Assembly (NCBI GenBank): GCA_016183425.1
Contig: JACPEP010000041.1
Span: 3,704-67,703 of the forward strand
From: Chloroflexota bacterium
Lineage (GTDB): Bacteria; Chloroflexota; Dehalococcoidia; JACPEP01
Direction: 5' to 3'
DNA: 64,000 nt
In this document: positions 1-64,000 of the stretch, piece by piece
How positions within the stretch are numbered: the stretch's first letter is position 1
How the letters are laid out: every line of letters begins with the position of its first letter
Notes under the pieces: model-generated
What the model was told of the DNA's origin: nothing
Seen by the model: the letters and a program-made list of their open reading frames with translations, nothing else
The model's database searches: none
Translations under genes and position numbers: made by a program

Positions 1-482
1 CCTGGTGCTTGAGATACGTCTCCCCAATCGCTGCGCCATCGGGTGAGGATATCCAGGGTTTCCTGATGGGCCTGGCGGGAATGGACTATTACCGGCAATC
101 GGCACTGGCTGGCCAGGTGAAGCTGCTTCTCGAAGACGGCCATTTGCACCTCCCGGGGCGAGCGGTTCCGGAAAAAGTCCAGACCCATCTCGCCCAAAGC
201 GACTACCTTTGGGCTATGCGTTAGGTTCTCCAGATGAGCCAAATCGGTCTCCTTCATAGCGGCGGCGTCGTGGGGGTGAAAGCCCACCGCAGCGTAAATC
301 TCGGGGTAGCGTTCTGCCAGCAGCACCGATTCCCGACTGGAAGCCAGGTGGCGGCCGGCGTTGACGATGAGCTTCACCCTTGCCTCTCGGGCCCGGACCA
401 TTACGGCGTCCCGGTCCCTATCGAATTCAGCCATGTCCAGATGGGCATGGGAATCGGCTATCCAGAAATCTGTGCCAGACGT
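1..482 (-). CDS. TatD family metal-dependent hydrolase/DNase, partial (runs off the left edge of the window); start codon not resolved
   Basis: Minus-strand translation reads ...IADSHAHLDMAEFDRDRDAVMVRAREARVKLIVNAGRHLASSRESVLLAERYPEIYAAVGFHPHDAAAMKE.... The HxH motif and overall pattern fit TatD; no stop codon lies inside the window. Confidence 0.55.
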
Positions 483-2128
483 TTTGTTTCTTCCTCCACT
501 ACCTTTTCATCCAGTTTAAGGAAGAGGGGAGCCGGTGGGGGCAGCTTCTGACCGGAGGGCACCGGGGAGAAGTGCCACCCCTCCGCCTCCAGGGATGTTT
601 GGTAACCTAGCATCTGGTGGAGCTGGATCGAGCTGAAGGGAAGGAAAGGGTAGAGAACCTGCTTTAGGCACTGGATGGCCGTCAGGGCCCCATAGAGGGC
701 GGCCCCCGCGGCCTCCCTATCCCGAGAAACGGTCTTCCAGGGGGATTTCTCGTCCAGGTAGCGGTTGGTTTCCTGGGCCAGGGCCATGGCACTGCGAAGC
801 GCCTCACGGAAGCGGCACCGGGAGAGGGAGGCATCCATGGCCTCCAAGGTGTTCTGGCAGCGGGCGACCAGGGTCTGGCTAGAGTCATCCTCCTTGTCTC
901 CGGCCGGGACGGCGCCGCCGAAGTGGCGCTGAAGGAAGGTCAGCACCCGGTGCACCAGGTTGCCGTAGGTGGCCACCAACTCGTCGTTGTTGCGTCGCAC
1001 AAACTCTCGCCACGAGAAATCGGTGTCTCCCGTCTCGGGCATGTTTATGGAGAGAAGATAGCGGAGGGGATCGGGGTGGTAGCGGGCCAGGTAGTCGGGC
1101 AGCCATACCGCCCAGTTGCGGCTGGTGGAAAGCTGTCTCCCCTCCAGGGTTAGGAACTCGTTGGCGGGAACGTCGTAAGGGAGAAGGAGACCATCGTAGC
1201 CTATGAGCATGGCCGGCCAGATGATGGTATGAAAGGGGATATTGTCCTTGCCGATGAAGTAGTAGGCCCGGGTGGGCTCTCGCCAGAACTCCCGCCATTT
1301 ATCCTCGTCCCCCTGAAGACGGGCCCACTCTTTGCTGGCGGAGAGATAACCGATGACCGCCTCAAACCAGACGTATATCCGCTTGTCCGGATAGTCAGGA
1401 AGGGGAAGGGGCACCCCCCAGGTGATGTCCCGGGTAATGGCCCGATCCTTTAGTCCCTCCTCCAGCAAGCCAAGGGTAAAGTGGCGTACGTTCTCCCGCC
1501 AGTGGCCTTGTTCCCTCACCCATGGGCTGAGAGAATCGGCTAAGGCGGTGAGGCGCAAAAAAAAATGCTCTGAGTCCCTGAAAGTGGGCGTGGCGCCACA
1601 TATGCCACATCTCAGGTCAATTAGCTCCCATGGATTGAGGGTGCGGCCACACTCGTCGCACTGATCCCCCCGAGCATTCAGGTAATGACAGTGGGGGCAG
1701 GTTCCCTCCACGTAGCGATCAGGGAGGAAGCGCTGGCACTGGGGGCAGAAGGGGAGAGACATCTTATCCTTGTAGATGTACCCCTTGTCCAGGAGCTTTA
1801 GAAAGATGTGGTGGGTTGTCTCCTTATGATTGACTGTCTCCGTGGAGGTAAACAAGTCCCAGGAGATGCCCAAGCTTTGCCAGCAATCCAGGAACTGCTG
1901 GTGGTAGCGATGCACTACCTCCTCGGGCGATACCCCTTCCCGTTGTGCCCGAAGGGTGATGGGGGTGCCGTGGGCGTCGCTTCCGGAGACCATAAGCACC
2001 TGATCGCCTTTGAGGCGGTGGTAGCGGGCGAAGATGTCCGCTGGAAGATAGGCGCCGGCGATATGTCCCAGGTGAAGGGGGCCGTTGGCGTAGGGCCAGG
2101 CGACGCCGATGAAGATGCGTTCCGTCAC
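458..2128 (-). CDS. metG: methionyl-tRNA synthetase
   Basis: 556-aa ORF with the class I aaRS HLGH motif (PLHLGHIAGAYLPADIFARY), zinc-knuckle CPxC/CPHC pairs and a KMSKS-like region. Confidence 0.9.
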   Translation of the reverse strand: MTERIFIGVAWPYANGPLHLGHIAGAYLPADIFARYHRLKGDQVLMVSGSDAHGTPITLRAQREGVSPEEVVHRYHQQFLDCWQSLGISWDLFTSTETVNHKETTHHIFLKLLDKGYIYKDKMSLPFCPQCQRFLPDRYVEGTCPHCHYLNARGDQCDECGRTLNPWELIDLRCGICGATPTFRDSEHFFLRLTALADSLSPWVREQGHWRENVRHFTLGLLEEGLKDRAITRDITWGVPLPLPDYPDKRIYVWFEAVIGYLSASKEWARLQGDEDKWREFWREPTRAYYFIGKDNIPFHTIIWPAMLIGYDGLLLPYDVPANEFLTLEGRQLSTSRNWAVWLPDYLARYHPDPLRYLLSINMPETGDTDFSWREFVRRNNDELVATYGNLVHRVLTFLQRHFGGAVPAGDKEDDSSQTLVARCQNTLEAMDASLSRCRFREALRSAMALAQETNRYLDEKSPWKTVSRDREAAGAALYGALTAIQCLKQVLYPFLPFSSIQLHQMLGYQTSLEAEGWHFSPVPSGQKLPPPAPLFLKLDEKVVEEETKRLAQISG

Positions 2129-2282
2129 GGGACTATTCTACCATAAGGAAATCCAGGATAGCAAAAGCCATGAGGAGACCATTTAACCCGCCAGAGACGG
2201 AGGGTTTTCGGGAGGGCCGTTGGCGACAGAAAAGGAACTATGCCGATGGATAGGTAGTTTGGTGAGAAAAAGCGGCGACATC

Positions 2283-2313
2283 GATGCCAAGTGTACATGA
2301 CTTGTGGTATAAT
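2283..2313 (+). promoter_or_regulatory. putative sigma70-type promoter with an extended -10 (TGgTATAAT) upstream of the sensor kinase gene
   Basis: tgtggtataat lies at about 2303-2313, roughly 45 nt upstream of the ATG at 2358. The -35 element is weak. Confidence 0.3.
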
Positions 2314-2357
2314 TATTGTGATTGGCGTAACTTGCTTTCATTTATGGCCGTAAAGAG

Positions 2358-3668
2358 ATGAGCCTCAGACAACTTAAGTGGCTGACCTTCATCTTGCCAC
2401 CCTTTGCTATTGCCCTCGTTGAATATATCCGCCATGTTCGCCTTCAGATGCACGGGTGGGAGGGCGATCTGGTGCCCGTGGTTGTGGTGGGATTAGGAAC
2501 TCTTTTACTAACCCATTTTGTTTTCCAGCGGATCTATAAGCTGGAGGCGGCCATATTACTTCGCAACGAAGCCCTGGCCGGCGTCAATGCCATCGCCGAC
2601 GCCGTGGGGCGCTCTCTGGATACAGAGACAGAGGTTAAAGTGGCCCTGGAGAAGACAGTGGCCACCACTCAGGCGGCTATGGGCGCCCTGTACCTGGTGG
2701 GCGAAGACGGGAACCTGACCCTCAAGAGCCACCACAACCTGGGCGAGGTTTTTGTGCGGGACAAGATTAACGGCCTATTTGAAGAATGCCTGCCTGGTGC
2801 TCCCGCCTTCAACTGTCGCCAGGTGATGGAGAGGATGGCGCCTCTAATAGCGACGGAAAGGGACCGGGTGGTGTCGAGCCTTCCCATCGTTTTCGAGGGC
2901 GACGTCCGGGGGACCATCTGTCTGGCCGGAGACCGTCGCCTCACCGCCTACGACCGGGAGATGCTTCTTGCCATCGGGCACCATATCGGCTCGGCCCTTG
3001 AAAATGCTCGCCTCCACGAGCAGGTGGAGAACATGGCCGTCCTGGAGGAGAGGGACCGCATCGCCAGAGAGGTTCACGACGGCCTGGCCCAGGTGCTGGG
3101 CTACCTGGCAATGAAGAGCCGCGTAGTACAGCAACTCTTGCCCGCCAACCTACCGGCGGCGACGGAGGAGCTCAGGGAAATGGAACGCTTGGCCGACGAG
3201 GCCTTCGCCGATTCCCGGGAGGTCATTTTAGGTCTCAGAACCTCCCTATCCATCCTGGACCGGGGGCTGGTACGAACCCTCACCGAGTACATCAACAAGT
3301 TCAACCATCGCAGCCCCGTCAAGGCGGAGCTCATCATCAGCGATTCCGATAAGTTTCGCTTTTCTCCCGACACCGAGATTCAGTTGATACGCATCGTCCA
3401 GGAGGCCTTAACCAATGTTCGTAAGCACGCCCGGGCCTCCCAGGCATGGGTGCGTTTGGAGGGAAAGAATGGGCTGGCCTCCGTCTCGGTAGCAGACAAT
3501 GGCCGGGGCTTCGACTTGCCTCAGGGGGCCCAAAAGGGCTTTGGTCTCCAGACCATGAAGGAGCGCGCTGAGAGCGTGGGGGGCAGCTTGGAGGTGGACA
3601 CCGTGCCCGGGCAAGGTACTACGGTTACGGTGCTCCTTCCCACCATAGTGAAAGAGAAGACATATTGA
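2358..3668 (+). CDS. sensor histidine kinase (N-terminal membrane segment, GAF domain, HisKA_3 dimerisation domain, HATPase_c); NarL-partner type
   Basis: HisKA_3 signature EERDRIAREVHDGLAQVLGYL and ATPase G-boxes (DNGRGFD, GFGLQTMKERAESVGG). Its stop overlaps the start of the downstream response regulator. Confidence 0.85.
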   Translation: MSLRQLKWLTFILPPFAIALVEYIRHVRLQMHGWEGDLVPVVVVGLGTLLLTHFVFQRIYKLEAAILLRNEALAGVNAIADAVGRSLDTETEVKVALEKTVATTQAAMGALYLVGEDGNLTLKSHHNLGEVFVRDKINGLFEECLPGAPAFNCRQVMERMAPLIATERDRVVSSLPIVFEGDVRGTICLAGDRRLTAYDREMLLAIGHHIGSALENARLHEQVENMAVLEERDRIAREVHDGLAQVLGYLAMKSRVVQQLLPANLPAATEELREMERLADEAFADSREVILGLRTSLSILDRGLVRTLTEYINKFNHRSPVKAELIISDSDKFRFSPDTEIQLIRIVQEALTNVRKHARASQAWVRLEGKNGLASVSVADNGRGFDLPQGAQKGFGLQTMKERAESVGGSLEVDTVPGQGTTVTVLLPTIVKEKTY

Positions 3669-4342
3669 AAACAGCGCGGCTCCTTTTGGTGGACGACCAG
3701 GTTCTCTTCCGGAAGGCCATCGCCAGCCTCCTCAACGCCAACCCAAACGTGGAGGTGGTGGGAGAGGCGGAGAATGGCCGAGAGGCGGTGGAGAAAGCCC
3801 GAGAGTTGAAACCCGACCTGGTGCTCATGGACATTCGGATGCCCGAAATGGATGGCATCCAGGCCACTCGCCTGATCAAGGCCAAAATGCCGGAGGTTCG
3901 CATCGTCATCCTCACCGTGTCCGACGAAGAGGAGGACCTTTTTGAGGCCATCAAAAGCGGCGCCCAGGGCTACCTCCTCAAAAACCTGCGTCCCGAGGTT
4001 CTCTTCGAGTTTCTGGAGGGCGTATTGAGGGGGGAGGCGGCCATATCCCCCGTCCTGGCTTCCAAGATACTGGATGAATTCGTAAAGCAATTCAAGAAGC
4101 CCCGCCAGGTTTTTCAGCCCGATGTAGAGCTTACCGAGCGAGAGAAAGAGGTGCTGCGATTGGTGGTTAGGGGAGCCAGCAACAAGGACATCGCCAACGC
4201 CCTCTATATCTCCGAGGGGACGGTGAAGAACCATCTTCACAATACCCTTAAGAAGCTCCACATCCGAAACCGCGCCCAGGCCACCGCTTATGCCCTGCGG
4301 GAGGGCATTGTGAAGGATACGCCCGAGGGGTATATACCCTAA
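3665..4342 (+). CDS. two-component response regulator, NarL/FixJ family (REC + LuxR-type HTH)
   Basis: Receiver motifs LLVDDQ...DLVLMDIRMPEMDG. C-terminal LuxR HTH: EREKEVLRLVVRGASNKDIANALYISEGTVKNHLHNTLKKL. Confidence 0.9.
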   Translation: MKTARLLLVDDQVLFRKAIASLLNANPNVEVVGEAENGREAVEKARELKPDLVLMDIRMPEMDGIQATRLIKAKMPEVRIVILTVSDEEEDLFEAIKSGAQGYLLKNLRPEVLFEFLEGVLRGEAAISPVLASKILDEFVKQFKKPRQVFQPDVELTEREKEVLRLVVRGASNKDIANALYISEGTVKNHLHNTLKKLHIRNRAQATAYALREGIVKDTPEGYIP

Positions 4343-4655
4343 GACCCGTATCTTTCGCTCCATATCCTTCCTCATCCCATCTGCTACTAGTCCCTTCTGC
4401 TTTGCCCAAGGGGATAGTTAAACCCGCCACTACGCCTGTCTTTAAGCTCTAGCACCCTCCAGGTACAACCTAAAATAGACCTCCTTTTTGTGAAAAATAT
4501 ATCAACTAGTGGATAGACAGGTACTAGTACTTACCCTAGCATGGAATTAGGTGATTAAACATGGAAAACAGGATGGCGAGGCAGCGGTTAATTAAGAAAG
4601 AATCATTCCTTCTGTCTCGCATCTTCGGGCCGCTAGTGGAAAAGGAGGTTCGGTC
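4343..4655 (+). promoter_or_regulatory. AT-richer intergenic region with repeated ACTAGT-centred palindromes (candidate operator sites)
   Basis: Motifs ctactagtccc, caactagtggat, ggtactagtactta, ccgctagtgg and ttgctagtgctgg occur within 330 bp. GC content is clearly below that of flanking genes. Confidence 0.25.
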
Positions 4656-4760
4656 ATGCCAGGCGTGGCGATATTGTTGCTAGTGCTGGTGGCTTTGGCG
4701 GGGGGGATTATGTATGGTATCCGGCTCCTCCTTAGGAGGCTCTACAAAGGTGCCCTTTAG
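4656..4760 (+). CDS. small hydrophobic peptide (34 aa, single predicted TM helix), hypothetical
   Basis: ATG at 4656 is preceded by a strong Shine-Dalgarno (aaaaggaggtt) 7 nt upstream. It encodes MPGVAILLLVLVALAGGIMYGIRLLLRRLYKGAL and is not in the ORF track because it is under 60 aa. Confidence 0.3.
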   Translation: MPGVAILLLVLVALAGGIMYGIRLLLRRLYKGAL

Positions 4761-4809
4761 TCAGGGAGGGCACTTAGACGGGGAACTCAAAAGGGGCCAA
4801 AGAGCAGGA

Positions 4810-5214
4810 ATGAAGGCGGCCAAGAACGTGGAAACGAAGGAAGAGCGCCAGGTGTTTATCCTTTTCAGCCACTCCTTAATGGCGGAAGGCCTGAACATTC
4901 TCCTTCGGGCCCACGATTTAAAGGTGGTGGGCGTGGACGCCCGCCAGGCCGACGCCGTGGAGCACGCCCAGCATCTCATGCGACCCCAAGACGTGATCAT
5001 CGTGGACGAAGGAGATATTGCTGTTCATCCCTCTATGAGCATCTTCCAGTTGTTCATGAAGCACCCTGACGTGACCGTGGTGGGCCTGAACGTTAAAAAC
5101 AACTCCATGGAGATATACCAAAGGGAGGTGAAAACCATGGAGCGTCTGGAGGATCTGCTGGGGATCCTCCAGTGTCCCAGCCGAAGCGGGGCCCAGATGC
5201 TTGCCGGGGAATGA
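4810..5214 (+). CDS. hypothetical protein with a degenerate receiver-like (pseudo-REC) fold
   Basis: Internal ATG at 4810 (MKAAKNVETKEERQVFILFSHSLMAEGLNILL...DVIIVDEGD...PDVTVVGLNVKNN). REC-like spacing is present, but the conserved acidic pocket is replaced by SH. The listed ORF start at 4714 overlaps the small peptide ORF. Confidence 0.4.
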   Translation: MKAAKNVETKEERQVFILFSHSLMAEGLNILLRAHDLKVVGVDARQADAVEHAQHLMRPQDVIIVDEGDIAVHPSMSIFQLFMKHPDVTVVGLNVKNNSMEIYQREVKTMERLEDLLGILQCPSRSGAQMLAGE

Positions 5215-5261
5215 AGATGACTAAGTCGAGGGAAGTCTGAAGCCTAGAGGGGAGTCGATCT

Positions 5262-5588
5262 ATGAAACGATACCTTTTCCTGGTGGTAGCCCTGGTTCTG
5301 GCAGCGGTCTTCGTCGTATTCAGCTACCGCCAAACCAGAGGCATGCCTGACTACGCCGCCCGCACCGGCGAGCCTTGTGCCACCTGCCATGTCAACCCCT
5401 CTGGAGGCGGGCCGAATACCGATCGCGGGCGGGCCTGGGTAGCGGCGGGCAAGCCGGACAAGGTGCCTGTTTTAGCGGCAACGCCTACTCCCACCTCAGC
5501 CCCTTCTCCGGCACCGGGAGAACCAAAGCCAACAACGCCACCGCCACCCCCGGAAACTGAGTACGGCGGGTGTGGCTACGACAAGTAG
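5262..5588 (+). CDS. membrane-anchored monoheme c-type cytochrome with a Pro/Thr-rich linker
   Basis: N-terminal TM helix and a single CxxCH motif (CATCH). The C-terminal tail PTPTSAPSPAPGEPKPTTPPPPPE is low complexity. Confidence 0.6.
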   Translation: MKRYLFLVVALVLAAVFVVFSYRQTRGMPDYAARTGEPCATCHVNPSGGGPNTDRGRAWVAAGKPDKVPVLAATPTPTSAPSPAPGEPKPTTPPPPPETEYGGCGYDK

Positions 5589-5639
5589 CCGGGAGGTAAA
5601 GGCGGCAGTGACAAACTTGAGAGCAAAACCAGTGAGGAT

Positions 5640-8024
5640 ATGTCTATGAACAGGCGGACATTCTTAAAGGCCTTGGGAGCCACGGGGGTCACGGCCACGG
5701 TGGCGGGCCAGTTCGTTATCAACCGCTCCACCGGCGAGGCGGGAGCGCCCCACGCTGCGGGCGTGGTTCGCAAGGGGGAGACTTGGGTTCCCACCGTTTG
5801 CTACCAATGCCCGGGGGGCTGCGGCATCCTGGCCCGGGTGGTAGAAGGCAAGGCAGTGAAGCTGGAGGGCAACCCCCAGCACCCCATCAATGAAAGGAGG
5901 CTATGCCCCAAGGGGCAATCTGCCCTCCAGATTCTCTACAACCCCGACCGCTTGCAGCACCCCCTACGCCGGGCGGGCGCCCGGGGGGAAGGACGCTGGC
6001 AGGAGATAACCTGGGAGGAGGCCATGGCCGAGGTAATCTCCCGTCTTAAGACCATCAGAGACCAGGGAGAGCCCCACACCGTGGCCATCATGCACGGGCG
6101 ATTGCGGGGTGAGATGGAAGGACTTATTCACCGCTTCCTGGAGGCCTATGGCAGCCCCAACGATATATCCTCCGCCAGCCTGGGTCGCCAGACGGCCAAG
6201 GTAGCTCACCTTCTTACCCAGGGTATCGAGGACCTCATGGCCTATGACCTGGAGAACGCCAACTACCTGCTGTCTTTCGGGGGCAGTCTTCTGGAGGCGG
6301 GGGGTCCCCCCATGCGGGTGGTGGGGGCCTATGGCCAGATTCGCCGCGGGCGGCCCAACCGGGCCAAGATTGTGACCGTCGATCCCCGCTTCTCCATAAC
6401 TGCCGCCAAGTCCGACGAGTGGGTTCCTATCGTGCCGGGCACCGATGCCGCTCTGGCCCTGGGCTTGGCCAACGCCATTATTCAGATGGGGGCCTACGAC
6501 AAGGACTTCGTGGCCAATTACACCTTCGGCTTTGAGGACTGGACTGACGAAGGGGGGCAGAAGCACAAGGGATTCAAGACCCTGGTCCTGGAGGAGTACC
6601 CGGCCAAGAAGGTATCCGAGATAACGGGAGTGCCGGTGGCCAACATCTCCCGCCTGGCCGCCGAGTTTGCCACCAACAAGCCCGCCCTGGCTATTAATCC
6701 AGACCGAGGCGCTCTTCACGCCAGCCTCGGCGGCTCCTATACCGGAGCCGCCATACACAGCCTCAACGCCCTGGTAGGCAACCTCGACCGGCCCGGAGGG
6801 GTGATGGTGCAGCGCTATCCACTCTGCGTTCCATGGCCAGACACCCAGATGGATGAAACAGCCCGGAAGGGCCTAAGGCAGCCGCGCATCGACGGAGCGG
6901 GGAGCAAGCGCTTTCCCCTGGCCAACTCCATTTACCAAACCGTGGCCCGAAACTCCTGGGAAGGCAACCCCTACCCCCTACGGGCACTCCTTCTTTACTA
7001 TACCAACCCGGTGTTCTCCAGCCCCCAGGGACAGGAGTTCGTCGCCGCCTTCCAAAAGATGGATTTCATCGTGGATTTTAGCCCCTTCTTCAGCGATTCT
7101 AACCAGTATGCCGATCTCATCCTGCCCGACCATACCTTCTTTGAGAGGTATGAGAACGACCTGCCTCCCGCGGGCACCGGCTATCCGGTGGTAGGGCTGC
7201 GCCAGCCGGTGGTGGAGCCTCTGTACAATACCCGCCATACGGGAGACGTGCTTCTCCAGGTGGCCCAGGGATTGGGAGGTGGCGTGGCCGGCTCCTTCCC
7301 CTGGAAAAACTTTGTGGAGATCCTCCAGTTCCGGCTGAGCAAGCTGGGGGTCTCCTGGGAGGAGCTGAGGAAGACGGGCGTGTGGGCCAAGCCTCTCTAC
7401 CCCTTCACCTCCCCCACGGACAGCCGATGGCACTCCGTGGTGGGCACGGACCGCCGCTATGCCCCCAAAGATGGCCGGTTTGATTTCTACATGAGGGAGC
7501 TAAAGGGCCTCTTTGAGAAAAAGGGCATCACCGAGGCCGATTTGGCGGGGATGAACATCTCGGCGCGCGGCGACCTGGTGTACCTGCCCCACTACGAGGC
7601 ACCCCACCGCACGGGAGATGCCACGGAATATCCTCTTCTCCTCAACACCTACAAGCTCATGACCCACGCCGAGGGCAAGGGAGGCAACGTGCCCGGGCTT
7701 CAGGAGATGTTGGGATTGCATGTGGGGGTCAAGTGGCAAACCTGGGCGGAGATCAACCCGCAAACGGCTCACAAGCTGGGCATTAAGGAAGGGGACATGG
7801 TTTGGGTGGAATCGCCCCAGGGACGGATCAAGGTACGGGCTAAGCTCTACGCTGGCGCTCGTCCGGACATGGTAAACATACCCTTCGAACAGGGACATGC
7901 TGCCGGGGGTCGGTGGGCACAGAGCCGGGGGGCTAATCCCAACACCATCATACCCTCGGTTACCGAGGCCTTGGCGGGAAGTGCAGCCTTTACCTCCTTT
8001 GGGGTGAAGGTATACAGAGCATAG
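5640..8024 (+). CDS. molybdopterin (Mo-bisPGD) oxidoreductase catalytic subunit, Psr/Phs/Ttr/DMSO-reductase family, TAT-exported
   Basis: Twin-arginine signal MSMNRRTFLKALGATGVTATVAG. N-terminal FeS0 cysteine motif CYQCPGGCG...C. Length 794 aa, typical of a CISM A subunit. Confidence 0.85.
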   Translation: MSMNRRTFLKALGATGVTATVAGQFVINRSTGEAGAPHAAGVVRKGETWVPTVCYQCPGGCGILARVVEGKAVKLEGNPQHPINERRLCPKGQSALQILYNPDRLQHPLRRAGARGEGRWQEITWEEAMAEVISRLKTIRDQGEPHTVAIMHGRLRGEMEGLIHRFLEAYGSPNDISSASLGRQTAKVAHLLTQGIEDLMAYDLENANYLLSFGGSLLEAGGPPMRVVGAYGQIRRGRPNRAKIVTVDPRFSITAAKSDEWVPIVPGTDAALALGLANAIIQMGAYDKDFVANYTFGFEDWTDEGGQKHKGFKTLVLEEYPAKKVSEITGVPVANISRLAAEFATNKPALAINPDRGALHASLGGSYTGAAIHSLNALVGNLDRPGGVMVQRYPLCVPWPDTQMDETARKGLRQPRIDGAGSKRFPLANSIYQTVARNSWEGNPYPLRALLLYYTNPVFSSPQGQEFVAAFQKMDFIVDFSPFFSDSNQYADLILPDHTFFERYENDLPPAGTGYPVVGLRQPVVEPLYNTRHTGDVLLQVAQGLGGGVAGSFPWKNFVEILQFRLSKLGVSWEELRKTGVWAKPLYPFTSPTDSRWHSVVGTDRRYAPKDGRFDFYMRELKGLFEKKGITEADLAGMNISARGDLVYLPHYEAPHRTGDATEYPLLLNTYKLMTHAEGKGGNVPGLQEMLGLHVGVKWQTWAEINPQTAHKLGIKEGDMVWVESPQGRIKVRAKLYAGARPDMVNIPFEQGHAAGGRWAQSRGANPNTIIPSVTEALAGSAAFTSFGVKVYRA

Positions 8025-8039
8025 GAGGAGGCAATAACG

Positions 8040-8726
8040 GTGACCAGATGGGGAATGGTTATCGACCTGGATAAGTGTGTCGCCTGCCAGGGGTGCACCG
8101 CCGCCTGCCGGGCGGAGAACAACGTCCCCTTCCAGGGGCCCGAAGGCACCGCCCAGGGGCGAGCCATGTTCTGGAACGAGGTCATTCCGGTGGTGGAGGG
8201 GGAATATCCCGATGTGAAGGCCCGCTTTTTCCCCCGCCCCTGTATGCATTGCGAGCGTCCGCCCTGCGTTTTCGTCTGTCCCGTAGGGGCCACCTACCAG
8301 GATGAGGATGGGGTGGTGCGCCAGAACTACTCTCGCTGCATCGGCTGCCGTTTCTGCACCGTGGCTTGCCCCTATGGAGTACGCTACTTCAACTGGTTCA
8401 AACCCAACTTTCCCGAGCCTATGGTGGCCTATACTAACCCCGACCCGGAGGTGCCCGTGCGCCCCAAGGGCATCGTGGAAAAGTGCGTTTTCTGCATTCA
8501 ACGGATCAATAAGGCCAAAGAAAAGGCGGCGGCGGAGGGACGGGAGCTGAAGGATGGGGACATCGCCCCCGCCTGCGTTCAAACATGCACCGGCCGGGCC
8601 CGGTACTTTGGCGACCTGGACAACCCCGACAGTACTGTCTCCCGGCTGGTCAAAAGCACCCGGGCCTTTCGCCTGTTGGAGGAGTTGGGCACCCATCCCA
8701 AGGTCTACTATCTGATGGAGGGCTAG
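8040..8726 (+). CDS. 4Fe-4S ferredoxin-type electron-transfer subunit of the molybdoenzyme (PsrB/NrfC-like)
   Basis: Multiple CxxCxxCxxxCP motifs (CVACQGCTAAC, CMHCERPPCVFVCP, CIGCRFCTVACP, CVFC...CTGRARYFGD). Confidence 0.85.
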   Translation: MTRWGMVIDLDKCVACQGCTAACRAENNVPFQGPEGTAQGRAMFWNEVIPVVEGEYPDVKARFFPRPCMHCERPPCVFVCPVGATYQDEDGVVRQNYSRCIGCRFCTVACPYGVRYFNWFKPNFPEPMVAYTNPDPEVPVRPKGIVEKCVFCIQRINKAKEKAAAEGRELKDGDIAPACVQTCTGRARYFGDLDNPDSTVSRLVKSTRAFRLLEELGTHPKVYYLMEG

Positions 8727-8730
8727 CGGC

Positions 8731-10095
8731 ATGGAACAACTCACTGGCATCGACGAAGAGCGTTATCTGGAACCCGTTAAGAAGGTGGGGAGGGGGTTCT
8801 ATATCACGGTGGCTTTCCTTCTCTCCATCATCGCCTGGGGAGCCTTCGCCTGGTACACCCAGTTCCAGACTGGGCTAGGGATCACCGGCTTGAATCGGCC
8901 GGTGTTCTGGGGGTTCTACATCACCAACTTTGTTTTCTTCATCGGCATCAGCCACGCCGGGACCCTGGTGTCCGCCATTTTGCGCCTCACTCAAGCCGGA
9001 TGGCGGCGCCCCATCACCCGCGTCGCCGAGGCCATCACCGTCTTCACCCTCCCCGTGGGTGCCATGAACGTCCTCTTCGACGTGGGGCGGCCCGATCGGA
9101 TACTGAACATCATCCTCCACCCCCAGGGCCGCTCTCCCTTAATATGGGACATCGGCAGCATCAGCATGTACCTGACGGCCAGCGTCATCTACCTCTACCT
9201 GCCCCTCATTCCCGACATCGCCTTGTGCCGCGACCGCATTGGAGGGTGGCGGCAGGAGCTTTACCGTATTCTGGCCCTGGGCTGGAGGGGCACGGAGGCC
9301 CAGAAAAAGCGCCTCAAGATGGGCATCGGCATTATGGCCGTAGTGGTCATCCCTATCGCCGTCTCGGTGCACACGGTGGTCTCCTGGATATTTGGCATGA
9401 CAACGCGGGCCGGGTGGCACAGCACCATCTTCGGCCCTTATTTCGTAGTGGGGGCCATCTTCTCCGGCATCGCGGCGGCCATCCTGGCCATGGCCGTGGT
9501 GCGGAAGGTCTTCCATATGGAGCACACCTTGAAGCCCCGCCACTTCGACTATATGGGTCTTCTTCTTCTGGTACTCACTGCCGCCTATATCTACTTCACC
9601 TTTGCCGAGTATCTTACCGTCTACTACGGCTACGGCGGCTCCGCCACCGAGGGATCCCTCCTCACCGCCCTGTTCACGGGCGAGTTCGCTCTAACCTTCT
9701 GGGTCATGGTGGTCTTCGGTTTCTTTGTGCCGGGCATCATCCTGGCCTTCCCCCAGGGGCGGAGCATCCGGGGGACGGTAATCGCCTCGGTGCTCATCGT
9801 GTTCTTCATGTGGGTCAAGAGGTTTATCATCGTCGTCCCCTCTCTTTCCCGACAGTTTCTTCCCTATCCCACCGGCTTCTACCAGGCGACCTGGGTAGAG
9901 TGGTCACTGACGGCGGCCAGCTTCGCCGTCTTTGTCCTCCTCTACGTCGTCTTCTCCCGGATGTTCCCCATCGTTTCGGTATGGGAGCTAAAGGAGGGGG
10001 AGGAGGAAGCCAGGGAGAAGGCAGAGGAAGCGGCGAAAATGCTGGCCCCCGCAGGGGCTCCGAGACAGTCTCGGGCCAGCGAGGTTTTGGGGTAA
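8731..10095 (+). CDS. NrfD/PsrC-type polytopic membrane anchor subunit (quinone-interacting)
   Basis: 454-aa highly hydrophobic ORF with 8-10 predicted TM helices, immediately downstream of the A and B subunits. C-terminal acidic tail. Confidence 0.8.
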   Translation: MEQLTGIDEERYLEPVKKVGRGFYITVAFLLSIIAWGAFAWYTQFQTGLGITGLNRPVFWGFYITNFVFFIGISHAGTLVSAILRLTQAGWRRPITRVAEAITVFTLPVGAMNVLFDVGRPDRILNIILHPQGRSPLIWDIGSISMYLTASVIYLYLPLIPDIALCRDRIGGWRQELYRILALGWRGTEAQKKRLKMGIGIMAVVVIPIAVSVHTVVSWIFGMTTRAGWHSTIFGPYFVVGAIFSGIAAAILAMAVVRKVFHMEHTLKPRHFDYMGLLLLVLTAAYIYFTFAEYLTVYYGYGGSATEGSLLTALFTGEFALTFWVMVVFGFFVPGIILAFPQGRSIRGTVIASVLIVFFMWVKRFIIVVPSLSRQFLPYPTGFYQATWVEWSLTAASFAVFVLLYVVFSRMFPIVSVWELKEGEEEAREKAEEAAKMLAPAGAPRQSRASEVLG

Positions 10096-10098
10096 GCA

Positions 10099-11769
10099 AT
10101 GATAGGCAACCAGCGGCGGGGTGGGGTTGTCCTCTGCCGTTGCCACGGCCAGAATTCAGGTAGCATAGACCTGGAGACGGTAGGTCGCTTCCTGAGGGAG
10201 GCCTTTCCCGGTACTCCGGTGGAGGTAGCCGACGATCTGTGCCGCGACACAGCGCCCGTGGCCCATCTCATCAAGAATGTCGGGCCCACCTGCCTGGTGG
10301 TGGGGGCCTGCGGGGAAGGTGGGGTGGCGGCCCGGGTGAGGCGTCGCGCCTCGCAAAACGGGCTGGACCCCTATTCCGTTTCCCTGGTAGCCCTGCGGGA
10401 GCGCAGCGCCCTGGTTCACCCCTATGACCAGAGCACCGAAAAGGCAAAGCTCCTCATGGCGTCGGGCCTCCGGCGTAGCCTGGCTTTTTCGGGCACCCAT
10501 CCCTGCAATCTTCGGCCCCGGCTGGGGGGAAATGGTGGCATGAGCCGGCGCAGCCTCCTCAGCCTGGCCTTCATTCAGCAACAGGTCATTCCCCATGTGG
10601 AAACTAGATCCTGTCTCGCCTGGCGAGGCTGTCGTAACTGTCTAGCCTCCTGCCCGGCGAAAGCCCTCTTCGTGTCTGAGGAGCGACTGGTAATCGATTC
10701 TGAGCGCTGCCGGGGCTGTGGCCTGTGCACCATCGCCTGCCCCGTAAACGCCCTTCGTCTCCCCACCGCCACGGTGGAGGAGATGGATGAGGCGATGGGG
10801 GGCCTTCTGGCTCAGAGAGGGGTAAGTCTGGAGCCGCGGCTCCTCCTTCTCACTTGCAGCGGCACGTCCCGGGTATTGGATGGCGGGGCAGGTACGGAGT
10901 ATCCCGCCGCCGTGCTGCCCCTGGAGCTGCCCTGTTTGGGCATGGCCTCCAGCTTCCTGCTTCTACGAGCACTGGAACGGGGCGCCTGGGGAGTGGGCCT
11001 CCTCTCCTGCAACGGGAAGTGTGACTACGGTTTCTTGTGCCATCTGGAGAGGCGAGTAGAACAGGCCAACGCAGTGGCTCAGGGCCTGGGGCTGGGGGAA
11101 CGTAGGATATCCCTCCTGGCCCCTGGGGAGAGGGAGGCTGTGGTACAGGGACTAAAAGAGCTAGTCTCCTACTTTAAGGGAGCCGGTCCCCACCGGCTGA
11201 CGGGCATAGAGGCCACCCCTTTGGGGGATGAGGGGTCATCCCTGGGCCTCCTGCTTTACCGTATGAGCCAGGGGGCGTCGGACGGCGCGGTTTCCCTTCC
11301 CCATGCCGAGGATTTCCCCTTGGGCCAGGTGGCCGTAGACCCCTCTCAGTGCATCGCCTGCGGCGTATGTGCCGCCAACTGCCCCACGGGGGCGTTGCGG
11401 GCCAAAGAGGAGGCGGGGGTTTTCCGCCTCACCTTCAGCCACGTCTCCTGCGTCGCCTGCCAGCTGTGTTTCAAGGTATGCCCCCAGCGACCCCGGGCCC
11501 TGACCGTGGCGGCAGGGTTGGATTGGGGGCGGATTAGCCAGCCGCCGGAGGTGCTTTACGAGGAGATGATGACCCGTTGCCAGTCCTGTGGTGAGCCCTT
11601 CACCAGCCCAGGGGTGGCGCGGCGGGTACAAGAGGCTCTGGCCCGCCGGGGCGGCCTATTCAACTCAGCCTATGTGGCCAGCCTTTGTCCTCGTTGCCGC
11701 CTGAGCGGGGGTATCTTGGCCCAATCTTTAAAGAAGAACCTGGTCGCGGCGGCCCCTAAGAACTTCTAA
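10099..11769 (+). CDS. cytoplasmic iron-sulfur protein with two MvhD/FlpD-like (hydrogenase iron-sulfur subunit) domains, each followed by a 4Fe-4S ferredoxin domain
   Basis: The first MvhD-like segment is VVLCRCHGQ...PVEVADDLCRD...GPTCLVVGACGEG. A second, stronger one is LLLLTCSGTS...LPLELPCLGMASSFLLLRALERGAWGVGLLSCNGKCDYGFLCH. Ferredoxin motifs are CRGCGLCTIACP, CIACGVCAANCP and CVACQLCFKVCP. It starts 4 nt after the NrfD-like gene. Confidence 0.7.
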   Translation: MIGNQRRGGVVLCRCHGQNSGSIDLETVGRFLREAFPGTPVEVADDLCRDTAPVAHLIKNVGPTCLVVGACGEGGVAARVRRRASQNGLDPYSVSLVALRERSALVHPYDQSTEKAKLLMASGLRRSLAFSGTHPCNLRPRLGGNGGMSRRSLLSLAFIQQQVIPHVETRSCLAWRGCRNCLASCPAKALFVSEERLVIDSERCRGCGLCTIACPVNALRLPTATVEEMDEAMGGLLAQRGVSLEPRLLLLTCSGTSRVLDGGAGTEYPAAVLPLELPCLGMASSFLLLRALERGAWGVGLLSCNGKCDYGFLCHLERRVEQANAVAQGLGLGERRISLLAPGEREAVVQGLKELVSYFKGAGPHRLTGIEATPLGDEGSSLGLLLYRMSQGASDGAVSLPHAEDFPLGQVAVDPSQCIACGVCAANCPTGALRAKEEAGVFRLTFSHVSCVACQLCFKVCPQRPRALTVAAGLDWGRISQPPEVLYEEMMTRCQSCGEPFTSPGVARRVQEALARRGGLFNSAYVASLCPRCRLSGGILAQSLKKNLVAAAPKNF

Positions 11770-11776
11770 AAAAGGC

Positions 11777-12199
11777 TTATTCCCCCATTATCTGCAAAAC
11801 CACCTCCCGAGAGCGGGACCGGTTATCGAAGTCTACCACCACTATCTGCTGCCAGGTGCCCAGGGTGAGGCCGCCATGGGTCACGGGCACCACCAGGGAC
11901 GCACCCAGGAGGGCGGCCCGAACATGGGAGTAGCCGTTCCCGTCGCCCCAGGCCCGGTCGTGCTGATAGTCCACATCCGTGGGGACAAGGCGCTGCCAGG
12001 CAGTTTTGAAGTCCTCCAGAAGGCCCTTCTCGAACTCTATAGTGGTCACCGCCGCCGTGGAGCCGGTGATGAAGATGGTAACGATTCCCTCTTTGATTCC
12101 TGAACGAGCCACCTCTTGGGCCACCGGGCCGATAATGTCGATAATGTCGCCGTGTCCTCTGGTTTGTAAGCCGATGCGCTGCGTCACTACCATAGTCAC
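11777..12199 (-). CDS. YjbQ/UPF0047 family protein (secondary thiamine-phosphate synthase-like)
   Basis: The 140-aa sequence has the typical YjbQ pattern (IIDIIGPV..., GIVTIFITGSTAAVTTIEFE, ...GLTLGTWQQIVVVDFD). Confidence 0.8.
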   Translation of the reverse strand: MTMVVTQRIGLQTRGHGDIIDIIGPVAQEVARSGIKEGIVTIFITGSTAAVTTIEFEKGLLEDFKTAWQRLVPTDVDYQHDRAWGDGNGYSHVRAALLGASLVVPVTHGGLTLGTWQQIVVVDFDNRSRSREVVLQIMGE

Positions 12200-12498
12200 C
12201 TCTTTCTGAGCAGGCTATCTTGAGACTAACAACCCCGGGCAAGGGTGTCAACAGCGTCCTCGGTTCGGAATGACAGGATACTTTCCCCTGGCCGGGCACA
12301 ATTTATTAGGGTCAGATGGGGAGTGTCTTCCTCACCCTGCCCTGAACGCTACACGTCCTCTCTTAGGTCCGCCCATTAAAAGGGCGACACGGATGAGCAC
12401 CCTTTCGAGGACAGGCTTGCCCCTCTCCCCTCCTTTTGCTATCATGGGTTAAATAGACCTTGAATTGTCTACTGAAGTTACTTTAAAAGGAGGGCCTC

Positions 12499-13026
12499 AT
12501 GCGCATACTAGATGAACTGCCCAAGTTCCCTACCCGGGGCGCGCCTGCCTTCAACCCCACCCAGTGGCGGCTGGTGGTGGACGGGCTGGTGGCCACACCT
12601 GTTCAAATGACCTATGATGAAGTGCTTCGCCTCCCTTACACTGCCATGAAGAGCGATTTCGAGTGCGTGGACGGCTGGCGCGTCCCTGGCCTGGGCTGGG
12701 AGGGGTTCTCTCTCCGCGCCATAGTGGACATGGCACAGCCCCTACCTCAGGCCACCTTTGTTGCCTTCCACTCCGGTACTTACCGCATCAGCCTCCCCCT
12801 GGAGGAAGCCTTAGCGCCGGGGGTGATGCTGGCTCACCACCTCCATGGCTCACCGCTGCCCTATGAGTACGGAGCGCCCCTGCGTCTGGTGACTGACGGC
12901 AAGGAATGCTTCTATGGTGTGAAGTGGGTGCAGCGCCTGGAGTTCAGCGACAGCGACGCCGGGGATACCGCCAAAGACATCGCCCTGGGCCGCATCCAGG
13001 CCCGGCTCGCCCGCCAGGGAAGCTAG
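12499..13026 (+). CDS. sulfite-oxidase-family molybdopterin-binding domain protein (Oxidored_molyb only, 175 aa)
   Basis: The sequence W..VVDGLVATPVQMTYDEVLRLPYTAMKSDFECVDGWRVPGLGWEGFSLRAI...GAPLRLV...YGVKWVQRLEF is typical of the YedY/sulfite-oxidase Moco domain. Confidence 0.75.
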   Translation: MRILDELPKFPTRGAPAFNPTQWRLVVDGLVATPVQMTYDEVLRLPYTAMKSDFECVDGWRVPGLGWEGFSLRAIVDMAQPLPQATFVAFHSGTYRISLPLEEALAPGVMLAHHLHGSPLPYEYGAPLRLVTDGKECFYGVKWVQRLEFSDSDAGDTAKDIALGRIQARLARQGS

Positions 13027-13515
13027 GTGAAATTCTGCCCTCAATGCGCCACCCCCCTGGCGGACAAAATGGCCTTCGGCCGATTGAGGCCCCACTGTCC
13101 CGCCTGCGGCTTTACCTACTTTCACGACCCCAAGGTGGCGGTGGCGGTCATCTTGGCCAAAGATAGTCAGGTACTGTTGAGCCGCCGCAACCACGACCCC
13201 CAAAAAGGGGCGTGGAGCTTTCCCGCTGGCTACGTAGATGCTGGTGAGCGGGTGGAGGAGGCCGGCCGGCGGGAGGTGAGGGAGGAAACCAACCTGGAGA
13301 TTGCCATCGACCGCCTCTTGGGGGTCTACTCCGAGGCAGGAAACCCCGTCATTCTCATCGTCTACACCGGACGCATCCTGTCGGGCGTCCCCCACCCTGG
13401 CCCGGAGGCCGCGGAGGTCCGCTTCTTCCCGCCGGATGAGGTGCCCCCATTGGCCTTCCCCCACGACCGGCAGGTGCTGGAAGACTGGCTGCGGTCGGGC
13501 GGCAAGAAGACATAG
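13027..13515 (+). CDS. NUDIX hydrolase with an N-terminal zinc ribbon
   Basis: CPQC...CPACG zinc ribbon. NUDIX box GYVDAGERVEEAGRREVREETNLEI. GTG start abuts the upstream stop codon. Confidence 0.8.
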   Translation: MKFCPQCATPLADKMAFGRLRPHCPACGFTYFHDPKVAVAVILAKDSQVLLSRRNHDPQKGAWSFPAGYVDAGERVEEAGRREVREETNLEIAIDRLLGVYSEAGNPVILIVYTGRILSGVPHPGPEAAEVRFFPPDEVPPLAFPHDRQVLEDWLRSGGKKT

Positions 13516-13521
13516 ACCCCC

Positions 13522-14628
13522 ATGTCCCTGGCGGCCGAGGTAAAGGAGAGAGCCCTAGAGATGGGCTTCCATGCCGCGGGCATTGCCACGGTAGAGCCTT
13601 TTCCTGAGGTTGAAAAGGCCTTCCTGGAGCGACAAGGAGCCTTCTCTGGCCTGAGGTGGTTCACTCCCCAGCGGGCCTATATCGCCAGCCACCCCCAGGC
13701 CATCCTCCCCCCAGCGCGCTCCATCATATCCGTTGCCCTGAGCTACGGGAAGGAATTGCCAGAGTCAGGGGGCGAGGGTCCCCGGGGGCGGCTATCCCGA
13801 TATACCCAGGGGCAGGACTACCACCGAAGGTTGTCTGCCAAACTCAGGGAGCTGGTAAGCTTCATGGAGAAGGGGTCCTGCCAAAAGCGGGGCGGAGAGA
13901 CCAGGATAGTGGTGGATTCATTTCCGTTGGCAGAGCGAGCAGTGGCCCACCGGGCGGGGGTGGGATGGTTCGGCAAGAACAGCAATATCTTCGTTCCTCA
14001 AAAAGGCTCCTGGGTCTTCCTGGGCGAGATCATCTCCAACGTGGAGATGGCCCCGGACCAGCCCCTGGCCAAGAGCTGTGGCAACTGTCGCGCTTGCATC
14101 CAGGCCTGCCCCACCGGTGCCATCACCGCCCCCTACGCAGTGGAGAACGACCGCTGCATCTCTTTCCTCACCATCGAGCTGAAAGGCAGTCTGCCCCGCC
14201 CCCTGCGGCCCCTCATGGGAGACTGGATTTTCGGCTGCGATGTATGCCAGGAGGTCTGCCCCGTGAACCGACGACTGGCAGGAGAGTCAGTGGTTCCCAC
14301 GTTGCCCTTGATTCCTTTGTTGCGGATGGGGGAGGCTGAGTTCAACCTGAAGTTCGCCGGAAGGCCGATGCAACGGGCCCAGAGGTCCGGCCTGCGGCGC
14401 AACGCCGCGGTGGCCCTGGGCAACCTGGGACACCCCCAGGGGCTGCCGGCCCTAATAGAGGCTCTCGAGGATAGCGACCCCGTGCTACGGGAGCATATTG
14501 CCTGGGCCCTGGAGCAGTTGGGTGGAAAGAGGGCGCAGGCCGCCCTGGAAAAGGCGTGGAGACATGAGACCCACGCCCCGGCCCGAGAGGAGATGGCTCT
14601 GGCCTTGGGGAGTCTGACGGCTGCCTAA
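13522..14628 (+). CDS. queG: epoxyqueuosine reductase (tRNA queuosine biosynthesis)
   Basis: QueG-like N-terminus with two 4Fe-4S motifs (CGNCRACIQACPTGAI, CDVCQEVCPVN). C-terminal HEAT-like repeats. Confidence 0.8.
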   Translation: MSLAAEVKERALEMGFHAAGIATVEPFPEVEKAFLERQGAFSGLRWFTPQRAYIASHPQAILPPARSIISVALSYGKELPESGGEGPRGRLSRYTQGQDYHRRLSAKLRELVSFMEKGSCQKRGGETRIVVDSFPLAERAVAHRAGVGWFGKNSNIFVPQKGSWVFLGEIISNVEMAPDQPLAKSCGNCRACIQACPTGAITAPYAVENDRCISFLTIELKGSLPRPLRPLMGDWIFGCDVCQEVCPVNRRLAGESVVPTLPLIPLLRMGEAEFNLKFAGRPMQRAQRSGLRRNAAVALGNLGHPQGLPALIEALEDSDPVLREHIAWALEQLGGKRAQAALEKAWRHETHAPAREEMALALGSLTAA

Positions 14629-14664
14629 AAGGCCGATTTAGATAATGCAGTATACTTGATACCT

Positions 14665-14678
14665 CACACTTAAGTGTG
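14665..14678. promoter_or_regulatory. perfect 14-bp palindrome CACACTTAAGTGTG in the queG/NmrA-like intergenic region (candidate operator or short hairpin)
   Basis: Exact inverted repeat 44 nt upstream of the ATG at 14722. Confidence 0.25.
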
Positions 14679-14721
14679 GGGCATCAACCAACCCTGAAGC
14701 ATAGGAATTGGGGATGTCACC

Positions 14722-15666
14722 ATGGACAACGGCGAACTGAACGTAGTGACCGGAGCCTTCAGCTACACCGGCAAGTACATCGCGCGGCGCCTCCTGGCCC
14801 TGGGAAAGCGCGTGCGCACCCTCACCGGGCGTCCTCAAAGTGAAAGCCCCTTCGGAGATCAGGTGATGGCTTACCCCTTCAACTTTCGTCGTCCCGAGGC
14901 TCTGCGGGAGAGCCTGCGGGGGGTAACCACCCTCTACAATACCTACTGGATTCGCTTCCCCTGGCGAGACGTTACCTTCGATAAAGCGGTGGCAAACACC
15001 CGGGTGCTCATCAAGGCGGCGGAAGAGGCGGGGGTGCGTCGGCTGGTGCATATCAGCATCACCAACGCTACCGAGGACTCGCCTCTGCCTTACTTCAGGG
15101 GCAAGGCCCTGGTGGAGAAAGCTATCCGGGCGTCATCCCTGTCTTATGCTATTGTTCGGCCTACGGTGGTATTCGGGACGGAGGACATCCTCATCAACAA
15201 CATCGCCTGGTTTCTCAGAAAGTTTCCTGCCTTCTCCATCCCCGGCTCTGGGGAGTACCGCCTCCAACCCATCTTCGTTGACGACGTAGCGAAGATAGCC
15301 GTGGACGCCGGCCAACAGGAAGGCAGGTTGGAGGGGGATGCCGCCGGCCCGGACACCTATACCTTTGACGAGTTGGTGCGCCTCATCGCCGAGAAGATAC
15401 ATAGCCGGGCCAGGATCGTCCACCTGCCGCCGGGGCTGGCCCTTTTCCTGTCCCAACAGTTGGGCCACTTCCTGGGCGACGTGGTGCTCACCAAAGAGGA
15501 GGTGGCGGGGCTGATGTCCGGCCTCTTGGTATCCGGGGGCCCTCCCACCGCAAAAACGCGCCTCCCAGACTGGCTGGAGCAGAACGCCGGAACCGTGGGA
15601 ACCCAGTATATCTCAGAGCTGAGGCGTCACTATCGACGACCACGCCCTTCGTCTTCTTATAAATAA
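14722..15666 (+). CDS. NAD(P)H-binding NmrA-like/atypical SDR family oxidoreductase
   Basis: Rossmann glycine motif VVTGAFSYTGKYIARRLL and overall NmrA/epimerase-like organisation. Confidence 0.7.
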   Translation: MDNGELNVVTGAFSYTGKYIARRLLALGKRVRTLTGRPQSESPFGDQVMAYPFNFRRPEALRESLRGVTTLYNTYWIRFPWRDVTFDKAVANTRVLIKAAEEAGVRRLVHISITNATEDSPLPYFRGKALVEKAIRASSLSYAIVRPTVVFGTEDILINNIAWFLRKFPAFSIPGSGEYRLQPIFVDDVAKIAVDAGQQEGRLEGDAAGPDTYTFDELVRLIAEKIHSRARIVHLPPGLALFLSQQLGHFLGDVVLTKEEVAGLMSGLLVSGGPPTAKTRLPDWLEQNAGTVGTQYISELRRHYRRPRPSSSYK

Positions 15667-15821
15667 AGTGGCGAAGTTGTGGACAGGGTAGTCGGCGTCG
15701 TCCCTGATCCGTCAGAGGCGGAGGGTCGGGACGACCCCGACTACATATGGGGCCATATGGGGCGAAGCTGTGAATTAATATTGCTGAGGGGGCGAAGTCC
15801 CTCTAGAAAAGGAGTCTCGCC

Positions 15822-18137
15822 GTGGAAGCTACCTACAACGTCATTGGCAAGCGTATACCTCGCAAAGACGGCGCCGATAAGGTTACCGGCCGCGCCCTTT
15901 ATGGCGCCGACCTTCGTCTCCCCAGAACCCTGGTGGCCAAGCTGCTCCGCAGCCCCCACCCCCACGCTCGCATCCTGAACATCGATGTCCGGCCCGCCCT
16001 GGCGCTGGCCGGAGTCAAGGCCGTGGTCACGGGGCAGGATGTCCCCGCCACCCTCATCGGCCGTTTCATCAAGGACCGCCCCATCCTGGCCCGGGACAAG
16101 GTGAGGTACATCGGCGACCCGGTGGCGGCGGTGGTGGCCGTGGACGAGAATACCGCCCAGGAGGCCACGGAGCGTATCAAGGTGGACTACCAGGTGCTGC
16201 CCGCCCTCTTCGACCCCCGGGAGGCCATGACGCCCCAGGCGAGACCCATTCACGAAGACCTGGACAGCTACCAACTGGGCTACACCCGTTCTCGAAAGGA
16301 GCCCAACATCCTCAACTACGCCTCCTATGTGCGGGGAGACACGAATCGCGCCCTGGCCCAGGCCGACGTTATCCACGAGGAGCACTACGTCACCCAGGTA
16401 GTGCATCAGGGTTTCACCGAGCCCCACAGCGCCGTGGTCTACGTGGAGCCCTCGGGGCAGATGGTGGTGTGGTCCAGCACCAAAAGTCCCTTTGTGCAGC
16501 GCAACATGATCGCCCAGGGGCTGGGGATTCCCATGTCCCGGGTGCGGGTCATCGCCAGCATGGTGGGGGGAGACTTTGGCGGCAAGGGGGGCGGTGTCCT
16601 GGAGCCCCTGGTCGCCTTCCTGGCGCTAAAGGTCATGGCGCCGATTAAGCTGGTGTTGACCAGGGAAGAGGAGTTTGTGGGCACCTTCATGCGTCACCCC
16701 GCCCTTATCTGGATAAAGGCGGGCGCCCAAAGAGACGGCACCCTGGTGGCGGTGGAGGGGCGCCTCATCTTTGACGTGGGGGCCTACTCTGATGCCGCCA
16801 CAGGACTGGTTACCGCCTGTCTCAACCTTCAGGGGCCCTATCGCGTGGCCAACATCAACCTGGAGGGCTTCTGCGTCTACACCAACAACACCCCCAGCGG
16901 CCATGTTCGAGCGCCGGGGGCACCCCAGACCGTCTTCGCCGGCGAGTCCCACATGGACGCCCTGGCCCACAAGCTGGGCATGGAACCCCTAGAGTTCCGC
17001 CTCCGCAACGCCGTGGCGGAGGGGGACACGGCCGCCAGCGGCCGCGGCATACTGCGCAGCGTTGGCTTGCGCGATACCATACAAGGAGTCAAAGAGTATC
17101 TGGCCCGGGAGAAAGGGCCCAAAAAAAAGAACCAGGGGTGGGGGGTGGCCTGCGGCCAGTGGCATGCTTCAGGCACGGTGGGGGAAAGCGGCCCTCCCTC
17201 CTCCGCCATCCTCAAGGTCAACGAGGACGGCACGGCGACCCTCCTCACCGGAACGGCGGAGCAGGGCGCGGGCCAGCACACCATTCTGGCCCAGATCGTG
17301 GCCCAGGTGCTGGATATTCCCTTCGACAACGTGTCCGTAGTGGCCGCCGACACCGATGCTACCCCCTACGAGGCGGGGACGGGGGGCAGCGCCACCACCT
17401 ACCGCGCCGGCAGCACCGTCAAACGGGCCGCCGAGGATGCCCGAGAGCAGCTTCTCCGCCTAGCAGCGGAGAAGCTGGAGGCCAACGTCTCGGACCTGGA
17501 GATGCGGGGGGGGCGGGTCTATGTCCAGGGCTCCCCTCAGCGGGGCATGACCCTGGCCCAACTGGGCCGAGCCGCTCTGAGCGCCGCCTCGGGGCCCATC
17601 CTGGGGGTCAGCTCCCGCCATCGAGAGGCGCTTCTGGCCGCCATGAAAGAGAACCGCCTCACCGTGGATGCCCCCTGCTATGGCACCCAGGCGGCCCAGG
17701 TGGAGGTTGACCCGGAGACGGGCCAGGTGCGGGTGTTGCGCTACTTCGCCTGTCAGGACGTGGGGCGCGCCCTCAACCCCTCCCACATCGAGGGCCAAAT
17801 CCACGGCTGCGTCGTCTCCGGCATCGGCTACGCCCTCACCGAAGAAGTCCGCTCCCAGGAAGGGAAGAACCTGAACGTAACCTTTGCCGACTACCGCATG
17901 CCTACCGCCCCCGACGCCCCGCCCCTGGCCTCGGCCCTGGTGGAGAAGCCCACCCTTTTCGGCCCCTACGGGGCCAAGGGGGTGGGGGAGCCTCCCACTA
18001 CTCCGGTGGCCGCCGTCATCGCCAACGCCATCTACGACGCTGTGGGGGTACGGGTCACCCAGCTTCCCATGACCCCGGAGCGGGTGGTGACGGCCATACG
18101 AAAGACCCCGGGCGAAGGCGCTCCCAGGCACCCTTAG
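15822..18137 (+). CDS. xanthine dehydrogenase/aldehyde oxidase family molybdopterin-binding large subunit (CoxL/XdhA-like)
   Basis: 771 aa with an N-terminal a/b-hammerhead (IGKRIPRKDGADKVTGRALYGAD) and Mo-cofactor-binding regions typical of the family. No CoxM/CoxS-like partners are present in the window. Confidence 0.8.
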   Translation: MEATYNVIGKRIPRKDGADKVTGRALYGADLRLPRTLVAKLLRSPHPHARILNIDVRPALALAGVKAVVTGQDVPATLIGRFIKDRPILARDKVRYIGDPVAAVVAVDENTAQEATERIKVDYQVLPALFDPREAMTPQARPIHEDLDSYQLGYTRSRKEPNILNYASYVRGDTNRALAQADVIHEEHYVTQVVHQGFTEPHSAVVYVEPSGQMVVWSSTKSPFVQRNMIAQGLGIPMSRVRVIASMVGGDFGGKGGGVLEPLVAFLALKVMAPIKLVLTREEEFVGTFMRHPALIWIKAGAQRDGTLVAVEGRLIFDVGAYSDAATGLVTACLNLQGPYRVANINLEGFCVYTNNTPSGHVRAPGAPQTVFAGESHMDALAHKLGMEPLEFRLRNAVAEGDTAASGRGILRSVGLRDTIQGVKEYLAREKGPKKKNQGWGVACGQWHASGTVGESGPPSSAILKVNEDGTATLLTGTAEQGAGQHTILAQIVAQVLDIPFDNVSVVAADTDATPYEAGTGGSATTYRAGSTVKRAAEDAREQLLRLAAEKLEANVSDLEMRGGRVYVQGSPQRGMTLAQLGRAALSAASGPILGVSSRHREALLAAMKENRLTVDAPCYGTQAAQVEVDPETGQVRVLRYFACQDVGRALNPSHIEGQIHGCVVSGIGYALTEEVRSQEGKNLNVTFADYRMPTAPDAPPLASALVEKPTLFGPYGAKGVGEPPTTPVAAVIANAIYDAVGVRVTQLPMTPERVVTAIRKTPGEGAPRHP

Positions 18138-18139
18138 AC

Positions 18140-18946
18140 CTAGAGTTCGGCGAAGGTTTTCCCCCCCAGATAGTCCGGAAAGGTATAGATTCCCGTAATC
18201 TGCATCCAGCAGCGCCGCCTCAATGGACTACTGTCAGATGCCCAAGAGCGAGTCAAGCCGAGGCGGAGATATATGCGGTCAATGCCACGAAGGAGGTGTG
18301 TAATGTGCTGTGAGGTCGATAAAGGTGAACTGTGCTGACTTATCTCGGCGTCGCAAAAAGCGCGAAACGTCATGTCTGAAATAGTTATATCGTCATATCT
18401 GCGGCCTGTGCCGTCCACAAAGTGAAGTCGGTATCTCCGACCATTCCGTCCTTCGGGGAGATTAACCATGATCACCTTTATCTGCGATACCGTTCCTAAA
18501 GATCGGGTATTGGCCCCAGGCTCAACCCACCGATTCTCTTGAAGATGTCCTTCATATACATCCTGTACCGAAGTGAAAGAACTTACCTTTAGCACCTCTT
18601 CCCACTCCGCCTCGGTGCACAAAGTCTCGTAAACCACCGACTTTGGGTCAAAGCCCAGGTCTTCTACATGTGGGAGCTCAATCCGAACTCGGTGAAACTC
18701 GAATCTCACTTTTACCCGGGGATAGATAACAAGTTTGCGCTCTTTGCTAATGCTCCGCCCTAAGAACCATTCCCACCATTCCCTGAATAAAGTTAGTAGT
18801 GAGGGTCTTTCATAAAGATGCTTCCTTAGCACGCCCGGTGGCGGCAACACAGGGCGGATACATCCACCGTCTCGGTCAACCCCCGCAATACAGACCCCGT
18901 CGCCCCCCATCGCTGTCAGATCCGTTATTACGATCGTCTCCTGCAC
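18140..18946 (-). CDS. hypothetical protein encoded in a low-GC island
   Basis: 268-aa ORF (MQETIVITDLTAMGGDGVCIAGVDRDGGCIRPV...). Local GC is about 50% against about 64% in the flanks. No recognisable domain. Confidence 0.5.
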   Translation of the reverse strand: MQETIVITDLTAMGGDGVCIAGVDRDGGCIRPVLPPPGVLRKHLYERPSLLTLFREWWEWFLGRSISKERKLVIYPRVKVRFEFHRVRIELPHVEDLGFDPKSVVYETLCTEAEWEEVLKVSSFTSVQDVYEGHLQENRWVEPGANTRSLGTVSQIKVIMVNLPEGRNGRRYRLHFVDGTGRRYDDITISDMTFRAFCDAEISQHSSPLSTSQHITHLLRGIDRIYLRLGLTRSWASDSSPLRRRCWMQITGIYTFPDYLGGKTFAEL

Positions 18947-19045
18947 TGAGAACCTCCCACAAGAAGTGTAGCTGATTGGTCACCCCGCTGAACAAAGGCA
19001 CAGTAGCACTCCCGCTGCCCTAAAGCAACCCAGAGCGGAAGGCCG

Positions 19046-19073
19046 TTGACAAATCTCCCTCTCTTAATAAAAT
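19046..19073 (+). promoter_or_regulatory. putative sigma70 promoter (TTGACA-16-TAAAAT) for the DsrE-like gene
   Basis: TTGACA at 19046-19051 and TAAAAT at 19068-19073, about 30 nt upstream of the ATG at 19103. Confidence 0.35.
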
Positions 19074-19102
19074 AGATTCATTAAGTCATAGAAAGGGGTG
19101 GC

Positions 19103-19525
19103 ATGGAGGGCGATAAAAAGCAATCGCGGGTCGCTATAATTCTCCACAGCGGCGCCTATGACCGGGTGAGCTACGCCTTAGCCATCGCCCGGGCCGCCCT
19201 GGCCATGGGGATGGAGGTGCACCTTCTGGCTACCTTCAGTGGGCTTATGCGCTTCGTCAAGGGCCACACCGAAGACCTGGGCGACGATATGCCCCCGGAC
19301 TTGCAGAGCGTCATCAGTAGAGGCCTGTCCCGGGGCAGCTTTCCCCCCATCACCGAGTCTATTCAAGAAGCCAAACGCCTGGGGCTCAAGGTGTACGCCT
19401 GCTCCGCCGCCATGGGCCACCTCAATATCACCATAGGCGACCTGACGGAAGAGGTGGACACGGTAATGGGCCTGGTCTACTTTCTGGAGTTGGCTGAGAA
19501 CGCCGCTATAAACCTATACGTCTAG
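19103..19525 (+). CDS. DsrE/DsrF/YchN-like sulfur-relay family protein
   Basis: 140 aa with the DsrE-like pattern (VAIILHSGAYDRVSYALAIARAALAMGMEVHLLATFSGL...VYACSAAMGH). Confidence 0.65.
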   Translation: MEGDKKQSRVAIILHSGAYDRVSYALAIARAALAMGMEVHLLATFSGLMRFVKGHTEDLGDDMPPDLQSVISRGLSRGSFPPITESIQEAKRLGLKVYACSAAMGHLNITIGDLTEEVDTVMGLVYFLELAENAAINLYV

Positions 19526-19550
19526 GAACCGGGAGGCATCCCTGGATCCT

Positions 19551-20819
19551 CTACAGCATAAGGAGCCAGGGCACCTCTATTAGCTCCACGATGCGTCTCA
19601 AGAACTGAGCCGCGGGAGCACCGTCGGTCACCCGATGATCGAAGGTGAGGCTCAGGTGCAGGGCAGGGTGGGATGTCACCTGTCCATCCACCACACCCAC
19701 CCACTCCCTGATGCGTCCCGCCCCCAGGATGGCCACCTGAGGCGGGTTGAGGATGGGAGTGAAGGTATCTACTCCAAAGGCGCCCATGTTAGTCAGGGTA
19801 AAGGTGCCGTCGGCCAGGTCGTCCAGGGTCAGGGTGTGGGCGCGGGCGCGCTCCACCAGGTCCGCCAGCTTTTGGCTTATTTCGGTGAGGGTCTTCTTAT
19901 CTACCTGGCGTACTACCGGAGTGAACAAACCTTCCTCCAGGGACACCGCCACCCCAATATTTATATCCTCCAGCACCAGGATCTCCTTCCCCTCCAGCAC
20001 CGAATTGAAGAGGGGATATTCCCGCAAAGCATGGGCTATTATCTTTAATAACAGGTCGTTATAGGAGATACGCACCCCCAGACGCTCTTCCAGGGACAGA
20101 AAATGCTCGCGGGCGCGCACCAGTTCCCGCGCATCTACCTGGGTATGTAGGGTAAGCTGAGCTGTCTTGGCCAGGCTTTCCACCATGCGTTGGGCGATGA
20201 TGCGGCGCGCCCCCGTCAGGGGTATCCGCTGCCGAACCCCTCGTTCCGGTGCCGTCGCCGTTGTTGGCGGGGCCGACGCCCGACCCCGCTCCTCCACCGC
20301 CCGCTGCACGTCGGCCTCCACGACACGTCCCTGGGGGCCGGTAGCCGGTACCTGGGCCAGGTCGATCCCCTCTTGAGCCGCCAGGCGGCGAGCGGCGGGA
20401 GTGGCCAGGATTCTTCCTTCTCCAGACGGAGCCGCCTTAGCCGCTGCCGTCGCCTCCTGGGGAGCCGCTGGTGTCTCAGGTGTTTCCACCGTTCCTGACG
20501 GGGCCGTCTCAACCGCTCTCGGTGCCTCCACCGGCACCGCTTGAGCCTCCGGAGATACCGGAGTGGCTCCCGGCGCGGCCTCCCCGGCGGCCAATATATG
20601 GCCCAGGACTCCTCCTACCGCCACCGTAGTCTCCTCGGGAACTTGAGGCTGGACAACCCCCCCCTGGGGCGCCTCCATCTGGTAGGTTATCTTATCCGTG
20701 TAAATCTCCACCAGTGGCTCCCCCTTCTCTACCCTCTCCCCGGCCTTTTTGAGCCACCGGCCCACGGTGCCCTCAGTCATAATAATGCCCAGCTTGGGCA
20801 TCAGAATAGACGTTGCCAT
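19551..20819 (-). CDS. dihydrolipoamide acyltransferase (E2) of a 2-oxoacid dehydrogenase complex
   Basis: N-terminal lipoyl domain (EIYTDKITYQMEAP, lipoyl-Lys), Ala/Pro-rich linkers, and a C-terminal catalytic domain with DHRVTDGA. Confidence 0.9.
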   Translation of the reverse strand: MATSILMPKLGIIMTEGTVGRWLKKAGERVEKGEPLVEIYTDKITYQMEAPQGGVVQPQVPEETTVAVGGVLGHILAAGEAAPGATPVSPEAQAVPVEAPRAVETAPSGTVETPETPAAPQEATAAAKAAPSGEGRILATPAARRLAAQEGIDLAQVPATGPQGRVVEADVQRAVEERGRASAPPTTATAPERGVRQRIPLTGARRIIAQRMVESLAKTAQLTLHTQVDARELVRAREHFLSLEERLGVRISYNDLLLKIIAHALREYPLFNSVLEGKEILVLEDINIGVAVSLEEGLFTPVVRQVDKKTLTEISQKLADLVERARAHTLTLDDLADGTFTLTNMGAFGVDTFTPILNPPQVAILGAGRIREWVGVVDGQVTSHPALHLSLTFDHRVTDGAPAAQFLRRIVELIEVPWLLML

Positions 20820-20821
20820 GC

Positions 20822-21868
20822 CTACTCCTTCCCCATGACCTCCTTGACCACAGCCACCACCCGGGCGGCATTGGGGAGGTAAAGCTCCTCCAGAGCCGAG
20901 CTGTAGGGGATGTGGGCATGGGGTGAGGTGACTGTTTTTACCGGCGCATCCAAAAAATCAAAACCTTTGTCCGCGGCCAGGGCAGCGATGTCCCCCGCGA
21001 CGCTGCAACGAGGGTAGCTTTCGTCCACGATGACCAGCCGCTTCGTCCTGGCCAGGGAGCCGAGCACCGCTTCCTCGTCCAAAGGCGATAGGCTCAGCAG
21101 GTCAATGACCTCGGCCTGGATACCCTCCTGGGCCAGGGCCGACGCCGCCTCCAGGCACACATCCACCATCCGGGAGATGCCCACCAGGGTCACATCTCGG
21201 CCCTCCCGCCTCACCTCCGCTCTACCAATGGGTAGGGTGTAGGCCTCCTCAGGCACCGGAACATGTTGGGGATAGAGAAGTTTGTGGTCAAATATGACCA
21301 CCGGGTTGTCGTCCCTAATAGCGGCTGCGTACAGTCCCTTGGCGTGGTAGGCATTGGAGGGTGCGATGCACTTTAGCCCCGGTATGTGAACCAGGGGAGC
21401 GTAAAGAGCCTGAGAGTGCTGGGGGCCGGTGCCCCCTCCCAGATATTGGGAGCCGGTGAGGCTAGCGCCGAAGGTGGTTCGGATTACCAGGGGCACCTTG
21501 ACCTCTCCGGCCAAGAGGTAGCGCATCTTGGCCGCCTGGTTCATTATCTGATCCAGGGCCACTCCCAGGAAATCGGAGAATATAAGCTCGACCACCGGCC
21601 GCAGTCCGGTCATGGCCGCCCCCACCGCCGCCCCGATAAAGCCCATCTCAGAGATGGGTGTATCCCGTACCCGCTCTGCCCCAAACTCCTGGATGAGTCC
21701 CTTGGTGACGCCAAAGGGCCCGCCCCAGGCATCCACGATCCCCTGTTCCTCCCGGCCTGCCCCACCGGCGATGTCCTCCCCCATCAAGATGATGCTCGGG
21801 TCGCGCCGCATCTCTTGGCGGAGAGCCTCGTTCACTGCCTGGATGTAGGTCAGCCTGCGCTGGGCCAT
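20822..21868 (-). CDS. 2-oxoacid dehydrogenase E1 component beta subunit
   Basis: Transketolase-like pyrimidine-binding and C-terminal domains (IILMGEDIAGGAG..., GLRPVVELIFSDF). Confidence 0.9.
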   Translation of the reverse strand: MAQRRLTYIQAVNEALRQEMRRDPSIILMGEDIAGGAGREEQGIVDAWGGPFGVTKGLIQEFGAERVRDTPISEMGFIGAAVGAAMTGLRPVVELIFSDFLGVALDQIMNQAAKMRYLLAGEVKVPLVIRTTFGASLTGSQYLGGGTGPQHSQALYAPLVHIPGLKCIAPSNAYHAKGLYAAAIRDDNPVVIFDHKLLYPQHVPVPEEAYTLPIGRAEVRREGRDVTLVGISRMVDVCLEAASALAQEGIQAEVIDLLSLSPLDEEAVLGSLARTKRLVIVDESYPRCSVAGDIAALAADKGFDFLDAPVKTVTSPHAHIPYSSALEELYLPNAARVVAVVKEVMGKE

Positions 21869-21883
21869 CTTTTACCTACCTCG

Positions 21884-22855
21884 TCAACTGGCATACAGGT
21901 CTCGCGCTATCTCTTCCGGGGGTGGTGGGGGGCTCCCTTCGGCGAAGCGAACCGCCTCATCCAAAAGGGCCTGCCCTCGGCCGTCCAGGGCCTCCAGCTC
22001 CTGGGACAATAGGGAGCCATCGGCCACCACCCGCTCTCGAAAACGCCGCAAGCAGTCCCGTTCCCGGTGGTATGCCTCCTCCTCCCGGGAACGATAGCGC
22101 AAGGTGTTGTCTCCCACATAGTGGCCGGAGAAGCGGTAGGTGGGGCACTCCAGGAATATGGGGCCTTCACCGGCCCGCAGCCGAGAGATGGCTTCTCCCG
22201 CCACCTGGTAGACGGAGAAGACATCCTGGCCATCGGCCACCAGGCCGGGCATAGAGTAAGCCGCCGCCCGGTCCACCAGCCTCTCGACGCTGGTGGCATA
22301 GTCCACCGGGGTGCTCTGGGCGTAGAGATTGTTTTCGCACACCAGGAGAAGGGGGAGCTTCCAGACGGCCGCCAGATTGAGGCCCTCGTGAAAGACCCCC
22401 TGGTTCACTGCCCCGTCGCCAAAGAAGGCCACGGCCACCCCCCCCGTTTTCAAGAGCTGGGCAGAGAGGGCGGCGCCGGCCGCCAGAGGGATGGTAGCCC
22501 CCACTACCACATTGGCCCCCAGAATGCCGTGCCGAAAATCGGCGATGTGCATGGAGCCGCCTCGGCCACGGTTGGTGCCCGTGGCCCGTCCGTAGATCTC
22601 GGCCATCATGGCCTTTGTGTCCAGTCCCCGGGCGATGGCCACCCCGTGCCCACGATAGGTTATGGCGGTGTAGTCCTGCGGCCCCAGGTGGGCACAAACC
22701 CCCACCGCCACTGCCTCCTGCCCCGAATAAAGATGCCCATAGGCCACCAACCGCCCCGCCTCCATCTCCTGCCGAAAGCGCTCCTCAAAGGCCCGGATAA
22801 GAACCATCTTCTCGTAGAGCCGGAGAAGCGTCGCTTTGTCCACGGTCACCCCCAT
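21884..22855 (-). CDS. 2-oxoacid dehydrogenase E1 component alpha subunit (TPP-dependent)
   Basis: TPP-binding motif GDGAVNQGVFHEGLNLAAVWKLPLLLVCENN and E1-alpha phosphorylation-loop-like region. Confidence 0.9.
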   Translation of the reverse strand: MGVTVDKATLLRLYEKMVLIRAFEERFRQEMEAGRLVAYGHLYSGQEAVAVGVCAHLGPQDYTAITYRGHGVAIARGLDTKAMMAEIYGRATGTNRGRGGSMHIADFRHGILGANVVVGATIPLAAGAALSAQLLKTGGVAVAFFGDGAVNQGVFHEGLNLAAVWKLPLLLVCENNLYAQSTPVDYATSVERLVDRAAAYSMPGLVADGQDVFSVYQVAGEAISRLRAGEGPIFLECPTYRFSGHYVGDNTLRYRSREEEAYHRERDCLRRFRERVVADGSLLSQELEALDGRGQALLDEAVRFAEGSPPPPPEEIARDLYAS

Positions 22856-22977
22856 TTGCTAGCGCCTTAGCCCGGGGCCGTTGCGGGAGTCGCGCCCATC
22901 ACAGAGTTAACGGGGTATTCCCAGTCAGGGGGATGCAGAGGACGCCCTTTCCCCGACGTACCACCCCCTGACGAGCA

Positions 22978-23472
22978 TCACGGGAGCAACCCCTTGGGCA
23001 TGGGAAGGCCCTTGGGAGCCAAAGAGAGGAGAAGGGGCAAGAAGCTGAGCAAGGCCGGGCCAAGGCGAGACTCCGCCACCGAGGCCTCGCCTCCGGGCAC
23101 CGGAAAGGTGGCCATGAAGAAGACCAGCACCTCTGCCAGCACGATCCCCTTGACCAAGCCGAAGAAGGCGCCCCCCAGGTGATCCAACCACCCTAAGAAG
23201 AGGAAACCCACTACCTGCTGGAGCAGGGAGATGGCCACGTGGGCCAACACCGTGACCGCCAGGAAGATGGCGATAAAGGCGGCGACATGGGCGGCACGGT
23301 CGTCGGAAAGGAAAGAAAAATAGCCACTCAGGTCATTGTAGTACCGCCCGGCCAGCACCACCCCCACCACCAGGCCCCCCATGGAGAGAGCCTCCCGTAT
23401 AAGACCAGCTGAGAAGCTGGTAAAGGTGAACCAGCCCACCATAGCGATAATGACGATGTCCAGCCAGTTCAC
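22978..23472 (-). CDS. cvpA: CvpA family membrane protein (colicin V production protein homologue)
   Basis: 164 aa, 4 TM helices, N-terminal [17 protein letters not shown] typical of CvpA. Confidence 0.75.
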
Positions 23473-23476
23473 TTCT

Positions 23477-25840
23477 TTACACCACCTTCAGAGAGGCCAC
23501 CGGCTTTAGAAAGGCCACCCCCAACACATCGTCCATACTGTTAACGAAGGCGAACTTAAGATCTCGCCTCACTGGGTTGGGGATCTCAGATAGGTCCTTC
23601 TCGTTCTTCTGGGGGAGGATAAAGGTCTTTATCCCCGCCCGGTGGGCAGCCAGTATTTTCTCCTTGAGGCCCCCCACGGGCAACACTCGCCCCCGAAGGG
23701 TGATCTCTCCCGTCATAGCCACCTCCCGATGGACGGGAGAGCGCACCAGGGCTGAGATGAGGGCGGTGGCCATGGTAATGCCGGCCGAAGGGCCGTCTTT
23801 GGGGATAGCGCCGGCCGGTACATGAATATGGATGTCCGTCTTCTCAAAGACCTGGGGCTTGATCCCCAGATCGACGGCCCGAGAGCGGGCGTAGCTCACT
23901 GCCGCCTGGGCCGACTCTCGCATGACTTCCCCCAATTGCCCGGTAAGTATCAGGTTGCCCTTTCCCTCCATGAGGGTCACTTCGATGGCCATAACATCGC
24001 CCCCGGCATCGGTCCGCGCCACCCCCATGGCCACCCCGATCTCGTCCCTCTCTTCGGCGGTGCCCCAGAAAAACTTTTGGGGGCCCAAATACCTCTCCAG
24101 GGACTGGGCGGTGACCTGGCGGGACGCTCTCTCCCCCTCCGCCACCCAGCGCGCCACCTTGCGACAGATAGACCCTATCTCCCGCTCCAGGTTACGCACC
24201 CCAGCCTCCCGAGTGTACTCCCGTATCAAGCCCCGCAGAGCGCCATCGGAGAAGGCAAGCAGCTTTTTCTTGAGTCCGTGCTCCGCCAGTTGTTTGGGCA
24301 CTAAGAACCGACGGGCGATTTGGAGCTTTTCCTCTTCAGTATAGCCGGCCAACTCGATTACCTCCAGGCGGTCCTTGAGGGCAGGAATTATGGGCTCCAT
24401 AAAGTTGGCTGTGGCGATGAACAAGACCCGGGACAGGTTGTAAGGCACCTCCAGATAGTGGTCACTGAAAGAGTGATTCTGCTCCGGGTCCAGAACCTCC
24501 AGCAGGGCAGAAGAAGGGTCACCCCGGAAGTCGGTGCCCACCTTATCGATCTCATCTAACATGAACACTGGGTTGACGGTGCCGGCGTTCCGCATTGTTT
24601 GGATAATGCGGCCGGGGAGAGCGCCCACGTAGGTGCGCCGATGGCCGCGAATCTCGGCTTCGTCCCGAATGCCCCCCAGACTGACGCGGAGGAACTTCCG
24701 TCCCAGGGCTTTGGCAATGGACATACCCAGACTGGTCTTGCCCACCCCCGGTGCCCCCACAAAACACAAAATGGGACTGCGCAGCTTATCCTTGGCCAGC
24801 TTGCGGACGGCGATGTACTCCAGAATGCGTTCCTTGACCTTGGCCAAACCGTAGTGGTTCTCCTCCAAGACCTTGGCCGCCCGTCGGACATCCAGGTTGT
24901 CCTTGGTCTGCTTGCTCCAGGGCAGGTTCACCAGCCAGTCCAGATAGGTGCGGATGACGGAGAACTCCGGGGCGGCGATGGGCATCGAGGCCAGGCGCTC
25001 CGCCTCGGCTACGGCCTTCTTAGCCGCCTCCTCCGACATTCCCGAGGCGGCGATCTTCTCTTTAAGCTCATTTATCTCTCGGGTAGTGCTATCCAGCTCC
25101 CCCAATTCCTTCTGGATGGCTTTAATCTGCTCCCGAAGGATGTATTCCCGCTGGGACTTGTCCACCTCCTTCTGCACCTGGGTATGGATCTTGCTCTGGA
25201 GCTCCAGCACATCCAGTTCCTTGGCCAGAAGGATGCTCACCTTTTGCAGGCGCTCCTGAGGCTCTATAGTCTCCAAAATATCCTGGCGCTGGGCCACTTC
25301 CAGCTCTAGAGAGGAGGTGACAAAATCCGCCAACCAGCCGGGGTCGTCGATGTTCATGGCACCGATGTAGGCGTCGTCGGGGATGGTGGAGGAGAGGCGG
25401 ACACACTTCTCAAAGAGAGCCAGCACTGCCCTCATCAACGCCTCGCTGCCCAGGGTTTTCTCAGCGGTCTCCGTCAGCGGCGTCGCCGTTATCTTAATAA
25501 AGGGCTCCCATTGGGAGACCCCCAGCACCCGAACTCGTCGCTGCCCCTCAGCCCAAATCTGAGCCGTGCCGTCGGGCATCTTAAGAATGCGGCTGACCAT
25601 GGCCTCGGTGCCCACGGAATACAGCTTATCCAGACTGATCTCGGGATCGTTAGGGTCCCTCTGGGTAACCACGGCGATGGGCGACCCCCGGGCCATGGCC
25701 TCTTCTACAGCCCGTATCGAGCTCAGCCTACCCACCACCAAGGGAGAGACGGTGCGGGGAAACAATATCGCCCGCCGACGGGGAAGGAGGGGCAACTCCA
25801 GCACTGCCAGGTCCGAGGACGCTTTTTTCCTACGAGGCAC
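23477..25840 (-). CDS. lon: ATP-dependent Lon protease (LonA)
   Basis: LON N-terminal domain, Walker A GPPGVGKTS and proteolytic-domain serine motif [15 protein letters not shown]. Confidence 0.95.
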
Positions 25841-26043
25841 TCACCTCACCTCCTGTTTGATAGTCTACCATACAGGTGAGCGGCTGACAAACCCATATAC
25901 GAGATGTTGAATTGTAGCAGTGTCACCCTGATCCGCTAGGGCAGACACATCTCCGTCTATGGCGGGGAGGAGGGTCTCCAAGGCAGTTTTAGACACTTCC
26001 CTGCGCCTCGGAGGTGCTTACCTTTTGTTTGGGAAGATGCTTC

Positions 26044-26095
26044 TCCGCCTTTGGCGGACGTGTCCGCCTTTGGCGGATCAGCATGACATCTCCCT
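26044..26095. repeat. degenerate copy of the intergenic palindromic repeat family (tandem CCGCCTTTGGCGGA plus GGATCAGCATGAC)
   Basis: ccgcctttggcgga occurs twice, followed by ggatcagcatgacat. These share the core of the elements at 31441-31480 and 39100-39200. Confidence 0.4.
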
Positions 26096-26136
26096 GCTCC
26101 TGGCACCAGAATTTCCCCCCGCCTTCGGTGGCCCCA

Positions 26137-27039
26137 TTAGGAGCGGGACACCAAAGGCAGGTCTATGTGATAGTTTTTCAGGATAGTTTGAATGGCCGCC
26201 GCCGAGCGGTCGTCGGGCTCTGTCAAGGGGAGGCGGGGCTTGCCCACCGGAAAGCCCACCGCGTTCACAGCGTACTTCACGGGTATGGGGTTGGAAAGGA
26301 TGAACATGGCGTTGAAGATGGGAAGGAGCCGACGGTGCAGGACGGCCGCCTCCTGCCACCTCCCTTCCAGAAAGCTGTCCATCATCTCCCGTATCTGGAG
26401 TCCCACCAGGTGAGAGGCAACGCCGATCACTCCATAGCCCCCTACAGAAAGGATGGGCAGGGTATCGCCGTCGTTGCCGCTATAGACCATGAAGCCTTGA
26501 GGGGTGCCATCGATAATGCGGGCGATCTGATCCAGGTTGCCGCTGGCCTCTTTAATGCCCACGATGTTTCTGATCTGGCCGAGACGGATCACCGTCTCGG
26601 CCGTCAGGTTAGTGCCGGTGCGGCTGGGAACGTTGTACATGAGGCAAGGAAGCTGAGTTCCCTGGGCGATGGCTTTAAAGTGCTGGTACAACCCCTCTGG
26701 AGTGGGCCGATTGTAGTAAGGAACCACCAAAAGAACGCCATCCACGCCGATAGCTTCCGCTTCCCGAGTCAGCTCCAGGCTCTCGGCAGTGCTATAGCTT
26801 CCCGTGCCCGCCACCACGGTGCCCTTGTCCCCTACCGCCTCCTTCACCTCCCCGATGAGGCGAAGCTTCTCCTCATGGGTAAGGGTTGGTGCCTCCCCCG
26901 TGGTGCCCACCACCACCAATCCGTGGCTCCCCGAATCCACTAAGGCCCGGGCCAGACGCCGGGCCTGGGGATAGTCTACCCGTCCCCCCTCATCGAAGGG
27001 AGTCACCATGGCCGTAAGCAAGCGCCCCAGCTCCATCAT
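26137..27039 (-). CDS. dapA: 4-hydroxy-tetrahydrodipicolinate synthase
   Basis: MMELGRLLTAMVTPFDEGGRVDYPQARRLA..., Schiff-base lysine region and the DapA/NAL fold pattern. Confidence 0.9.
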   Translation of the reverse strand: MMELGRLLTAMVTPFDEGGRVDYPQARRLARALVDSGSHGLVVVGTTGEAPTLTHEEKLRLIGEVKEAVGDKGTVVAGTGSYSTAESLELTREAEAIGVDGVLLVVPYYNRPTPEGLYQHFKAIAQGTQLPCLMYNVPSRTGTNLTAETVIRLGQIRNIVGIKEASGNLDQIARIIDGTPQGFMVYSGNDGDTLPILSVGGYGVIGVASHLVGLQIREMMDSFLEGRWQEAAVLHRRLLPIFNAMFILSNPIPVKYAVNAVGFPVGKPRLPLTEPDDRSAAAIQTILKNYHIDLPLVSRS

Positions 27040-27055
27040 AGCCGGCTCCTTTCAC

Positions 27056-27247
27056 TCAGTAACATCGAGTACAGCTTGGGGACCATCCAAGATTACTTTT
27101 AGCTGATTTAGCAGGTCCCTTCCCCAGAGGGGTGTACGGCTCTTCCCAGAGAACGGCACGGACAAACCTTTGCGTGCCCTCTTCAACGGCCAAGGTCACT
27201 GAAAACACAGGTGACTCTCTTACCTTGCCTTCAAACCCCCTGAGCAA
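27056..27247 (-). pseudogene. C-terminal remnant of a retropepsin-like aspartic protease (copy 1; catalytic N-terminal half missing)
   Basis: The 63-aa ORF LLRGFEGKVRESPVFSVTLAVEEG...RAVLWEEPY is about 80% identical to the C-terminal half of the intact protease at 27875-28255. The DSGA catalytic motif is missing. Confidence 0.6.
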
Positions 27248-27261
27248 ATCCTAATCACCCC

Positions 27262-27711
27262 TTAAGATAACTGTTTTCGTACCGCCTCCCGCCTCTCACA
27301 GAGAGCCTTGAGCCGGGAGTCCCATGATATTTGGGGGGTATGTTTGCCTGCCTCCCAACTGTTCACCGTCACCTGCTCGACCCCCAATAGCCGGGCAAAA
27401 TCCCCCTGGGATAGGCCCAGGTATTCTCTTAGCGCCTTGATTTCTTCTGGGGTCATCTTCACATCTCCTGCTGCTCTCTCGGGGAAGCGTTCCACCACCT
27501 CTTGCCCTTCGGTCAATCGGTCAACACTTGTACCCGGGGAGACCAGAGAGCTTCTCTGATGCGGTGACGACTGCCTAGGAGCGGCACTGAAAAGCCCTTT
27601 GCCTATTTCTAATTCCATGTTGGAGATGGTCCGCAAGAGCTTACCCAGGTCTATCAATTGTCTGACCAGGTTATGGAGACTAAATACATTCCTCGGCATA
27701 ATCCTATCCAA
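27262..27711 (-). CDS. partner protein, copy 1: conserved N-terminal segment fused to a C-terminal XRE-type HTH
   Basis: N-terminus LHNLVRQLIDLGKLLRTISNMELEIGKGLFSAAPRQSSP parallels that of the 28258-28911 protein. C-terminus MTPEEIKALREYLGLSQGDFARLLGVEQVTVNSWEAGKHTP is a Cro/C1-type HTH. Confidence 0.6.
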   Translation of the reverse strand: MDRIMPRNVFSLHNLVRQLIDLGKLLRTISNMELEIGKGLFSAAPRQSSPHQRSSLVSPGTSVDRLTEGQEVVERFPERAAGDVKMTPEEIKALREYLGLSQGDFARLLGVEQVTVNSWEAGKHTPQISWDSRLKALCERREAVRKQLS

Positions 27712-27717
27712 TTAGGT

Positions 27718-27775
27718 AAGATCGAAAACTACTCCAGAGCGGCTACGCATTCCATTTCGATGAGATAGTCCGGGC
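27718..27775 (-). pseudogene. duplicated 3'-end fragment of ridA (duplication scar)
   Basis: atcgaaaactactccagagcggctacgcattccatttcgatgagatagtccggg is nearly identical to 29005-29058, which encodes the ridA C-terminus ...DYLIEMECVAALE. Confidence 0.7.
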
Positions 27776-27860
27776 CAGACGCCGGGCCTGGGGGTAGTCC
27801 ACCCGCCCCTCTTCATCGAAGGGAGTCACCATGGCCGTAAGCAGCCTGCCCAGTTCTATC
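27776..27860 (-). pseudogene. duplicated 5'-end fragment of dapA (duplication scar)
   Basis: Minus-strand translation MIELGRLLTAMVTPFDEEGRVDYPQARRLAR. About 88% nucleotide identity to the dapA 5' end at 26941-27050. Confidence 0.7.
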
Positions 27861-27874
27861 ATAGCTGGCTCCTT

Positions 27875-28255
27875 TCACACCACAATATGAAGTACCCCTT
27901 GAAGGCCATCCAAGGTTATCTCTAGCTGATTTAGCAGGTCCCTTCCCAAGAGGGCATAAGTTTCTTGCCAGAGGACGGCACGAATAAACTTATGCTCGCC
28001 CTCTCCAGTGGCCAAGGTCACTGAAAACACTGGCGACTCTCTTACCTTGCCTTCAAACCCCCTGAGCAAGGCTGTATCAGCGCGGCGCATTTGAAGCTGC
28101 CTGGTCAAAGCGGAAGGTATGGCAGTAATGTCGGCTCCAGAGTCAACGAAGGCATTTACTGTAACTGGAGGCGAGGAAGAAAGGGGAACGCCTATCTTCA
28201 CCGGCAACACAGGGGCCGGAGGGTCAAAAGAGGCATTATAGGCATATGTGGCCAT
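27875..28255 (-). CDS. retropepsin-like (clan AA) aspartic protease, intact copy
   Basis: Catalytic motif VDSGADITAIP (D-S-G-A) in a protein of about 126 aa. The ATG at 28255 lies 2 nt after the stop of the upstream partner gene; the ORF-track start at 28327 overlaps that gene. Confidence 0.7.
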   Translation of the reverse strand: MATYAYNASFDPPAPVLPVKIGVPLSSSPPVTVNAFVDSGADITAIPSALTRQLQMRRADTALLRGFEGKVRESPVFSVTLATGEGEHKFIRAVLWQETYALLGRDLLNQLEITLDGLQGVLHIVV

Positions 28256-28257
28256 CT

Positions 28258-28911
28258 CTATGGCCTCCCTACGAGCCTGGGGGAAGGCATACTGACTACC
28301 CGAGGTTCCTCGACCTTGGGCATGCAAATGTCCCGATAGCCGAACTTACCGTAAACCCTTTCTGCCAGCCGGGAAAAGTTGGCATCCGAGTCCACCACTT
28401 GCCTGTTGAGTAGAGCGATATATCTGCCTTTGTATTCCGAAAGGAACTGGGCCAGATGCTCTTCGTAAAATTGGAGGTCATCCTCAAAAGAAGCTTGTTC
28501 CTCCTTCATAGCTGCTCTCTCGTGGAAGCGCTTCATCACCCCCTGCCCCTCTTCAAAGTCGAAAAGGGGCCGCAGGAGCCTGCCGATTATTTCTTCCTTT
28601 CTCGCCTTGCTGCTGGTCCGAATGGACATCCGCTCCGCCAGGTCCACCAACTGGGGAACAGAAAACTCATCGAGGCGCTCGTAGGCTTCCTCCTGGCTCA
28701 GATTCTTGATTTCCAGGGCCAGCTTCTCAACATCTGTATCTCGGAGGGACAAAAAGCTTCGACGGCGCGGTGACTTCTTCTTGGGTGCAGCACCCGAAAG
28801 CTCTTTGCCCGCTTTCAGTTCCGTGTTAGGGAGGGTCTGCAAGAGCTCGCCCAGCTCAATCAGTTGCCTGGCAAGGTCATGCAAGTGGGATATGCTTTCA
28901 GTGTCCTTCAA
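28258..28911 (-). CDS. partner protein, copy 2 (217 aa; shared N-terminal segment, unknown C-terminal domain), translationally coupled to the protease
   Basis: N-terminus HLHDLARQLIELGELLQTLPNTELKAGKELSGAAPKKKSP resembles copy 1. The C-terminus ...YIALLNRQVVDSDANFSRLAERVYGKFGYRDICMPKV resembles no family I can name. Confidence 0.6.
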   Translation of the reverse strand: MKDTESISHLHDLARQLIELGELLQTLPNTELKAGKELSGAAPKKKSPRRRSFLSLRDTDVEKLALEIKNLSQEEAYERLDEFSVPQLVDLAERMSIRTSSKARKEEIIGRLLRPLFDFEEGQGVMKRFHERAAMKEEQASFEDDLQFYEEHLAQFLSEYKGRYIALLNRQVVDSDANFSRLAERVYGKFGYRDICMPKVEEPRVVSMPSPRLVGRP

Positions 28912-29020
28912 AGTTTCACCACTTTTTCAAAGAACTCCTCAGCACATCTCTTGATTTGCTTCTCATAAGCTAGGTCTCTGGAGCCTATCAACCTCTTTCG
29001 CCCTCAATCAAGATCGAAAA

Positions 29021-29440
29021 CTACTCCAGAGCGGCTACGCATTCCATTTCGATGAGATAGTCCGGGTTGACCAGGCTTTTCACCACCACGGCGGTGCTGG
29101 CGGGGCGGGGCTCCGTAAAGTAGCGGTTGCGGATTTCGTACATCTTCGCCCGGTCCTCTAGCCGGGTGATGAAAGTGGTGATCTTGAGGACGTTGTCCAG
29201 ATGGCTCCCCGCCGCCTCCAGGATGGCCTTGATATTCTCCATAACCTGGATGGCCTGGGCCTCGAAGTCGCTTTGGCCCACCAGTTTGCCCTGGGGGTCC
29301 GTGGCCACCTGGCCGGAGACGAAGAGGAGGTTGCCAAACCTAACCCCCTGAGACAACGACTGAACCTGCCGCCAGCCCTGGGGTTGCACCGGTTTCCGGA
29401 GCATAGCAGTCACCTCCTCCGCCAGGTGGGGGCGTAGCAT
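29021..29440 (-). CDS. ridA: RidA/YjgF/L-PSP family reactive-intermediate deaminase
   Basis: ...FGNLLFVSGQVATDPQGKLVGQSDFEAQAIQVMENIKAILEAAGSHLDNVLKITTFI...PASTAVVVKSLV... is the classic RidA pattern. The true start may be the internal Met at about 29404. Confidence 0.85.
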   Translation of the reverse strand: MLRPHLAEEVTAMLRKPVQPQGWRQVQSLSQGVRFGNLLFVSGQVATDPQGKLVGQSDFEAQAIQVMENIKAILEAAGSHLDNVLKITTFITRLEDRAKMYEIRNRYFTEPRPASTAVVVKSLVNPDYLIEMECVAALE

Positions 29441-29502
29441 ACTGCGCCCCTACGCATGTTGCACCGGGTTCCTTATCATAAAGGTTACCTCCCTCGCCTG
29501 GG

Positions 29503-30510
29503 CTATAGCCACCCGCGCTGAAGCAAGGCCTCGGCAATCTGAACCGCGTTTAAGGCCGCCCCTTTGCGCAGGTTGTCGGCCACCACCCACATGGCCAAGC
29601 CCTGGGGATGGGAAGCGTCTTTCCTAATGCGACCCACAAAGACCTCGTCTTGACCGGCCACCGACCAGGGGTGGGGGTAGAGGCTGACCCGGGGGTCGTC
29701 CAGTACTCGTATTCCCGGTGCCTCCGACAGGATGATACGCGCCTCCTCCGTCTCCATGGGCCGGCTCAGCTCCAGGTGGATCGCCTCGCTGTGGCCTACG
29801 TAGACAGGCACCCGAACGCAGGTGGCAGACACGGCCAGATTCTCGCTGTGCAGGATTTTCCGTGTCTCATTCACCATCTTCCACTCCTCCCGAGTATACC
29901 CACTATCTAAGAAAGGCTCTATCTCGGGCAAAAGGTTGAAAGCTATCTGGTGCGGATACACATGGGGAATGACGCTCTTTCCTTCCAGCACATGTCTCGC
30001 CTGGGTGCTTAACTCCTCCAGGGCTACCACGCCGGTTCCTGACACCGATTGGTAGGTATCCACCACGATGCGCTTCACCGGATTGACCCGGTGCAGGGGA
30101 TTGACGGCCACCACCATCTGAATGGTGGAGCAGTTGGGGTTGGCGATAATCCTCTTGTGCCACCTCAGATCTTCCTCGTTCACCTCCGGCACCACCAGCG
30201 GCACCTGGGGGTCCATGCGGAAGGCAAAGCTGTTGTCGATGACTACCACCCCTTTTCGGGCCGCCACGGGAGCCCAGTGCTGGCTTACCTCCGCCCCGGC
30301 GCTGAAAAGGGCGATATCCACATCCTCGAAGGAGCGGGGACTCACCTCTTTGACCGCCAACTCTTTGTGGCCGAAGAGTATCTTTTTCCCCTCAGAGCGG
30401 TCGGAGGCGTACAGGGAGAGGGATGCCACGGGGAATTTCCGCTGCTGGAGCACCTTGACCATCTCTTGGCCGACCAGCCCCGTAGCACCGACAATGGCGA
30501 CCCGAAACAT
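29503..30510 (-). CDS. asd: aspartate-semialdehyde dehydrogenase
   Basis: N-terminus MFRVAIVGATGLVGQEMVKVL, an active-site Cys region and the C-terminal dimerisation domain. Length 335 aa. Confidence 0.9.
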   Translation of the reverse strand: MFRVAIVGATGLVGQEMVKVLQQRKFPVASLSLYASDRSEGKKILFGHKELAVKEVSPRSFEDVDIALFSAGAEVSQHWAPVAARKGVVVIDNSFAFRMDPQVPLVVPEVNEEDLRWHKRIIANPNCSTIQMVVAVNPLHRVNPVKRIVVDTYQSVSGTGVVALEELSTQARHVLEGKSVIPHVYPHQIAFNLLPEIEPFLDSGYTREEWKMVNETRKILHSENLAVSATCVRVPVYVGHSEAIHLELSRPMETEEARIILSEAPGIRVLDDPRVSLYPHPWSVAGQDEVFVGRIRKDASHPQGLAMWVVADNLRKGAALNAVQIAEALLQRGWL

Positions 30511-30527
30511 CTCTACCCGACCCTTCT

Positions 30528-31328
30528 CTAAAGGCCCAGCAAGGCATCCAGGCTGGTAATCAACTCTTTACGCTTTACGACCTCTTTTATGGCCAGCATG
30601 ATGCCCGGAACGAAGCACTCCCGACTCAGGGCATCGTGGCGGATACGCAGCGTCTGACCCCGGGTGCCGAAGACCACCTCCTGGTGCGCCAAAAGCCCCG
30701 GCAGGCGAAGGCTGTGGATGGGGATGCCCTCCTTCAGGCCACCCCGGGTGCTCGGGATGGTTTCTTTTTGAACTGAGGCCCACTGGAAGGCAGAGCCCCG
30801 GCTCCGGGCCATCTCCTGGGCAGTGAAAAGGGCGGTGCCGGAGGGCGCATCCAACTTCTGCTCGTGGTGCATCTCCACAATCTCCGCATAGTCAAAATAG
30901 CGGGCGGCGATGCGGGCCAGATAGACCATGATTACCGCCCCCACGGCGAAGTTGGGCGCCACCACAACCCCTATCTGATGACGTCGACACAGCTCCCCAA
31001 TTTCCTCCAGGTTCTCCTGGGCCAGACCGGTAGTGCCCACCACCACCGCCACCCCATTGCGGGCACAGATGCGCACCGCGGGCATGGTGGCCTCAGCGTG
31101 GCTGAAATCCACCATCACCTGGGGACGAGTGCGTTGGATGATAGACTCCAGGTCCGTGGACAGGGGGATGAGCCCAGAGCCATCGGGTAGAGAAAGATAG
31201 TCCTCTCCCATCCGCCGCTCCACCGCCCCTACCGGCTCCATCTCCGGCTCCTGGCACAAGGCAGCCAGCACCTCCCGCCCCATCTTTCCGGAGGCACCGT
31301 GCACCACCACCTTTATGGGCTGCATCAT
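30528..31328 (-). CDS. dapB: 4-hydroxy-tetrahydrodipicolinate reductase
   Basis: VVVHGASGKMGREVLAAL NAD(P)-binding N-terminus and the DapB C-terminal domain (EIVEMHHEQKLDAPSGTA). Confidence 0.9.
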   Translation of the reverse strand: MMQPIKVVVHGASGKMGREVLAALCQEPEMEPVGAVERRMGEDYLSLPDGSGLIPLSTDLESIIQRTRPQVMVDFSHAEATMPAVRICARNGVAVVVGTTGLAQENLEEIGELCRRHQIGVVVAPNFAVGAVIMVYLARIAARYFDYAEIVEMHHEQKLDAPSGTALFTAQEMARSRGSAFQWASVQKETIPSTRGGLKEGIPIHSLRLPGLLAHQEVVFGTRGQTLRIRHDALSRECFVPGIMLAIKEVVKRKELITSLDALLGL

Positions 31329-31395
31329 GCCCTCTCTTCACCCATGGTCAACACGGCTGACATTATAATACAGAAGAATGTTTAGCAATAACCCC

Positions 31396-31517
31396 GGCTT
31401 ATGGTTATTAACTATTAATATGCCTCAAAGATAGGACCCCATCGTCATTCTCATCTCCCCGCCTCTGGCGGATCAGAATGACAAAATGTCACTATTTTGT
31501 TGATGACCATAAGCCGA
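31396..31517. mobile_element. MITE-like palindromic element with terminal inverted repeats (about 122 bp) between dapB and pnp
   Basis: Left TIR is CGGCTTATGGTTATTAA (31396-31412). Right TIR is TTGATGACCATAAGCCG (31501-31517). An internal stem-loop, gtcattctcatctccccgcc-tctg-gcggatcagaatgac, shares its core with the elements at 39062-39247, 57718-58078 and 63530-63880. Confidence 0.45.
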
Positions 31518-31539
31518 GGGTATTAATAGACGTCCTCGG

Positions 31540-33840
31540 TTATGTATGCCCACCCCTTCCCCGGTCCTCGGGGCTCCATCTCCTATCTCCGGGATGGCGC
31601 TGAGGAGGTGGTGTTCGAGACTCGGAACTGCCATAGCGCCGCCCTTCGGGCCGACTGTCGGGCCGACCTAAAGGCGGGGCGAAGCGGCCGGGGCGCGGCT
31701 CCGGCGGGCGTCGGGGGGGGTAGGGGGGTTCACGCCCCTCTCCTGGGGGTCGCGCCACCCCGGCCTCCTGCAGAAGAGCCCGTCGAGACAGGTTGATGCG
31801 CCCCATACGGTCGATCTCGGTGACCGTCACCGTTACCTCATCCCCTATCTGGACCTCGTCCTCCACCCGAGCCACTCGGTAGTCGGCCAGCTCGCTGATA
31901 TGAACCAGCCCCTCTTTGCCCGGAAGGATCTCCACGAAGGCGCCAAAGCCTGTGATCCGGGTCACCCTTCCCGTATAGATACCACCCACCTCCACGTCCC
32001 GGGTCAGGCCCTCGATGAGCTTAATGGCACGCTGAGCCGCCTCCTCGCTGGTTGAGCCAATGATGACGGTGCCATCGTCCTCCACGTCCAGGGTCACCTT
32101 GGTCTCCTCGGTGATAGAACGAATGGTCTTACCTCCGGGGCCGATGACGTACCTTATCTTATCGGGGCTGATGCTAATCTTGATCATTCTGGGGGCGTAG
32201 CGGCTTAGTTGGGGCCGGCTGGCGCTAATGGTCTCCGCCATCTTCTCCAGAATGTAGAGGCGTCCTTCCCGGGCTCGCTCCAGGGCCTCTTTTAGCACCT
32301 CGTGGCTTATGCCCTTGATCTTGACATCCATCTGGAGGGCCGTTATCCCCTGGGCGGTGCCCGCCACCTTAAAGTCCATATCGCCCAGGGCATCCTCCAT
32401 GCCCTCGATGTCGGTGAGGATGGCGTAGCGGCCGTTCTTGTCCATGGTCAGGCCCATGGCCACCCCGGCTACAGGCGACTTGATAGGCACGCCCGCGTCC
32501 ATGAGGGCCAGGGAGCTGCCACATACGCTTCCCATTGATGTGCTGCCGTTTGAGCTGAGAACCTCCGATACCAGGCGTATGGTGTAGGGGAAGTCCTCCT
32601 CACTGGGAATAACAGGGGCCAGGGCCCGCTCCGCCAGAGCGCCATGGCCGATCTCTCGCCGCCCGGTGGAGCCCATGCGCCTCACCTCCCCCGTACTGAA
32701 GGGGGGGAAGTTGTAGTGGTGCATGAAGCGCTTGCTCTCCTCCGGAGTCAGCCCATCGATGATCTGCTTCTCACCCACAGAGCCCAGGGTGGCGATGGAC
32801 AGTACCTGAGTTTGCCCACGGGTGAACAAACCAGAGCCGTGGGTGCGGGGAAGGGCGCCCACTTCACAGGTGATGGGGCGAATGTCCGTGTAGCCACGCC
32901 CATCGGAGCGGAGACCCTTATCAAAGATGCGCCGCCGCACGTGAGCCTTCAGCGCTGTCTCAAAGGCGGCCACCACTTCCGCCGTCGGATAGCGCTCTGC
33001 CAGCCTCTCCGTCAGCTCCCGCCGGAGACCGTCTATAAGGGCATCCCGCTGGCTGCGCTGGCTCCACGGGAAGTCCTCTGACAATCGGCTCTGAACCTCT
33101 GCCTCTACATCCTTTTCCAGGTCTGGGTCCAACTGGGATGGCGCAAACTCATCCCGGACGGGGTTGACCTGCTGAACCAGCGCCTCCTGAAGGTTCATAA
33201 TCTCTTGGTTGGCTTCCTGACCAAATCGGAGGGCCTCCCGTACCATGTCCTCGGGCATCTCCTTGACCCCCGCCTCCACCATCACCACCGCCTCCCGGGT
33301 GCTGGTAACCACCAGGTCCAGCAGGCTGTCCGTCAACTGGCTGAAAGTGGGGTTCAACACAAACTGCCCATCTATGTACCCCACACGAACGGCACTCACC
33401 GGGCCACCGAAGGGAATGCCGGAAAGCATTAGGGCCGTAGAGGCACCCACGATGGCCAAGACATCGGGATCGTTCTCCTGGTCCGCGGAGAGGGTGGTAA
33501 TAACCACCTGAATGTCCTTGTAGTAACCTTTGGGAAAGAGGGGACGGATAGACCTGTCCGTCAGGCGCATCACCAGGATGGCATCGCTGCTGGGCCGGCC
33601 CTCCCGGCGGAAAAAACCGCCGGGGATTTTCCCGGCGGCATAGAGGCGTTCCTCATAATCCACAGTAAGGGGCAGAAAGTCGATCCTCTCTTGACGCTCA
33701 GCGCCGACGCAGGCAGTGACCAGCACTATGGTATCCCCATAACGCACCGTGACCGCTCCCTGGGCCTGTCCCGCCAGGCGGCCACTTTCTATGCGCAAAC
33801 TCCGCTCCCCCACTTTCCCCTCTACACTATACTCTGCCAC
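31540..33840 (-). CDS. pnp: polynucleotide phosphorylase with a C-terminal Arg/Pro-rich low-complexity extension
   Basis: Two RNase PH domains followed by KH and S1 domains (GGIYTGRVTRITGFGAFVEI). The roughly 70-aa tail is PPGEGREPPYPPRRPPEPRPGRFAPPLGRPDSRPEGRRYG.... Confidence 0.95.
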   Translation of the reverse strand: MAEYSVEGKVGERSLRIESGRLAGQAQGAVTVRYGDTIVLVTACVGAERQERIDFLPLTVDYEERLYAAGKIPGGFFRREGRPSSDAILVMRLTDRSIRPLFPKGYYKDIQVVITTLSADQENDPDVLAIVGASTALMLSGIPFGGPVSAVRVGYIDGQFVLNPTFSQLTDSLLDLVVTSTREAVVMVEAGVKEMPEDMVREALRFGQEANQEIMNLQEALVQQVNPVRDEFAPSQLDPDLEKDVEAEVQSRLSEDFPWSQRSQRDALIDGLRRELTERLAERYPTAEVVAAFETALKAHVRRRIFDKGLRSDGRGYTDIRPITCEVGALPRTHGSGLFTRGQTQVLSIATLGSVGEKQIIDGLTPEESKRFMHHYNFPPFSTGEVRRMGSTGRREIGHGALAERALAPVIPSEEDFPYTIRLVSEVLSSNGSTSMGSVCGSSLALMDAGVPIKSPVAGVAMGLTMDKNGRYAILTDIEGMEDALGDMDFKVAGTAQGITALQMDVKIKGISHEVLKEALERAREGRLYILEKMAETISASRPQLSRYAPRMIKISISPDKIRYVIGPGGKTIRSITEETKVTLDVEDDGTVIIGSTSEEAAQRAIKLIEGLTRDVEVGGIYTGRVTRITGFGAFVEILPGKEGLVHISELADYRVARVEDEVQIGDEVTVTVTEIDRMGRINLSRRALLQEAGVARPPGEGREPPYPPRRPPEPRPGRFAPPLGRPDSRPEGRRYGSSESRTPPPQRHPGDRRWSPEDRGRGGHT

Positions 33841-33954
33841 TTAATTAACCTCCTAAGTCTCCCTGGGCAGGGTGATTCAAAAACAAAAGGTCTTACTATA
33901 AGACGTTTTGGCTAAAAAACCTGGTAATTGCCGCTGGAATCTTCTTTGTCGTTC

Positions 33955-34221
33955 TTATTTTCGCAGACCGAGGCGGGTAATGATATCGCGATAGCCTTCC
34001 GCATTCTTTCTGCTGAGGTAGACCAACTGCCGGCGCCGCTTCCCCACCATCATGAGCAGCCCCCGACGAGAGTGATGGTCTCCCGGGTTTCCTCTCAAGT
34101 GGGCCGACAATCGATTAATTCGTTCTGTGAGAAGGGCAATCTGTACTTCAGACGAGCCCGTATCCCCTTCATGGGTACGGAACTGGTCTCTGATCTCGGT
34201 CTTTTCTTCCTTGGTCAGCAT
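33955..34221 (-). CDS. rpsO: 30S ribosomal protein S15
   Basis: 88 aa: [69 protein letters not shown]. The start is an internal ATG at 34221 with the RBS agaaggag; the ORF-track N-terminal extension is not credible. Confidence 0.9.
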
Positions 34222-34458
34222 GCAACGGCCATGATCGGAAGGTAGCTCCTTCTTTCTATCATCCTCAATCGGGATGATTATATCACACGCCACAGGGACT
34301 GTAAATCGGTTGATTGCTCTTTGGGGATGGCGAGGATATAATGGCTCTGCATCCGCATTTTGGGCGCCTTGGCGTAAAGGCGGATGACAACGCAAACTAT
34401 GACGAAGGCGACGGTTTCGGCTGATAGGTAGAACCAGGCAGTCAAAAAGAATGGCCCG

Positions 34459-35034
34459 ATGGTACTGAGCGACCGGAGTATTAAGGAGGAACTGGCCCAG
34501 GGCCGCATCATTATCGAGCCTTTAGATCCGGGTTGCATCCAGCCCGCCAGCGTGGATGTGCACCTGGATCGTTACTTCCTGGTCTTCCGTAACTCCCGAC
34601 GTCCCTACATCGATGTTCGGGAAAACAGCGACGACCTGATGGATCTGGTAGAAATCGCCGGCGACACCCCGTTTATCCTCCACCCTGGTGAGTTCGTCTT
34701 GGGTAGTACCCTGGAGCAGGTGACACTGCCCGATGACATCGTCGCTCGCCTGGAGGGAAAAAGCTCCTTGGGTAGGCTTGGGCTTCTCATACACTCTACC
34801 GCGGGCTACGTGGACCCGGGCTGGCGCGGCCACCTCACCCTGGAGCTGAGCAACGTGTCCCGATTGCCCATCACCCTCTACCAGAGGATGAAGATCGGGC
34901 AGATATCTTTCCTCCGTCTCACTACCCCCGCCGAAAAGTTGTACGGTGCCCATGGCCTGGGAAGCAAATATCAGGGGCAAACACAGCCCACCGCCAGCCG
35001 CTACTTCCAGGACTTCCTAGAACCCAAGGGATGA
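34459..35034 (+). CDS. dcd: dCTP deaminase
   Basis: N-terminus [12 protein letters not shown]...IIIEPLDP...QPASVDVHL and the dUTPase-like fold pattern. Length 191 aa. Confidence 0.85.
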
Positions 35035-35038
35035 GGCA

Positions 35039-36136
35039 GTGGATTACATGGCCCTGGCCCTAGCCCTGGCCCAGGAGGCGGTGGGGTGGGCCAGTCCCAA
35101 CCCAGCGGTGGGGGCGGTGATCGTCAAGGGCGGTGTCGTAGTAGGACGGGGTACCACCCAGCCCCCCGGCTCCGCCCACGCCGAGGTAGTGGCCCTGAGG
35201 GAGGCGGGAGAGGCGGCTCGGGGGACCACCATGTACGTTTCCCTGGAGCCTTGTCGCCACTACGGGAGAACGCCTCCCTGCACCACCGCCATCATCCAGG
35301 CCGGCGTGGCAGAGGTGCATATGGCGACCCTGGATCCCAACCCCCTGGTGGCAGGACAAGGCAAAAGGGAGTTGGAGGCGGCGGGAATCGTAACCCACCT
35401 GGGCGAGAGACAGGCAGAGGCGAGACGAATCAACGAGGCTTATGCAAAATACATTACTAACGGGCGCCCTTTTGTCACCGCTAAGTTTGCCGTCAGCCTG
35501 GACGGGAGGATCGCCACCCGCACCAGAGAATCCAAGTGGATCACGGGGGAGGCCTCCCGAGACTATAGCCAGCGGCTGCGTCGCCAGGTGGACGCCATTA
35601 TGGTAGGTTTGAACACTGTCCTGGCCGACGATCCCCAGTTGACGGTGAGAGACGGGGGCAGCCACCGGCGGCAGCCCTTGCGGGTAGTGGTGGACAGCCG
35701 GGGACGCCTTCCCCCCACCGCCCGTCTGCTTCGTGAGCCCGGCCACACATTGGTGGCAGTGGCGGGGTCGTTGGCAGCCTCTCAACTAGAAACGCTGCGG
35801 GGTGCCGGGGCCGAGGTGCTGGTGATGCCAGACAAGGAGGGCCTGGTAGACGTGGCCGCCCTGGTAACGACTTTGGGACGCCGAGAGGTGACCCATGTCC
35901 TGGTGGAAGGGGGCGGCACCCTTCTCGGCTCTTTTTTTGACGCCGGGTTGGTGGACAGGGTGGCTGCCTTCCTCAGCCCCATGATCATTGGGGGTAGCCA
36001 GGCCATGAGCCCCGTTTTGGGACAGGGGGTGGCCAAGATAGCCGAGGCCCCTCGCTTGAGGGACGTGGCCATGGAGCGGCTGGGAGACGACTTCCTCATC
36101 ACCGGCTACCTCGCCCCAACGCCTTGGTCAATATAA
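35039..36136 (+). CDS. ribD: bifunctional diaminohydroxyphosphoribosylaminopyrimidine deaminase / 5-amino-6-(5-phosphoribosylamino)uracil reductase
   Basis: CMP/dCMP-type deaminase zinc motif HAEVVALREAG...LEPCRHYGRTPPC, plus a C-terminal RibD reductase domain. Confidence 0.9.
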   Translation: MDYMALALALAQEAVGWASPNPAVGAVIVKGGVVVGRGTTQPPGSAHAEVVALREAGEAARGTTMYVSLEPCRHYGRTPPCTTAIIQAGVAEVHMATLDPNPLVAGQGKRELEAAGIVTHLGERQAEARRINEAYAKYITNGRPFVTAKFAVSLDGRIATRTRESKWITGEASRDYSQRLRRQVDAIMVGLNTVLADDPQLTVRDGGSHRRQPLRVVVDSRGRLPPTARLLREPGHTLVAVAGSLAASQLETLRGAGAEVLVMPDKEGLVDVAALVTTLGRREVTHVLVEGGGTLLGSFFDAGLVDRVAAFLSPMIIGGSQAMSPVLGQGVAKIAEAPRLRDVAMERLGDDFLITGYLAPTPWSI

Positions 36137-36151
36137 AATACGAGGAGGATT

Positions 36152-36787
36152 ATGTTCACGGGCATTGTTGAAGAGGTAGGCACCTTCCAATCCCGGCGCG
36201 GCCAGCGCATGACCATCGCCGCTCAGAAGGTGCGGGAAGACGCCCAAGAAGGGGATAGCATCGCCATCAACGGCGCTTGCCTTACGGTGGTTGCCCTGGG
36301 CAAAGGCGTTTTCTCCGTGGACGTGATGCCGGAGACCCTGCGTCTCACCAACCTAGGCCAGCTTCGCCGCGGGAACGGCGTAAACCTGGAGCGGGCCGTG
36401 GCCGTGGGGCAGCGGCTGGGGGGACATTTCGTCCAGGGACACGTGGAAGCCACGGGCAAAATTGTCTCCTTCACCCCCGAAAAAGAGGCCGTCATCGCCC
36501 GCTTCTGGGCCCCTCCTCAAATCATGCGCTACGTAGTGACCAAAGGCTTCATCGCCGTGGATGGCATCAGCCTCACCGTAGTGGAGCGCAACGCCGATTA
36601 TTTCACCGTTTCCCTGGTGAGCTATACCCAGGAGCACACCATCCTGGCCCAGAAGAAGCCCGGCGATCTGGTAAACCTGGAAACGGACATCCTGGCTAAA
36701 TATGTGGAGCAGCTTCTGAAGGGTGAGGGAACTGGGCTGACCTGGGAGGGGCTGACGCGCCAAGGATTTATTCCCCAGCCCTCTTAG
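36152..36787 (+). CDS. ribE: riboflavin synthase (alpha chain)
   Basis: N-terminus [11 protein letters not shown] and the duplicated lumazine-binding half-sites. Length 211 aa. Confidence 0.9.
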
Positions 36788-36848
36788 AGTTCTGCTATAA
36801 TTGTTTTGTGCTTTGTAGACCGTCGGCTGGCCAGGGGAGGAAGTCAAA

Positions 36849-38066
36849 ATGCCTTTTGCCACCATAGAAGAGGCCATCGAAGATATTCGAGCGGGCAAAT
36901 TCGTTATCATCGTGGATGACGAGGACCGAGAAAACGAGGGCGACCTGGCCCAGGCCGCCGAAAAGGTGACCCCGGAGGCGATAAACTTCATGGCCAGGTA
37001 CGGCCGCGGGCTCATCTGCCTGCCCGTCATCGGTCAGCGCCTGGACGACCTGCAGATTCCCATGATGGTTCAGGAGAATACCTCCACCTTCGGTACCGCC
37101 TTCACCCAGTCCATCGACGCCAAAAAAGGGGTCACCACCGGCATCTCCGCCTACGACCGGGCGGCTACGGTAAAGGCAGTGCTGGACCCGAACACCAAGC
37201 CAGAAGACCTGGCCCGCCCGGGCCACATATTTCCCTTGCGGGCCAAAGAGGGGGGCGTCCTGGTGCGGGCGGGACAAACGGAGGCCGTGGTGGACATGGC
37301 GCGGTTGGCCCGTCTCTACCCCGCCGGGGTCATCTGCGAGATCATGAATGAGGATGGCACCATGGCCCGTCTGCCCCAGTTAGAGGTCTTGGCCGCCCAA
37401 CACAACATCAAGATCGTAGCCGTGGCCCAGATCATCGCCTACCGCCGCCACCACGAACGGCTAATACAGCGGGTAGCCCAGGCAGAGTTGCCCACTTGCT
37501 ACGGAAGCTTTACTGCCATCGCCTACCGCAGCATTGTTGACCCCGACGAGCATGTGGCCCTGGTGAAGGGCGACCTGGCCGGGGATGAGCCGGTGCTGGT
37601 GCGTGTCCATAGCCAGTGCCTTACCGGGGATGTTTTCGGCAGCCTACGTTGCGACTGTGGGGAACAGGTGGATGCCGCCATGAAGGCCATCGCCGAAGAA
37701 GGACGGGGTGTGTTTCTCTATATGCGCCAGGAGGGTCGCGGCATCGGCCTCCACAACAAGATTCGCGCCTACGCCCTCCAGGATCAGGGCCTGGACACCG
37801 TGGAGGCCAATGAGGCGCTGGGCTTCCCGGCTGACCTGCGGGATTACGGCATTGGCGCCCAGATACTGGTGGATCTGGGTTTGAAGCAGATCCGTCTCCT
37901 CACCAACAACCCCAAAAAGATCGTCGGCTTCGCCGGCTACGGCCTGAAGATCGCCGAACGGGTGCCCATCATCCCCACTGGCCACCAACACAACCTTCGT
38001 TACCTGAGAACTAAGCAAGATAAGCTGGGGCACCTCTTAGACCTGGCAGAGGATGCGCCCACTTAG
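36849..38066 (+). CDS. ribBA: bifunctional 3,4-dihydroxy-2-butanone-4-phosphate synthase / GTP cyclohydrolase II
   Basis: DHBP synthase N-terminal half ([14 protein letters not shown]) and GTP cyclohydrolase II C-terminal half ([15 protein letters not shown] zinc site). Confidence 0.9.
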
Positions 38067-38126
38067 GAGGCATTCTTTCTCAACCGGAAACCAGAGCACG
38101 GCCATGGCCGATAGTCAGGAGGAGAT

Positions 38127-38651
38127 GTGGTAAAGGACTACCAGGGGAATCTACTGGGACAGGGGCTCCGCTTTGGCGTGGTAGTGTCCCGTTTCAACCA
38201 TTTCATCACCGCCAAGCTGCTGGAAGGAGCCACCGACGCTTTGATACGCCACGGCGTTAGGGATGGCGACATCGAAGTCGCCTGGGTGCCGGGCTCCTTT
38301 GAGATACCCATGGCCGCCAAAAAAATGGCCGCCACCGGCAACTATGCCGCCATCATCTGCCTGGGGGCCGTCATTCGCGGCGACACGCCTCACTTCGACT
38401 ATATCGCCGCCGAGGTAAGCAAGGGCATCGCCCAGGTGGGCCTGGAGACGGGCGTACCCCTCGCCTTCGGTGTCATCACCACCGACACCCTGGAGCAGGC
38501 CGTGGAGCGGGCAGGCGCCAAGGCCGGCAACAAGGGGTTCGATGCTGCGGTAACCGCCATCGAGATGGCCAACCTGTGGAAGACCCTTTCCCTCCCCCGG
38601 CGTCGCCGAGGGCGACGGCGACAGATTGATCCTCAGTCCATCACCTTATAG
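38127..38651 (+). CDS. ribH: 6,7-dimethyl-8-ribityllumazine synthase with a short basic C-terminal extension
   Basis: [14 protein letters not shown]...[15 protein letters not shown] is the lumazine synthase signature. The C-terminal tail is [10 protein letters not shown]. Confidence 0.9.
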
Positions 38652-38887
38652 ACCTGATCTCCCCGCCGCACCCTCTCCTGCACCCTGACCCCAATGGACT
38701 GACCGGCGGTGGCCTGAGGCACTGGCTGCCGGTCTATCTCCATGGAAGCCACCGGTTGTTGCACATCGGTGGTGTGCCCTTTAATGTGGATAACGTCTCC
38801 CACCTTCAGGGTGCCCGTCAACTCGATGCCCGCCACCCCCACCCGAGCGAAGTAGTCGCTGATAGTGCCAACTAGCAGCTCTGGCAT
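38633..38887 (-). CDS. small hypothetical protein (84 aa) with a beta-barrel-like sequence
   Basis: Internal ATG at 38887 ([44 protein letters not shown]...). The longer ORF-track version starts inside the repeat-containing intergenic DNA. Confidence 0.35.
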
Positions 38888-39061
38888 AAGGCACCGTCCT
38901 TTCCTCTGCCTGCTCTCTCCCCACCCTGTCAGTATATTGGCTTCCTCAATCCTGGTCAATATGAGACTGTTTAACAAAGGGGGAGTCCAGAGGGGACCTT
39001 TGGCGGGGAGTTCGGGGGCACAGCCCCCGAATAGATCTAACCCCCGACGGGGTTCCTTGAA

Positions 39062-39247
39062 CCCCCTTATGGTCATAAACTAAATAAATTGACATCATGT
39101 CATTCTTCGGTCGTCCCCGCCTTGGCGGGGACGACCGAAGAATCTCAATGTGTCTACGAGATTCTTCGCCCGCCTGGGGCGGGCTCAGAATGACAACGAA
39201 GCCTGCCGCTTTTAAGACATAATAATTACTTGATGACCATGAGGGGG
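39062..39247. mobile_element. MITE-like palindromic element with terminal inverted repeats (about 186 bp)
   Basis: Left TIR is CCCCCTTATGGTCAT (39062-39076). Right TIR is ATGACCATGAGGGGG (39233-39247), a 14/15 match. Internal perfect 19-bp stem cattcttcggtcgtccccgcc-ttgg-cggggacgaccgaagaatc and a second hairpin cgcccgcc-tggg-gcgggc. Confidence 0.5.
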
Positions 39248-39353
39248 TTTGGGGGTGATATTAAACACCCTGGTCAACATTGACGTTGAACAACCTTCTG
39301 AATTATAATAGCCTGCCAAGAGAGGCATTCACACTTTTAGAAAGGAGTACGAA

Positions 39354-39740
39354 ATGGAAATTATTTTTCTCATCGGGCGTATCGTGGTCGGCCTGTACTA
39401 CCTGTACAACGGTGTCAATCACTTCCGGATGTACAGCGGGATGGTGCAGTACACCAAGTCGGGGGGCGTGCCCTTGGCCGAGGTGGCGGTGCCCGTTACC
39501 GGGTTAATGCTCCTGGGGGGCGGCCTGAGCATCCTACTGGGGATTTACCCCCTAGTTGGCGTCGCCCTCGGCGTCCTCTTCCTCGTCCCGGTGGCCTTAA
39601 TGATGCACCGCTTCTGGGGCGTGGATCCGCAGACGGCCATGATGCAGAAACCCCACTTTCTGAAGAACATCGCCCTGGCTGGCTCGGCGTTGATGCTCCT
39701 GGCCGTCCCCACCCCTTGGCCCCTCAGCCTGGGGTGGTAA
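39354..39740 (+). CDS. DoxX family membrane protein
   Basis: 128 aa, 4 TM helices, with the DoxX N-terminus MEIIFLIGRIVVGLYYLYNGVNHF. Confidence 0.75.
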   Translation: MEIIFLIGRIVVGLYYLYNGVNHFRMYSGMVQYTKSGGVPLAEVAVPVTGLMLLGGGLSILLGIYPLVGVALGVLFLVPVALMMHRFWGVDPQTAMMQKPHFLKNIALAGSALMLLAVPTPWPLSLGW

Positions 39741-39744
39741 CCGG

Positions 39745-39770
39745 TAGGGGCAGCTCGAGAGCTGCCCCTA
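39745..39770. terminator. GC-rich perfect hairpin between convergent genes (candidate bidirectional terminator; no U-tract)
   Basis: taggggcagct-cgag-agctgccccta: an 11-bp stem with a 4-nt loop between DoxX (+) and rnhA::moaC (-). Confidence 0.35.
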
Positions 39771-39786
39771 CGAAACAGACGCTACC

Positions 39787-40725
39787 CTATTCCAGCACTA
39801 CCTCGCCGCTCTTGCCACCCCTCTTGCGCGCCAGCCGTATCCCTTCGATGCGCATTCCGGGGTCCATGGCCTTGCACATGTCGTAGACGGTCAAAGCCGC
39901 CACCGCCACCGCCGTCAGGGCCTCCATCTCCACCCCCGTCTGGCCCCGGGTCTTGACGGTAGCTGTGATATTCACCCCCGGCCGCTCCTTGTCCAGTTGG
40001 AAGTCCACCGTTACCTGGGTGAGGCGAAGGGGATGACACAAAGGGATGAGATGGGGGGTCTCTTTGGCGGCCAGTATCCCCGCCACCTGGGCCACGGAGA
40101 GAACGTCCCCCTTGGCCACCTGGCCCGCCTCGATAGCGCGAAAGGTCTCCGCCATCATGAGAACAGTCCCCCGGGCCACCGCCTCCCGCTCCGTCTCCCC
40201 CTTATCCGTCACGTCCACCATACGGGCGCGGCCCTGACTGTCCAGGTGGGTTAGCCCGGGCACCCCCTGATGAGATAGAGGGGAAACCTCCCCCTGGCTT
40301 TGCCCGTTTCCCTCCCTTTGACCGGATGGGGGCCCCGCCATCTCGTTGGCCAGGGCATCGGCCCGTTCGTTTTCCGGATGTCCCGCATGGCCTTTGATCC
40401 ACTGCCAGCGGACGCTGCGATGGGCCACCACCCCGTCCAGCTTCTGCCACAGGTCCAGATTGGCTCGCCGCTTCCAGCCTCGGGTCATGGTGTTGACCAG
40501 GTACTGGCTGTCGCTGTGGACGGTGACCGGGGCACCCTCTGGGGTCTGGGCCAGGCCATTGATGGCCGCCAAAATCTCCATGCGGTTGTTAGTGGTGTTT
40601 GCCTCCCGGCCCTTAATTTCTACCTGGTGGTGCGCTTCGGGCGCAACAATGATGGCCGCCCAGCCGCCGGGGCCGGGATTGCCGAGGCAGGCGCCATCCA
40701 CATAGAGGTCGATAATCCCCGTCAC
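39787..40725 (-). CDS. in-frame fusion of ribonuclease HI (N-terminal) and cyclic pyranopterin monophosphate synthase MoaC (C-terminal)
   Basis: RNase HI motifs [20 protein letters not shown]...[12 protein letters not shown]...HSDSQYLV...[17 protein letters not shown] linker follows, then MoaC ([29 protein letters not shown]...LIPLCHPL...[23 protein letters not shown]). No stop codon separates them. A probable GTG start at 40725 directly follows the moaA stop. Confidence 0.7.
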
Positions 40726-41720
40726 CCCCCAATCTGTCTCATGGGCCGTGCGGAGGGGACGAGGCCTTCCTTCAAGCGGTGATGCTCCGGCTTCTCCCAC
40801 ACCGCCCGGGCAAGAAGTGCCTTCAGCTCCTCTTCGGTAGCGCCGTGACGTAATGGCGTTCTCAGGTCTATCTCTCTATCATCCAAGAGGCAGGGGCGCA
40901 GGCGACCATCGGCGGTGAGGCGCATCCGGTTGCAGCCAAAGCAGAAGTGCTCGCTTACCGGGCTGATGAAGCCGATGGTGCCCACCGCCCCCCGGTAGCG
41001 GAAGTAACGGGCGGGGCCGCCGCCCACGGCGGGGTAGTGGGGCTCCAGGGGCCCCAGGACGCTAAGCCTCTCCTGCACCTCCGCCGCGGAGACAAAACGC
41101 TCATCCTCATTGATGGCCTGGCAGGACTCCTCCTCTCCAAAGGGCATCAGCTCGATGAACCGAACGTGCCAGTCCCTGGTCATGGTACTGCGGGCGAAGT
41201 CCAAAACCTCGTCGTCGTTTACGCCCCTGAGCACCACCATGTTTATCTTCACCGGGCGAAGCCCCGCCTGATAAGCGGCTTCAATGCCGGCCAGCACCTC
41301 TGGAAGCCAGGGACGCCCCGTGATCTGACGGAACCGTTCCTCCCGCAGGGTATCCAGGCTGACGTTCACCCGCTTCAACCCGGCCTCCTTGAGGGAGGCG
41401 GCGTAACGCCGTAAAAGGATGCCATTGGTGGTGAGGCCAAGGTCATCCAGACCGGGGATCTGGCCCAGCATGGCGACCAGCTCCAAGATGTCGGCTCGCA
41501 CCAGGGGCTCGCCGCCGGTGAGGCGCACCTTGTGCACCCCCAGCTCCGCCGCCGCCGCCACCACCTGATAAATCTCCTCGTATCTCAGCATCTCCTTTCG
41601 GGGTGCCAGGGATAGCCCCTGGGACGGCATGCAGTAGAGGCATCTCAGGTTGCACCGGTCGGTAACGGAGATACGCAGATAGGTGATGGGGCGGGAGAAG
41701 GAATCGGTAAGGCCGGTCAT
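40722..41720 (-). CDS. moaA: GTP 3',8-cyclase (radical SAM; molybdenum cofactor biosynthesis)
   Basis: Radical SAM motif [10 protein letters not shown] and the C-terminal auxiliary cluster motif [13 protein letters not shown]. Length 332 aa. Confidence 0.9.
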
Positions 41721-42322
41721 AGACCGTCTCCCCCAAAGAGTTGGGCCAGGATACGGCGCGCCTTGGCCGCCGCCTTGGCGCGATGGCTCACCTTATTCTT
41801 TTCCTCCATGGGCAGCTCCGCCATGGTCATTCCCAGCTTGGGGAGATAGAAGACAGGGTCATAGCCAAAACCGTGCCCCCCTTTAGGTTGGAAAGCGATG
41901 AGACCACGACACTGCCCGCTGCACAACTCCAGGGTTCCCCGGTCCGAGGCAATGGCGATGACACAGCGAAAGCGCGCCCTCCGCTTGGGCCAGGGAACCC
42001 CTTCCATTTTTCGGAGGAGATAGGCTATCCTCTCCCCGTTGGATACACCAGGGCCGGCGTAGCGGGCGGAGCGCACGCCCGGCTCTCCCCCCAAAGCCTC
42101 CACCTCCAGGCCAGAATCATCGGCCACCGTCACCAGCCCGCTGGCCAGAGCACAAGTAGTGGCCTTGCTGATAGCGTTTTCCTCCATGGTGGCCCCCTTC
42201 TCCGCCATCTCCACCTCCAACCCCTCCTCCTCGGGCGTGGTCAACTGGAGAGGAAGGCCGGTGAAGAGGAGCCGATATTCGGCCACCTTGGCCGCGTTAC
42301 GGGTCGCCAGAAGGAGCTTCAC
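41717..42322 (-). CDS. rdgB: non-canonical purine NTP pyrophosphatase (dITP/XTP pyrophosphatase, RdgB/HAM1 family)
   Basis: N-terminus MKLLLATRNAAKVAEY...DDSGLEVEALGGEPGVRSARYAG and the Ham1 fold pattern. Confidence 0.85.
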   Translation of the reverse strand: MKLLLATRNAAKVAEYRLLFTGLPLQLTTPEEEGLEVEMAEKGATMEENAISKATTCALASGLVTVADDSGLEVEALGGEPGVRSARYAGPGVSNGERIAYLLRKMEGVPWPKRRARFRCVIAIASDRGTLELCSGQCRGLIAFQPKGGHGFGYDPVFYLPKLGMTMAELPMEEKNKVSHRAKAAAKARRILAQLFGGDGL

Positions 42323-42340
42323 AATGGCACGTACTTGTCA

Positions 42341-44329
42341 CTAACTTTCTTTTGGAACAATGTCCCATCGTTTATATTCTCCGGTCATTGTGTCCAACAG
42401 ATGTTCCTGAGCTTCGCTGGTTTGTCTTACCTCTTTCTCAGACTCGGTCTCCAGCTTTTCTGCCAACGTGAGGCATTTATCGAAGTCGTCTTGTATGATC
42501 CAGACACCATGTCTCAACCCGAAAAACGCCGGTGGAGCCGTCTTCTTGTTGTCAATATGCGTCTTTAGATTCTCGAAAAGATCAGCTTGCTTCACGTTGC
42601 GGCCTAACCAACAAGGTATTAGGCAGTTGTCAACCAGGAAGACAGACTCCGCACTCATGTCGGATCCTATGTTAATCCTGTGCTCGATCAACCAAGCCCA
42701 GGCCAGAATATTAACTGGATGAGGGTGCAGAATCCACTCGCGCTGAAGAGCCAGATGGATCGCGTAGGAGAAGGGGGTTTCTTGTGATGGCCGATGAATA
42801 GCCCCTCCCAGGCAGGTGTAGTCGAACTCATACCAAACACCTGGATATTTAGGTTCAGGCTGGCCCGTGCCCTTAACGGCTACGATCATGTTGGATGTCA
42901 GTTGGCTCTTGTCAACGCCCGAGGGTGTGATGAACACCACATCCTTGTCCTTTACCCATCTGCTCACCGTGTTGAAGGGCAGAGCAATCCTTGAATAGCG
43001 CATTTCGAAGAAGCCACTGAAGCATCTGCGACTCGCCTCCGCAACTGCCTTGGCCCCTGCTTCTAAATCACCGATGCTCAACGAATATTTACACGCAAAC
43101 TCACTAGGTTGGAGGAAATTAGGTGGTTCCCTGATGCCATCTGTGAACTTGGTGCCTCCAGTTCGTAGTGGCCCCAACGGCTTTTGGACATCGAGGTTGC
43201 TCTTTAGCTCTTTTATGTCATCCCATAGATAGTTGAGGTTGCAGAGAGCCCGAGCCGAGGCAGTCGGGCCCTTGCCGCTTAAGGTTTGACGGATAGCTTC
43301 AACGAGATCAGGAACTCTTTGTACTGCCAGCCTGGCTGCCAGTTCTCCCAGTTCCTTACCATCATCAACGAATCGGTTGCGAGGGGCTGACCAACTGGCT
43401 GAAAGAGCCTCGGATCTTTCGTCAACGTCAATGTCAGTACGTTGTGTTAGTTCCTTAATCGCATACCACGTGCGGTCTCTGACATAGCCCGCGGGGGGCT
43501 TCCTGTATGTGTACTCTGGCTGGTTGTCTTCTTGCCCCAGCTTCGCTTTGTACGTGGCATAGTTATTTGTAGCACTCTGGAAATGACCGAAGTGTGCCAT
43601 AAGACAATTACTTAGTTGATTGCCTGACCCTCCTATGGTGCGAAGATGAGAATGACTTCTTTCACCGCTACTCTGGACGCCGGGACCTGTTACATAGGAC
43701 TCTCCATGGTCGGGATAGTTGCAGATGATGTAATGGGCGTACATGCTGTAGGCCAAAGCGCCAGCCAACGTTTGGAAGGTGCTGGTTGCTTCGTTGCGGC
43801 AGGGGATTATCAGATGGTCGACCTTACCCCACAGCATGGGTAAAAGCTCTACACTAGTAAAATCGTAGCATACCAGCACGGCGAAGTCGCCGATAGGGGT
43901 GTTGACAAATACCTGGAGCTCTTTTCCGCATTTGGCATGGGCCGCCACTATTTTCTCGTATTGTTCTTCTTTCGGGGAGAGATGTAGCTTTATTTGGTCG
44001 TAATGCTCGCCTGTCGGAAAGTACACCCGGCACTTATTGACGGGTTCGTTTTTAGGGCCAGGCTCAAAGCCTGCTACGATGATGGCGGTATTTTTCTGGG
44101 CAGCCTCCTGTAGTGCTGAATTTATCTCCGTAGATTCCGGAAAGGCGTATTCTGGGAATACTAGAAGCATGCCTGCTTCCTCCTTTTGCAGCCGCTGTAC
44201 TTGTAGTTCCTGCAAGGGCTTTTCCAGGTCTGTCGCCGTTGCGCCTTTCCACTGTGCTAGTATTACCAACACTTCCGAGGCCGGTATCTTTTGGAGATTT
44301 TTCGGGGTGAGCCTCACCTCCGAAGGCAT
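42341..44329 (-). CDS. large multidomain protein in a low-GC island: N-terminal carbon-nitrogen hydrolase (nitrilase superfamily) domain plus C-terminal class II aldolase/adducin-like domain
   Basis: A nitrilase-type E-K-C triad is suggested by LVFPEYAF, QIKLHLSP and AVLVCYDF. The C-terminal VVFITPSGVDKSQLTSNMIVAV...PSQETPFSYAIHLALQ...HPHPVNILAWAW matches the class II aldolase pattern. GC is about 47% against about 64% in the flanks. Confidence 0.6.
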   Translation of the reverse strand: MPSEVRLTPKNLQKIPASEVLVILAQWKGATATDLEKPLQELQVQRLQKEEAGMLLVFPEYAFPESTEINSALQEAAQKNTAIIVAGFEPGPKNEPVNKCRVYFPTGEHYDQIKLHLSPKEEQYEKIVAAHAKCGKELQVFVNTPIGDFAVLVCYDFTSVELLPMLWGKVDHLIIPCRNEATSTFQTLAGALAYSMYAHYIICNYPDHGESYVTGPGVQSSGERSHSHLRTIGGSGNQLSNCLMAHFGHFQSATNNYATYKAKLGQEDNQPEYTYRKPPAGYVRDRTWYAIKELTQRTDIDVDERSEALSASWSAPRNRFVDDGKELGELAARLAVQRVPDLVEAIRQTLSGKGPTASARALCNLNYLWDDIKELKSNLDVQKPLGPLRTGGTKFTDGIREPPNFLQPSEFACKYSLSIGDLEAGAKAVAEASRRCFSGFFEMRYSRIALPFNTVSRWVKDKDVVFITPSGVDKSQLTSNMIVAVKGTGQPEPKYPGVWYEFDYTCLGGAIHRPSQETPFSYAIHLALQREWILHPHPVNILAWAWLIEHRINIGSDMSAESVFLVDNCLIPCWLGRNVKQADLFENLKTHIDNKKTAPPAFFGLRHGVWIIQDDFDKCLTLAEKLETESEKEVRQTSEAQEHLLDTMTGEYKRWDIVPKES

Positions 44330-44370
44330 AGCTATCCTCCTTATATGGTCTCAGTCCAGACTCTTCCCCT

Positions 44371-45424
44371 CTAGATATCTTCGAATCTGCCCTCCAGCCT
44401 TCGCATTATCGAGCCCATAGTGGTGTACTCCATCTCATCCAGGGGCAGGCGGTGAGGCTCGAAGGGGCCGTGGCGCCGCAGGTAGTCCGCGATAAGGTTG
44501 GCCTGATGCCGGGTCTCGTCGAAGCTGGGGTCGTCGAACATATCCCGGGGGCCCACCAGCTTGCCATTGGCCAGTTGGTAGCCCAGGGCGATTACCCGGG
44601 GCGGGCCGTCGAAGCGGCTGGGGTTGGCCGAGGCTACCGCGGTGGGCATCAGCGGGCCGTGATGGGAGCCCCGCATCCACCCCTCCACGATGAAGGGAAG
44701 GCTAAAGGGCTCTAAAACCTCCCCCACGGCCGGGAACTGGTTCTGGCAGCGCACCACACACACCGGGTCGTCCTTGCCCACGTAGCGCCCGGCGATGAGG
44801 CTCAGCCGCTGGGTGGAGGAAACGGCGCCGATCTCTCCCTTCTCTCGATGGTACACCGCCTTCACAGCAAAGCGAGAGGGAGCGCCCATGAACATCAACA
44901 TATGGTAGAGTTCCTCGGGAGCATCGAAGTAGATCTTCTTCGCTGGCCTCGGCAATGACCAGGCCCGCGGTGTTGAAGGGGTCGGCGAACATCTTGTACA
45001 GGGGCAGGTTCCAGGCGCCGGCCGAGGTCTTATCGGCCATAAAGACAATGATAGGCTCTGAGGGCCGCTCCTCAAAGGTCATCTCCGCCACTCCCGGGCC
45101 CATGCCCTTCACGTTGCCGGAAAAAGAGGTAGCTAGCAGGTCCTGGCCAGCCCCATAGAGCTTCAGGCTCCGGGCCAACTCGGTGCACGCCTCGAAGATA
45201 TCCCATGCCCGTTTATGGATTCGGGTATTCTCCTCGCCCTCCTGGTGGGTCATTATCAACTGCAGGTCATCTCCCACCCGGTTCACCTGGCAATCGATGA
45301 GGAGACCTTCGGTCCTGGCCTTCTCCAAAAGCTCTTGGGCCCTCTCTAAGATGGCGGGATGGCTGCTGGAATGGCCTACGTAGCCACCGATGTCCGCCTT
45401 GATGACACTAAAAGTTACCATCAT
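44371..45424 (-). pseudogene. fbp: fructose-1,6-bisphosphate aldolase/phosphatase (archaeal-type bifunctional FBPase class V) split by a frameshift near 44940-44950
   Basis: The N-terminal part (MMVTFSVIKADIGGYVGHSSSHP...LQLIMTHQEGEEN...FNTAGLVIAEA) is in one ORF. The C-terminal part (KKIYFDAPEELYHMLMFMGAPSRFAVKAV...) is in the overlapping -1 frame. Genuine pseudogene versus sequencing error cannot be decided here. Confidence 0.65.
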
Positions 45425-45451
45425 GCCTCCTCTAGAACTTTCGCTACCGTC

Positions 45452-45632
45452 TGCCTCAATAGTCTACCCCCGGCCGGGTCATAAAATAGACCACGAAAAC
45501 CTTCAGGCCATGGCTCGCCGCTCGGAGCACAATGCCCGAGGCTGTGGAGGTTTTCCCCTTGCCGTTGCCGGTGGAAACCTCCACCAGCCCCCTGGTGAAG
45601 GGCAATGGAAGACTATCCTCTTGATCCCTCAT
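45452..45632 (-). pseudogene. N-terminal remnant of cob(I)yrinic acid a,c-diamide adenosyltransferase (CobO/BtuR family), truncated after about 58 aa
   Basis: Minus-strand ORF MRDQEDSLPLPFTRGLVEVSTGNGKGKTSTASGIVLRAASHGLKVFVVYFMTRPGVDY ends at a stop codon. Full-length homologues are about 180-200 aa. Confidence 0.35.
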
Positions 45633-45779
45633 CACCTAAGAGGGCCTTAAAAACGAAAACACCCTACCCCGCGAAAAGAAACCCAACATAGGGTAACGCA
45701 ACCTTCAGAGCTAGTCTAACAGGGCCAAGGAGAGAGTGTCAAGGGCAGCCTAAGGCCGCTATCCACACGCAATATGGCC

Positions 45780-45808
45780 TTGACGCCATCTTGAGTGACT
45801 GATATTAT
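45780..45808 (+). promoter_or_regulatory. putative sigma70 promoter TTGACG-17-TATTAT upstream of the S8 protease gene
   Basis: TTGACG at 45780-45785 and TATTAT at 45803-45808. The listed TTG start at 45841 is only 33 nt downstream, so the true start may be a later in-frame codon. Confidence 0.35.
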
Positions 45809-45840
45809 TTTGGAAACGTAGTGGCCGGTGGAAGGCGACA

Positions 45841-47046
45841 TTGAAGGTATCAAAGCTCAGCCCGCGGCTGGCGGTAGAACTGGATATTGTCGATGCCCAC
45901 GAAGAGATTCCGGTTATCGTGGAGCTGAAGCAGGGAGGGGTGGCTAAAGGGCTGGGCTTGCCAATTCATATGTCTTTTCGCCTCACCCCCACCGTTGCTC
46001 TCACCGCCCTTCGGGACGAGATCTTTCGCTTGACCACCTCCCCCCAGGTGAGCCGCATCTGGCGGGACGTGCCTGTGCACGCCTGCCTGGACGTTTCCGT
46101 GCCTCTAACGGAGGCTCCCTCGGTATGGCGGGAGGGCTTCCTGGGCTCGGGAATCACAGTCGCCATAGTCGATACAGGGGTGGACGCCCAACATCCCGCC
46201 CTGGTAGGCCGAGTGGTGGCTCGCTACGACCTCACCGGCGAGGGGGAAGAGGACAAAAACGGCCACGGAACCCATGTGGCGGGCATCATCGCGGGGACAG
46301 GGGACAAATATAAGGGGATGGCCCCCCAGGCACGGCTAGTGAGCGTTAAAGTGTTGCGACGGGATGGTTCCGGAATGATGACCGGGGTCATGCTAGGAGT
46401 AGAACGGGCTGCGGAAGAAAGAGTGCACGTCATTAACCTGTCCCTGGGCGCCTCTGGGGCCAGCGATGGCACCGATCCCCTGTCCCGAACCTGTGACGCC
46501 GCGGTGGCCCGAGGGGTGGCGGTATGCGTCGCCGCGGGCAATGACGGGCCGGCCCGGGGGACGGTGGGCTCTCCGGGCGCCGCCCGGCGAGTCATCGCCA
46601 TCGGTGCCAGCACCGATGGCGACGCCGTGGCCGACTTCAGCTCTCGAGGCCCCACTGCCGACGGCCGCGTCAAGCCCGACCTTCTCTTCCCTGGCTACGG
46701 CATTATCTCCGCCCGAGCCCAGGGAACGGCCATGGGACGGACAATAGACGACCTCTATACTGAGGCCAGCGGCACCAGCATGGCCACCCCCCATGCCTCC
46801 GGCGCCGTGGCCCTCCTCTTGGAGGCGCGACCGGGCTTGAATCCGGCCCAGGTAAAAGACCTTCTCATCTCTTCCGCCAAAGACCTGGGGCTGTCCCCTT
46901 CGGATCAGGGCGCGGGACGGGCCCAGGTGTATCATGCCTATGGCAGCCCCCTGCGGCCAACTCCAGCCCCCGAGCCAGCTCCCCTGCCAGAGCGGCCGGG
47001 CTGCCTCCCCGGCCTGGTGAGACAGGTCATGGGGGTAGGGGGATGA
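45841..47046 (+). CDS. subtilisin-like serine protease (peptidase S8)
   Basis: Catalytic triad motifs VAIVDTGVD, HGTHVAGIIAG and GTSMATPHASG. Confidence 0.85.
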   Translation: MKVSKLSPRLAVELDIVDAHEEIPVIVELKQGGVAKGLGLPIHMSFRLTPTVALTALRDEIFRLTTSPQVSRIWRDVPVHACLDVSVPLTEAPSVWREGFLGSGITVAIVDTGVDAQHPALVGRVVARYDLTGEGEEDKNGHGTHVAGIIAGTGDKYKGMAPQARLVSVKVLRRDGSGMMTGVMLGVERAAEERVHVINLSLGASGASDGTDPLSRTCDAAVARGVAVCVAAGNDGPARGTVGSPGAARRVIAIGASTDGDAVADFSSRGPTADGRVKPDLLFPGYGIISARAQGTAMGRTIDDLYTEASGTSMATPHASGAVALLLEARPGLNPAQVKDLLISSAKDLGLSPSDQGAGRAQVYHAYGSPLRPTPAPEPAPLPERPGCLPGLVRQVMGVGG

Positions 47047-49991
47047 AAAGCAGGAACCTCCTTCTCGTCCTCCTCTTCCTCACCCTGATCATAGGCTCTC
47101 CATCAAGGGGCGCTAAAGCCGGCGCCGATCCCATCCGCTCCGGCACCTGGAAGCAAACTACCGCCGCCGAGTTCAGGGCGGGCAGCCTGACAGACGTGAT
47201 GGTAGAGGATAAAAAGGGAGGCGAGCTGGTTCTCGCCCCCGGCGCCGCCTACGGCGTGTATGTCTCATCCCTCTTCCAAGCCCCCTTCTCTTTTAACGCC
47301 TTGGGGGCCTTCTGGGAAGCTCAGGAGCCCACGGGCAGCAGCATCCGCCTCTGGGTACGGAGCAGCGCCGATGGACGCACTTGGAGTCAATGGCTCCCCT
47401 TTGGCGAGGTGGACCAGATGCGGGGCTATGGGAAAACGGCGGCTGACCTGGTATTCACCTCCGGAAGCTACATCCAGTATCGGGGGGAGTTTACCCGGAG
47501 CGACCTGCGCCTGGCCCCCAGGCTAGAAGAGATAACCATTAATTATATCGACTCCTCGCCCGGCCCCACCCTGGACCAGGCCCGGGCCACCGCCCGAGTG
47601 TCGGCGGTGTCCCTGGGGGTGCCCCAGCCAGCCATTATTTCTCGGGCCGGCTGGGGGGCTGACGAAAGCTACCGCTTCTACGGCGGCACCGAGGTTTGGC
47701 CGCCCATCTACGCACCGGTCAGGGTCGCCATCAATCACCATACCGTAACCGCCAATGACGACCCCAACCCGGCGGCCACCGTGCGCGCCATCTACTACTA
47801 TCACGCCGTGACCTTAGGCTGGGGAGACATCGGCTACAACTATCTCGTCGATCGTTTTGGGAACATCTACGAGGGCCGCTATGGAGGCGACGACGTGGCG
47901 GGCGGACACGCCTATGACCATAATACGGGCAGCGTGGGCACCGCCGCTCTGGGAACCTATGCCAGTCAGGAGGTTTCGCCCCAACTATTGAATTCGGTGG
48001 CCAACCTCCTGGCGTGGGTCTCTTACCGCAAGGGCATCAACCCCATGGGCTATACTTACTTCATAGACAAAACGGTGCCCAATGTCATGGGGCATCAGGA
48101 CGTCAACCTCACCTCTTGCCCTGGTGCCACCTATTACGAGCAGATGCCCTCCCTCCGCTCCCTGATATGGAACCGTCTCCCCCCCTACGGCCAGGCCTGG
48201 GTCGGTCACCGCACCCCCACCCAGTTGAGCAAGGGACAGACCATCACCGTCGCCGTGACCCTGCGCAACAGCGGCACCTTGACCTGGACCGCCGGAGGGG
48301 ATAAACCCTTCCGCCTGGGATACAAATGGTATGATAGCTCGGGCCGGGAGTACACTCAGGTGCCCTCTGTGGAGTACCATACCTCCCTACCTGTGGATGT
48401 GGCTCCGGGGCAAGAGGTAACCATCTCGGCCCGACTCATCGTTCCCCAGATAACCGGCGCTTATACCCTCAAGTGGGATATGGTCCAGGAAAGTGTGACC
48501 TGGTTTTCCCAGGTAGCGGGGGGTAATCCCACCCTGGATGTGACCGTTCAAGTAACAGAGGCCGGCTATCGAGCGGCCTGGGGCAGCCACAACACCCCCC
48601 CTCGCATGGCGCCGGGGGAGACGGTGACCGTCACCATGGGGATAACCAACACCGGCGCCATAACCTGGACAGCATCGGGAAGCTATCCTTTCCACCTGGG
48701 CTACCATTGGTACGACCAAACGGGCGCCCAGTACGTTCAGTCGTTTTCGGATGACCACCGCACCTCCCTCCCCCGGGACATCGGGCCCGGGCAGGGAGTG
48801 ACCCTCAACGCCCTCCTCACCGCCCCCCGAAGCTCTGGCCCCTACCGTCTCAAGTGGGACATGGTTCAGGAACTGGTGACCTGGTTCGCCGATCGCGGAA
48901 GCCCCACCCTGGACGTGGACGTTCAGGTGTCTACCTATAGCGTAGGCTGGGGCAGTCATAACACCCCCCCTGGCATGACGCCGGGGCAGACGGTGACCGT
49001 TACGGTCGGGATGACCAACACCGGCGCCATAACCTGGACAGCATCGGGAAGCTACCCCTTCCACCTGGGCTACCACTGGTACGACCAAACGGGTGCCCAG
49101 TACGTCCAACCACCCGCGGACGATCAGCGCACCTCTCTCCCTCGAGACATCGGGCCCGGGCAGGGAGTGACCCTCAACGCCCTTCTCACCGCCCCCCGAA
49201 GCGCCGGCACCTACCGTCTGAAGTGGGACATGGTTCAAGAGCTGGTGACCTGGTTCGCCAACCAGGGGAGCCCCACCTTGGATGTGGACATTCGGGTGCT
49301 GACTACCTCACTAAAAACAGCGCCGTCGGAGCTCACCTATACCGCCCCCGCTGGAAGCGGGGTGATGAGTCAGACGTTAAGCCTTTGGAGCGAAGGGGGA
49401 GGCACCTTCACCTGGACCGCCACCGTAACCCCTACCCAGTGGCTCAGCATCGCCCCGAGCCAGGGGCAGCTCCCGGCTACGGTGACGGTGATGGCGGACG
49501 CCACCGGGCTGAGGGCCGGCATCCGGCGCGGCCAGGTGGCCTTCACCGCCCTTGCCCCCGTGAGCGACATTCTCACCGCTACCCTTCCCGTTACTCTAAC
49601 GCTGACTCTACCTCCTCCCACCTTGGATGTCTATCCCTCCTCGCCAACCCTTCCCGTCACCGGTACCTGGGATGTCATCACCCGGCCTTTCTACCTGCAA
49701 GGGGATGGTATGGCCTCATGGGCCGCGGCGGTTAGCCCCACGTCCTGGTTGAGGGTGGAGCCTCCCTCGGGCACCCTCCCCGGAGGCTTTACCTTGATAA
49801 TAGACCCCTCTCGCCTCACTCTCGGAAAGCACCGGGGGCAGGTGCAGATGAGGGGCAAGGTGGCGGATAAAGAGGTGGTCACCCGAACGGTGTCGGTGGC
49901 TCTAGACGTGGTCAGGAGTCCCCTTCGCCTTTTCTTACCCATAAGCGGGGAACCTATTTTCAGGGTATGGCCGTGGATAATCGGCCCCTAG
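47043..49991 (+). CDS. secreted N-acetylmuramoyl-L-alanine amidase (amidase_2/PGRP domain) followed by tandem repeats of a roughly 120-aa beta-rich domain and C-terminal Ig-like regions
   Basis: Signal peptide MKSRNLLLVLLFLTLIIGS. Amidase_2 region HHTVTANDD...YHAVTLGWGDIGYNYLVDRFGNIYEGRYGG...HAYDHNTGSVG. Three repeats of the pattern GSHNTPP.M.PG.TVTVT.G.TNTGAITWTASGSYPFHLGYHWYDQTGAQYVQ...LKWDMVQELVTWF. Confidence 0.75.
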   Translation: MKSRNLLLVLLFLTLIIGSPSRGAKAGADPIRSGTWKQTTAAEFRAGSLTDVMVEDKKGGELVLAPGAAYGVYVSSLFQAPFSFNALGAFWEAQEPTGSSIRLWVRSSADGRTWSQWLPFGEVDQMRGYGKTAADLVFTSGSYIQYRGEFTRSDLRLAPRLEEITINYIDSSPGPTLDQARATARVSAVSLGVPQPAIISRAGWGADESYRFYGGTEVWPPIYAPVRVAINHHTVTANDDPNPAATVRAIYYYHAVTLGWGDIGYNYLVDRFGNIYEGRYGGDDVAGGHAYDHNTGSVGTAALGTYASQEVSPQLLNSVANLLAWVSYRKGINPMGYTYFIDKTVPNVMGHQDVNLTSCPGATYYEQMPSLRSLIWNRLPPYGQAWVGHRTPTQLSKGQTITVAVTLRNSGTLTWTAGGDKPFRLGYKWYDSSGREYTQVPSVEYHTSLPVDVAPGQEVTISARLIVPQITGAYTLKWDMVQESVTWFSQVAGGNPTLDVTVQVTEAGYRAAWGSHNTPPRMAPGETVTVTMGITNTGAITWTASGSYPFHLGYHWYDQTGAQYVQSFSDDHRTSLPRDIGPGQGVTLNALLTAPRSSGPYRLKWDMVQELVTWFADRGSPTLDVDVQVSTYSVGWGSHNTPPGMTPGQTVTVTVGMTNTGAITWTASGSYPFHLGYHWYDQTGAQYVQPPADDQRTSLPRDIGPGQGVTLNALLTAPRSAGTYRLKWDMVQELVTWFANQGSPTLDVDIRVLTTSLKTAPSELTYTAPAGSGVMSQTLSLWSEGGGTFTWTATVTPTQWLSIAPSQGQLPATVTVMADATGLRAGIRRGQVAFTALAPVSDILTATLPVTLTLTLPPPTLDVYPSSPTLPVTGTWDVITRPFYLQGDGMASWAAAVSPTSWLRVEPPSGTLPGGFTLIIDPSRLTLGKHRGQVQMRGKVADKEVVTRTVSVALDVVRSPLRLFLPISGEPIFRVWPWIIGP
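48220..49300 (+). repeat. intragenic tandem repeats: two near-identical units of about 360 bp (48578-48937, 48938-49297) plus a diverged upstream unit (about 48220-48577)
   Basis: Units 2 and 3 are nearly identical at nucleotide level (ggcagccacaacacccccc...accggcgccataacctggacagcatcgggaagctatcc/ccc...). Unit 1 is about 50% identical at protein level. Confidence 0.7.
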
Positions 49992-50767
49992 GCATTTTCG
50001 ACTCTGGGGTGGGGGGGCTGGCGGTGTTGCAGGAGATAAAGAGCCTTTGTCCTCATGAGGATATCCTGTACTACGCCGATAGCGCCCACTTTCCCTATGG
50101 CTCCCAGGAACCCCAAGTGGTGCAGCAACTGGCCATGGCGGCCACCGCCGCCTTGGTCGATGAGGGGGTTAAGCTGGTGGTGGTGGCCTGCAATACTGCC
50201 TCCAGCGCCGCCCTTTCCCTTCTTCGCCAGCGCTATCCCATCCCTTTTGTAGGCATGGTGCCAGCTATAAAGCCTGCCAGTGCCGGGACGAGAAACGGTC
50301 GGGTAGGAGTTATCGCTACCCAGGGCACTCTTCAGGGGCAGGTCTTCGCCGACCTGGTGGCTCAGTTCGCCGAAGGGGTGACCGTGCTCACCCAAGCCTG
50401 CCCCTACCTGGTGGAGATGGTGGAAGATGGGGAGACGGCCTCGCCACAGGTCTTGTGCCTCCTCCACCGTTACCTGGACCCCCTCCTGGCCCAGGACATC
50501 GATACCCTGGTGCTGGGCTGTACCCACTACCCCTTTCTGCGTCTCGCCATTGAGAAGGTGGTAGGGGAGGGGGTGACCATCATCGACGCCAGCCACGCCG
50601 TGGCCCAGCAGGTGGAACGGGTTTTGAACAGCCATCACCTGAACTGCCAACGGGAGGGTCAAGGAAGAGTGACCTTCCTCACCAGCGGCCCCCAGGAGCG
50701 CTTTCGAGAGGTGGTGGCCAGGCTCTTGGGCCCCCAGGCCCTTCTATCTTTAACGGGGAGTCTTTAG
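49967..50767 (+). CDS. murI: glutamate racemase
   Basis: Motifs IFDSGVGGL, VVACNTAS and GCTHYP. Length 266 aa. Confidence 0.9.
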   Translation: MAVDNRPLGIFDSGVGGLAVLQEIKSLCPHEDILYYADSAHFPYGSQEPQVVQQLAMAATAALVDEGVKLVVVACNTASSAALSLLRQRYPIPFVGMVPAIKPASAGTRNGRVGVIATQGTLQGQVFADLVAQFAEGVTVLTQACPYLVEMVEDGETASPQVLCLLHRYLDPLLAQDIDTLVLGCTHYPFLRLAIEKVVGEGVTIIDASHAVAQQVERVLNSHHLNCQREGQGRVTFLTSGPQERFREVVARLLGPQALLSLTGSL

Positions 50768-51576
50768 TGACCTTCTTGGACAGGCTGCTGCGGGCCTCCC
50801 GCGCCCATGGCAGCCTTCTCTGCATCGGATTGGACCCTCAGCCGGCCCTCATGCCTCCGGTGTCGGTCCGGGATTTCAACCGGGCCATCGTGCAAGCCAC
50901 CCAGGACCTGGTATGCGCCTATAAGCCCAACCTGGCCTTTTACGAAGCCCTGGGCAGGGAGGGGCTGGAAGCCCTGGAGGCGACTCTGGCGGCTATCCCC
51001 TCGGGGATACCCATCATCGGCGACGCCAAACGGGGAGACGTGGGGCCCTCCGCCCAGGCCTACGCCCAAGCCCTCTTCGAGAAATGGGGCTTCCATGCCG
51101 CCACCGTCAATCCTTACCTGGGCTACGATGCCCTGGCCCCCTTTTTTGACTACACGGAGCGGGGCGTCTTTCTCCTCTGCCGGACATCCAACCCGGGAGC
51201 CGGGGACTTCCAGGACCTAACATCTTCCCCAACGGGAGAAAACCCGCAACCCCTATTCTTGCACGTGGCACGCAAATCCCAGGAGTGGAACCGTCACGGC
51301 AATCTAGGGCTGGTAGTGGGGGCCACTTATCCTGAGGAGCTACGGCAGGTGCGGGAGCTGTGTCCCGATATGCCCCTGCTCATCCCCGGCATCGGCGCCC
51401 AAGGGGGCGACCTGGCCGCGGCGGTAGCCTATGGGGTGGACAACCAGGGAGAAAAGGCCATTATCTGTGCCTCTCGCTCGGTGCTTTACGCTTCTCAAGG
51501 AAGGGACTTCGCCGAGGCAGCCCGGAAAGAGGCGGCCCGCCTCAGAGAGGCTATGTATCGGGGGGGTACCGCCTAG
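50767..51576 (+). CDS. pyrF: orotidine 5'-phosphate decarboxylase (long, type 2 form)
   Basis: LLCIGLDPQP...AYKPNLAFYEALG...IIGDAKRGDVG is the type-2 OMP decarboxylase pattern. The GTG start overlaps the murI stop by 1 nt. Confidence 0.85.
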   Translation: MTFLDRLLRASRAHGSLLCIGLDPQPALMPPVSVRDFNRAIVQATQDLVCAYKPNLAFYEALGREGLEALEATLAAIPSGIPIIGDAKRGDVGPSAQAYAQALFEKWGFHAATVNPYLGYDALAPFFDYTERGVFLLCRTSNPGAGDFQDLTSSPTGENPQPLFLHVARKSQEWNRHGNLGLVVGATYPEELRQVRELCPDMPLLIPGIGAQGGDLAAAVAYGVDNQGEKAIICASRSVLYASQGRDFAEAARKEAARLREAMYRGGTA

Positions 51577-51578
51577 CC

Positions 51579-52862
51579 GTGGAGGCATATCCCGTGGAGG
51601 TGGGGGGAGCACGGAAATTGTGGTGGGTTCTGGGCAACCGCCATTTTTTGGCCCTCTGGTTGGCCCAGGCGGTCTCCCAGACGGCCCAGAACGCCCTTCT
51701 ATACTTGTTGATGGTCATCATCGAGACCAATACGAGCTCCAGTCTCCATATGAGCTTTCTCGTCCTGTCCACCATCTTGCCCTCCGTAATAATCGGCATG
51801 GCCGCGGGGGTATTCGTGGATCGGTGGAGCAAAAGAAGAGTGCTGGTGACCACCAACCTGCTTCGCGGTGCCATTCTGGTTCTTTTCCCCCTCTTTCTGA
51901 GCCATCCTGGCTTAATATACGTGGCCAATCTCCTCTTCGCCACGGTAAGCCAATTTTTCGCCCCCGCCGAGGTGGCCACTATCCCCCTGGTAGTATCGCG
52001 TCGCCAGCTTTTGTCGGCCAATGGGCTCTTCAATCTCACCTTCACCATTTCCCAGGCGGTGGGTTTCATTATTGTGGCACCCCTTCTGGCCAAAGGACTG
52101 GGAGTGGACACCCCTCTCCCCTTTTTCATCCTGGCCCTGTTCTTTGCCCTGGCCGCTCTTCTGGTTCGCTTTTTGCCTCGAGACCACCGTCCCAAAAAGG
52201 GGGGCGGGGACAGCCGATCCCTCTGGCAAGGGGTATGGCGAGAGCTTAAAGACGGGTGGCAGTTGTTGCAAGGTGATGTCTCCCTCTCCCTATCCATGGT
52301 TCACCTTACCCTGGTGAGTGCCCTGGTGCTCATCATGGGTATGCTTGTCCCCGGTTACGTCAGCCGAGTCCTGGGCGTTCGGGCCGACGATGCGGTGTAC
52401 ATCTTAGGCCCGGCCGGGCTGGGCATTCTGGCCGGCATCGCCCTGGTCCCCCGCCTGGGAGAGCGTTGGGGCAAGGACAGGCTGGTCCATTGGGGCCTGG
52501 GGGTGATGACCTTCAGCCTTCTGTCCATGGGGTCCGTGGGCCTCGCCCGGGGGATCCCCCTGGGGCCTCTGGTGGGTGGGGCGATGCTCTTCTCTCTGGT
52601 AATGGGCGGGGCCTATGCCTTTATCAATATTCCCGCTCAAACCATCATTCAGGAGCGGGCGCCCGTGGATATGAGAGGACGCATCTTCGCCATCCAGCTT
52701 GTTTTCGGCAATGTGGTGGCCGTTTTGCCCCTCATCTCTCTGGGGCAACTGGCCGATTTTTTGGGTGTGAGCACTGTCATCCTCATCCTGGCCGTGGGCG
52801 TTTTCGTGGTAGCCATGGTAACCTACCGGTGGACACAGGGGCAGAAGCAAACAGAAACATGA
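51579..52862 (+). CDS. MFS transporter
   Basis: 12 predicted TM helices. A probable GTG start just after the pyrF stop; the ORF-track start at 51360 lies inside pyrF and is rejected. Confidence 0.75.
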   Translation: MEAYPVEVGGARKLWWVLGNRHFLALWLAQAVSQTAQNALLYLLMVIIETNTSSSLHMSFLVLSTILPSVIIGMAAGVFVDRWSKRRVLVTTNLLRGAILVLFPLFLSHPGLIYVANLLFATVSQFFAPAEVATIPLVVSRRQLLSANGLFNLTFTISQAVGFIIVAPLLAKGLGVDTPLPFFILALFFALAALLVRFLPRDHRPKKGGGDSRSLWQGVWRELKDGWQLLQGDVSLSLSMVHLTLVSALVLIMGMLVPGYVSRVLGVRADDAVYILGPAGLGILAGIALVPRLGERWGKDRLVHWGLGVMTFSLLSMGSVGLARGIPLGPLVGGAMLFSLVMGGAYAFINIPAQTIIQERAPVDMRGRIFAIQLVFGNVVAVLPLISLGQLADFLGVSTVILILAVGVFVVAMVTYRWTQGQKQTET

Positions 52863-53722
52863 AGATAAGCCTCTCTACCACCTCCCTCATCCCCTATCCC
52901 TTGGCCACCATCTTCGCCGTGGCCAAAGAGCTGGGATTTCAGGGATTGGAGCTGGGCATCAACGGGGAGGTAGCCAGGGGTGGCATATCCCACATCAGGG
53001 ATTTGTGTCACCAGCACCAAATGCCCATTCTGAGCCTCCATCCCCCCATGCGCCCCCTGCCCAACTGGCGGACCCAGAGGAAGACCTACCTTCAGTTGGT
53101 GGACTGGGCCAGGGAGCTGGGGGTATCCGTAGTAACTTTTCATGGTCCTGGGCGGTGGAGTAAAAGGGGAGACATGCCCCCCGAGTTTCTGGCTCTCCTC
53201 CTGGAATGTCGGGCCCGGGCCCAGGGACAGGTAACCGTCAGCCTGGAAAATGGTACCACCCCTTGGAGCAGTTGGCTGGATAGGCCAAGGAATCACGGGG
53301 AGGCAGAGCTAATAGGGCTGGAGCGCCTTGCTCAGGAGCACGGCTTCTCGCTCACACTGGACACTACCCATGCCGCTATTCAGGGAGGGGTCATGCCTGT
53401 CTACAAGCGCCTAGGGAGGTGGATAGCCAACGTCCACCTCAGCGACCGGCTCCTCCACCTGCCGCCACTGCCTCTATCCATCCTGGATACCGTTTTGCTG
53501 CAGCACCAGGTGCCCGGCACCGGCTCCTTGCCTCTGGCCGCCCTGATCCACGGGCTGGGTCGTAGTGGCTATGGAGGCCCCCTCACACTGGAGGTGAGCA
53601 ACATCGCCCTACGGGGATGGAATCTGGGCCTCGTCAAGAAGAGGCTGGCTCAAGGGGTGGCCTTCTGCCGAGAGCATACCATCAATTTTCAGATGTCCGC
53701 TAGCAAGGGGCGCGCAGTATAG
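52859..53722 (+). CDS. sugar phosphate isomerase/epimerase (xylose isomerase-like TIM barrel) family protein
   Basis: The internal ATG at 52859 overlaps the MFS stop (ATGA). The sequence MKISLSTTSLIPYPLATIFAVAKELGFQGLELG... fits the AP endonuclease 2/xylose-isomerase-like TIM barrel pattern. Confidence 0.65.
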   Translation: MKISLSTTSLIPYPLATIFAVAKELGFQGLELGINGEVARGGISHIRDLCHQHQMPILSLHPPMRPLPNWRTQRKTYLQLVDWARELGVSVVTFHGPGRWSKRGDMPPEFLALLLECRARAQGQVTVSLENGTTPWSSWLDRPRNHGEAELIGLERLAQEHGFSLTLDTTHAAIQGGVMPVYKRLGRWIANVHLSDRLLHLPPLPLSILDTVLLQHQVPGTGSLPLAALIHGLGRSGYGGPLTLEVSNIALRGWNLGLVKKRLAQGVAFCREHTINFQMSASKGRAV

Positions 53723-53774
53723 CTTCAGACCACTGATTTGAGGGCGATGCCAGCGACTTTTGAGTTTAATTACT

Positions 53775-54314
53775 TCAGATCGGCACTAGTGTCCACTGGC
53801 TGCGGCCCTTCTCTGGGGTGGTAGGGTCGGCGGGCAAGGACTTGGTAACCACCTTCATATGGCATTGCTTTCTCACGCCGGCCCACGTGATGCGCATGGA
53901 GATGCCAGGGGTAACGCTGCCTTCTTCCCGCAGCTTCTCCGCCGCCTGGGCGCTGCCGATGCCCACGGTCTCGTATAGGAACACGTTCTCACCTGTCGGG
54001 GTGGCCGTGATGTCGGCGAAGCCTACGTCATGAAAGTATTGGGCAAGGCGTTTGAGTAGGGCCCCAGGCTCATTCTCTACCAGGTTCAACTCCTTCTGGA
54101 TCTCATCGAAAGCTACCTCGGCCACCAGATCGGGGAGCTGCTTTGGATCTACGCCCACATTCTTGGAGAAGGCACTCCACGTGGCGTAGGTGTAGAGGTT
54201 AAAAAAGTCCTTGCGAATGCCCCCAGACTCCATTAGTAGCTCCTCTCTTCTTTCCTCGTCGGTAGCTCCCCTGGGAATCGAAAATGTTACCGGTCTACTA
54301 TTCGATGGCGACAA
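53775..54314 (-). CDS. hypothetical protein, possibly a V4R-like small-molecule-binding domain (true start perhaps the internal Met at about 54233)
   Basis: MESGGIRKDFFNLYTYATW...GFADITATPTGENVFLYETVGIGS... shows only weak resemblance to V4R domains. Confidence 0.35.
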   Translation of the reverse strand: MSPSNSRPVTFSIPRGATDEERREELLMESGGIRKDFFNLYTYATWSAFSKNVGVDPKQLPDLVAEVAFDEIQKELNLVENEPGALLKRLAQYFHDVGFADITATPTGENVFLYETVGIGSAQAAEKLREEGSVTPGISMRITWAGVRKQCHMKVVTKSLPADPTTPEKGRSQWTLVPI

Positions 54315-54540
54315 CCTGGGTAGAGTGTCTGACTACGACCTCCGGGTCGCCATCGGCGGTAAGCTTGGGCCTCCCCTGTTCATCCAGAGCACGAAATATC
54401 CTCTGCACCGTCGTCTTCACTCGTATTGTGCCACCATCCAGCAGCCGATATTCGTTCCATTCCTCGCGCACGATTTCAAAATCCTGCTCTAGGACATCCA
54501 CCAGATTACCGGAGACCCTTATCTGAGTTTTTCGACCCAT
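54298..54540 (-). CDS. small hypothetical protein (80 aa)
   Basis: ORF MGRKTQIRVSGNLVDVLEQDFEIVREEWNEYRLLDGGTIRVK.... It overlaps the downstream gene start by 17 nt and has no identifiable domain. Confidence 0.3.
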   Translation of the reverse strand: MGRKTQIRVSGNLVDVLEQDFEIVREEWNEYRLLDGGTIRVKTTVQRIFRALDEQGRPKLTADGDPEVVVRHSTQVVAIE

Positions 54541-54671
54541 GCAAATCCCCCTTTTGAATACCTCCTCAGGGCATCTACTATAAGGGTATCCATGACGAAT
54601 GTAAACACTCCACTAAGCCATAGGTGAACACAGTAAGATGGTAGCATCAACCAAGTGGGTTTTTGGTATGA

Positions 54672-55376
54672 CTAAGGGGAGGAGGCTACCGGTTTCGCCG
54701 TGACGATGAGGCGATGGCTGTACACCCAGTCGGGAACGCAGGTGATGAGGGTCAGGGTCTCCTGAGGGGTGGGCGCCATGACCCAGGTGTCCGTGGGCAG
54801 AACCACCTGGGTTTCCACCACCCGGTAGCGGTGCTGGCCCGCCTGGGTATCGATGATTACCTCGTCGCCAAGGCCGATCTCGGGGAGGCGCCGGAAGACA
54901 TCGCCCTCTCCTTTCAGCGGGCTGCTGATGTGTCCCGACATGACTATATTGCCCTTCTCGCCGGGCTGGGCCGTCCCCTGGTGATGGCCCACGGCGTGAT
55001 CCGCCGTTTCCCAGACCACCATGGTATCCTCTATCCTCACCCCCAGCTCCACCACCTTTGAGTCCACACCGATGCTGGGGATAAGGATTTGGGTGGCGGA
55101 GTGGGGCAATGGTGTTGTTTCCCCTCCGGGGAGCGCGGCGGAGGTGGTCGCCTGCTGGCTATCGGCCTTACTCTTCCCCGGGGCCTCTCCCCTCTCTCCG
55201 AAGTCGCCCCTATATTCCAGGGAAGGGGAGGACGGGAGACGACGATTAAGATGGGGAAACTCCCGCTCAGCATTCCAGGCATAGATGCGGTACCCCGCAA
55301 CCAGGGCGAGGATCAGCCCACCAAGAACAAGAAAGGCAAAGCTAGAGATGCGAAGCGTAGCCATGACAAAAGGCAA
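54672..55376 (-). CDS. sortase family transpeptidase, N-terminally membrane anchored
   Basis: TM anchor, catalytic His (NIVMSGH), TLxTC motif (LTLITC) and a conserved C-terminal Arg (SHRLIVTA). Confidence 0.75.
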   Translation of the reverse strand: MPFVMATLRISSFAFLVLGGLILALVAGYRIYAWNAEREFPHLNRRLPSSPSLEYRGDFGERGEAPGKSKADSQQATTSAALPGGETTPLPHSATQILIPSIGVDSKVVELGVRIEDTMVVWETADHAVGHHQGTAQPGEKGNIVMSGHISSPLKGEGDVFRRLPEIGLGDEVIIDTQAGQHRYRVVETQVVLPTDTWVMAPTPQETLTLITCVPDWVYSHRLIVTAKPVASSP

Positions 55377-55550
55377 ACCCCGATTCTTCTCTACCGGTCA
55401 TGTTAGGTGGGCCGCTGCCAAATGTCAATCAGGGGACGGCTCGCAAGAGAACCCGTATCCCCTGAAAGCGATATATGATATATTGTTCTTAGGCAGAAAG
55501 GGCGCCGAAAGAGGCCCCGAGGGCAAAGTGACTCTCCTTTTGGAGCGGCA

Positions 55551-56222
55551 ATGAACTCCTTTGTCAGCACCCACAAGGACATCCAGTGGGCTCGAAGCAA
55601 GCTCCTGGAACAGCTTAGACGAGAAATAAGGGATCAAAGGGTTATTCAAGCCATGGAACGGGTGCCCCGAGAACTTTTTGTTCCCAGAGCCTGCCGCCAT
55701 TTGGCCTACGGGGACATCCCTCTCCTTATCGAAGAGGGTCAGACTATTTCACAGCCCTTCATCGTCGCCTTGATGACAGAGGCCCTGGAGCTTAAGGGCG
55801 ATGAGAAGGTCCTGGAGATCGGCACCGGCAGTGGCTATCAGACAGCGATACTGGCGGAGTTGGCGCGCTGGGTGGTGTCTGTGGAGCGCCACCCCAAGCT
55901 GGCACAATCGGCCCGAGAGCTCCTTAACCAGCTAGGGTATCAGAACGTGGAAATCCATATAGCGGAGAAGACCTTAGGCTGGCCCCTGGGAGCGCCCTAC
56001 GACGCCATCATCGTCACGGCCGGCGCTCCCCAGGTGCCCCCGGAGCTTCTAGAGCTGCTTGTAGTATCGGGCCGAATGGTCATCCCCGTGGGCTCTCGCT
56101 ATAACCAGGACCTTCTTAGAATTTTGAAGCTGGAAACAAAGATCACCACCGTTAATCTGGGGCCCTGCCGCTTCGTTCCCCTTATCGGCGAGGGGGCGTG
56201 GCAGGAGGAACCTTGTGTTTAG
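55551..56222 (+). CDS. pcm: protein-L-isoaspartate O-methyltransferase
   Basis: SAM-binding motif VLEIGTGSGYQTAILAEL and PIMT pre/post motifs (ISQPFIVALM). Length 223 aa. Confidence 0.9.
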   Translation: MNSFVSTHKDIQWARSKLLEQLRREIRDQRVIQAMERVPRELFVPRACRHLAYGDIPLLIEEGQTISQPFIVALMTEALELKGDEKVLEIGTGSGYQTAILAELARWVVSVERHPKLAQSARELLNQLGYQNVEIHIAEKTLGWPLGAPYDAIIVTAGAPQVPPELLELLVVSGRMVIPVGSRYNQDLLRILKLETKITTVNLGPCRFVPLIGEGAWQEEPCV

Positions 56223-56252
56223 GTGGCTCCAGAATGAAAAGAGGGGCGCTCC

Positions 56253-56981
56253 GTGCTTCGTTCTTTAGGCTTTCTCGTTCTCACCGTGGTCTCCTTTTTC
56301 TTGGTGGGTTGCATAACCACGGGAGCTATTACTGGCAAAGAGGTCCCGAACATCCCGACCGGCATCAGCGTCAGCGGCCAGGGCAGGGTGACGGTAGTTC
56401 CCGATATAGCTCTGCTTCAGGTGGGAGTAGAGACACGGGCAAACTCGGTAGCCCAAGCCCTCGGCCGGGCCAATGAGTCCATGGAGTCTGTAATGAGAGT
56501 TCTTAATGAGGCCGGGGTGGCCAAGAAGGATATCAAGACTCAAGCTTTCAACATCTCGCCCATTCGGCAAAGCCGCGAGGGAACCACCATCATAATCGGC
56601 TACCGGGTAAGCAACATGGTGCTGGCCAAGATTCGCCATATCGACCAAGCAGGCAGGATTATCGATGCCGCGGCGCGAGCCGCCGAGGATGCGGCCCGCA
56701 TCGATAGCATCAGCTTCACCGTGGATGACCCCACCCCCTACCAGAGCCAAGCCCGAGAGATGGCTGTGGCCGATGCCCATGCCAAGGCCGAGCAACTGGC
56801 CCGACTGGCCGGGGTGCAATTGGGAAACCCCGTTTTCATTGCCGAGAGCGGCGTCTCTGTACCCTTGCCGCGATCCTTGGGAGCATTTGGAGAGAAGGGT
56901 GGCGACCTTTCCACCACTCCCATCAGCCCAGGAGAAGCGGAGATATCTACCCTGGTTCAGATCACCTATGATATCCGCTAG
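56253..56981 (+). CDS. SIMPL/DUF541 domain protein (periplasmic or secreted)
   Basis: N-terminal TM/signal segment. The core is ISVSGQGRVTVVPDIALLQVGVETRANSVAQA...DDPTPYQSQAREMAVADAHAKAEQLA. Confidence 0.75.
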   Translation: MLRSLGFLVLTVVSFFLVGCITTGAITGKEVPNIPTGISVSGQGRVTVVPDIALLQVGVETRANSVAQALGRANESMESVMRVLNEAGVAKKDIKTQAFNISPIRQSREGTTIIIGYRVSNMVLAKIRHIDQAGRIIDAAARAAEDAARIDSISFTVDDPTPYQSQAREMAVADAHAKAEQLARLAGVQLGNPVFIAESGVSVPLPRSLGAFGEKGGDLSTTPISPGEAEISTLVQITYDIR

Positions 56982-57589
56982 GTAGTCTCCTTTGCCTCCC
57001 GATCCCGCTGCCGCAGCAGGATAGAAAGGTCTTCCGCCACACAAAAAAGGTCCTCCGTGGGCAGATATCGGGGGGCAGAGGCATCAAAGAGGATGTTTAC
57101 CTCCGCCGGTAGCTCGTCGTCAGCCAGATAAAGAATGCACGCTATAAGCAGCTTAGGCAGGGCGAAGAAATAGAAAGCGGCATCGCCGAAGCGGGACAGG
57201 GGGGTGCCCCCCAGAGACTGGGCTGCTTTGACGAAGGCCTCCCTGCGGGTACCGAAAGCGCGGACCAAAGGGTTGATGATGACTTCTATGTAGCCGCTGT
57301 GAAGGGGAAAGGAGTCCGGCAGCTCCCGAAAGGCGATCCAGCGGCCCTCTATGGGAACCCCACTGGCCTGGGCGATATAGTGACGCATGAATATCTCCAC
57401 GTGGGAAGAAACCCTGACCCTGCCCCCCACCTCCCTCACCCCCCCTTGAGGGTAGGAAACGGCAAAAGAGCGGTTATGATAGGGAAGACGAAACTCTCCC
57501 TGATCAAAAGCGACGCCGCTCTTAGCCGCCGCCACGCGGGGATTCATCCCATGCCACTCATGCCATATTTCTTCCCGTTGCTCTGACAT
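56978..57589 (-). CDS. hypothetical protein (203 aa)
   Basis: Clean ORF with codon usage like neighbouring genes. No confident domain assignment. Confidence 0.45.
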   Translation of the reverse strand: MSEQREEIWHEWHGMNPRVAAAKSGVAFDQGEFRLPYHNRSFAVSYPQGGVREVGGRVRVSSHVEIFMRHYIAQASGVPIEGRWIAFRELPDSFPLHSGYIEVIINPLVRAFGTRREAFVKAAQSLGGTPLSRFGDAAFYFFALPKLLIACILYLADDELPAEVNILFDASAPRYLPTEDLFCVAEDLSILLRQRDREAKETT

Positions 57590-57717
57590 AGCCTCCCACC
57601 TGCGCTAAAAACGCCCCCCAACACCCTTCATTATAACAATATCGGAGTTCGTTTAATAACGGGGGCTCCATGGAGGGCTGTACGGGGGTCTGGGAGCCTA
57701 CCCTGAACGCTATACGT

Positions 57718-58078
57718 CCCTTATGGGTATAAACTAATTAATAGGCCTCATAGATAGGGCCCCATCGTCATTCTGATCTCCGCCTATGGCGGGGAGAAGA
57801 ATCTCGGAAGAATCATCATGCCTATTGCCATAGGCACCACGGAGTATGAAAATGCCTATCAGCCCTCATCCCCTTAGTCCCCTTCTCCCCGAGGGAGAAG
57901 GGGAGATAGATGATATTTGGGGGTGTCCCCCAAACCCCCGCGGGGGGGGCTTTGCCCCCTGGCCCCCCAGAGGGGATGTCGCGGCATCTCCCCGGGCAGT
58001 CGCCGCAACGGTATTTTCATAGCAATAACAAAATATCACTTTATTTGGCTGATGACCTTTAGGGCGGCGATATTAACC
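57718..58078. repeat. composite GC-rich palindromic intergenic repeat element (about 360 bp), family B
   Basis: Contains the family-A hairpin core cgtcattctgatctccgcc-tatg-gcggggagaagaatc and the palindromes tgcctattgccataggca and ccccttctccccgagggagaaggggag. It shows blockwise similarity to 63530-63880. Confidence 0.5.
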
Positions 58079-58143
58079 AACATCTTCGAGCACGATGAGT
58101 TGACACTCCCCTGGCTGTCCCTTAGAATGGGGCCAGAGGGGGG

Positions 58144-59433
58144 GTGGTTGTCATTAACGAGGCAGTCCCAACGTATGAAAAGACGTCCCTGAGCAACGGC
58201 CTTCGGGTGGTCACTTCCTCCATGCCCCACACCCGGGCCGTGACGGTGAGCATATTCGTCGGCGCCGGCTCCCGTTACGAGTCGCCGCCGGAGGCGGGTA
58301 TATCTCACTTTGTCGAGCACCTATGCTTCAAGGGCACCCACCGTCGCGCCAGTGCCAAAGAGATCTCCGAAGCGGTGGAAAGGGTGGGAGGTCATCTCAA
58401 CGGAGGCACCGACCGAGAGCTGACGGTCTACTGGTGTAAGGTGGCCCGCCCCTACTTCTCAGTGGCCACGGACGTGCTGGTGGACATGTTGCGCAACTCT
58501 CGTTTCGACCCCCTGGAGATGGAGAAGGAGCGCAAGGTAGTCCTGGAGGAGCTGAGCGCCGTCTGGGATTCGCCGGCGCAGCGGGCAGACGTTCTTATCG
58601 ATGAGGTGCTGTGGCCGGACCAGCCCCTGGGACGGGATGTGGCGGGAACCAAGGAGACGGTGCGTGGCATAACCCAACCCAAGATCATTGACTATGTGGG
58701 ACGTCACTATTTACCCAACAATGCCGTAGTGGCCGTGGCGGGCGACATAAGCCACGAAGAGATAGTGGATGCCTTTGACCGGGCTATGGGGGATTGGTAC
58801 GCCGGCCCCTCTGTGGACTGGCATCCTGTCATCGATGGCCAGCAAGCCCCCCGCTGTAGTATCGAGACGCGACGAACGGAGCAGACCCACCTCTCTCTGG
58901 CGGTGCGGGGCGTGCCCCGTCTTCACCCCCACCGCTTCGTCCTCGACATCATTAATATCATCCTGGGAGAGGGAATGAGCAGTCGGCTCTTTGTGGAGCT
59001 TCGGGAAAAGCGCGGGCTGGCCTACGATATTCACAGCTACGTTAGTCACTTTCGGGATGCCGGGGCATTGACCATCTATGCTGGTGTCGAGCACAAGTCA
59101 GTCTCCGACGTTATTCAGGCTATGCTGGAGGAGCTAGATAGATTCAAGGAAGGGACCAGCGAGGAGGAGCTGGATAAGGCCAAAGAGATGAGCAAAGGGC
59201 GCATGATGCTGCGCATGGAAGACACCCGTAGCGTCGCCACATGGTTAGGGGCTCAGGAGATTCTATCTGGCCGCATCTATACCGTGGACGATTTGGCCGC
59301 TTTTCTGGATGCGGTGACACTGGAAGATGTGAAGCAGACGGCCCGGCAGTTTTTTGTCACCGAGAGACTGAACCTGGCCGTGGTGGGGCCCTTCCGTAGC
59401 GAGAGGCGCTTCCTGAACCTGCTCAAGCTCTAA
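58144..59433 (+). CDS. M16 family zinc peptidase (pitrilysin/insulinase-like)
   Basis: Inverted zinc-binding motif HFVEHLCFKGT (HxxEH) plus downstream Glu. Two-domain M16 architecture. Confidence 0.85.
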   Translation: MVVINEAVPTYEKTSLSNGLRVVTSSMPHTRAVTVSIFVGAGSRYESPPEAGISHFVEHLCFKGTHRRASAKEISEAVERVGGHLNGGTDRELTVYWCKVARPYFSVATDVLVDMLRNSRFDPLEMEKERKVVLEELSAVWDSPAQRADVLIDEVLWPDQPLGRDVAGTKETVRGITQPKIIDYVGRHYLPNNAVVAVAGDISHEEIVDAFDRAMGDWYAGPSVDWHPVIDGQQAPRCSIETRRTEQTHLSLAVRGVPRLHPHRFVLDIINIILGEGMSSRLFVELREKRGLAYDIHSYVSHFRDAGALTIYAGVEHKSVSDVIQAMLEELDRFKEGTSEEELDKAKEMSKGRMMLRMEDTRSVATWLGAQEILSGRIYTVDDLAAFLDAVTLEDVKQTARQFFVTERLNLAVVGPFRSERRFLNLLKL

Positions 59434-59453
59434 AAGGGTGGGAGGGACAAGGA

Positions 59454-60047
59454 GTGTTTCGCGGCACCGTTACCCTGGCCCTGGCCGGGTTCCTTTTCAT
59501 TCTCTTTCCAGCCATCATCGAGGAGCCCGGCCTCGTTGTACACCCCAACGAGCTACCCGCCATCGCGACCGTTGAACCCACCGCCACCCCGGTTGCCACC
59601 CCTACTGCCACCCCCCCGCCAACGGCCACCCCCCTTCCCGACGCCCTTACGTCCATGAAGAACTCGGTAGCCGCCGATGAGCTGTGGATCGACGTTTATC
59701 TCTCGGCGCGTCAGCTTTCCCTCTATCGGGGGCAGGAGTTATTGCGGGGCTATACCGTGGCCATCGGCGCCCCGGATACCCCGACGCCCGTAGACCGGTG
59801 GCGTATCTCGGAGAAGATTACTAACCCGGGACCGGGCACTCAGTTTGGCACTCGGTGGATGCGCATTGATGCCCTGGACCCGGCCACCGGGAAATACCGG
59901 TGGACAGACTACGGCATCCACGGCACCGACGAGCCGGACAAGATCGGCCTTGAGGTGTCCAACGGCTGCGTCCGCCTGGTCAATGCCCAGGTGGAGGAGC
60001 TTTTCAGCCTGGTGCCCATGTACACCCAGGTCATAACGCGAGAGTAG
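59454..60047 (+). CDS. L,D-transpeptidase (YkuD domain) with an N-terminal anchor and a Thr/Pro-rich linker
   Basis: Catalytic region YGIHGTDEPDKIGLEVSNGCVRL (His and the SxGCxRx Cys). Confidence 0.8.
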   Translation: MFRGTVTLALAGFLFILFPAIIEEPGLVVHPNELPAIATVEPTATPVATPTATPPPTATPLPDALTSMKNSVAADELWIDVYLSARQLSLYRGQELLRGYTVAIGAPDTPTPVDRWRISEKITNPGPGTQFGTRWMRIDALDPATGKYRWTDYGIHGTDEPDKIGLEVSNGCVRLVNAQVEELFSLVPMYTQVITRE

Positions 60048-60049
60048 TG

Positions 60050-60275
60050 TCCCGTCAGGTTATTAAGGCATCATTTGGGGGTGCAGGGGGAAAGGCCCCC
60101 GCCAGGGGTCTGGGAGCCTGCCCTGAGCCTGCCGAAGGGGTGTCCCCCAGATACTCTATCTTCCCCCTCTCCTGGAAGGAGAGGGGGCCAGAGCTTGCTC
60201 TGAGCGGTAGCGAAGGGGGGTGAGGTATAGGCCCCGCCTTAGGGCGGGGAGAGGATACACTCAATGACCCGATTT
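60050..60275. repeat. GC-rich palindromic intergenic repeat (family B related)
   Basis: Shares ggggtctgggagcctgccctgagc with 57686-57712 and 12335-12360. Contains the palindrome ccccctctcctggaaggagaggggg and the hairpin ggccccgcc-ttag-ggcgggga. Confidence 0.4.
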
Positions 60276-60308
60276 AAATGACGCGACACTAGGGAAGGAG
60301 GCGGCCCC

Positions 60309-61070
60309 GTGCGACTTCAAGATAGGGTGGCCATTATTACCGGCGGCGGCCATGGCATCGGCCGGGCCTACGCCCTGGCCATGGTTCAGGAGGGGGCAAA
60401 GGTGGTCATCGCCGAGGTGGATGGGGCGGCGGGGGAGGCGGTGGCCCAGGAGGTAAGGGGGCGGGGCGGCCAGGCCCTGGCTCTAGCCACCGACGTCGCC
60501 AGCGAGGCCAGCGCCCTGGACATGGCCCGGCGCACCGTGGAGACCTTTGGCGCTATCCATATCCTGGTGAACAACGCCGCCGTCTTCGCCACCATCCCCA
60601 TCTCTCGGGTGAGGATAGAGGAGATCAGCGTGGCGGAGTGGGATAGTGTGATGGCGGTAAACCTGCGGGGGGTATTCCTGGCCACCCGGGCGGTGTTGCC
60701 CCAGATGAAGGCCCAGGGCTACGGCAAGATAATCAACATCTCCTCCAGCACCGTGTTTAGTGGCTCGGCCACCCGCATCCACTACGTCACCTCCAAGGCA
60801 GGGGTCATCGGCTTCACGCGTACCCTGGCCCGGGAGGTGGGGGAGTACGGCATCGCCGTCAACGCCGTGGCCCCCGGCTCCACCCTCAGCGAAGACCCCC
60901 AGGACGAAGTGGCCTTGGCCCAGCGCCAACGGGCCGTGGCCGGCCGCAGCCTCAAGCGCCTCCAACTGCCCCAGGACATCGTAGGCACCGTCCTCTTCCT
61001 GGCCTCCTCCGACAGCGACTTCATCACTGGCCAGACCATCGTCGTGGACGGCGGCGACGCCATGCATTAG
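60309..61070 (+). CDS. SDR family NAD(P)-dependent oxidoreductase (FabG-like)
   Basis: Motifs TGGGHGIGRA, NNAA and the catalytic YxxxK (YVTSK). Length 253 aa. Confidence 0.85.
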   Translation: MRLQDRVAIITGGGHGIGRAYALAMVQEGAKVVIAEVDGAAGEAVAQEVRGRGGQALALATDVASEASALDMARRTVETFGAIHILVNNAAVFATIPISRVRIEEISVAEWDSVMAVNLRGVFLATRAVLPQMKAQGYGKIINISSSTVFSGSATRIHYVTSKAGVIGFTRTLAREVGEYGIAVNAVAPGSTLSEDPQDEVALAQRQRAVAGRSLKRLQLPQDIVGTVLFLASSDSDFITGQTIVVDGGDAMH

Positions 61071-61189
61071 GGGCGCGGTGGCCCGCGGCAATTGGGATGT
61101 AGCCTTCTTAGCGGGTGTTTACGCTATGGGTGAGGGACGATCGCGCTGAAATAGAAATGACGGGGCATTAGAGACGGTCTTTGTAAAGG

Positions 61190-61846
61190 CTAGAAGTCCG
61201 AAGTTTCCTCACCCTCTATGGTGTCTTCTGCTACACGGTCAGGACAATCGGTCTGGGTGATGTTGCAGAACTTACATTCCACAGGACTCGGGACTTTGAC
61301 AGCAGGGTTAGATGACGCTATACGTCGGATAAGCTCGCTGAGGTTTTTAATAAATGTGCCGTTAATGGCCGAACTGGGGATGGGGATTTCATGGTCTTTG
61401 TAGACTAACTTCCCGTCGAATGTCATACCCGAGTATTGCCTGAGGGCTCTGGGAGCAGCGTACATGTATAACTTCACCTGCATGGAATGAGAGGGGTGGG
61501 GAGCGCCGGCCTTGGCATCCAGGATGGTGCCTCTACTGCCTGATATGGCTATTAGGTCCGGCTGGCCGCCAAGAGCAGCGGTCTTTCCCTGGAGAGTGAA
61601 GCTGTTCTGTTTCTCAGTAAATACGGTCTTGCCCTCCATCTCTAACTGCTGCCGAATGGTGCCCAACAACGCGGTGTGCTCAATCCGCCACGCATCCCAG
61701 TCGAATGTGCTCGGCACCTTGTCCCAACTCCCGCTCTCGTGCTGAGCTCTGAACCAGGAGGCCCACTCACACGAGTTCGTACCTATCAGAAGCTTGGTGA
61801 GCCAGGTCACCCAGATGTATGGACCATTCAGCCGAAGAACTGGCAT
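61190..61846 (-). CDS. solitary Cas4-like / PD-(D/E)xK nuclease with a predicted Fe-S cluster, in a low-GC patch
   Basis: Motifs QPDLIAI...ILDAKAG (D...D-x-K). One N-terminal Cys (NSCEW) plus a C-terminal CKFCNITQTDCP (C-x2-C-x6-C), as in Cas4/AddB-type nucleases. GC is about 48%. Confidence 0.55.
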   Translation of the reverse strand: MPVLRLNGPYIWVTWLTKLLIGTNSCEWASWFRAQHESGSWDKVPSTFDWDAWRIEHTALLGTIRQQLEMEGKTVFTEKQNSFTLQGKTAALGGQPDLIAISGSRGTILDAKAGAPHPSHSMQVKLYMYAAPRALRQYSGMTFDGKLVYKDHEIPIPSSAINGTFIKNLSELIRRIASSNPAVKVPSPVECKFCNITQTDCPDRVAEDTIEGEETSDF

Positions 61847-62074
61847 AGCTGTCTCCCAAATGAAGGAATATATCCTATTTAAAAGGCCCTTCGATAAATG
61901 TCAATACCCTTAGAAGAGGAAAATGGCAAAAGTAAAAAATTTATACATCGAAGGGGGACATCGGGTCCTTGAACAGAGCCGTTAGGCGGTTGGTTGGAGG
62001 GTCACAAAAACACGAGTTTGGACAGACATCGCTGCACAGTGTATATTTGTAGGCGAGAAAACTTTAGCTACTAG

Positions 62075-63499
62075 ATGTCGGCATGGTACGAAGAAAGGCA
62101 GTCAGCCTTGAAAATCAGAATCGATAACGGCCTCGTCATCACCATGGACCCCCGGCGGAGGATAATCACCCAGGGCACGGTGGTCATCCAGGGGAACCGC
62201 ATCCTGGAGGTGGGGAAAACGGCGGAGGTCTCGACGCGCCACCCGGCGGACAAGGTCATCGACGCCCAGGGAAAGATAGTTATGCCCGGCCTCATCGATG
62301 CCCACCTCCACTGCGTCCAGACCCTGGCCCGTGGCCTGGCCGACGACGTGGATCTCATCGCCTGGATCTACGACCGCATCTATCCTTACGAGGCCCTCCT
62401 CACCCAGGAGGACACCTACGTGAGCACCATGCTCACCTGCCTCATGGCTATCCAGACGGGAACCACGTGTCTCGCCGACCCCGGCGGCTACCCCATGGAC
62501 GGGGTGGCCCAGGCCCTGGTGGACAGCGGCATGAGGGGCATCGTTAGCTGGGCGGGGATGGACCAGTGGTCATCAGACCGGGCGCTGCCAGACAACCTGC
62601 CCGGCAAGAAATCCACGGAGGATACCCTGGCCGCCATGGAGGGTTTGGTAAAGAAGTGGCACGGTCGAGAGGGAGACCGCATACGGGCCTCCTACGCCCT
62701 GCGGGTGGAGCCCAACGTCACCCGGCAACTCTTCCGAAGAACCAAGGAGTTGGCCGACCGGGACGGCGTCCTTATCCAGATGCACGCTGCCGTGAATCGA
62801 GACCAGGTGGAGTGGGTGCGCCGTCACACCGAGCGCACCACCATCGACTATATGAACTCTTTGGGCGTGCTGGGCCCCAACTGGCTCCTGACCCATATGG
62901 CCATCCTCACCGACGATGAGCTACAAATGCTTCGGGACAACGATGTCAAGTTGTGCCACAATCCGGGGGCCAGCGTCCACGGCGCCTATGGCGCCTGCTC
63001 TGTGGGCCGCTTTCCGGAGCTTATGGACATGGGGGTGACGGTGACCTGCGGCTGCGACTCCACGGCGGCCAACAACAGCCTGGACATGTTCCGCACCCTG
63101 TACCAACTGGCCACCCTTCACAAAGAGATAAGGGTGGTGCCCGACCTGTTGTCCCCGGAAAAGGCCCTAGAGATGGCCACCGTAGATGCCGCCCGTGCCC
63201 TCATGTGGGACAAAGACATCGGCTCTCTGGAGGCGGGCAAGAAGGCAGACGTCATCATCGTGGACTGCCACCGCCCTAACTGGCGTCCCCTGCACCCCTT
63301 CTCCATCGTCCCCAACCTGGTCTACGCCGGCGAGGGAGTGGACGTGGAGACGACCATCGTCGACGGCCGCATCGTCATGGAGGACCGGATGGTGAAGACC
63401 ATGAACGTTCCCGCCATCCTGGAGCAGGCCCAGGCGACGGCGGAGAGGCTGGTGGCCCGTCTCCCCTACACCCTTGCCCCCCGTTGGCCGGTGGAGTAG
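62075..63499 (+). CDS. amidohydrolase family protein (nucleobase/nucleoside deaminase or chlorohydrolase-like; MtaD/SsnA-related)
   Basis: Metal-binding HxH (GLIDAHLHC) and downstream His/Asp positions typical of the amidohydrolase_1 superfamily. Length 474 aa. Confidence 0.8.
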   Translation: MSAWYEERQSALKIRIDNGLVITMDPRRRIITQGTVVIQGNRILEVGKTAEVSTRHPADKVIDAQGKIVMPGLIDAHLHCVQTLARGLADDVDLIAWIYDRIYPYEALLTQEDTYVSTMLTCLMAIQTGTTCLADPGGYPMDGVAQALVDSGMRGIVSWAGMDQWSSDRALPDNLPGKKSTEDTLAAMEGLVKKWHGREGDRIRASYALRVEPNVTRQLFRRTKELADRDGVLIQMHAAVNRDQVEWVRRHTERTTIDYMNSLGVLGPNWLLTHMAILTDDELQMLRDNDVKLCHNPGASVHGAYGACSVGRFPELMDMGVTVTCGCDSTAANNSLDMFRTLYQLATLHKEIRVVPDLLSPEKALEMATVDAARALMWDKDIGSLEAGKKADVIIVDCHRPNWRPLHPFSIVPNLVYAGEGVDVETTIVDGRIVMEDRMVKTMNVPAILEQAQATAERLVARLPYTLAPRWPVE

Positions 63500-63529
63500 G
63501 TTGGGGGCAAAACCGATGCCTCAAAAGCG

Positions 63530-63880
63530 GCAGGGTTCGGTGTCATTCTGAGCCCGCCTCAGGCGGGCGAAGAATCTCTCATGTCCCCCTTGCGCCGGGA
63601 CAACACGAAGGATGAAAATGGTCATGCCGGTTGTCATAGGCACCACAACATGAAAATAGCACCGGATTTTCGAGAGAAATGCGCTCTAAGCCCTCACCCC
63701 CTCGGTCCCCCTCTCCCACTACACGGTGGGAGAGGGGGAGGTAGGGTAAATCGGGGGGACACCCCCCGAACCCCCGCCAAAGGGGCTTCACCCCTCTGGA
63801 CTCCCCAGTTTGCTGCGAATGCCATTTTGATTAGGCAATGACCATCGGGCAGGGCTATAAGCTTAGGCTCGCCCTTCAGG
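63530..63880. repeat. composite GC-rich palindromic intergenic repeat element, family B (second copy)
   Basis: Core hairpin gtcattctgagcccgcc-tca-ggcgggcgaagaatc. Blocks (catgccggttgtcataggcaccac..atgaaaat, gtccccctctcccac...gtgggagagggggag, ggggggacaccccccgaacccccgcc) are collinear with 57718-58078. Confidence 0.5.
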
Positions 63881-63917
63881 GCGATGGCATTAATCCACAT
63901 CTTAACCCTTTTACCCC

Positions 63918-63946
63918 TTGACAAGCCCTATATTTTGTGCTAGCTT
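63918..63946 (+). promoter_or_regulatory. putative sigma70 promoter TTGACA-17-TAGCTT at the right edge of the window
   Basis: TTGACA at 63918-63923 and TAGCTT at 63941-63946. The downstream gene lies outside the window. Confidence 0.3.
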
Positions 63947-64000
63947 CATGTCGGGATACAAGATATAGTGTGTTATGGAGTTAGGACGTGAAATGTCCCT

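Follow-up and report, generated by a model that had tools for sequence, protein, structure and literature searches.

In a Chloroflexota MAG, the last gene of a closely spaced redox operon encodes a cytoplasmic polyferredoxin (D), which we regard, with a probability of roughly 0.45, as an Fe-S accessory (biogenesis) protein for the Tat-exported subunits A and B of the same operon, that is, as a functional analogue of NapF constructed from Hdr/Mvh parts. Complex iron-sulfur molybdoenzymes and their Qrc/ACIII-like relatives power much of anaerobic respiration, and the loading of Fe-S clusters before Tat export in such enzymes is poorly understood outside the Nap system. Because the family of D is systematically tied to TorD and carries a vestigial Tat motif, it provides a testable candidate for a general NapF-like maturation step.

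The operon lies in a 64-kb stretch of DNA, hereafter called the window. It is a genuine unit of five genes, all on the + strand, separated in order by gaps of 51, 15, 4 and 3 nt, and the ORF coordinates and Pfam matches confirm the originally predicted order of cytochrome c, A, B, NrfD and then D (Table 1). The predicted tight coupling of C and D was also upheld, in that no promoter-like or terminator-like site was seen at the 3-nt junction between the NrfD stop codon and D. An Rfam search of positions 1-16000 returned no match; therefore, this region contains no Moco riboswitch or similar element. Upstream, Pfam confirmed the GAF-HisKA_3 kinase and the NarL regulator that had been proposed next to the operon. 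The start of the regulator gene overlaps the stop of the kinase gene, and the pair recurs upstream of related operons in three other loci (L002, L006 and L141). The small receiver-like protein that follows the pair matched no Pfam model, and its single NCBIfam match, a weak one, was to a response regulator; it is 27% identical (E 3e-14) to the product of a 113-aa gene in the same place in L141. The cytochrome c-like protein, with its single N-terminal hydrophobic helix, CATCH motif and Pro/Thr-rich tail, matched no Pfam or NCBIfam model. It is 50% identical (E 2e-30) to a 114-aa protein of the L141 operon, and it also matches the N-terminal part of a 339-aa L006 protein.

Table 1. Genes and sequence features of the operon and its upstream region (positions in the window).
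Feature	Position	Strand	Basis
Sensor kinase, GAF + HisKA_3 + HATPase_c	2358..3668	+	Pfam
NarL/LuxR-type response regulator, Response_reg + GerE	3665..4342	+	Pfam
Small receiver-like protein	4810..5214 (ORF listed 4714-5214; likely start ATG 4810)	+	
Membrane-anchored monohaem cytochrome c-like protein, 108 aa	5262..5588	+	sequence, hydropathy
A subunit, 794 aa, TAT signal, Mo-bisPGD family, Arr/Psr/Qrc-related clade	5640..8024	+	Pfam
Gly182 codon GGT of A, at the Mo-ligand Cys position of PsrA (C173) / ArrA	6183..6185	+	
B subunit, 228 aa, four-cluster ferredoxin, without its own signal peptide	8040..8726	+	Fer4_11
C subunit, 454 aa, NrfD-family membrane protein	8731..10095	+	PF03916, E 6e-32
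Gene D, 556-aa cytoplasmic poly-Fe-S protein	10099..11769	+	no signal peptide, no membrane helix
D residues 1-140, HdrA N-terminal-type domain	10099..10518	+	matches to solved HdrA chains
D residues 149-154, SRRSLL, twin-arginine-like motif in linker	10543..10560	+	
D residues 165-242, 2x[4Fe-4S] ferredoxin, HdrA C-terminal type	10591..10824	+	
D residues 246-376, MvhD/FlpD-like domain	10834..11226	+	PF02662
D residues 409-548, second 2x[4Fe-4S] + C-terminal Cys4 site, NapF/HycF-like	11323..11742	+	

What kind of protein is D? Its product appears in NCBI as '4Fe-4S binding protein' (MBI2305110.1), and its AlphaFold model has a pLDDT of 91.4 and a pTM of 0.90. The domains run in the order of an HdrA N-terminal domain, an RRxLL/LF linker, an HdrA C-terminal ferredoxin, an MvhD domain and a NapF/HycF-like dicluster module with a Cys4 site. 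First, in profile and single-sequence searches, the N-terminal domain matched the HdrA chains 9sfi_A (residues 5-130, E 4e-6), 7bkb_A and 5odc_A, and residues C13, C15, C48 and C71 align with HdrA cysteines. Second, the ferredoxin that follows the linker matches residues 581-656 of HdrA and 569-773 of HdrA2, and its eight cysteines (C172, C178, C181, C185, C204, C207, C210 and C214) are invariant in the family alignment. Third, residues 261-356 score 40.5 bits (E 3e-10) against the FlpD profile PF02662, above the gathering cut-off of 22.3, as the original prediction had anticipated; the domain also matched the solved MvhD chain 7bkb_F in a single-sequence search (E 2e-6) and resembles the fold of 5odc_D (TM 0.78, rmsd 2.2). 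Residues C253, C279, C304 and C308 align with MvhD cysteines, of which C253 and C308 alone are nearly invariant across the family. Of the two MvhD/FlpD-like domains originally proposed, this one therefore stands, and the N-terminal one is instead of the HdrA type. Fourth, the C-terminal module, the cysteines of which are invariant, includes a Cys4 site formed by C494, C497, C530 and C533; hhalign aligned D residues 416-534 with Escherichia coli NapF over 109 columns, terminal Cys pairs included (Prob 96.8, E 2.8e-10), and the module also resembles HycF (7z0s_F, TM 0.69-0.75) and HyfH (E 1e-14). In total, D carries four CxxCxxCxxxCP-type motifs and an invariant C-terminal CxxC...CxxC, rather than the three ferredoxin-type clusters first described. 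The likeness to NapF rests largely on Cys motifs, and the modules all come from electron-transfer proteins (HdrA, MvhD and HycF/NuoI-like), so that the six-cluster chain resembles a wire; we note both features as counting against a biogenesis role.

The linker of D bears a twin-arginine motif, the two arginines of which (R150 and R151) are shared by at least 90% of the aligned family. The pattern [STA]RRx[LFIMV][LFIMVT] is found in 119 of 155 family members, most of the others having xRRxLL or xRRxLF, and the model is of lower confidence at this point (pLDDT 72-74 at SRRSLL). We considered that the C-terminal part of D might be exported by the Tat system through this internal motif, and we rejected this possibility because the hydropathy profile shows no hydrophobic h-region or membrane helix after it. 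The flavin-binding core of HdrA is missing from D: no Pyr_redox or FAD Pfam match was found, and HdrA residues 128-557 have no counterpart. Flavin-based bifurcation by D is therefore impossible. In agreement with the original prediction, no flavin-bearing HdrA is encoded elsewhere in the 64-kb window, where seven HdrA queries matched no other ORF.

The other subunits depart from the 'canonical' Psr/Phs/Ttr-like molybdoenzyme that had been proposed. Subunit A contains the Pfam domains Molybdop_Fe4S4, Molybdopterin and Molydop_binding, keeps the FS0 CxxCxxxC...C motif, and has ArrA (6cz7, 336 bits) and PsrA (2vpw, 241 bits) as its best solved relatives. In the HMMER alignments to both structures and in MAFFT alignments, Gly182 takes the place of the Mo-ligand Cys. 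The same column in the 120 closest A homologues holds N in 59, C in 35, S in 23, G in 2 and L in 1. No NCBIfam equivalog cut-off was reached by A, the scores all being far lower (ArrA 386 bits against 1600, PhsA 371 against 694, TtrA 121 against 1750), and the Qrc models also remained below theirs (QrcB 305 against 440, QrcC 268 against 400, QrcD 51 against 570). The best NCBIfam matches of B were this QrcC model and DsrO (185 bits, cut-off 200), and that of C was DsrP (113 bits, cut-off 350); a crude hydropathy scan gave C about 10 hydrophobic helices. Because of Gly182, these nearest matches of B and C and the number of helices, the canonical label is doubtful. Subunit A may be something other than a standard catalytic Mo subunit, and, judging from the sequences, the cytochrome, A, B and the ten-helix NrfD together look like a Qrc/ACIII-like quinone-coupled module. 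Ten-helix NrfD proteins have been reported to accompany non-standard 'catalytic' subunits (PMC6303296). The variability of the Mo-ligand residue (N, C, S or G among proteins of 48% identity or more) points to a clade in which catalytic and non-catalytic 'molybdoenzyme' subunits appear to interconvert.

The family of D is large, widespread and unnamed, comprising about 200 clusters at 50% identity with E<1e-30 that go by no more than the annotation '4Fe-4S binding protein', and its members come from Chloroflexota, at least one archaeon and metagenome contigs. We found no description of it in the literature; one survey mentions merely 'hypothetical ferredoxins' in TorD-fdh operons (PMC4464133). 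A single-protein scan of genome contigs with D gave generic ferredoxin matches only, and a profile search of a protein database for relatives was dominated by HdrA proteins and added no new members. Loci containing D were gathered with a hand-made degenerate DNA pattern (CPTGAL, the second dicluster motif and then CxxC), which skews the sample to one motif variant and to TGC codons. To be scorable, a metagenome locus had to include 600 nt or more of sequence upstream of D, and 37 of the matches listed did so. Within this listed set, D was preceded directly by a TorD-family gene in 25 of the 37 loci (26 with L042) and by NrfD in nine, and in about 35 of them it lay on the same strand directly after the TorD or NrfD gene of an A/B-type operon. 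The adjacency to NrfD for which a survey had been proposed is thus found, with TorD instead as the dominant upstream neighbour. The TorD and D genes overlap by 4-11 nt in L001, L006 and L142. At least six loci have no space for NrfD, with just 275-520 nt between B and TorD, and L045 has, by Pfam, the NrfD-free order A-B-small cytochrome c-TorD-D. A MobB gene lies beside D in at least three loci among the matches listed: it follows D in L066 and L120, and in the archaeal L018 it is grouped with D and TorD, in a neighbourhood that includes MoeA and a MobA-like gene and lacks enzyme genes. In three further loci (L019, L049 and L119), D has no recognisable redox-enzyme neighbours, as might be expected if it were an independent soluble redox protein, such as a polyferredoxin for other cytoplasmic enzymes, that is merely co-located with these operons. 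The same-strand position after TorD or NrfD in about 35 of the 37 listed loci, often with overlapping stop and start codons, makes this explanation hardly credible.

The closest A-B-NrfD operon, in L141, has an A subunit that is 59% identical to that of the window and the same cytochrome and regulators, and it does without D, which would make D dispensable to such a module. The next closest operon, in L142, carries a Cys-bearing A, TorD and a short D. Another arrangement, which we call type II, has the order A-B-NrfD-D, then a small 2-helix membrane protein and a fusion of a NarI/DsrM-like membrane domain with Fer4_8 and two CCG domains. The D proteins of type II operons form a monophyletic clade without TorD. 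Here D sits among structural genes, between NrfD and the membrane/DsrMK-like genes, a position that speaks against a biogenesis role. In a neighbour-joining (NJ) tree, the TorD linkage is scattered over the D family and includes L006, the sister of the window's D; the DsrMK link occurs in a single clade only, the type II clade, which the window's D adjoins. When an HMM of 29 TorD-like neighbours was run against the 64-kb window, it gave no match, an observation that also weighs against biogenesis, and phmmer searches with reference sequences of TorD, HdrD, MobB and cytochrome b brought up no ORF of the window other than the five operon genes.

How might such a protein serve the operon? In the Nap system, NapF is cytoplasmic and binds NapA, the Fe-S assembly of which requires NapF in R. 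sphaeroides, and the membrane attachment of Wolinella NapF depends on NapH (PMC10609526). We infer that D acts on the precursor of A and B in a similar manner. Translated last and coupled to the preceding gene, D would remain in the cytoplasm; carrying as many as six Fe-S clusters and a conserved RRxLL/LF peptide on its surface, it would act on the A/B precursor before Tat export, working in most relatives alongside a TorD-type chaperone. Its task might be to insert, repair or redox-poise the five [4Fe-4S] clusters that A and B contain, perhaps from a docking site on the cytoplasmic side of the membrane subunit, much as NapF of Wolinella docks on NapH. In the window and in type II operons, D persists although A no longer has the Mo-ligand Cys, so its role cannot be Mo-cofactor insertion as such.

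The twin-arginine motif allows another reading, in which D serves Tat proofreading as a redox-sensing checkpoint or decoy: RRxLL/LF would be bound by the TorD-type chaperone or TatBC as if it were a Tat signal, and the clusters would report Fe-S or redox status and so gate the export of the A/B precursor. The motif is nearly universal and lies in the lower-confidence linker, and D is mainly adjacent, and translationally coupled, to chaperones of the signal-peptide-binding TorD family. Furthermore, 22 of 149 family members are shorter than 470 aa, and most of these start just before the RR motif, two of them at the motif itself. However, the motif is equally conserved in type II operons and in that of the window, which have no TorD nearby, and mutation of the RR motif of NapF reportedly did not abolish its function (Nilavongse et al. 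2006). We consider such a checkpoint highly unlikely.

A rather more serious contender, though still a doubtful one, is a version of the original proposal that could work, namely that D is a permanent cytoplasmic electron-transfer subunit of a DsrMKJOP/Hmc-like complex, docked on the cytoplasmic face of the membrane subunits and connecting the quinone pool or, in type II operons, the haem-b/HdrD-like DsrMK fusion with an electron donor or acceptor in the cytoplasm. This would fit the HdrA and MvhD modules of Hdr complexes from which D is built and its alignment with HdrA-MvhD fusions, as well as the placement of D 3 nt after NrfD here and directly after NrfD in nine of the 37 loci listed. Type II operons would supply the DsrM/K-like and DsrO/P-like parts, the window's D stands beside their clade on the NJ tree, and D is kept where TorD is absent and where A has no Cys ligand. 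Nevertheless, the window encodes no DsrMK-like or other cytochrome b partner, and no gene for a cytoplasmic partner enzyme adjoins D there; D also occurs in NrfD-free operons and, in L018, with just MobB, TorD and MoeA nearby, and it is missing from the closest homologous operon. In addition, NrfD-like subunits interact with quinones and hold no redox cofactors (PMC8076601, PMC6303296), so that they offer no electron path across the membrane. For the same reason, the originally proposed route, on which electrons would leave the periplasmic enzyme and pass through NrfD to a relay in the cytoplasm, is unsupported, and the predominance of TorD upstream of D, the loci without room for NrfD, the archaeal cluster and the absence of D from L141 all argue against it. 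Because the D family is found mostly beside export chaperones of periplasmic redox enzymes, an assembly helper is likelier than a transmembrane electron route. We also considered a two-sided respiratory complex, in which the flavin-less HdrA/MvhD six-cluster wire is docked on the cytoplasmic face of the NrfD module (or of NrfD plus DsrMK), so that low-potential electrons from the cytoplasm and the periplasmic Qrc/Psr-like module share one quinone-coupled, possibly ion-translocating, membrane unit. We judge this unlikely; to our knowledge, a two-sided architecture with a cytoplasmic Fe-S wire is undescribed for any NrfD-family complex. If D were a structural subunit after all, it would mean that NrfD-type modules are able to carry a cytoplasmic redox arm; on either reading, HdrA has been reused with its flavin core excised.

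Among known systems, the window's operon shares with PsrABC, PhsABC and ArrABC the A-B-C gene order and an A subunit with a TAT signal, FS0 and the three Mo-bisPGD Pfam domains; it differs in having Gly182 for the Mo-ligand Cys, about 10 helices in C rather than 8, and an additional cytochrome and D. With Qrc and ACIII the window's operon appears to share a cytochrome c anchored in the membrane, together with a Mo-bisPGD-like subunit, a four-cluster subunit and an NrfD protein of about 10 helices (a number that for the window comes from the crude hydropathy scan); B is nearest to QrcC, and A has no Cys ligand, the Mo-like subunit being cofactor-less in Qrc and ACIII. In the window, however, the cytochrome is monohaem and A retains the FS0 Cys motif, and neither Qrc nor ACIII has a cytoplasmic Fe-S subunit. 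Likeness to DsrMKJOP and Hmc is seen in B (DsrO) and C (DsrP), to which type II operons add a DsrM-like domain fused to DsrK/HdrD-like CCG domains, whereas the window contains no DsrM, DsrK or DsrJ, and D has no Dsr or Hmc counterpart.

For D itself, HdrA-MvhD fusions of the HdrA2 type have homologous N-terminal, C-terminal 2x[4Fe-4S] and MvhD domains in the same order; in one of them (P0007), residues 4-127 and 558-765 align with D residues 9-128 and 152-356. In contrast to these fusions, D lacks about 430 residues, which comprise the whole FAD/thioredoxin-reductase-like core and the ferredoxin domain inserted there, and has the NapF/HycF-like C-terminal module in addition; the window has no HdrBC, and the genomic partners of D are Tat-exported enzymes and TorD. 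D is not a member of the NapF family, because it scored 42.8 bits against a cut-off of 102.2 for TIGR00402, with only one ferredoxin motif aligned. It is 3-4 times larger than NapF, adding the HdrA N-terminal, HdrA C-terminal and MvhD domains; its chaperone partner is of the TorD type rather than NapD, its enzyme partners are Psr/Arr/Qrc-like or Fdn-like rather than Nap, and its RR motif is internal in all but the shorter family members. Both proteins are nonetheless polyferredoxins of the cytoplasm, with genes that belong to the operon of a Tat-exported Mo/Fe-S enzyme; in the relatives of D, the gene adjoins one for a signal-peptide chaperone. Both are patchy among related operons, NapF not being found in every nap operon (PMC10609526) and D being missing from L141, and both carry a conserved, non-exporting twin-arginine motif ahead of their Cys clusters, SRRGIL at the N-terminus of E. 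coli NapF and SRRSLL in D.

What might be the role of the protein encoded by the last gene of this operon? Five ORFs on one strand are separated by gaps of 51, 15, 4 and 3 nt, and the tight operon originally predicted, with gene D at its end, was recovered, as was the match of D to an MvhD/FlpD profile. At the junction of genes C and D, where a separate promoter or terminator was sought, neither a promoter-like nor a terminator-like site was found, the counts for the region being at shuffle level. The predicted two-component genes, a GAF-HisKA_3 kinase and a NarL-type regulator, are both present upstream (Pfam), and the pair also precedes related operons in three comparison loci (L002, L006 and L141). 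The window belongs to a Chloroflexota MAG, its NCBI proteins being MBI2305106-MBI2305114, and D is annotated only as '4Fe-4S binding protein'. In two operons a conserved small receiver-like gene separates the two-component genes from the cytochrome/ABC genes (27% protein identity, E 3e-14).

Features of the operon, its surroundings and the comparison loci
Feature	Sequence	Coordinates	Strand	Remarks
Non-coding stretch	window	4343-4713		370 nt, between regulator and operon; lower GC (0.53); no Rfam match
Promoter-like site	window	4514-4542	+	within the stretch; only + strand site upstream of operon
Receiver-like protein	window	4810-5214		no Pfam match
Monohaem cytochrome-like	window	5262-5588	+	108 aa; single N-terminal hydrophobic helix, CATCH haem motif, Pro/Thr-rich tail; family unannotated
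A subunit	window	5640-8024	+	794 aa; TAT signal and all three Mo-bisPGD Pfam domains
B subunit	window	8040-8726	+	four-cluster ferredoxin
C subunit	window	8731-10095	+	NrfD-family membrane protein
Gene D	window	10099-11769	+	556 aa; FlpD match exceeds Pfam cut-off
YjbQ-like gene	window	11777-12199	-	convergent, downstream of D; Pfam assignment via near-identical L005
Sulfite-oxidase-family/MsrP-like ORF	window	12499-13026	+	downstream of D; short (175 aa); second Mo-enzyme type near operon
Receiver-like protein	L141	3461-3802
Multihaem cytochrome c	L141	3813-5099		428 aa, upstream of monohaem protein
Monohaem protein	L141	5146-5490		Pro/Thr-rich tail
Monohaem protein	L006	4929-5948		fusion with Ig-like domains; hydrophobic helices at the C-terminus
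Two-helix membrane protein	L001	1856-2113		between NrfD and TorD
Two-helix membrane protein	L002	9102-9332		between NrfD and TorD
MobB/D/TorD region	L018	5316-8685		Candidatus Terraquivivens MAG; MoeA and MobA-like gene within 9 kb
Distant D relative and divergent cluster	L003	7820-12031		Thalassobaculum fulvum; relative of 676 aa

A profile of 43 family members, compared domain by domain with solved structures, matched D residues 6-139 to the HdrA N-terminal domain, 165-242 to the HdrA C-terminal ferredoxin domain, 246-376 to MvhD and 415-541 to HycF. Single-sequence searches also recovered the HdrA N-terminal (E 4e-6) and MvhD (E 2e-6) matches, with the cluster cysteines aligned in both. Against HdrA-MvhD fusions, HdrA 4-127 corresponds to D 9-128 and HdrA 558-765 to D 152-356; D therefore lacks both the FAD core and the inserted ferredoxin domain, and a Pfam search for an FAD domain in it gave no match. 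The AlphaFold model is of high confidence (pLDDT 91.4, pTM 0.90) and has HdrA, HycF and MvhD as top fold matches. Thus, of the 'two MvhD-like domains, three clusters' first proposed, one MvhD domain stands, and the rest gives way to an HdrA N-terminal domain, a pair of dicluster domains and a Cys4 site. Conserved family-wide are three N-terminal cysteines, four Cys motifs of the ferredoxin type, CxxC...CxxC at the C-terminus and an RR pair (residues 150-151). The pair is part of an S/T-R-R-x-L/F-L/F motif that is near-universal among 155 members; the motif falls in a lower-confidence linker of the model and no hydrophobic stretch follows it.

An exhaustive search gave 200 cluster representatives of the D family at E<1e-30, nearly all of 410-580 aa and one common architecture. 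Their neighbourhoods vary. The order is A-B-NrfD-small protein-TorD-D in L002 and in L001, whose contig begins within the gene upstream of NrfD; A-B-NrfD-D in L004; and A-B-NrfD-D-small protein-686-aa protein in L017, with L007 the same from B on. L006, whose D is the nearest relative of ours (41% identity), has no A subunit (cytochrome-B(TAT)-NrfD-cytochrome/Ig protein-TorD-D). In archaeal L018, D is flanked by MobB and a TorD-like gene, MoeA and a MobA-like gene are close by, and the stretch holds no enzyme genes, A, B and NrfD all being absent. The distant relative in L003 is divergent from a DUF3305-DUF3306-TorD-FdnGHI-like cluster (FdnG-like-FeS-cytochrome b after TorD), an arrangement noted, unexplained, in PMC4464133. 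Metagenome loci were fetched with a degenerate DNA pattern designed for the C-terminal module of D, a pattern-biased sample of at least 120 loci, at least 60 of them with D, and neighbours were annotated by phmmer with a small reference set. Among the 37 listed loci that extend 600 nt or more upstream, TorD directly precedes D in 25 (26 with L042), NrfD in 9 and nothing recognisable in 2. In at least six listed loci only 275-520 nt separate B from TorD, so that NrfD is absent; L045 (Pfam) reads A-B-small cytochrome c-TorD-D, and in L066 and L120 the gene after D is MobB. In many TorD-type operons, among them L001, L002 and several metagenome loci, NrfD and TorD flank a conserved two-helix membrane protein of 76-85 aa, which may be an extra small subunit.

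Does D carry electrons? The original prediction drew a route from the periplasm through NrfD to cytoplasmic D. Because NrfD-like subunits bind quinone and contain no redox cofactors (PMC8076601, PMC6303296), such a path lacks a physical basis. A structural electron-transfer role of another kind draws on the type II operons, which are monophyletic on a simple neighbour-joining tree of D (L007, L017 and seven listed pattern loci: L038, L050, L051, L063, L081, L101 and L121). Here the order is A(no Cys)-B-NrfD-D, then a 71-aa two-helix protein and a 686-aa fusion (NarI/DsrM-like membrane domain, Fer4_8 and two CCG), and TorD is next to D in none of the nine; these operons resemble a DsrMKJOP-like complex in which a Mo-like subunit replaces DsrJ. 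Their D sits among structural membrane genes beside a DsrMK-like protein that could move electrons across the membrane, the window's D adjoins this clade, no TorD was found in the 64 kb of the window, and every part of D derives from electron wires. Nevertheless, with no cofactor path in NrfD, and with D present without NrfD and absent from L141, we rate this role, the main rival, as less likely than an accessory one.

An accessory factor fits better than an obligate electron-transfer subunit. First, D occurs without NrfD. Second, in most cases its gene is coupled to that of a signal-peptide chaperone. Third, it is sometimes found among Mo-cofactor genes. Fourth, it is absent from L141, the closest A-B-NrfD operon, yet accompanies TorD in L142, the next closest. 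By sequence and analogy, we favour D as a putative NapF-like biogenesis factor (probability about 0.45). It would more likely act on the A/B module's Fe-S clusters than on the Mo cofactor, because D persists without TorD, without the Cys ligand and, in L006, without A. A Tat-proofreading or redox-checkpoint function of D is improbable, and an unrelated soluble role even more so.

The periplasmic module, which had been taken for a 'canonical' Mo enzyme, departs from that description. The Mo-ligand cysteine of ArrA (6cz7) and PsrA (2vpw) aligns with Gly182 of A (HMMER), whose codon (GGT, 6183-6185) is a single base change away from TGT (Cys) or AGT (Ser). Wherever a listed operon has a strong TorD match, this column is Cys; it is E, N or D in type II operons, and G in the window and in a clade (L039, L111, L115, L125) with only weak TorD-like matches. 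Cys accompanies TorD, and the operons of type II and of the window, which have no Cys here, are without TorD. Each of the 120 A homologues nearest in sequence (48-59% identity) retains the FS0 Cys motif; at the ligand column N stands in 59 of them, C in 35, S in 23, G in 2 and L in 1. B best matches QrcC and DsrO, and C best matches DsrP, all below cut-offs; C has about ten hydrophobic helices by a crude count, and the ten-helix NrfD class goes with non-standard 'catalytic' subunits such as cofactor-less QrcB and ActB (PMC6303296). Both L141 (50% identity, E 2e-30) and L006 keep the monohaem membrane cytochrome, whose family motif is P-x-Y-x-x-x-T-G-x-x-C-x-T-C-H-[VI]-N-P-x-G-x-G-P. With an additional multihaem cytochrome and no D, L141 agrees with a Qrc-like role of such operons between cytochrome c and quinone. 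Taken together, Gly182, the B and C matches, the ten helices and the cytochrome make the module look Qrc/ACIII-like, with an A that is perhaps not a standard catalytic subunit.

Our literature searches found the D family nowhere described; for TorD-fdh operons, one survey (PMC4464133) has no more than 'hypothetical ferredoxins'. D is best placed among the accessory Fe-S proteins of the cytoplasm that serve Tat-exported redox enzymes, a kind already known, with NapF as the precedent. The periplasmic module appears to resemble Qrc/ACIII in its roughly ten-helix NrfD, membrane cytochrome and A without the Cys ligand, but its B and C score below the QrcC, DsrO and DsrP cut-offs. Tested for membership, D belongs to neither HdrA nor NapF, and unlike HdrA it has neither the FAD core nor the inserted ferredoxin domain. 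NapF is a cytoplasmic four-cluster protein that binds NapA and, in R. sphaeroides, is required for Fe-S assembly of NapA, and membrane attachment of Wolinella NapF requires NapH (PMC10609526). E. coli NapF aligns with D 416-534 (Prob 96.8) and carries SRRGIL at its N-terminus, whereas the RR motif of D is internal; of the 22 D-family members shorter than 470 aa, most start a little ahead of this motif and two, like NapF, start at it.

Follow-up and report, generated by a model that had tools for sequence, protein, structure and literature searches.

Among described retropepsins, HTLV-1 and HIV protease, Ddi1, Rickettsia APRc and Pseudomonas retropepsin-like enzymes (PMC4140852, PMC11957051) are the closest counterparts of the protease encoded in the 64,000-nt window (the whole stretch of DNA analysed here): all share with it a single-lobe domain of ~120 aa carrying a D-S/T-G-A and a G-R-D/N motif. 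APRc is membrane-embedded. The Pseudomonas enzymes are described as secreted. What sets the window protease apart from all of these is its obligate pairing with a DUF5678 partner gene and, near its N-terminus, the conserved motif FDPPAP. In organization, the protease and its partner (here P2) resemble type II toxin–antitoxin systems (Phd/Doc, FitAB, HicAB, MqsRA), with which they have in common two small co-directional genes, adjacent or overlapping stop and start codons, and strict pairing across many genomic contexts; many upstream proteins of the family also combine an antitoxin-type N-terminal domain with a partner-specific C-terminal domain, as antitoxins do. By contrast, the downstream protein is here a retropepsin-like aspartic protease, P2 has no DNA-binding domain detectable with Pfam (a weak Rho_N-like match aside), and the pair is syntenic within a biosynthetic operon and apparently vertically inherited. 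Searches for the protease on plasmids or phages gave no match. To our knowledge, retropepsin-like aspartic proteases are not a known toxin family.

Open reading frame calls and Pfam searches place every gene of the locus, and thus all features below, on the minus strand, in the order asd, ridA, P2, intact protease, dapA 5′ fragment, ridA 3′ fragment, partner remnant joined to a helix-turn-helix (HTH) gene, protease remnant and dapA; together with the repeats, they bear out the arrangement proposed in an earlier sequence-only reading. The upstream part of the operon comprises dapB (30528–31328) and asd (29503–30510), both recognized by Pfam, beside ridA (29021–29440; RidA/YjgF family, Ribonuc_L-PSP, 6.7e-31). 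At the other end lies an intact dapA of 300 aa (26137–27039; DHDPS, 3.1e-94), which shares 59–70% identity with its counterparts in the nearest Dehalococcoidia genomes (L001–L025). An AT-rich leader (28912–29020; GC content 42%), whose first 11 nt form part of a 57-nt repeat described below, separates ridA from P2. The GC content of P2 (54.1%) and the protease (52.2%) lies below the 60–62% of the flanking genes, as had been noticed from the sequence. The whole window gave no match to Rfam at gathering thresholds, and a promoter and terminator scan found nothing above shuffled expectation in useful places.

The intact protease (27875–28255) has 126 aa from its ATG; an alternative TTG start gives an ORF of 150 aa that extends to 28327. 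Look-ups by exact sequence, with the protease from either start and with dapA, retrieved no contig. On profile and motif grounds, it is a predicted retropepsin-like aspartic protease of clan AA, with Pfam matches to RVP (32.6 bits, cut-off 20.7) and gag-asp_proteas (32.2 bits, cut-off 28.2) and the motifs VDSGAD and LLGRDLLNQL; its score against TIGR03698, 20.7, falls short of the cut-off of 57.35. In the family alignment, D38 and D42 of the first motif never vary, at least 90% of sequences retain G40 and A41, and LLGRD is invariant at L102, G104, R105 and D106; a profile built from the family matches HTLV-1 protease (1.6e-7) and Ddi1 (1e-6). Comparison with the proteases of the metagenome relatives L082 and L081 gives a dN/dS of 0.16–0.20.

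P2 (28258–28911; 217 aa) ends 2 nt before the protease ATG. It consists of a helical N-terminal extension and a C-terminal DUF5678-like domain, in which residues ~135–210 are predicted by AlphaFold2 with pLDDT >94. Its own match to DUF5678 (PF18929) is weak, at 21.7 bits against a cut-off of 23.2; homologous partners exceed the cut-off (27.6 in L083, 28.4 in L084 and 31.5 in L085), and the domain is matched at E<=0.01 in 56 of the 58 relatives aligned. Along its full length, P2 shares 70% identity with the partner in L082, with a dN/dS of 0.21. A search of PDB sequences with the DUF5678 profile returned nothing significant, and a literature search found nothing on DUF5678 or on retropepsin/antitoxin pairs.

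The second set of module sequences, copy 1, lies between the dapA and ridA fragments and intact dapA. Its protease remnant (27056–27247) corresponds to approximately residues 58–126 of the intact protease, as seen by tblastn (71% and 65% in two frames) and by nucleotide alignment (82% identity to 27878–28069); it lacks the catalytic Asp and carries a +1 frameshift around 27130–27137. Next to it is a 149-aa ORF (27262–27711) with an HTH at its C-terminus, identified by ORF calling and Pfam. The first part of this ORF (27457–27711) is a remnant of the partner N-terminus, with 48–52% amino acid and 69% nucleotide identity to that of P2 and a 165-nt in-frame deletion relative to it. The second part is a 64-aa XRE/MqsA-like HTH gene (27262–27456) in the same frame, with its own ATG at 27456 and its own Shine–Dalgarno sequence (AGGAG, 8 nt upstream). 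This gene sits in a replacement block (27248–27469) without homology to copy 2, in the place of the missing DUF5678 domain and catalytic half of the protease. Its matches to HTH_31 (33.1 bits) and HTH_3 (32.1 bits) both exceed their cut-offs, and the match to TIGR03830 (1.4e-11; 44.3 bits, cut-off 61.8) covers profile positions 61–123 alone, so that the zinc-ribbon part is absent; by its profile matches, the gene is of predicted XRE type and not a full MqsA. A 64-aa database protein (P0075) is 100% identical to residues 86–149 of the 149-aa ORF. In an exhaustive HMMER search of 1.84 billion representative proteins, the full ORF returned HTH-domain matches and the 64-aa self-match alone, its N-terminal part had no match, and the architecture of partner N-terminus plus HTH was absent; a word-based homologue search with the same ORF also gave nothing. 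The supposed first partner copy is a chimeric ORF, and the pieces of dapA and ridA beside it are scars. The description of copy 1 as decayed was apt as far as the deletion and the frameshift go, and missed that the copy had also been replaced in part by the 64-aa HTH gene.

Two repeats tie the copies together. Positions 26947–27247 and 27770–28069 are 84% identical (246/293) and take in the protease 3′ half, the ribosome-binding site between the genes and the opening 93 nt of dapA. Positions 27718–27774 and 29010–29066 are identical at all 57 nt, which run from the final 43 coding nt of ridA through the stop codon to 11 nt beyond it. The dapA 5′ scar (27770–27862), preceded by the dapA ribosome-binding site, retains the first ~30 codons and matches dapA at 82 of 93 nt (87–88%); its start lies at 27862, not at 27860 as first given. 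The ridA 3′ scar (27718–27774) is the 57-nt match. Hence the 85–90% identity first quoted for both scars holds for dapA′, not for ridA′, which is 100% identical over 57 nt. In-window tblastn searches recovered dapA′ (88% over 33 aa, E=1.4e-13) and ridA′ (E=6e-5), matches well beyond chance, in line with the parentage first assigned to them. The scars meet at CCCGG (27770–27774), read directly from the sequence, where repeats D1 and D3 overlap: dapA-derived sequence stops and ridA-derived sequence starts within these 5 nt, which are common to dapA nt 89–93 and ridA, so that dapA breaks off at codon ~30 and ridA takes over with its final 43 nt, across 5 nt of microhomology.

Both copies also present their segments in the same order, namely ridA 3′ end, partner N-terminus, an EGQ..ERAA segment, protease 3′ half, ribosome-binding site and dapA 5′ end. 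Identity between the two protease halves is 82.6%, against 70–74% to L082, and dapA′ is 88% identical to dapA and 77% identical to L081/L082. Since the copies are closest to each other and three metagenome relatives have a single copy between asd and dapA, an in-situ head-to-tail tandem duplication is supported by the sequence comparisons, with breakpoints in dapA and ridA as originally suggested. With dS between the copies at ~0.5–0.9, the event is old, again in agreement with the first reading, and 18 lineage-specific changes in the protease remnant against 10 in the intact copy give the remnant the longer branch. In its head-to-tail unit, distal-to-proximal junction, 5-nt microhomology, single-copy relatives and one degraded copy, the locus conforms to microhomology-mediated, RecA-independent illegitimate tandem duplication, of which, with one copy pseudogenised, it is a textbook example and in that sense an ordinary event. 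It departs from the type in that the degraded copy acquired a foreign HTH gene besides losing sequence, and in that divergence is uneven along the repeat unit: 0% in the ridA scar (57/57), 16% in the dapA′/protease block (246/293) and 31% in the partner N-terminus (113/164), with Fisher p ~2e-4 for each contrast among the three segments. These values are not explained by one event after which both copies decayed uniformly and in clock-like fashion; the 57/57 ridA repeat calls for gene conversion, homogenisation during assembly or a secondary event at a later time.

The differences between dapA′ and dapA comprise 9 synonymous and 2 non-synonymous changes (dN/dS 0.10), a synonymous excess above what would be expected if the fragment were neutral; the counts are small, however, and a bias from GC to AT can add to the excess. 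Taken as proof of a foreign donor, this bias was not decisive: polarisation with L081/L082 assigns only 3–5 changes to the fragment, and four of five polarised dapA′ changes are G-to-A. The high divergence of the partner N-terminus was likewise considered as proof of a separate origin and rejected, because the region is fast-evolving in all lineages and the copy 1 partner (P1) shares ancestral states with L082.

The same features bear on whether the intact copy (leader–P2–protease–dapA′) was instead imported. The donor would have been a diverged relative that carried ridA–module–dapA as well, and the resident module of the recipient would already have been degenerate; the imported copy would have joined either through illegitimate recombination facilitated by homology or as a circle that integrated via the ridA 3′ end. 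Heterogeneous divergence along the unit (0%, 16%, 31%), a synonymous skew (dN/dS 0.10) of the kind seen between two functional orthologues, and the larger number of ancestral states in dapA′ than in resident dapA (3 versus 6 assigned changes) would all follow from such an import. However, no relative found comes as near to either copy as the other copy does, the longer branch of the remnant is what in-situ relaxation leads one to expect, no donor-type sequence was found, and the polarised counts are too small for significance; moreover, an import predicts different ridA 3′ ends and so leaves the 57/57 identity unexplained too. We regard this origin as unlikely. An artefact of the metagenome assembly, in which the contig joins two strain haplotypes via the 57-nt repeat or the collapsing of a bubble made the repeat identical, is less probable still. 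It would agree with the length of the exact repeat, which is near commonly used maximum k-mer sizes, and with the fact that the sole database protein identical to the protease comes from an NCBI ‘MAG: Chloroflexi bacterium’ contig (79 kb). Yet dapA′ and ridA′ share only 5 nt at their junction, so a k-mer overlap cannot have made it and reads must contain it, and copies that differ by 16–31% and by large indels are not collapsed strain variants. That no duplication took place, a DUF5678-partner module and an HTH-partner module having been inserted independently side by side, would account for the unrelated C-terminal domains of the two partner ORFs, and we give it hardly any weight: the dapA 5′ and ridA 3′ scars lie exactly where a tandem duplication predicts them, the partner N-termini, EGQ..ERAA segments and protease 3′ halves are homologous and in the same order, and a protein with the partner N-terminus plus HTH was not among the 1.84 billion representatives.

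The tandem duplication remains the preferred reading. L081, L082 and L083 have one module each at the same site between asd and dapA, and more than 20 related Dehalococcoidia lack it, with asd directly beside dapA at a distance of ~25 nt. The host operon had been taken to be dapB-asd-ridA-dapA, but in the >20 relatives without the module it is pnp-dapB-asd-dapA; ridA had no match in the 83 loci examined, and its position between asd and dapA is confined to this genome among the relatives listed. The view of the module as a foreign insertion was not upheld. Modules linked to asd are monophyletic, with the topology ((window,L082),L081),L083, and module dS (0.85–1.1) is similar to that of the flanks (1.1–1.2), with a dN/dS of 0.16–0.21 that points to purifying selection. 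The module therefore appears to be an old, vertically inherited resident of the asd–dapA junction and not a recent foreign insert. Its GC3 is much lower than that of the flanks in every lineage, a difference seldom expected of a sequence so long in residence.

The history that we propose begins with a two-gene cassette whose place between asd and dapA would go back to an early ancestor of this group of Dehalococcoidia, and in which the upstream gene product ends in a DUF5678 domain and is tightly coupled to the downstream 126-aa retropepsin-like protease; many lineages would later have lost it. In the lineage of this genome, ridA would have been placed between asd and the cassette before the duplication. 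A segment of ~1.29 kb would then have been duplicated head to tail by illegitimate recombination at the CCCGG microhomology, with breakpoints at dapA codons 30–31 and 43 nt before the ridA stop, giving ridA–P2–protease–dapA′|′ridA–partner–protease–dapA. The upstream copy would have been kept intact under purifying selection. The downstream copy would have been inactivated through loss of the leader, a 165-nt in-frame deletion in the partner, exchange of 441 nt, which had encoded DUF5678 and the protease half with the catalytic site, for the 222-nt HTH-gene block, and a +1 frameshift in the protease remnant. We consider it probable that this account is correct as a whole, from the old cassette between asd and dapA through its in-situ duplication and the inactivation of copy 1 to a toxin–antitoxin-like or protease-plus-regulator function of the pair.

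Of the 80 metagenome loci, 76 have a DUF5678-type ORF that ends 0–60 nt before the protease, and in the other 4 the protease lies at a contig edge; the pairing of a DUF5678 partner with the retropepsin is thus obligate in all informative loci (76/76). The N-termini of family partners match FitA-like RHH, Phd/YefM, HicB-like and Rv0623-like antitoxin domains. PADLOC gave no meaningful match. Judging from domain content and gene order, the cassette is most likely a type II toxin–antitoxin-like or protease-plus-regulator pair, in which the DUF5678 domain may bind and control a homodimeric protease, with the conserved SPRL tail as a candidate for occupying the active-site cleft. In sister clades, the protein encoded directly before the protease (Asd, FtsZ, dCTP deaminase or TIR) bears DUF5678 as an in-frame C-terminal fusion, an arrangement which suggests that the protease may cut DUF5678 off. 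The likeness to retroviral Gag-Pro processing lies in these fusions before a protease and is an analogy only, as the protease is here a separate ORF. Within the clade to which the window's module belongs, repeated fusions to preceding housekeeping proteins (Asd, FtsZ and dCTP deaminase) may point to cleavage as in a polyprotein or to control of essential enzymes gated by the protease, and either would explain the long attachment of the cassette to asd. The broader reading that takes in such control, in which DUF5678 and retropepsin form a widespread prokaryotic system whose protease is a new toxin–antitoxin-like effector or processes or regulates the DUF5678-bearing protein, is one that we put forward tentatively, as rather unlikely.

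The duplication itself matters mainly for annotation, where it accounts for the chimeric 149-aa ORF and for the dapA and ridA scars. The more useful result is the strict pairing of a presumably cytosolic retropepsin-like protease with a DUF5678 protein, together with the antitoxin-type N-termini of that protein in relatives and the recurrent fusion of DUF5678 to housekeeping proteins. If the pair proves to be a protease-based toxin–antitoxin or processing system, it would represent a new type of effector and would provide a function for DUF5678.

All relevant genes of the locus lie on the minus strand. In gene order these are the PNPase gene (31540-33840), dapB (30528-31328), asd (29503-30510) and ridA (29021-29440), followed by P2, a 217-aa ORF with a weak DUF5678 match at its C-terminus (28258-28911), and a retropepsin-like protease gene (27875-28255). 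The protease gene starts at an ATG 2 nt past the P2 stop codon, which gives a product of 126 aa, and it scores above threshold for Pfam RVP and gag-asp_proteas. Beyond this intact module (copy 2), copy 1 is represented by two ORFs, one of 149 aa that ends in an HTH (27262-27711) and a short one with homology to the C-terminal protease half (27056-27247); dapA (26137-27039) and the Lon gene follow. The GC content of the module is 52–54%, compared with 60–62% in its flanks. In a species-representative genome set, the nearest relatives of the window dapA are from Dehalococcoidia (Chloroflexota) metagenome-assembled genomes (at most 70% amino acid identity), and the protease has only one identical match in the database, a protein encoded on an NCBI ‘MAG: Chloroflexi bacterium’ contig. 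The last ~70 residues of the PNPase ORF form a low-complexity tail rich in Pro, Arg and Gly, encoded in a stretch of 64–70% GC (31540-31800). In the dapA-lon intergenic region, ~60–90 nt downstream of the dapA stop codon, the 15-nt palindrome TCCGCCTTTGGCGGA occurs twice (26044-26077; adjacent, 19 nt apart start to start) with no T-run after it; the pair could form hairpins that stabilize or terminate the transcript, or could be a protein-binding site.

The operon in more than 20 related Dehalococcoidia reads pnp-dapB-asd-dapA with an asd-dapA gap of ~25 nt, and neither ridA nor the module is present at the asd-dapA boundary in these genomes. A protease search recovered three metagenome contigs with one module in this position: L081 (dapB-asd-partner-protease-dapA, partner of 109 aa), L082 (asd-ParA-like ORF-partner-protease-dapA; the 208-aa partner matches P2 at 70% identity along its entire length, and the protease matches at 76%) and L083 (pnp-dapB, an Asd::DUF5678 fusion, a protease of 43% identity, three other genes and dapA). 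In a tree of protease and partner domain, the asd-linked modules form one clade, ((window,L082),L081),L083, and in asd and dapA trees both major host clades contain genomes with the module and genomes without it. The module genes are under purifying selection (dN/dS 0.16–0.21) and diverge at synonymous sites (0.85–1.1) about as much as asd and dapA do (1.1–1.2). From these comparisons, the module is best read as one old insertion between asd and dapA, passed on by vertical descent with many losses, although its GC3 is markedly below that of the flanks in every lineage; ridA is best read as a lineage-specific newcomer. The sequence-only reading, in which a foreign module entered a dapB-asd-ridA-dapA operon, is not supported in that form, given relatives without ridA, a single module clade and flank-like dS. 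In L082, the slot taken by ridA in the window, between asd and partner, holds a 130-aa ParA/CbiA-like ORF (304-696) of 49% GC that comprises only the N-terminal P-loop part, so the position just downstream of asd varies among lineages. Lineage-specific inserts of 0.9–1.5 kb also occur elsewhere in the operon, at the dapB-asd junction in L008, L010, L012, L018 and L054 and at the asd-dapA junction in L014, where the insert includes a 480-aa ORF (5812-7254); the operon tolerates insertion at gene boundaries.

Repeat finding and alignment showed that 26947-27247 matches 27770-28069 at 84% identity (246/293), a block that runs from the protease 3′ half through the ribosome-binding site to dapA nt 93, and that 27718-27774 is identical to 29010-29066 (57/57), a repeat that spans the 3′ end of ridA (43 coding nt and the stop codon) and the next 11 nt. 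The dapA-derived and ridA-derived sequences meet at a CCCGG common to both (27770-27774). Together with the order ridA-P2-protease-dapA′/′ridA-P1-protease′-dapA, in which primes mark truncated genes and P1 is the partner of copy 1, this is the signature of a ~1.29-kb head-to-tail duplication with a microhomology junction. The proposed arrangement with dapA and ridA scars is thereby confirmed and a tandem duplication supported; the 85–90% identity proposed for the scars is right for dapA′ (87–88%) but not for the ridA scar (100%). As such, the duplication is an ordinary event. The dapA′ scar retains the dapA ribosome-binding site and ATG, and reads across the junction into another frame of the ridA scar (27741-27862, minus strand), giving a 39-codon ORF (MIELGRLLTAMVTPFDEEGRVDYPQARRLARTISSKWNA) that is probably translated as a by-product; nothing points to a function. 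More than one module copy per region may not be unique to the window: L157 has two partner-plus-protease pairs ~4 kb apart (4564-5366 and 9222-10035), and L143 (397-678, 4503-5360, 5911-6210) has one clear pair and two weak additional protease-profile matches (E 5e-8 and 3e-4).

Sequence comparison indicates an old duplication that arose in situ. Identity is 88% between dapA′ and dapA, and 77% between these and L081/L082; the protease 3′ halves share 82.6% identity with each other and 70–74% with L082. With changes polarized by the outgroups L082 and L081, the protease remnant has 18 and the intact copy 10, as expected for a remnant freed from constraint. With a dS of ~0.5–0.9 between the copies, the duplication goes back much of the way to the split from L082.

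Differences along the repeat unit are, however, significantly uneven (0/57, 47/293 and 51/164). The high divergence at the partner N-terminus can be explained, as this region evolves fast in all lineages and P1 has ancestral residues in common with L082. The perfect 57-nt ridA repeat cannot be accounted for in that way: 57 nt would remain unchanged with a probability of ~5e-5 at the 16% divergence of the dapA′/protease block and, by a rough estimate from remnant-branch changes only, of <0.01. It requires gene conversion, assembly homogenization or a younger junction, which would arise, for example, if the duplication was larger at first and was trimmed later by CCCGG-mediated deletion. Import from a diverged relative, a minority alternative, draws on the mostly synonymous differences between dapA′ and dapA (9 synonymous, 2 non-synonymous; dN/dS 0.10), but leaves the identical ridA ends unexplained. 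The same bias hints that dapA′ may for some of its past have belonged to a functional dapA; it is suggestive only, as counts are small and four of five candidate fragment-branch changes are G-to-A.

Copy 1 has not simply decayed, as first proposed. It is eroded, lacking ~90 nt of leader, with a 165-nt in-frame deletion in its partner and a +1 frameshift in its protease remnant, but it has also been rebuilt. An unrelated 222-nt block (27248-27469) replaces a 441-nt stretch of copy 2 (28070-28510) that codes for the DUF5678 domain and for protease residues 1 to ~57, among them the catalytic Asp. The 222-nt block contains an AGGAG Shine-Dalgarno sequence and an XRE/MqsA-like HTH ORF of 64 aa, plus 14 further nt. 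Since a database protein (P0075) consists of exactly these 64 residues, and the N-terminal part of the 149-aa ORF has no match among 1.84 billion representative proteins, the supposed HTH partner is a chimera: a partner N-terminal remnant that is by chance still in frame with a small HTH gene.

Beyond this locus, a metagenome scan with the protease profile yielded 80 loci; a DUF5678-type ORF ends 0–60 nt upstream of the protease in 76, and in the remaining four the protease is at a contig edge. The partner C-terminal domain and tail (..MP.V....SPRL..) and the protease motifs FDPPAP, VDSGAD and LLGRDLLNQL are conserved. DUF5678 was matched in 56 of 58 partners, whose N-termini include FitA-like RHH, Phd/YefM, HicB-like and Rv0623-like antitoxin domains. 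This is the layout of a type II antitoxin, with DNA binding at the N-terminus and partner binding at the C-terminus, encoded upstream of its effector; in P2 no DNA-binding domain is detectable. In the mechanism we favour, DUF5678 would bind the dimeric protease, and the two proteins would form a toxin-antitoxin-like or protease-regulator pair. No PADLOC model matches the cassette, no plasmid or phage copy was found, the DUF5678 model gave no similar solved structure, and we found no literature on DUF5678 or on retropepsin/antitoxin pairs.

In the clade of the window module and its sister clade, in-frame fusions of DUF5678 to the C-terminal end of the preceding protein recur, each encoded directly upstream of the protease. 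Carriers are Asd (L083:4666-5997; L060:117-824, a retained remnant; database protein P0012), FtsZ (L084:2-1213; L089:2649-3902; L090:2-601; L092:3739-4992; database protein P0064), dCTP deaminase (L091:4162-4992) and, elsewhere in the tree, a TIR domain (L165:728-1456). Several of these fusions recur among diverged contigs, which makes sequencing error unlikely. The flanks of the FtsZ and dCTP deaminase fusion loci L089, L091 and L092 include genes for DUF763, PAC2 and RNA 3′-phosphate cyclase, which are typical of archaea; the sister clade may accordingly be archaeal. The repeated fusions suggest that proteins tagged with DUF5678 may be substrates of the protease or under its control. The cassette represents an uncharacterized family, for which a toxin-antitoxin-like or processing role is plausible.

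Follow-up and report, generated by a model that had tools for sequence, protein, structure and literature searches.

The window considered here is the whole 64-kb stretch of DNA that was analysed. On its minus strand, a gene that we call X lies between fbp and rdgB. It encodes one protein of 662 aa, as the preliminary description of this DNA had stated, and this protein comprises an N-terminal nitrilase-superfamily domain, a helical middle and a C-terminal class II aldolase-like domain. The features of the locus are as follows.

41717..42322, minus strand: rdgB, XTP/dITP diphosphatase, downstream of X (TIGR00042, 163 bits, above the cut-off)
42341..44329, minus strand: X, open reading frame of 662 aa (from the list of open reading frames)
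42341..43009, minus strand: class II aldolase/adducin-like domain of X, residues 441-662 (Pfam PF00596 and alignments)
42509-42511 (H607), 42719-42721 (H537), 42725-42727 (H535) and 42779-42781 (E517), minus strand: codons of the aldolase site
43010..43474, minus strand: helical linker of X, residues 286-440 (AF2 secondary structure, pLDDT 60-70)
43475..44329, minus strand: nitrilase-superfamily domain of X, of the defence-associated clade, residues 1-285 (PADLOC, PDB and Foldseek)
43868-43870 (C154), 43967-43969 (E121), 43988-43990 (K114) and 44150-44152 (E60), minus strand: catalytic codons of the nitrilase domain
44336..44342, minus strand: Shine-Dalgarno sequence AAGGAGG, 6 nt 5' of the X ATG, within the spacer between fbp and X (read directly from the sequence)
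44371..45424, minus strand: fbp, class V fructose-1,6-bisphosphate aldolase/phosphatase, split, upstream of X (NCBIfam NF041126 on both pieces)
45713..45742, minus strand: promoter-like site 5' of fbp that matches 10 of 12 consensus positions (consensus scan; weak, with three sites found against 2.0 expected)

The GC content of X, computed from the sequence, is 50.7% and its GC3 is 55%. By comparison, the window has a mean GC of 60.1%, the 10-kb flanks have 61.0% and 61.4%, and the GC3 of the neighbouring genes is 64-80%. X forms the lowest-GC 2-kb segment of the entire 64 kb, 3.5 standard deviations under the mean. The low-GC island reported earlier is thus real, but the figures given for it, 47% against 64%, were each off by 3-4 points (50.7% against about 61%). 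A universally AT-biased gene family had been named as a finding that would speak against horizontal transfer, and this is half the case: the homologues of X have GC contents 8-20 points below their flanks at every locus examined. However, an AT bias relative to every host fits a mobile accessory gene and is no argument against transfer.

Both boundaries of the island had been named correctly, rdgB being recognised by TIGR00042 and both pieces of the frameshifted fbp by NF041126. At 44943/44944, fbp lacks 41 bp that are present in a sibling contig, L002, of otherwise identical sequence (blastn), and this deletion accounts for the split; with the 41 bases restored, fbp encodes an intact 364-aa protein. 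Because the sibling contig does not carry the deletion, the suggestion that the frameshift reflects local metabolic rewiring is not supported. Nor is the proposed link through fbp being an aldolase-type enzyme too, since fbp belongs to PF01950/NF041126, a family distinct from PF00596. Among related loci, fbp leads directly into rdgB in 41 of 75, fbp-rdgB-moaA is the ancestral arrangement, and X is absent from all 80 related fbp loci examined (0/80). X is thus a clean insertion into the conserved fbp-rdgB-moaA string. Its composition, together with the contiguity of fbp and rdgB in relatives without it, supports the view that it was acquired horizontally, as its composition had first suggested. 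We found no notable flanking direct or inverted repeats, no tRNA and no Rfam match around X, and an integrase or att-type island was therefore ruled out. The Kongming effector is reported to use an RdgB-like protein. A KomB-like role of rdgB as a defence partner of X was also ruled out, because rdgB follows fbp in the same 41 of 75 relatives, which lack X.

The motifs PEYAF, KLHL and VCYDF, originally read as a CN-hydrolase triad, correspond to E60, K114 and C154. Together with E121 they make up a tetrad that is intact in X, invariant in the alignment of all family members having that region, and aligned to the DRT1 motifs FSEL, QGK, GE and ICYD. Pfam CN_hydrolase (PF00795) scores only 15 bits on X, under the gathering score of 23.2, and reaches E <= 0.01 in only four of 12 family members, which marks a divergent clade. 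The nitrilase half is real despite this score, and PADLOC profiles, DRT1 in the PDB and Foldseek agree on it. The best-scoring profile for the N-terminal domain is PADLOC RTasNitrilase (E 1.2e-27, 95 bits, profile positions 177-396 of 397), and RT_UG5-nitrilase (E 7.8e-18, 62 bits), Drt1a (E 3.3e-14, 50 bits) and CARF_nitrilase (E 1.4e-8, 32 bits) also match. Against PDB sequences, DRT1 (9yfd) reached 75 bits (E 3.6e-20), compared with 32.6 bits for yeast Nit3. Defence nitrilase models match all nine family members that keep the N-terminal domain. As profiles of defence nitrilases score far above generic ones, this domain is, on sequence profiles, a member of the defence-type nitrilase clade of DRT1, UG5 and the CARF and STAND fusions. 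Its nearest relatives outside the family are tandem nitrilases or fusions to nSTAND1/nSTAND3 NTPases, reverse transcriptase or PRTase, all of which match the same defence nitrilase models as X.

The structure of X was modelled with AF2 on a 24-row alignment (mean pLDDT 82.8; a single-sequence prediction reached a pLDDT of only 33). In this model the N-terminal domain (pLDDT about 90) has the alpha-beta-beta-alpha sandwich fold. Its best Foldseek match in the PDB is the omega-amidase Nit2 (2w1v, E 6e-13, target TM 0.66, from the AF2 model with pLDDT 83); there were 207 matches with E <= 1e-3, and the best 50 listed are all nitrilase-superfamily structures. The middle region is predicted to contain two long helices (302-350 and 358-380). 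It matches nothing in Pfam, PADLOC or NCBIfam and is conserved in the homologues.

The C-terminal half is a class II aldolase/adducin domain, as first described. Pfam Aldolase_II (PF00596) scores 43 bits on residues 456-628, where its gathering score is 22.2, and among 12 family members it matches 11. In alignments with FucA and 2irp, H535 and H537 fall on the HxH motif and H607 on the third His, while E517 falls on the catalytic Glu in the PSxE motif of 2irp; the aligned FucA His residues are the Zn ligands. All four residues are invariant across the family. As in the class II aldolase/adducin enzymes FucA, RhaD, AraD and MtnB, the Zn-site Glu and three His and the N/S/T phosphate-site motifs are kept in X, and hhalign to E. 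coli FucA gave a probability of 89%. Unlike those enzymes, the X domain carries an insertion of about 18 residues ahead of its PSQE motif, is fused to an effector-type domain and reaches none of the NCBIfam equivalog cut-offs for MtnB, FucA or AraD (the FucA model NF005984 gave 18.6 bits against a cut-off of 264). No PADLOC model covers this module. The canonical class II aldolases form homotetramers, and their Zn site lies at subunit interfaces.

These similarities raise the question whether X might be a metabolic enzyme with two functions, such as one of methionine salvage (an MtnB-type dehydratase plus an omega-amidase), or a catabolic amidase joined to a ketose-phosphate aldolase and possibly tied to fbp through triose/fructose phosphate metabolism. 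An MtnB-type dehydratase of the class II aldolase fold and a Nit2-type omega-amidase both act in methionine salvage. The best NCBIfam match of the C-terminal domain is MtnB (TIGR03328, E 1.5e-4), its best PDB sequence match is the MtnB-like aq_1979 (2irp), and Nit2 heads the Foldseek matches of the N-terminal domain. Other observations, too, count against an immune reading of X: the catalytic site is complete in either domain, as it could equally be in a bifunctional enzyme, the C-terminal module has no PADLOC model, and fbp lies immediately upstream, co-oriented, in two distant lineages (the window and the distant homologue at locus L005), which could indicate a metabolic link. However, the MtnB match scores 21.3 bits against a cut-off of 137, Nit2 is one among hundreds of equivalent nitrilase-fold matches at 13-19% identity, and the sequence profiles group the N-terminal domain with the defence nitrilases. 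The two domains are separated by a helical insert of 150 residues. A metabolic role also fits poorly with the absence of X from the related fbp loci, its AT bias everywhere and the disruption of the gene by an IS element in one population. We regard a metabolic enzyme as unlikely, and the domain exchange and the gene contexts among the homologues, described below, point in the same direction.

The X family is extremely rare. About 15 homologue clusters were detected in two protein collections of 1.8 and 5.8 billion entries; they were recovered by an exhaustive search of representatives and a consensus-sequence query; direct searches with X or the first alignment gave only X itself and one STAND-nitrilase. 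Scans with two peptide motifs matched one locus among metagenome contigs and none among species-representative genome contigs or viral contigs. The homologues share only 22-33% identity. In one of them, P0010, the nitrilase is replaced by a TIR_2 domain (E 7.5e-18) and both the middle region and the aldolase module are kept; this form is present on two independently assembled contigs. Such a replacement would be pointless in a pathway enzyme. The preliminary description had implicitly treated X as a metabolic enzyme, but the relatives of its N-terminal domain and the exchange of nitrilase for TIR point instead to a role in conflict or immunity. Seven homologue contexts were read, mostly on short contigs. 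The neighbouring genes vary from one context to another and are often accessory ones. Some contexts contain an IS1634-like transposase, a PIN gene with small ORFs or an Arc-like repressor, and others contain housekeeping genes. No salvage or pathway genes recur among the seven, and no reverse transcriptase (RVT family) was found at X or at any homologue locus. The statement that no characterised enzyme has this domain combination holds for the PDB, PADLOC, NCBIfam and the literature searched, in which we found no protein of this architecture; nor did that literature contain anything relevant on an aldolase in connection with TIR, a nitrilase or defence.

Could X be an accessory gene that is toxin-like or selfish, stands alone and has no immune role? 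It would then be, for instance, a factor for addiction or competition, or a hitch-hiker in decay, kept by co-transcription with essential neighbours. The family is patchy as well as very rare, X has neither a partner gene nor a regulator of its own in the window, and small PIN and Arc-like genes occur nearby at some loci. In addition, the P0003 locus has a relative, 98% identical to it, with a MULE-type transposase in place of the N-terminal half, so that the gene is disrupted in a sister population. On the other hand, the protein is identical on three further metagenome contigs, so that the 662-codon ORF is intact in four assemblies, and X has no secretion or immunity-protein signature. Despite the low identity among homologues, neither domain varies in its catalytic residues, which implies purifying selection on function. 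We consider a gene of this toxin-like or selfish kind rather improbable.

Most likely, X is not a metabolic enzyme but one of a very rare family of immune-type proteins that has not been described before. Specifically, it may be a horizontally acquired single-polypeptide conflict protein with interchangeable modules, most likely of the anti-phage abortive-infection type, and we consider this proposal to stand at about an even chance. The rarity of the family, the changing neighbourhoods of its members and the transposase found in place of one N-terminal half are in its favour, as are the clean insertion and the AT bias. No recognisable defence island was found around X in the window, where it sits within a housekeeping operon. 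The nitrilase domain would be the effector, since it falls in the same clade as the required effectors of DRT1 and UG5/DRT11. The effector function of the nitrilase is established for DRT1 and UG5, where mutants of the catalytic Cys lose defence and activity requires a tetramer (PMC13275509, PMC13436386). Once activated, the nitrilase of X might hydrolyse an amide or amine bond of an essential small molecule, with NAD+ or a nucleotide as candidates. The helical middle and the aldolase-like domain would then serve as a regulatory scaffold. Its C-terminal module may assemble four effector domains, because class II aldolases are homotetrameric and defence nitrilases are active only as tetramers. 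A phosphorylated ligand, either sugar-like or derived from a nucleotide, probably binds in the conserved phosphate and metal pocket and thereby gates activity.

A bolder version of this proposal is that X represents a new single-gene immune system, in which the Zn/phosphate pocket of the aldolase-like domain would sense infection through a metabolite, and binding would release the tetramer-dependent nitrilase or TIR effector. As ligand one would expect a ketose phosphate, or a metabolite derived from a nucleotide, whose presence changes when a phage infects the cell, either by its emergence or by its loss. Examples are methylthioribulose-1-P, formed downstream of a SAM lyase of the phage, and a sugar phosphate derived from ADP-ribose. 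As TIR and nitrilase are interchangeable on the scaffold, a defence nitrilase may share the target of TIR, for instance by deamidating NAD+. We hold this complete scheme to be rather doubtful.

The roles of the two ends might also be reversed, with the aldolase-like domain as an effector or as an enzyme processing a phosphosugar or nucleotide-derived signal, and the nitrilase or TIR as the sensor or signal generator. TIR domains can generate signals, as in Thoeris ThsB, and the TIR domain of P0010 matches ThsB models; moreover, the metal and phosphate sites are conserved more strictly than a mere scaffold would need. However, the nitrilase is the effector in every characterised system having this clade. 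In modular immune proteins, the variable (swapped) end acts as the effector and the constant end as the sensor, and in the X family it is the nitrilase or TIR that is swapped and hence effector-like. We consider a reversal of roles very unlikely.

The closest known systems include DRT1 (UG1) and UG5-large/DRT11, with which X shares the nitrilase clade and the aligned Glu-Lys-Glu-Cys residues of what is, there, a required tetrameric effector. X differs from them in having no reverse transcriptase domain or gene and in carrying the nitrilase at the N-terminus, whereas it is C-terminal in DRT1 and UG5. The partner module of X, helical and class II aldolase-like, is unreported in any DRT. A DRT-like ncRNA or RT partner was ruled out for X, as the spacers on its two sides measure only 41 nt (fbp to X) and 18 nt (X stop codon to rdgB) and there is no RT nearby. 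The stand-alone RT-associated nitrilases (UG5-small CL249 and UG6 CL285), whose RTasNitrilase model is the top profile noted above, are proteins of about 400 aa beside an RT, while X is a fusion protein of 662 aa and lacks an RT gene next to it. In using one scaffold with alternative effectors, the X family resembles Avs/STAND NTPases, CARF/SAVED effectors and RT-TIR, and nitrilase and TIR also alternate on RT, CARF/SAVED and STAND scaffolds (PADLOC RT-TIR_XII, SAVED_TIR and CARF_nitrilase). Unlike those modular immune sensors, the X scaffold has no NTPase, CARF, SAVED or RT domain. The class II aldolase fold as a constant immune module was not found in PADLOC v2 or in the literature searched; if the immune reading is true, this metabolic-enzyme fold would be added to those that serve as sensors or scaffolds in immunity. 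Several RT defence systems require a nitrilase domain as their effector, and the 2026 DRT1 structure paper leaves the substrate of such domains open. The search for that substrate would be much simpler in a small RT-free protein that joins the same nitrilase clade to a compact domain with the potential to bind a ligand, and the natural exchange of TIR for nitrilase provides a concrete hypothesis for the target. Should X instead prove to be a genuine enzyme with two activities, it would represent a narrowly distributed fusion of amidase and aldolase that has not been characterised, and would be of modest interest.

A further observation concerns the transcription of the fbp-X-rdgB-moaA string. 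A consensus scan revealed no promoter-like or terminator-like sites on the coding strand between fbp, X and rdgB. Leaving aside a weaker match inside fbp (9 of 12 consensus positions), the string has no promoter candidate other than the weak site at 45713..45742.

The 662-aa protein studied here (X), which joins a nitrilase-superfamily N-domain to a class II aldolase-like C-domain through a helical middle, is encoded between two other genes:

41717..42322, minus strand: rdgB, XTP/dITP diphosphatase gene, flanking X
42341..44329, minus strand: X, one long ORF of 662 aa
44371..45424, minus strand: fbp, class V fructose-1,6-bisphosphate aldolase/phosphatase gene, flanking X and lying in two frames

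Downstream of rdgB follow moaA and an RNase HI-MoaC fusion, on the same strand throughout. The fbp stop and the rdgB start are separated by 2,048 nt, comprising a 41-nt spacer with a strong Shine-Dalgarno sequence (AAGGAGG), X, and 18 nt. The GC content of X is 50.7% (GC3 55%), compared with a window mean of 60.1% and 61.0% and 61.4% in its 10-kb flanks; the GC3 of the adjoining genes is 64-80%. A GC dip had been described earlier, and it is real, X being the lowest-GC 2-kb stretch within the 64 kb (about 3.5 sd under the mean), although the values of 47% against 64% were overstated. The second-lowest patch (27262-28911, about 53%) holds small minus-strand genes. They encode an HTH protein of the Xre type, a retropepsin-like protein (DSGAD motif) and a 217-aa protein without assignment that shares its N-terminal sequence with the HTH protein. 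The patch may be a further small island of accessory or toxin-antitoxin-like genes.

To survey the insertion, we searched with the C-terminus of fbp as query. The 80 loci obtained from species-representative genomes, at 68-79% identity, were mostly from Dehalococcoidia, Anaerolineae and other Chloroflexota MAGs, and none of them encoded a relative of X. By tblastn coordinates, rdgB began no more than 200 nt after fbp in 41 of the 75 loci with enough downstream sequence. The true stop-to-start gaps were merely a few nucleotides, and the next gene after rdgB was often moaA. The proposal in the preliminary description that X was acquired is supported by these loci. The fbp-X-rdgB junctions showed neither flanking repeats nor any tRNA genes, Rfam matches or candidate promoters and terminators between the genes. 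Therefore, X entered cleanly and as a single gene, and it is probably read from the fbp promoter. The Kongming defence effector includes an RdgB-like protein, KomB (PMC13454610). In relatives without X, rdgB likewise lies in synteny with fbp, so its juxtaposition with X looks coincidental. The sole other occupant of the junction seen was a small GYD-domain gene, in seven loci. Its product is a conserved protein of ~90 aa (MAVYVMLTTLTDEGRKT...), encoded there in several Dehalococcoidia relatives (L019, L027, L043, L053, L061 and L064).

The split of fbp had been read as a sign of metabolic rewiring. The sibling contig L002 (Logan SRR12113429, another run of the same study) is identical to the window over the shared stretch except for 41 extra bases, which fall exactly at 44943/44944, inside fbp. 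Putting them back gives an intact 364-aa FBP aldolase/phosphatase. Thus, the split is a 41-bp deletion relative to L002 with a short GAGGC microhomology at its edges. The deletion reflects either polymorphism between strains or an error of assembly, and it gives no evidence of metabolic rewiring.

In Pfam, residues 456-628 of X matched Aldolase_II with 43 bits (gathering score 22.2), but the N-domain reached only a sub-threshold 15 bits for CN_hydrolase. The two-domain fusion claimed earlier thus stands on Pfam for its C-terminal half, and its nitrilase half is identified from PADLOC defence profiles, PDB and Foldseek. The PADLOC nitrilase models matched were RTasNitrilase (1.2e-27), RT_UG5-nitrilase (7.8e-18), Drt1a (3.3e-14) and CARF_nitrilase (1.4e-8). 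The family profile found the DRT1 cryo-EM structure 9yfd (E 3.6e-20), with yeast Nit3 far behind (2.4e-7). An AlphaFold2 model from a 24-sequence alignment (mean pLDDT 82.8) had three parts, the first with a nitrilase-superfamily fold (Foldseek; 2w1v, E 6e-13, target TM 0.66):

Residues 1-290: N-domain, pLDDT about 90
Residues 300-390: helical middle, pLDDT 60-70
Residues 400-650: C-domain, pLDDT 85-97

The tetrad E60-K114-E121-C154 was unchanged across the family. In the C-domain, N453, S456, T468, K474, S515, E517, H535, H537, R577, H607 and W610 were invariant or nearly so. By alignment, E517 is the counterpart of the catalytic Glu in the class II aldolase 2irp, H535 and H537 fall on the HxH motif shared by 2irp and E. 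coli FucA, and H607 on their third His. The hhalign probability against FucA was 89%. Canonical class II aldolases form homotetramers and depend on Zn. No aldolase subfamily model reached its cut-off for X (MtnB, 21 bits; cut-off 137).

HMMER, run exhaustively against 1.84 billion representatives, gave 283 matches; the whole architecture was present in only about ten among the best 150. A consensus-sequence probe of a 5.8-billion-cluster collection gave nine clusters, the new ones being P0152, P0153 and P0154. Family clusters came from metagenomes throughout and had one or two members each. The homologues, 22-33% identical to X, were as follows:

Full-length: P0003, P0006, P0007, P0008, P0012 and P0151 (the last via cluster look-up)
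Partial: P0004, P0005, P0011, P0030 and P0013

In every locus the homologue gene was much richer in AT than its flanks (31-36% GC against 42-53%), and the neighbourhoods varied:

P0003 (L005, 35-3084, and L006; JGI 3300042086/87): fbp upstream, TPR protein downstream
P0012 (L008): hyp operon and small ORFs, including an Arc-like repressor
P0007: glmS
P0004 (L010): AlkZ-like and DUF2278 proteins
P0151 (L011): PIN and small ORFs, pyrG
P0008 (L004): IS1634-like transposase

The 87-aa Arc/ribbon-helix-helix-like repressor (L008 9707-9970; phrog_876/582) ends 31 nt upstream of P0012 and could be its regulator or antitoxin-like partner in that locus.

P0003 was the best overall match of X in the HMMER search of representatives, and the C-domain of X was slightly nearer to the P0004/P0010/P0013 group. 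In both the window and the P0003 locus, fbp is directly upstream and co-oriented (spacers of 41 and 35 nt). Its occurrence in two of seven contexts greatly exceeds what chance would give for a gene present in single copy. The class V fbp of the P0003 locus was only 57% identical to that of the window, and its identity to the fbp of the 80 retrieved loci was no higher. The adjacency may go back to an ancient joint transfer, to recombination that uses the conserved fbp as its anchor, or to a functional tie with triose or fructose phosphate metabolism.

Contig L097 (ENA ERZ23499054, 590-2316) shares 98% DNA identity with L005 and is a natural inactivation. A MULE-type transposase replaces fbp and the N-terminal half of the X homologue, leaving the 286-aa C-terminal remnant P0153; about ten contigs encode this truncated product. 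That X is itself a selfish or decaying accessory gene seems quite improbable.

P0010 (496 aa), recovered in separate assemblies of two samples, keeps the middle region together with the aldolase module (Aldolase_II, E 1.4e-11), and its N-terminus is a TIR_2 domain (E 7.5e-18), akin to the defence TIRs of ThsB, RT-TIR and SAVED-TIR. Other relatives of the X nitrilase are tandem nitrilases or fusions with nSTAND1 or nSTAND3 NTPases, RT and PRTase, all matching the same defence nitrilase models as X. The main alternative, a bifunctional metabolic enzyme, appears unlikely. It draws on the weak MtnB and 2irp similarities, Nit2 as top structural match, active sites that are intact in both domains, and the recurrence of fbp next to the gene. 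Speaking against it are the TIR swap, the affinity of the N-domain to the defence clade, the helical stretch between the domains, contexts that vary, a patchy distribution and the foreign composition. An attractive version of this alternative is methionine salvage, in which MtnB-type dehydratase and omega-amidase both take part.

Nitrilases of this clade are the effectors of the anti-phage systems DRT1 and UG5/DRT11; mutation of the catalytic Cys abolishes defence, and the tetramer is required for activity (PMC13275509, PMC13436386). On the reading best supported here, X would be a conflict protein of modular build whose effector is the nitrilase, its helical and aldolase-like module would act as an oligomerising, probably ligand-gated scaffold, and P0010 would be a sister design. 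We give a putative immune-type role about even chances; we are far less sure of ligand gating in particular. That sensor and effector have the opposite roles is very unlikely. No fusion of a class II aldolase-like module with either a nitrilase or a TIR domain was found in PDB, PADLOC v2, NCBIfam or the literature searched, in line with the earlier remark that no characterised enzyme is known to have the domain combination of X. We classify X as a predicted immune-type protein of modular design, in which a known effector sits on a new scaffold.

Two further genes of the window deserve mention. The RNase HI (residues 30-157) and MoaC (182-333) domains 3′ of moaA form a single ORF (39787-40800, minus strand), an unusual fusion that is also one gene on the sibling contig L001. 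An S8 subtilase (45841-47046) precedes a 982-aa secreted-looking protein (47043-49991, plus strand) with motifs, judged by eye, like an N-acetylmuramoyl-L-alanine amidase region, followed by three near-identical repeats of ~115 aa (...GSHNTPP.M.PG.TVTV..G.TNTGAITWTASGSYPFHLGYHWYDQTGAQYVQ...).
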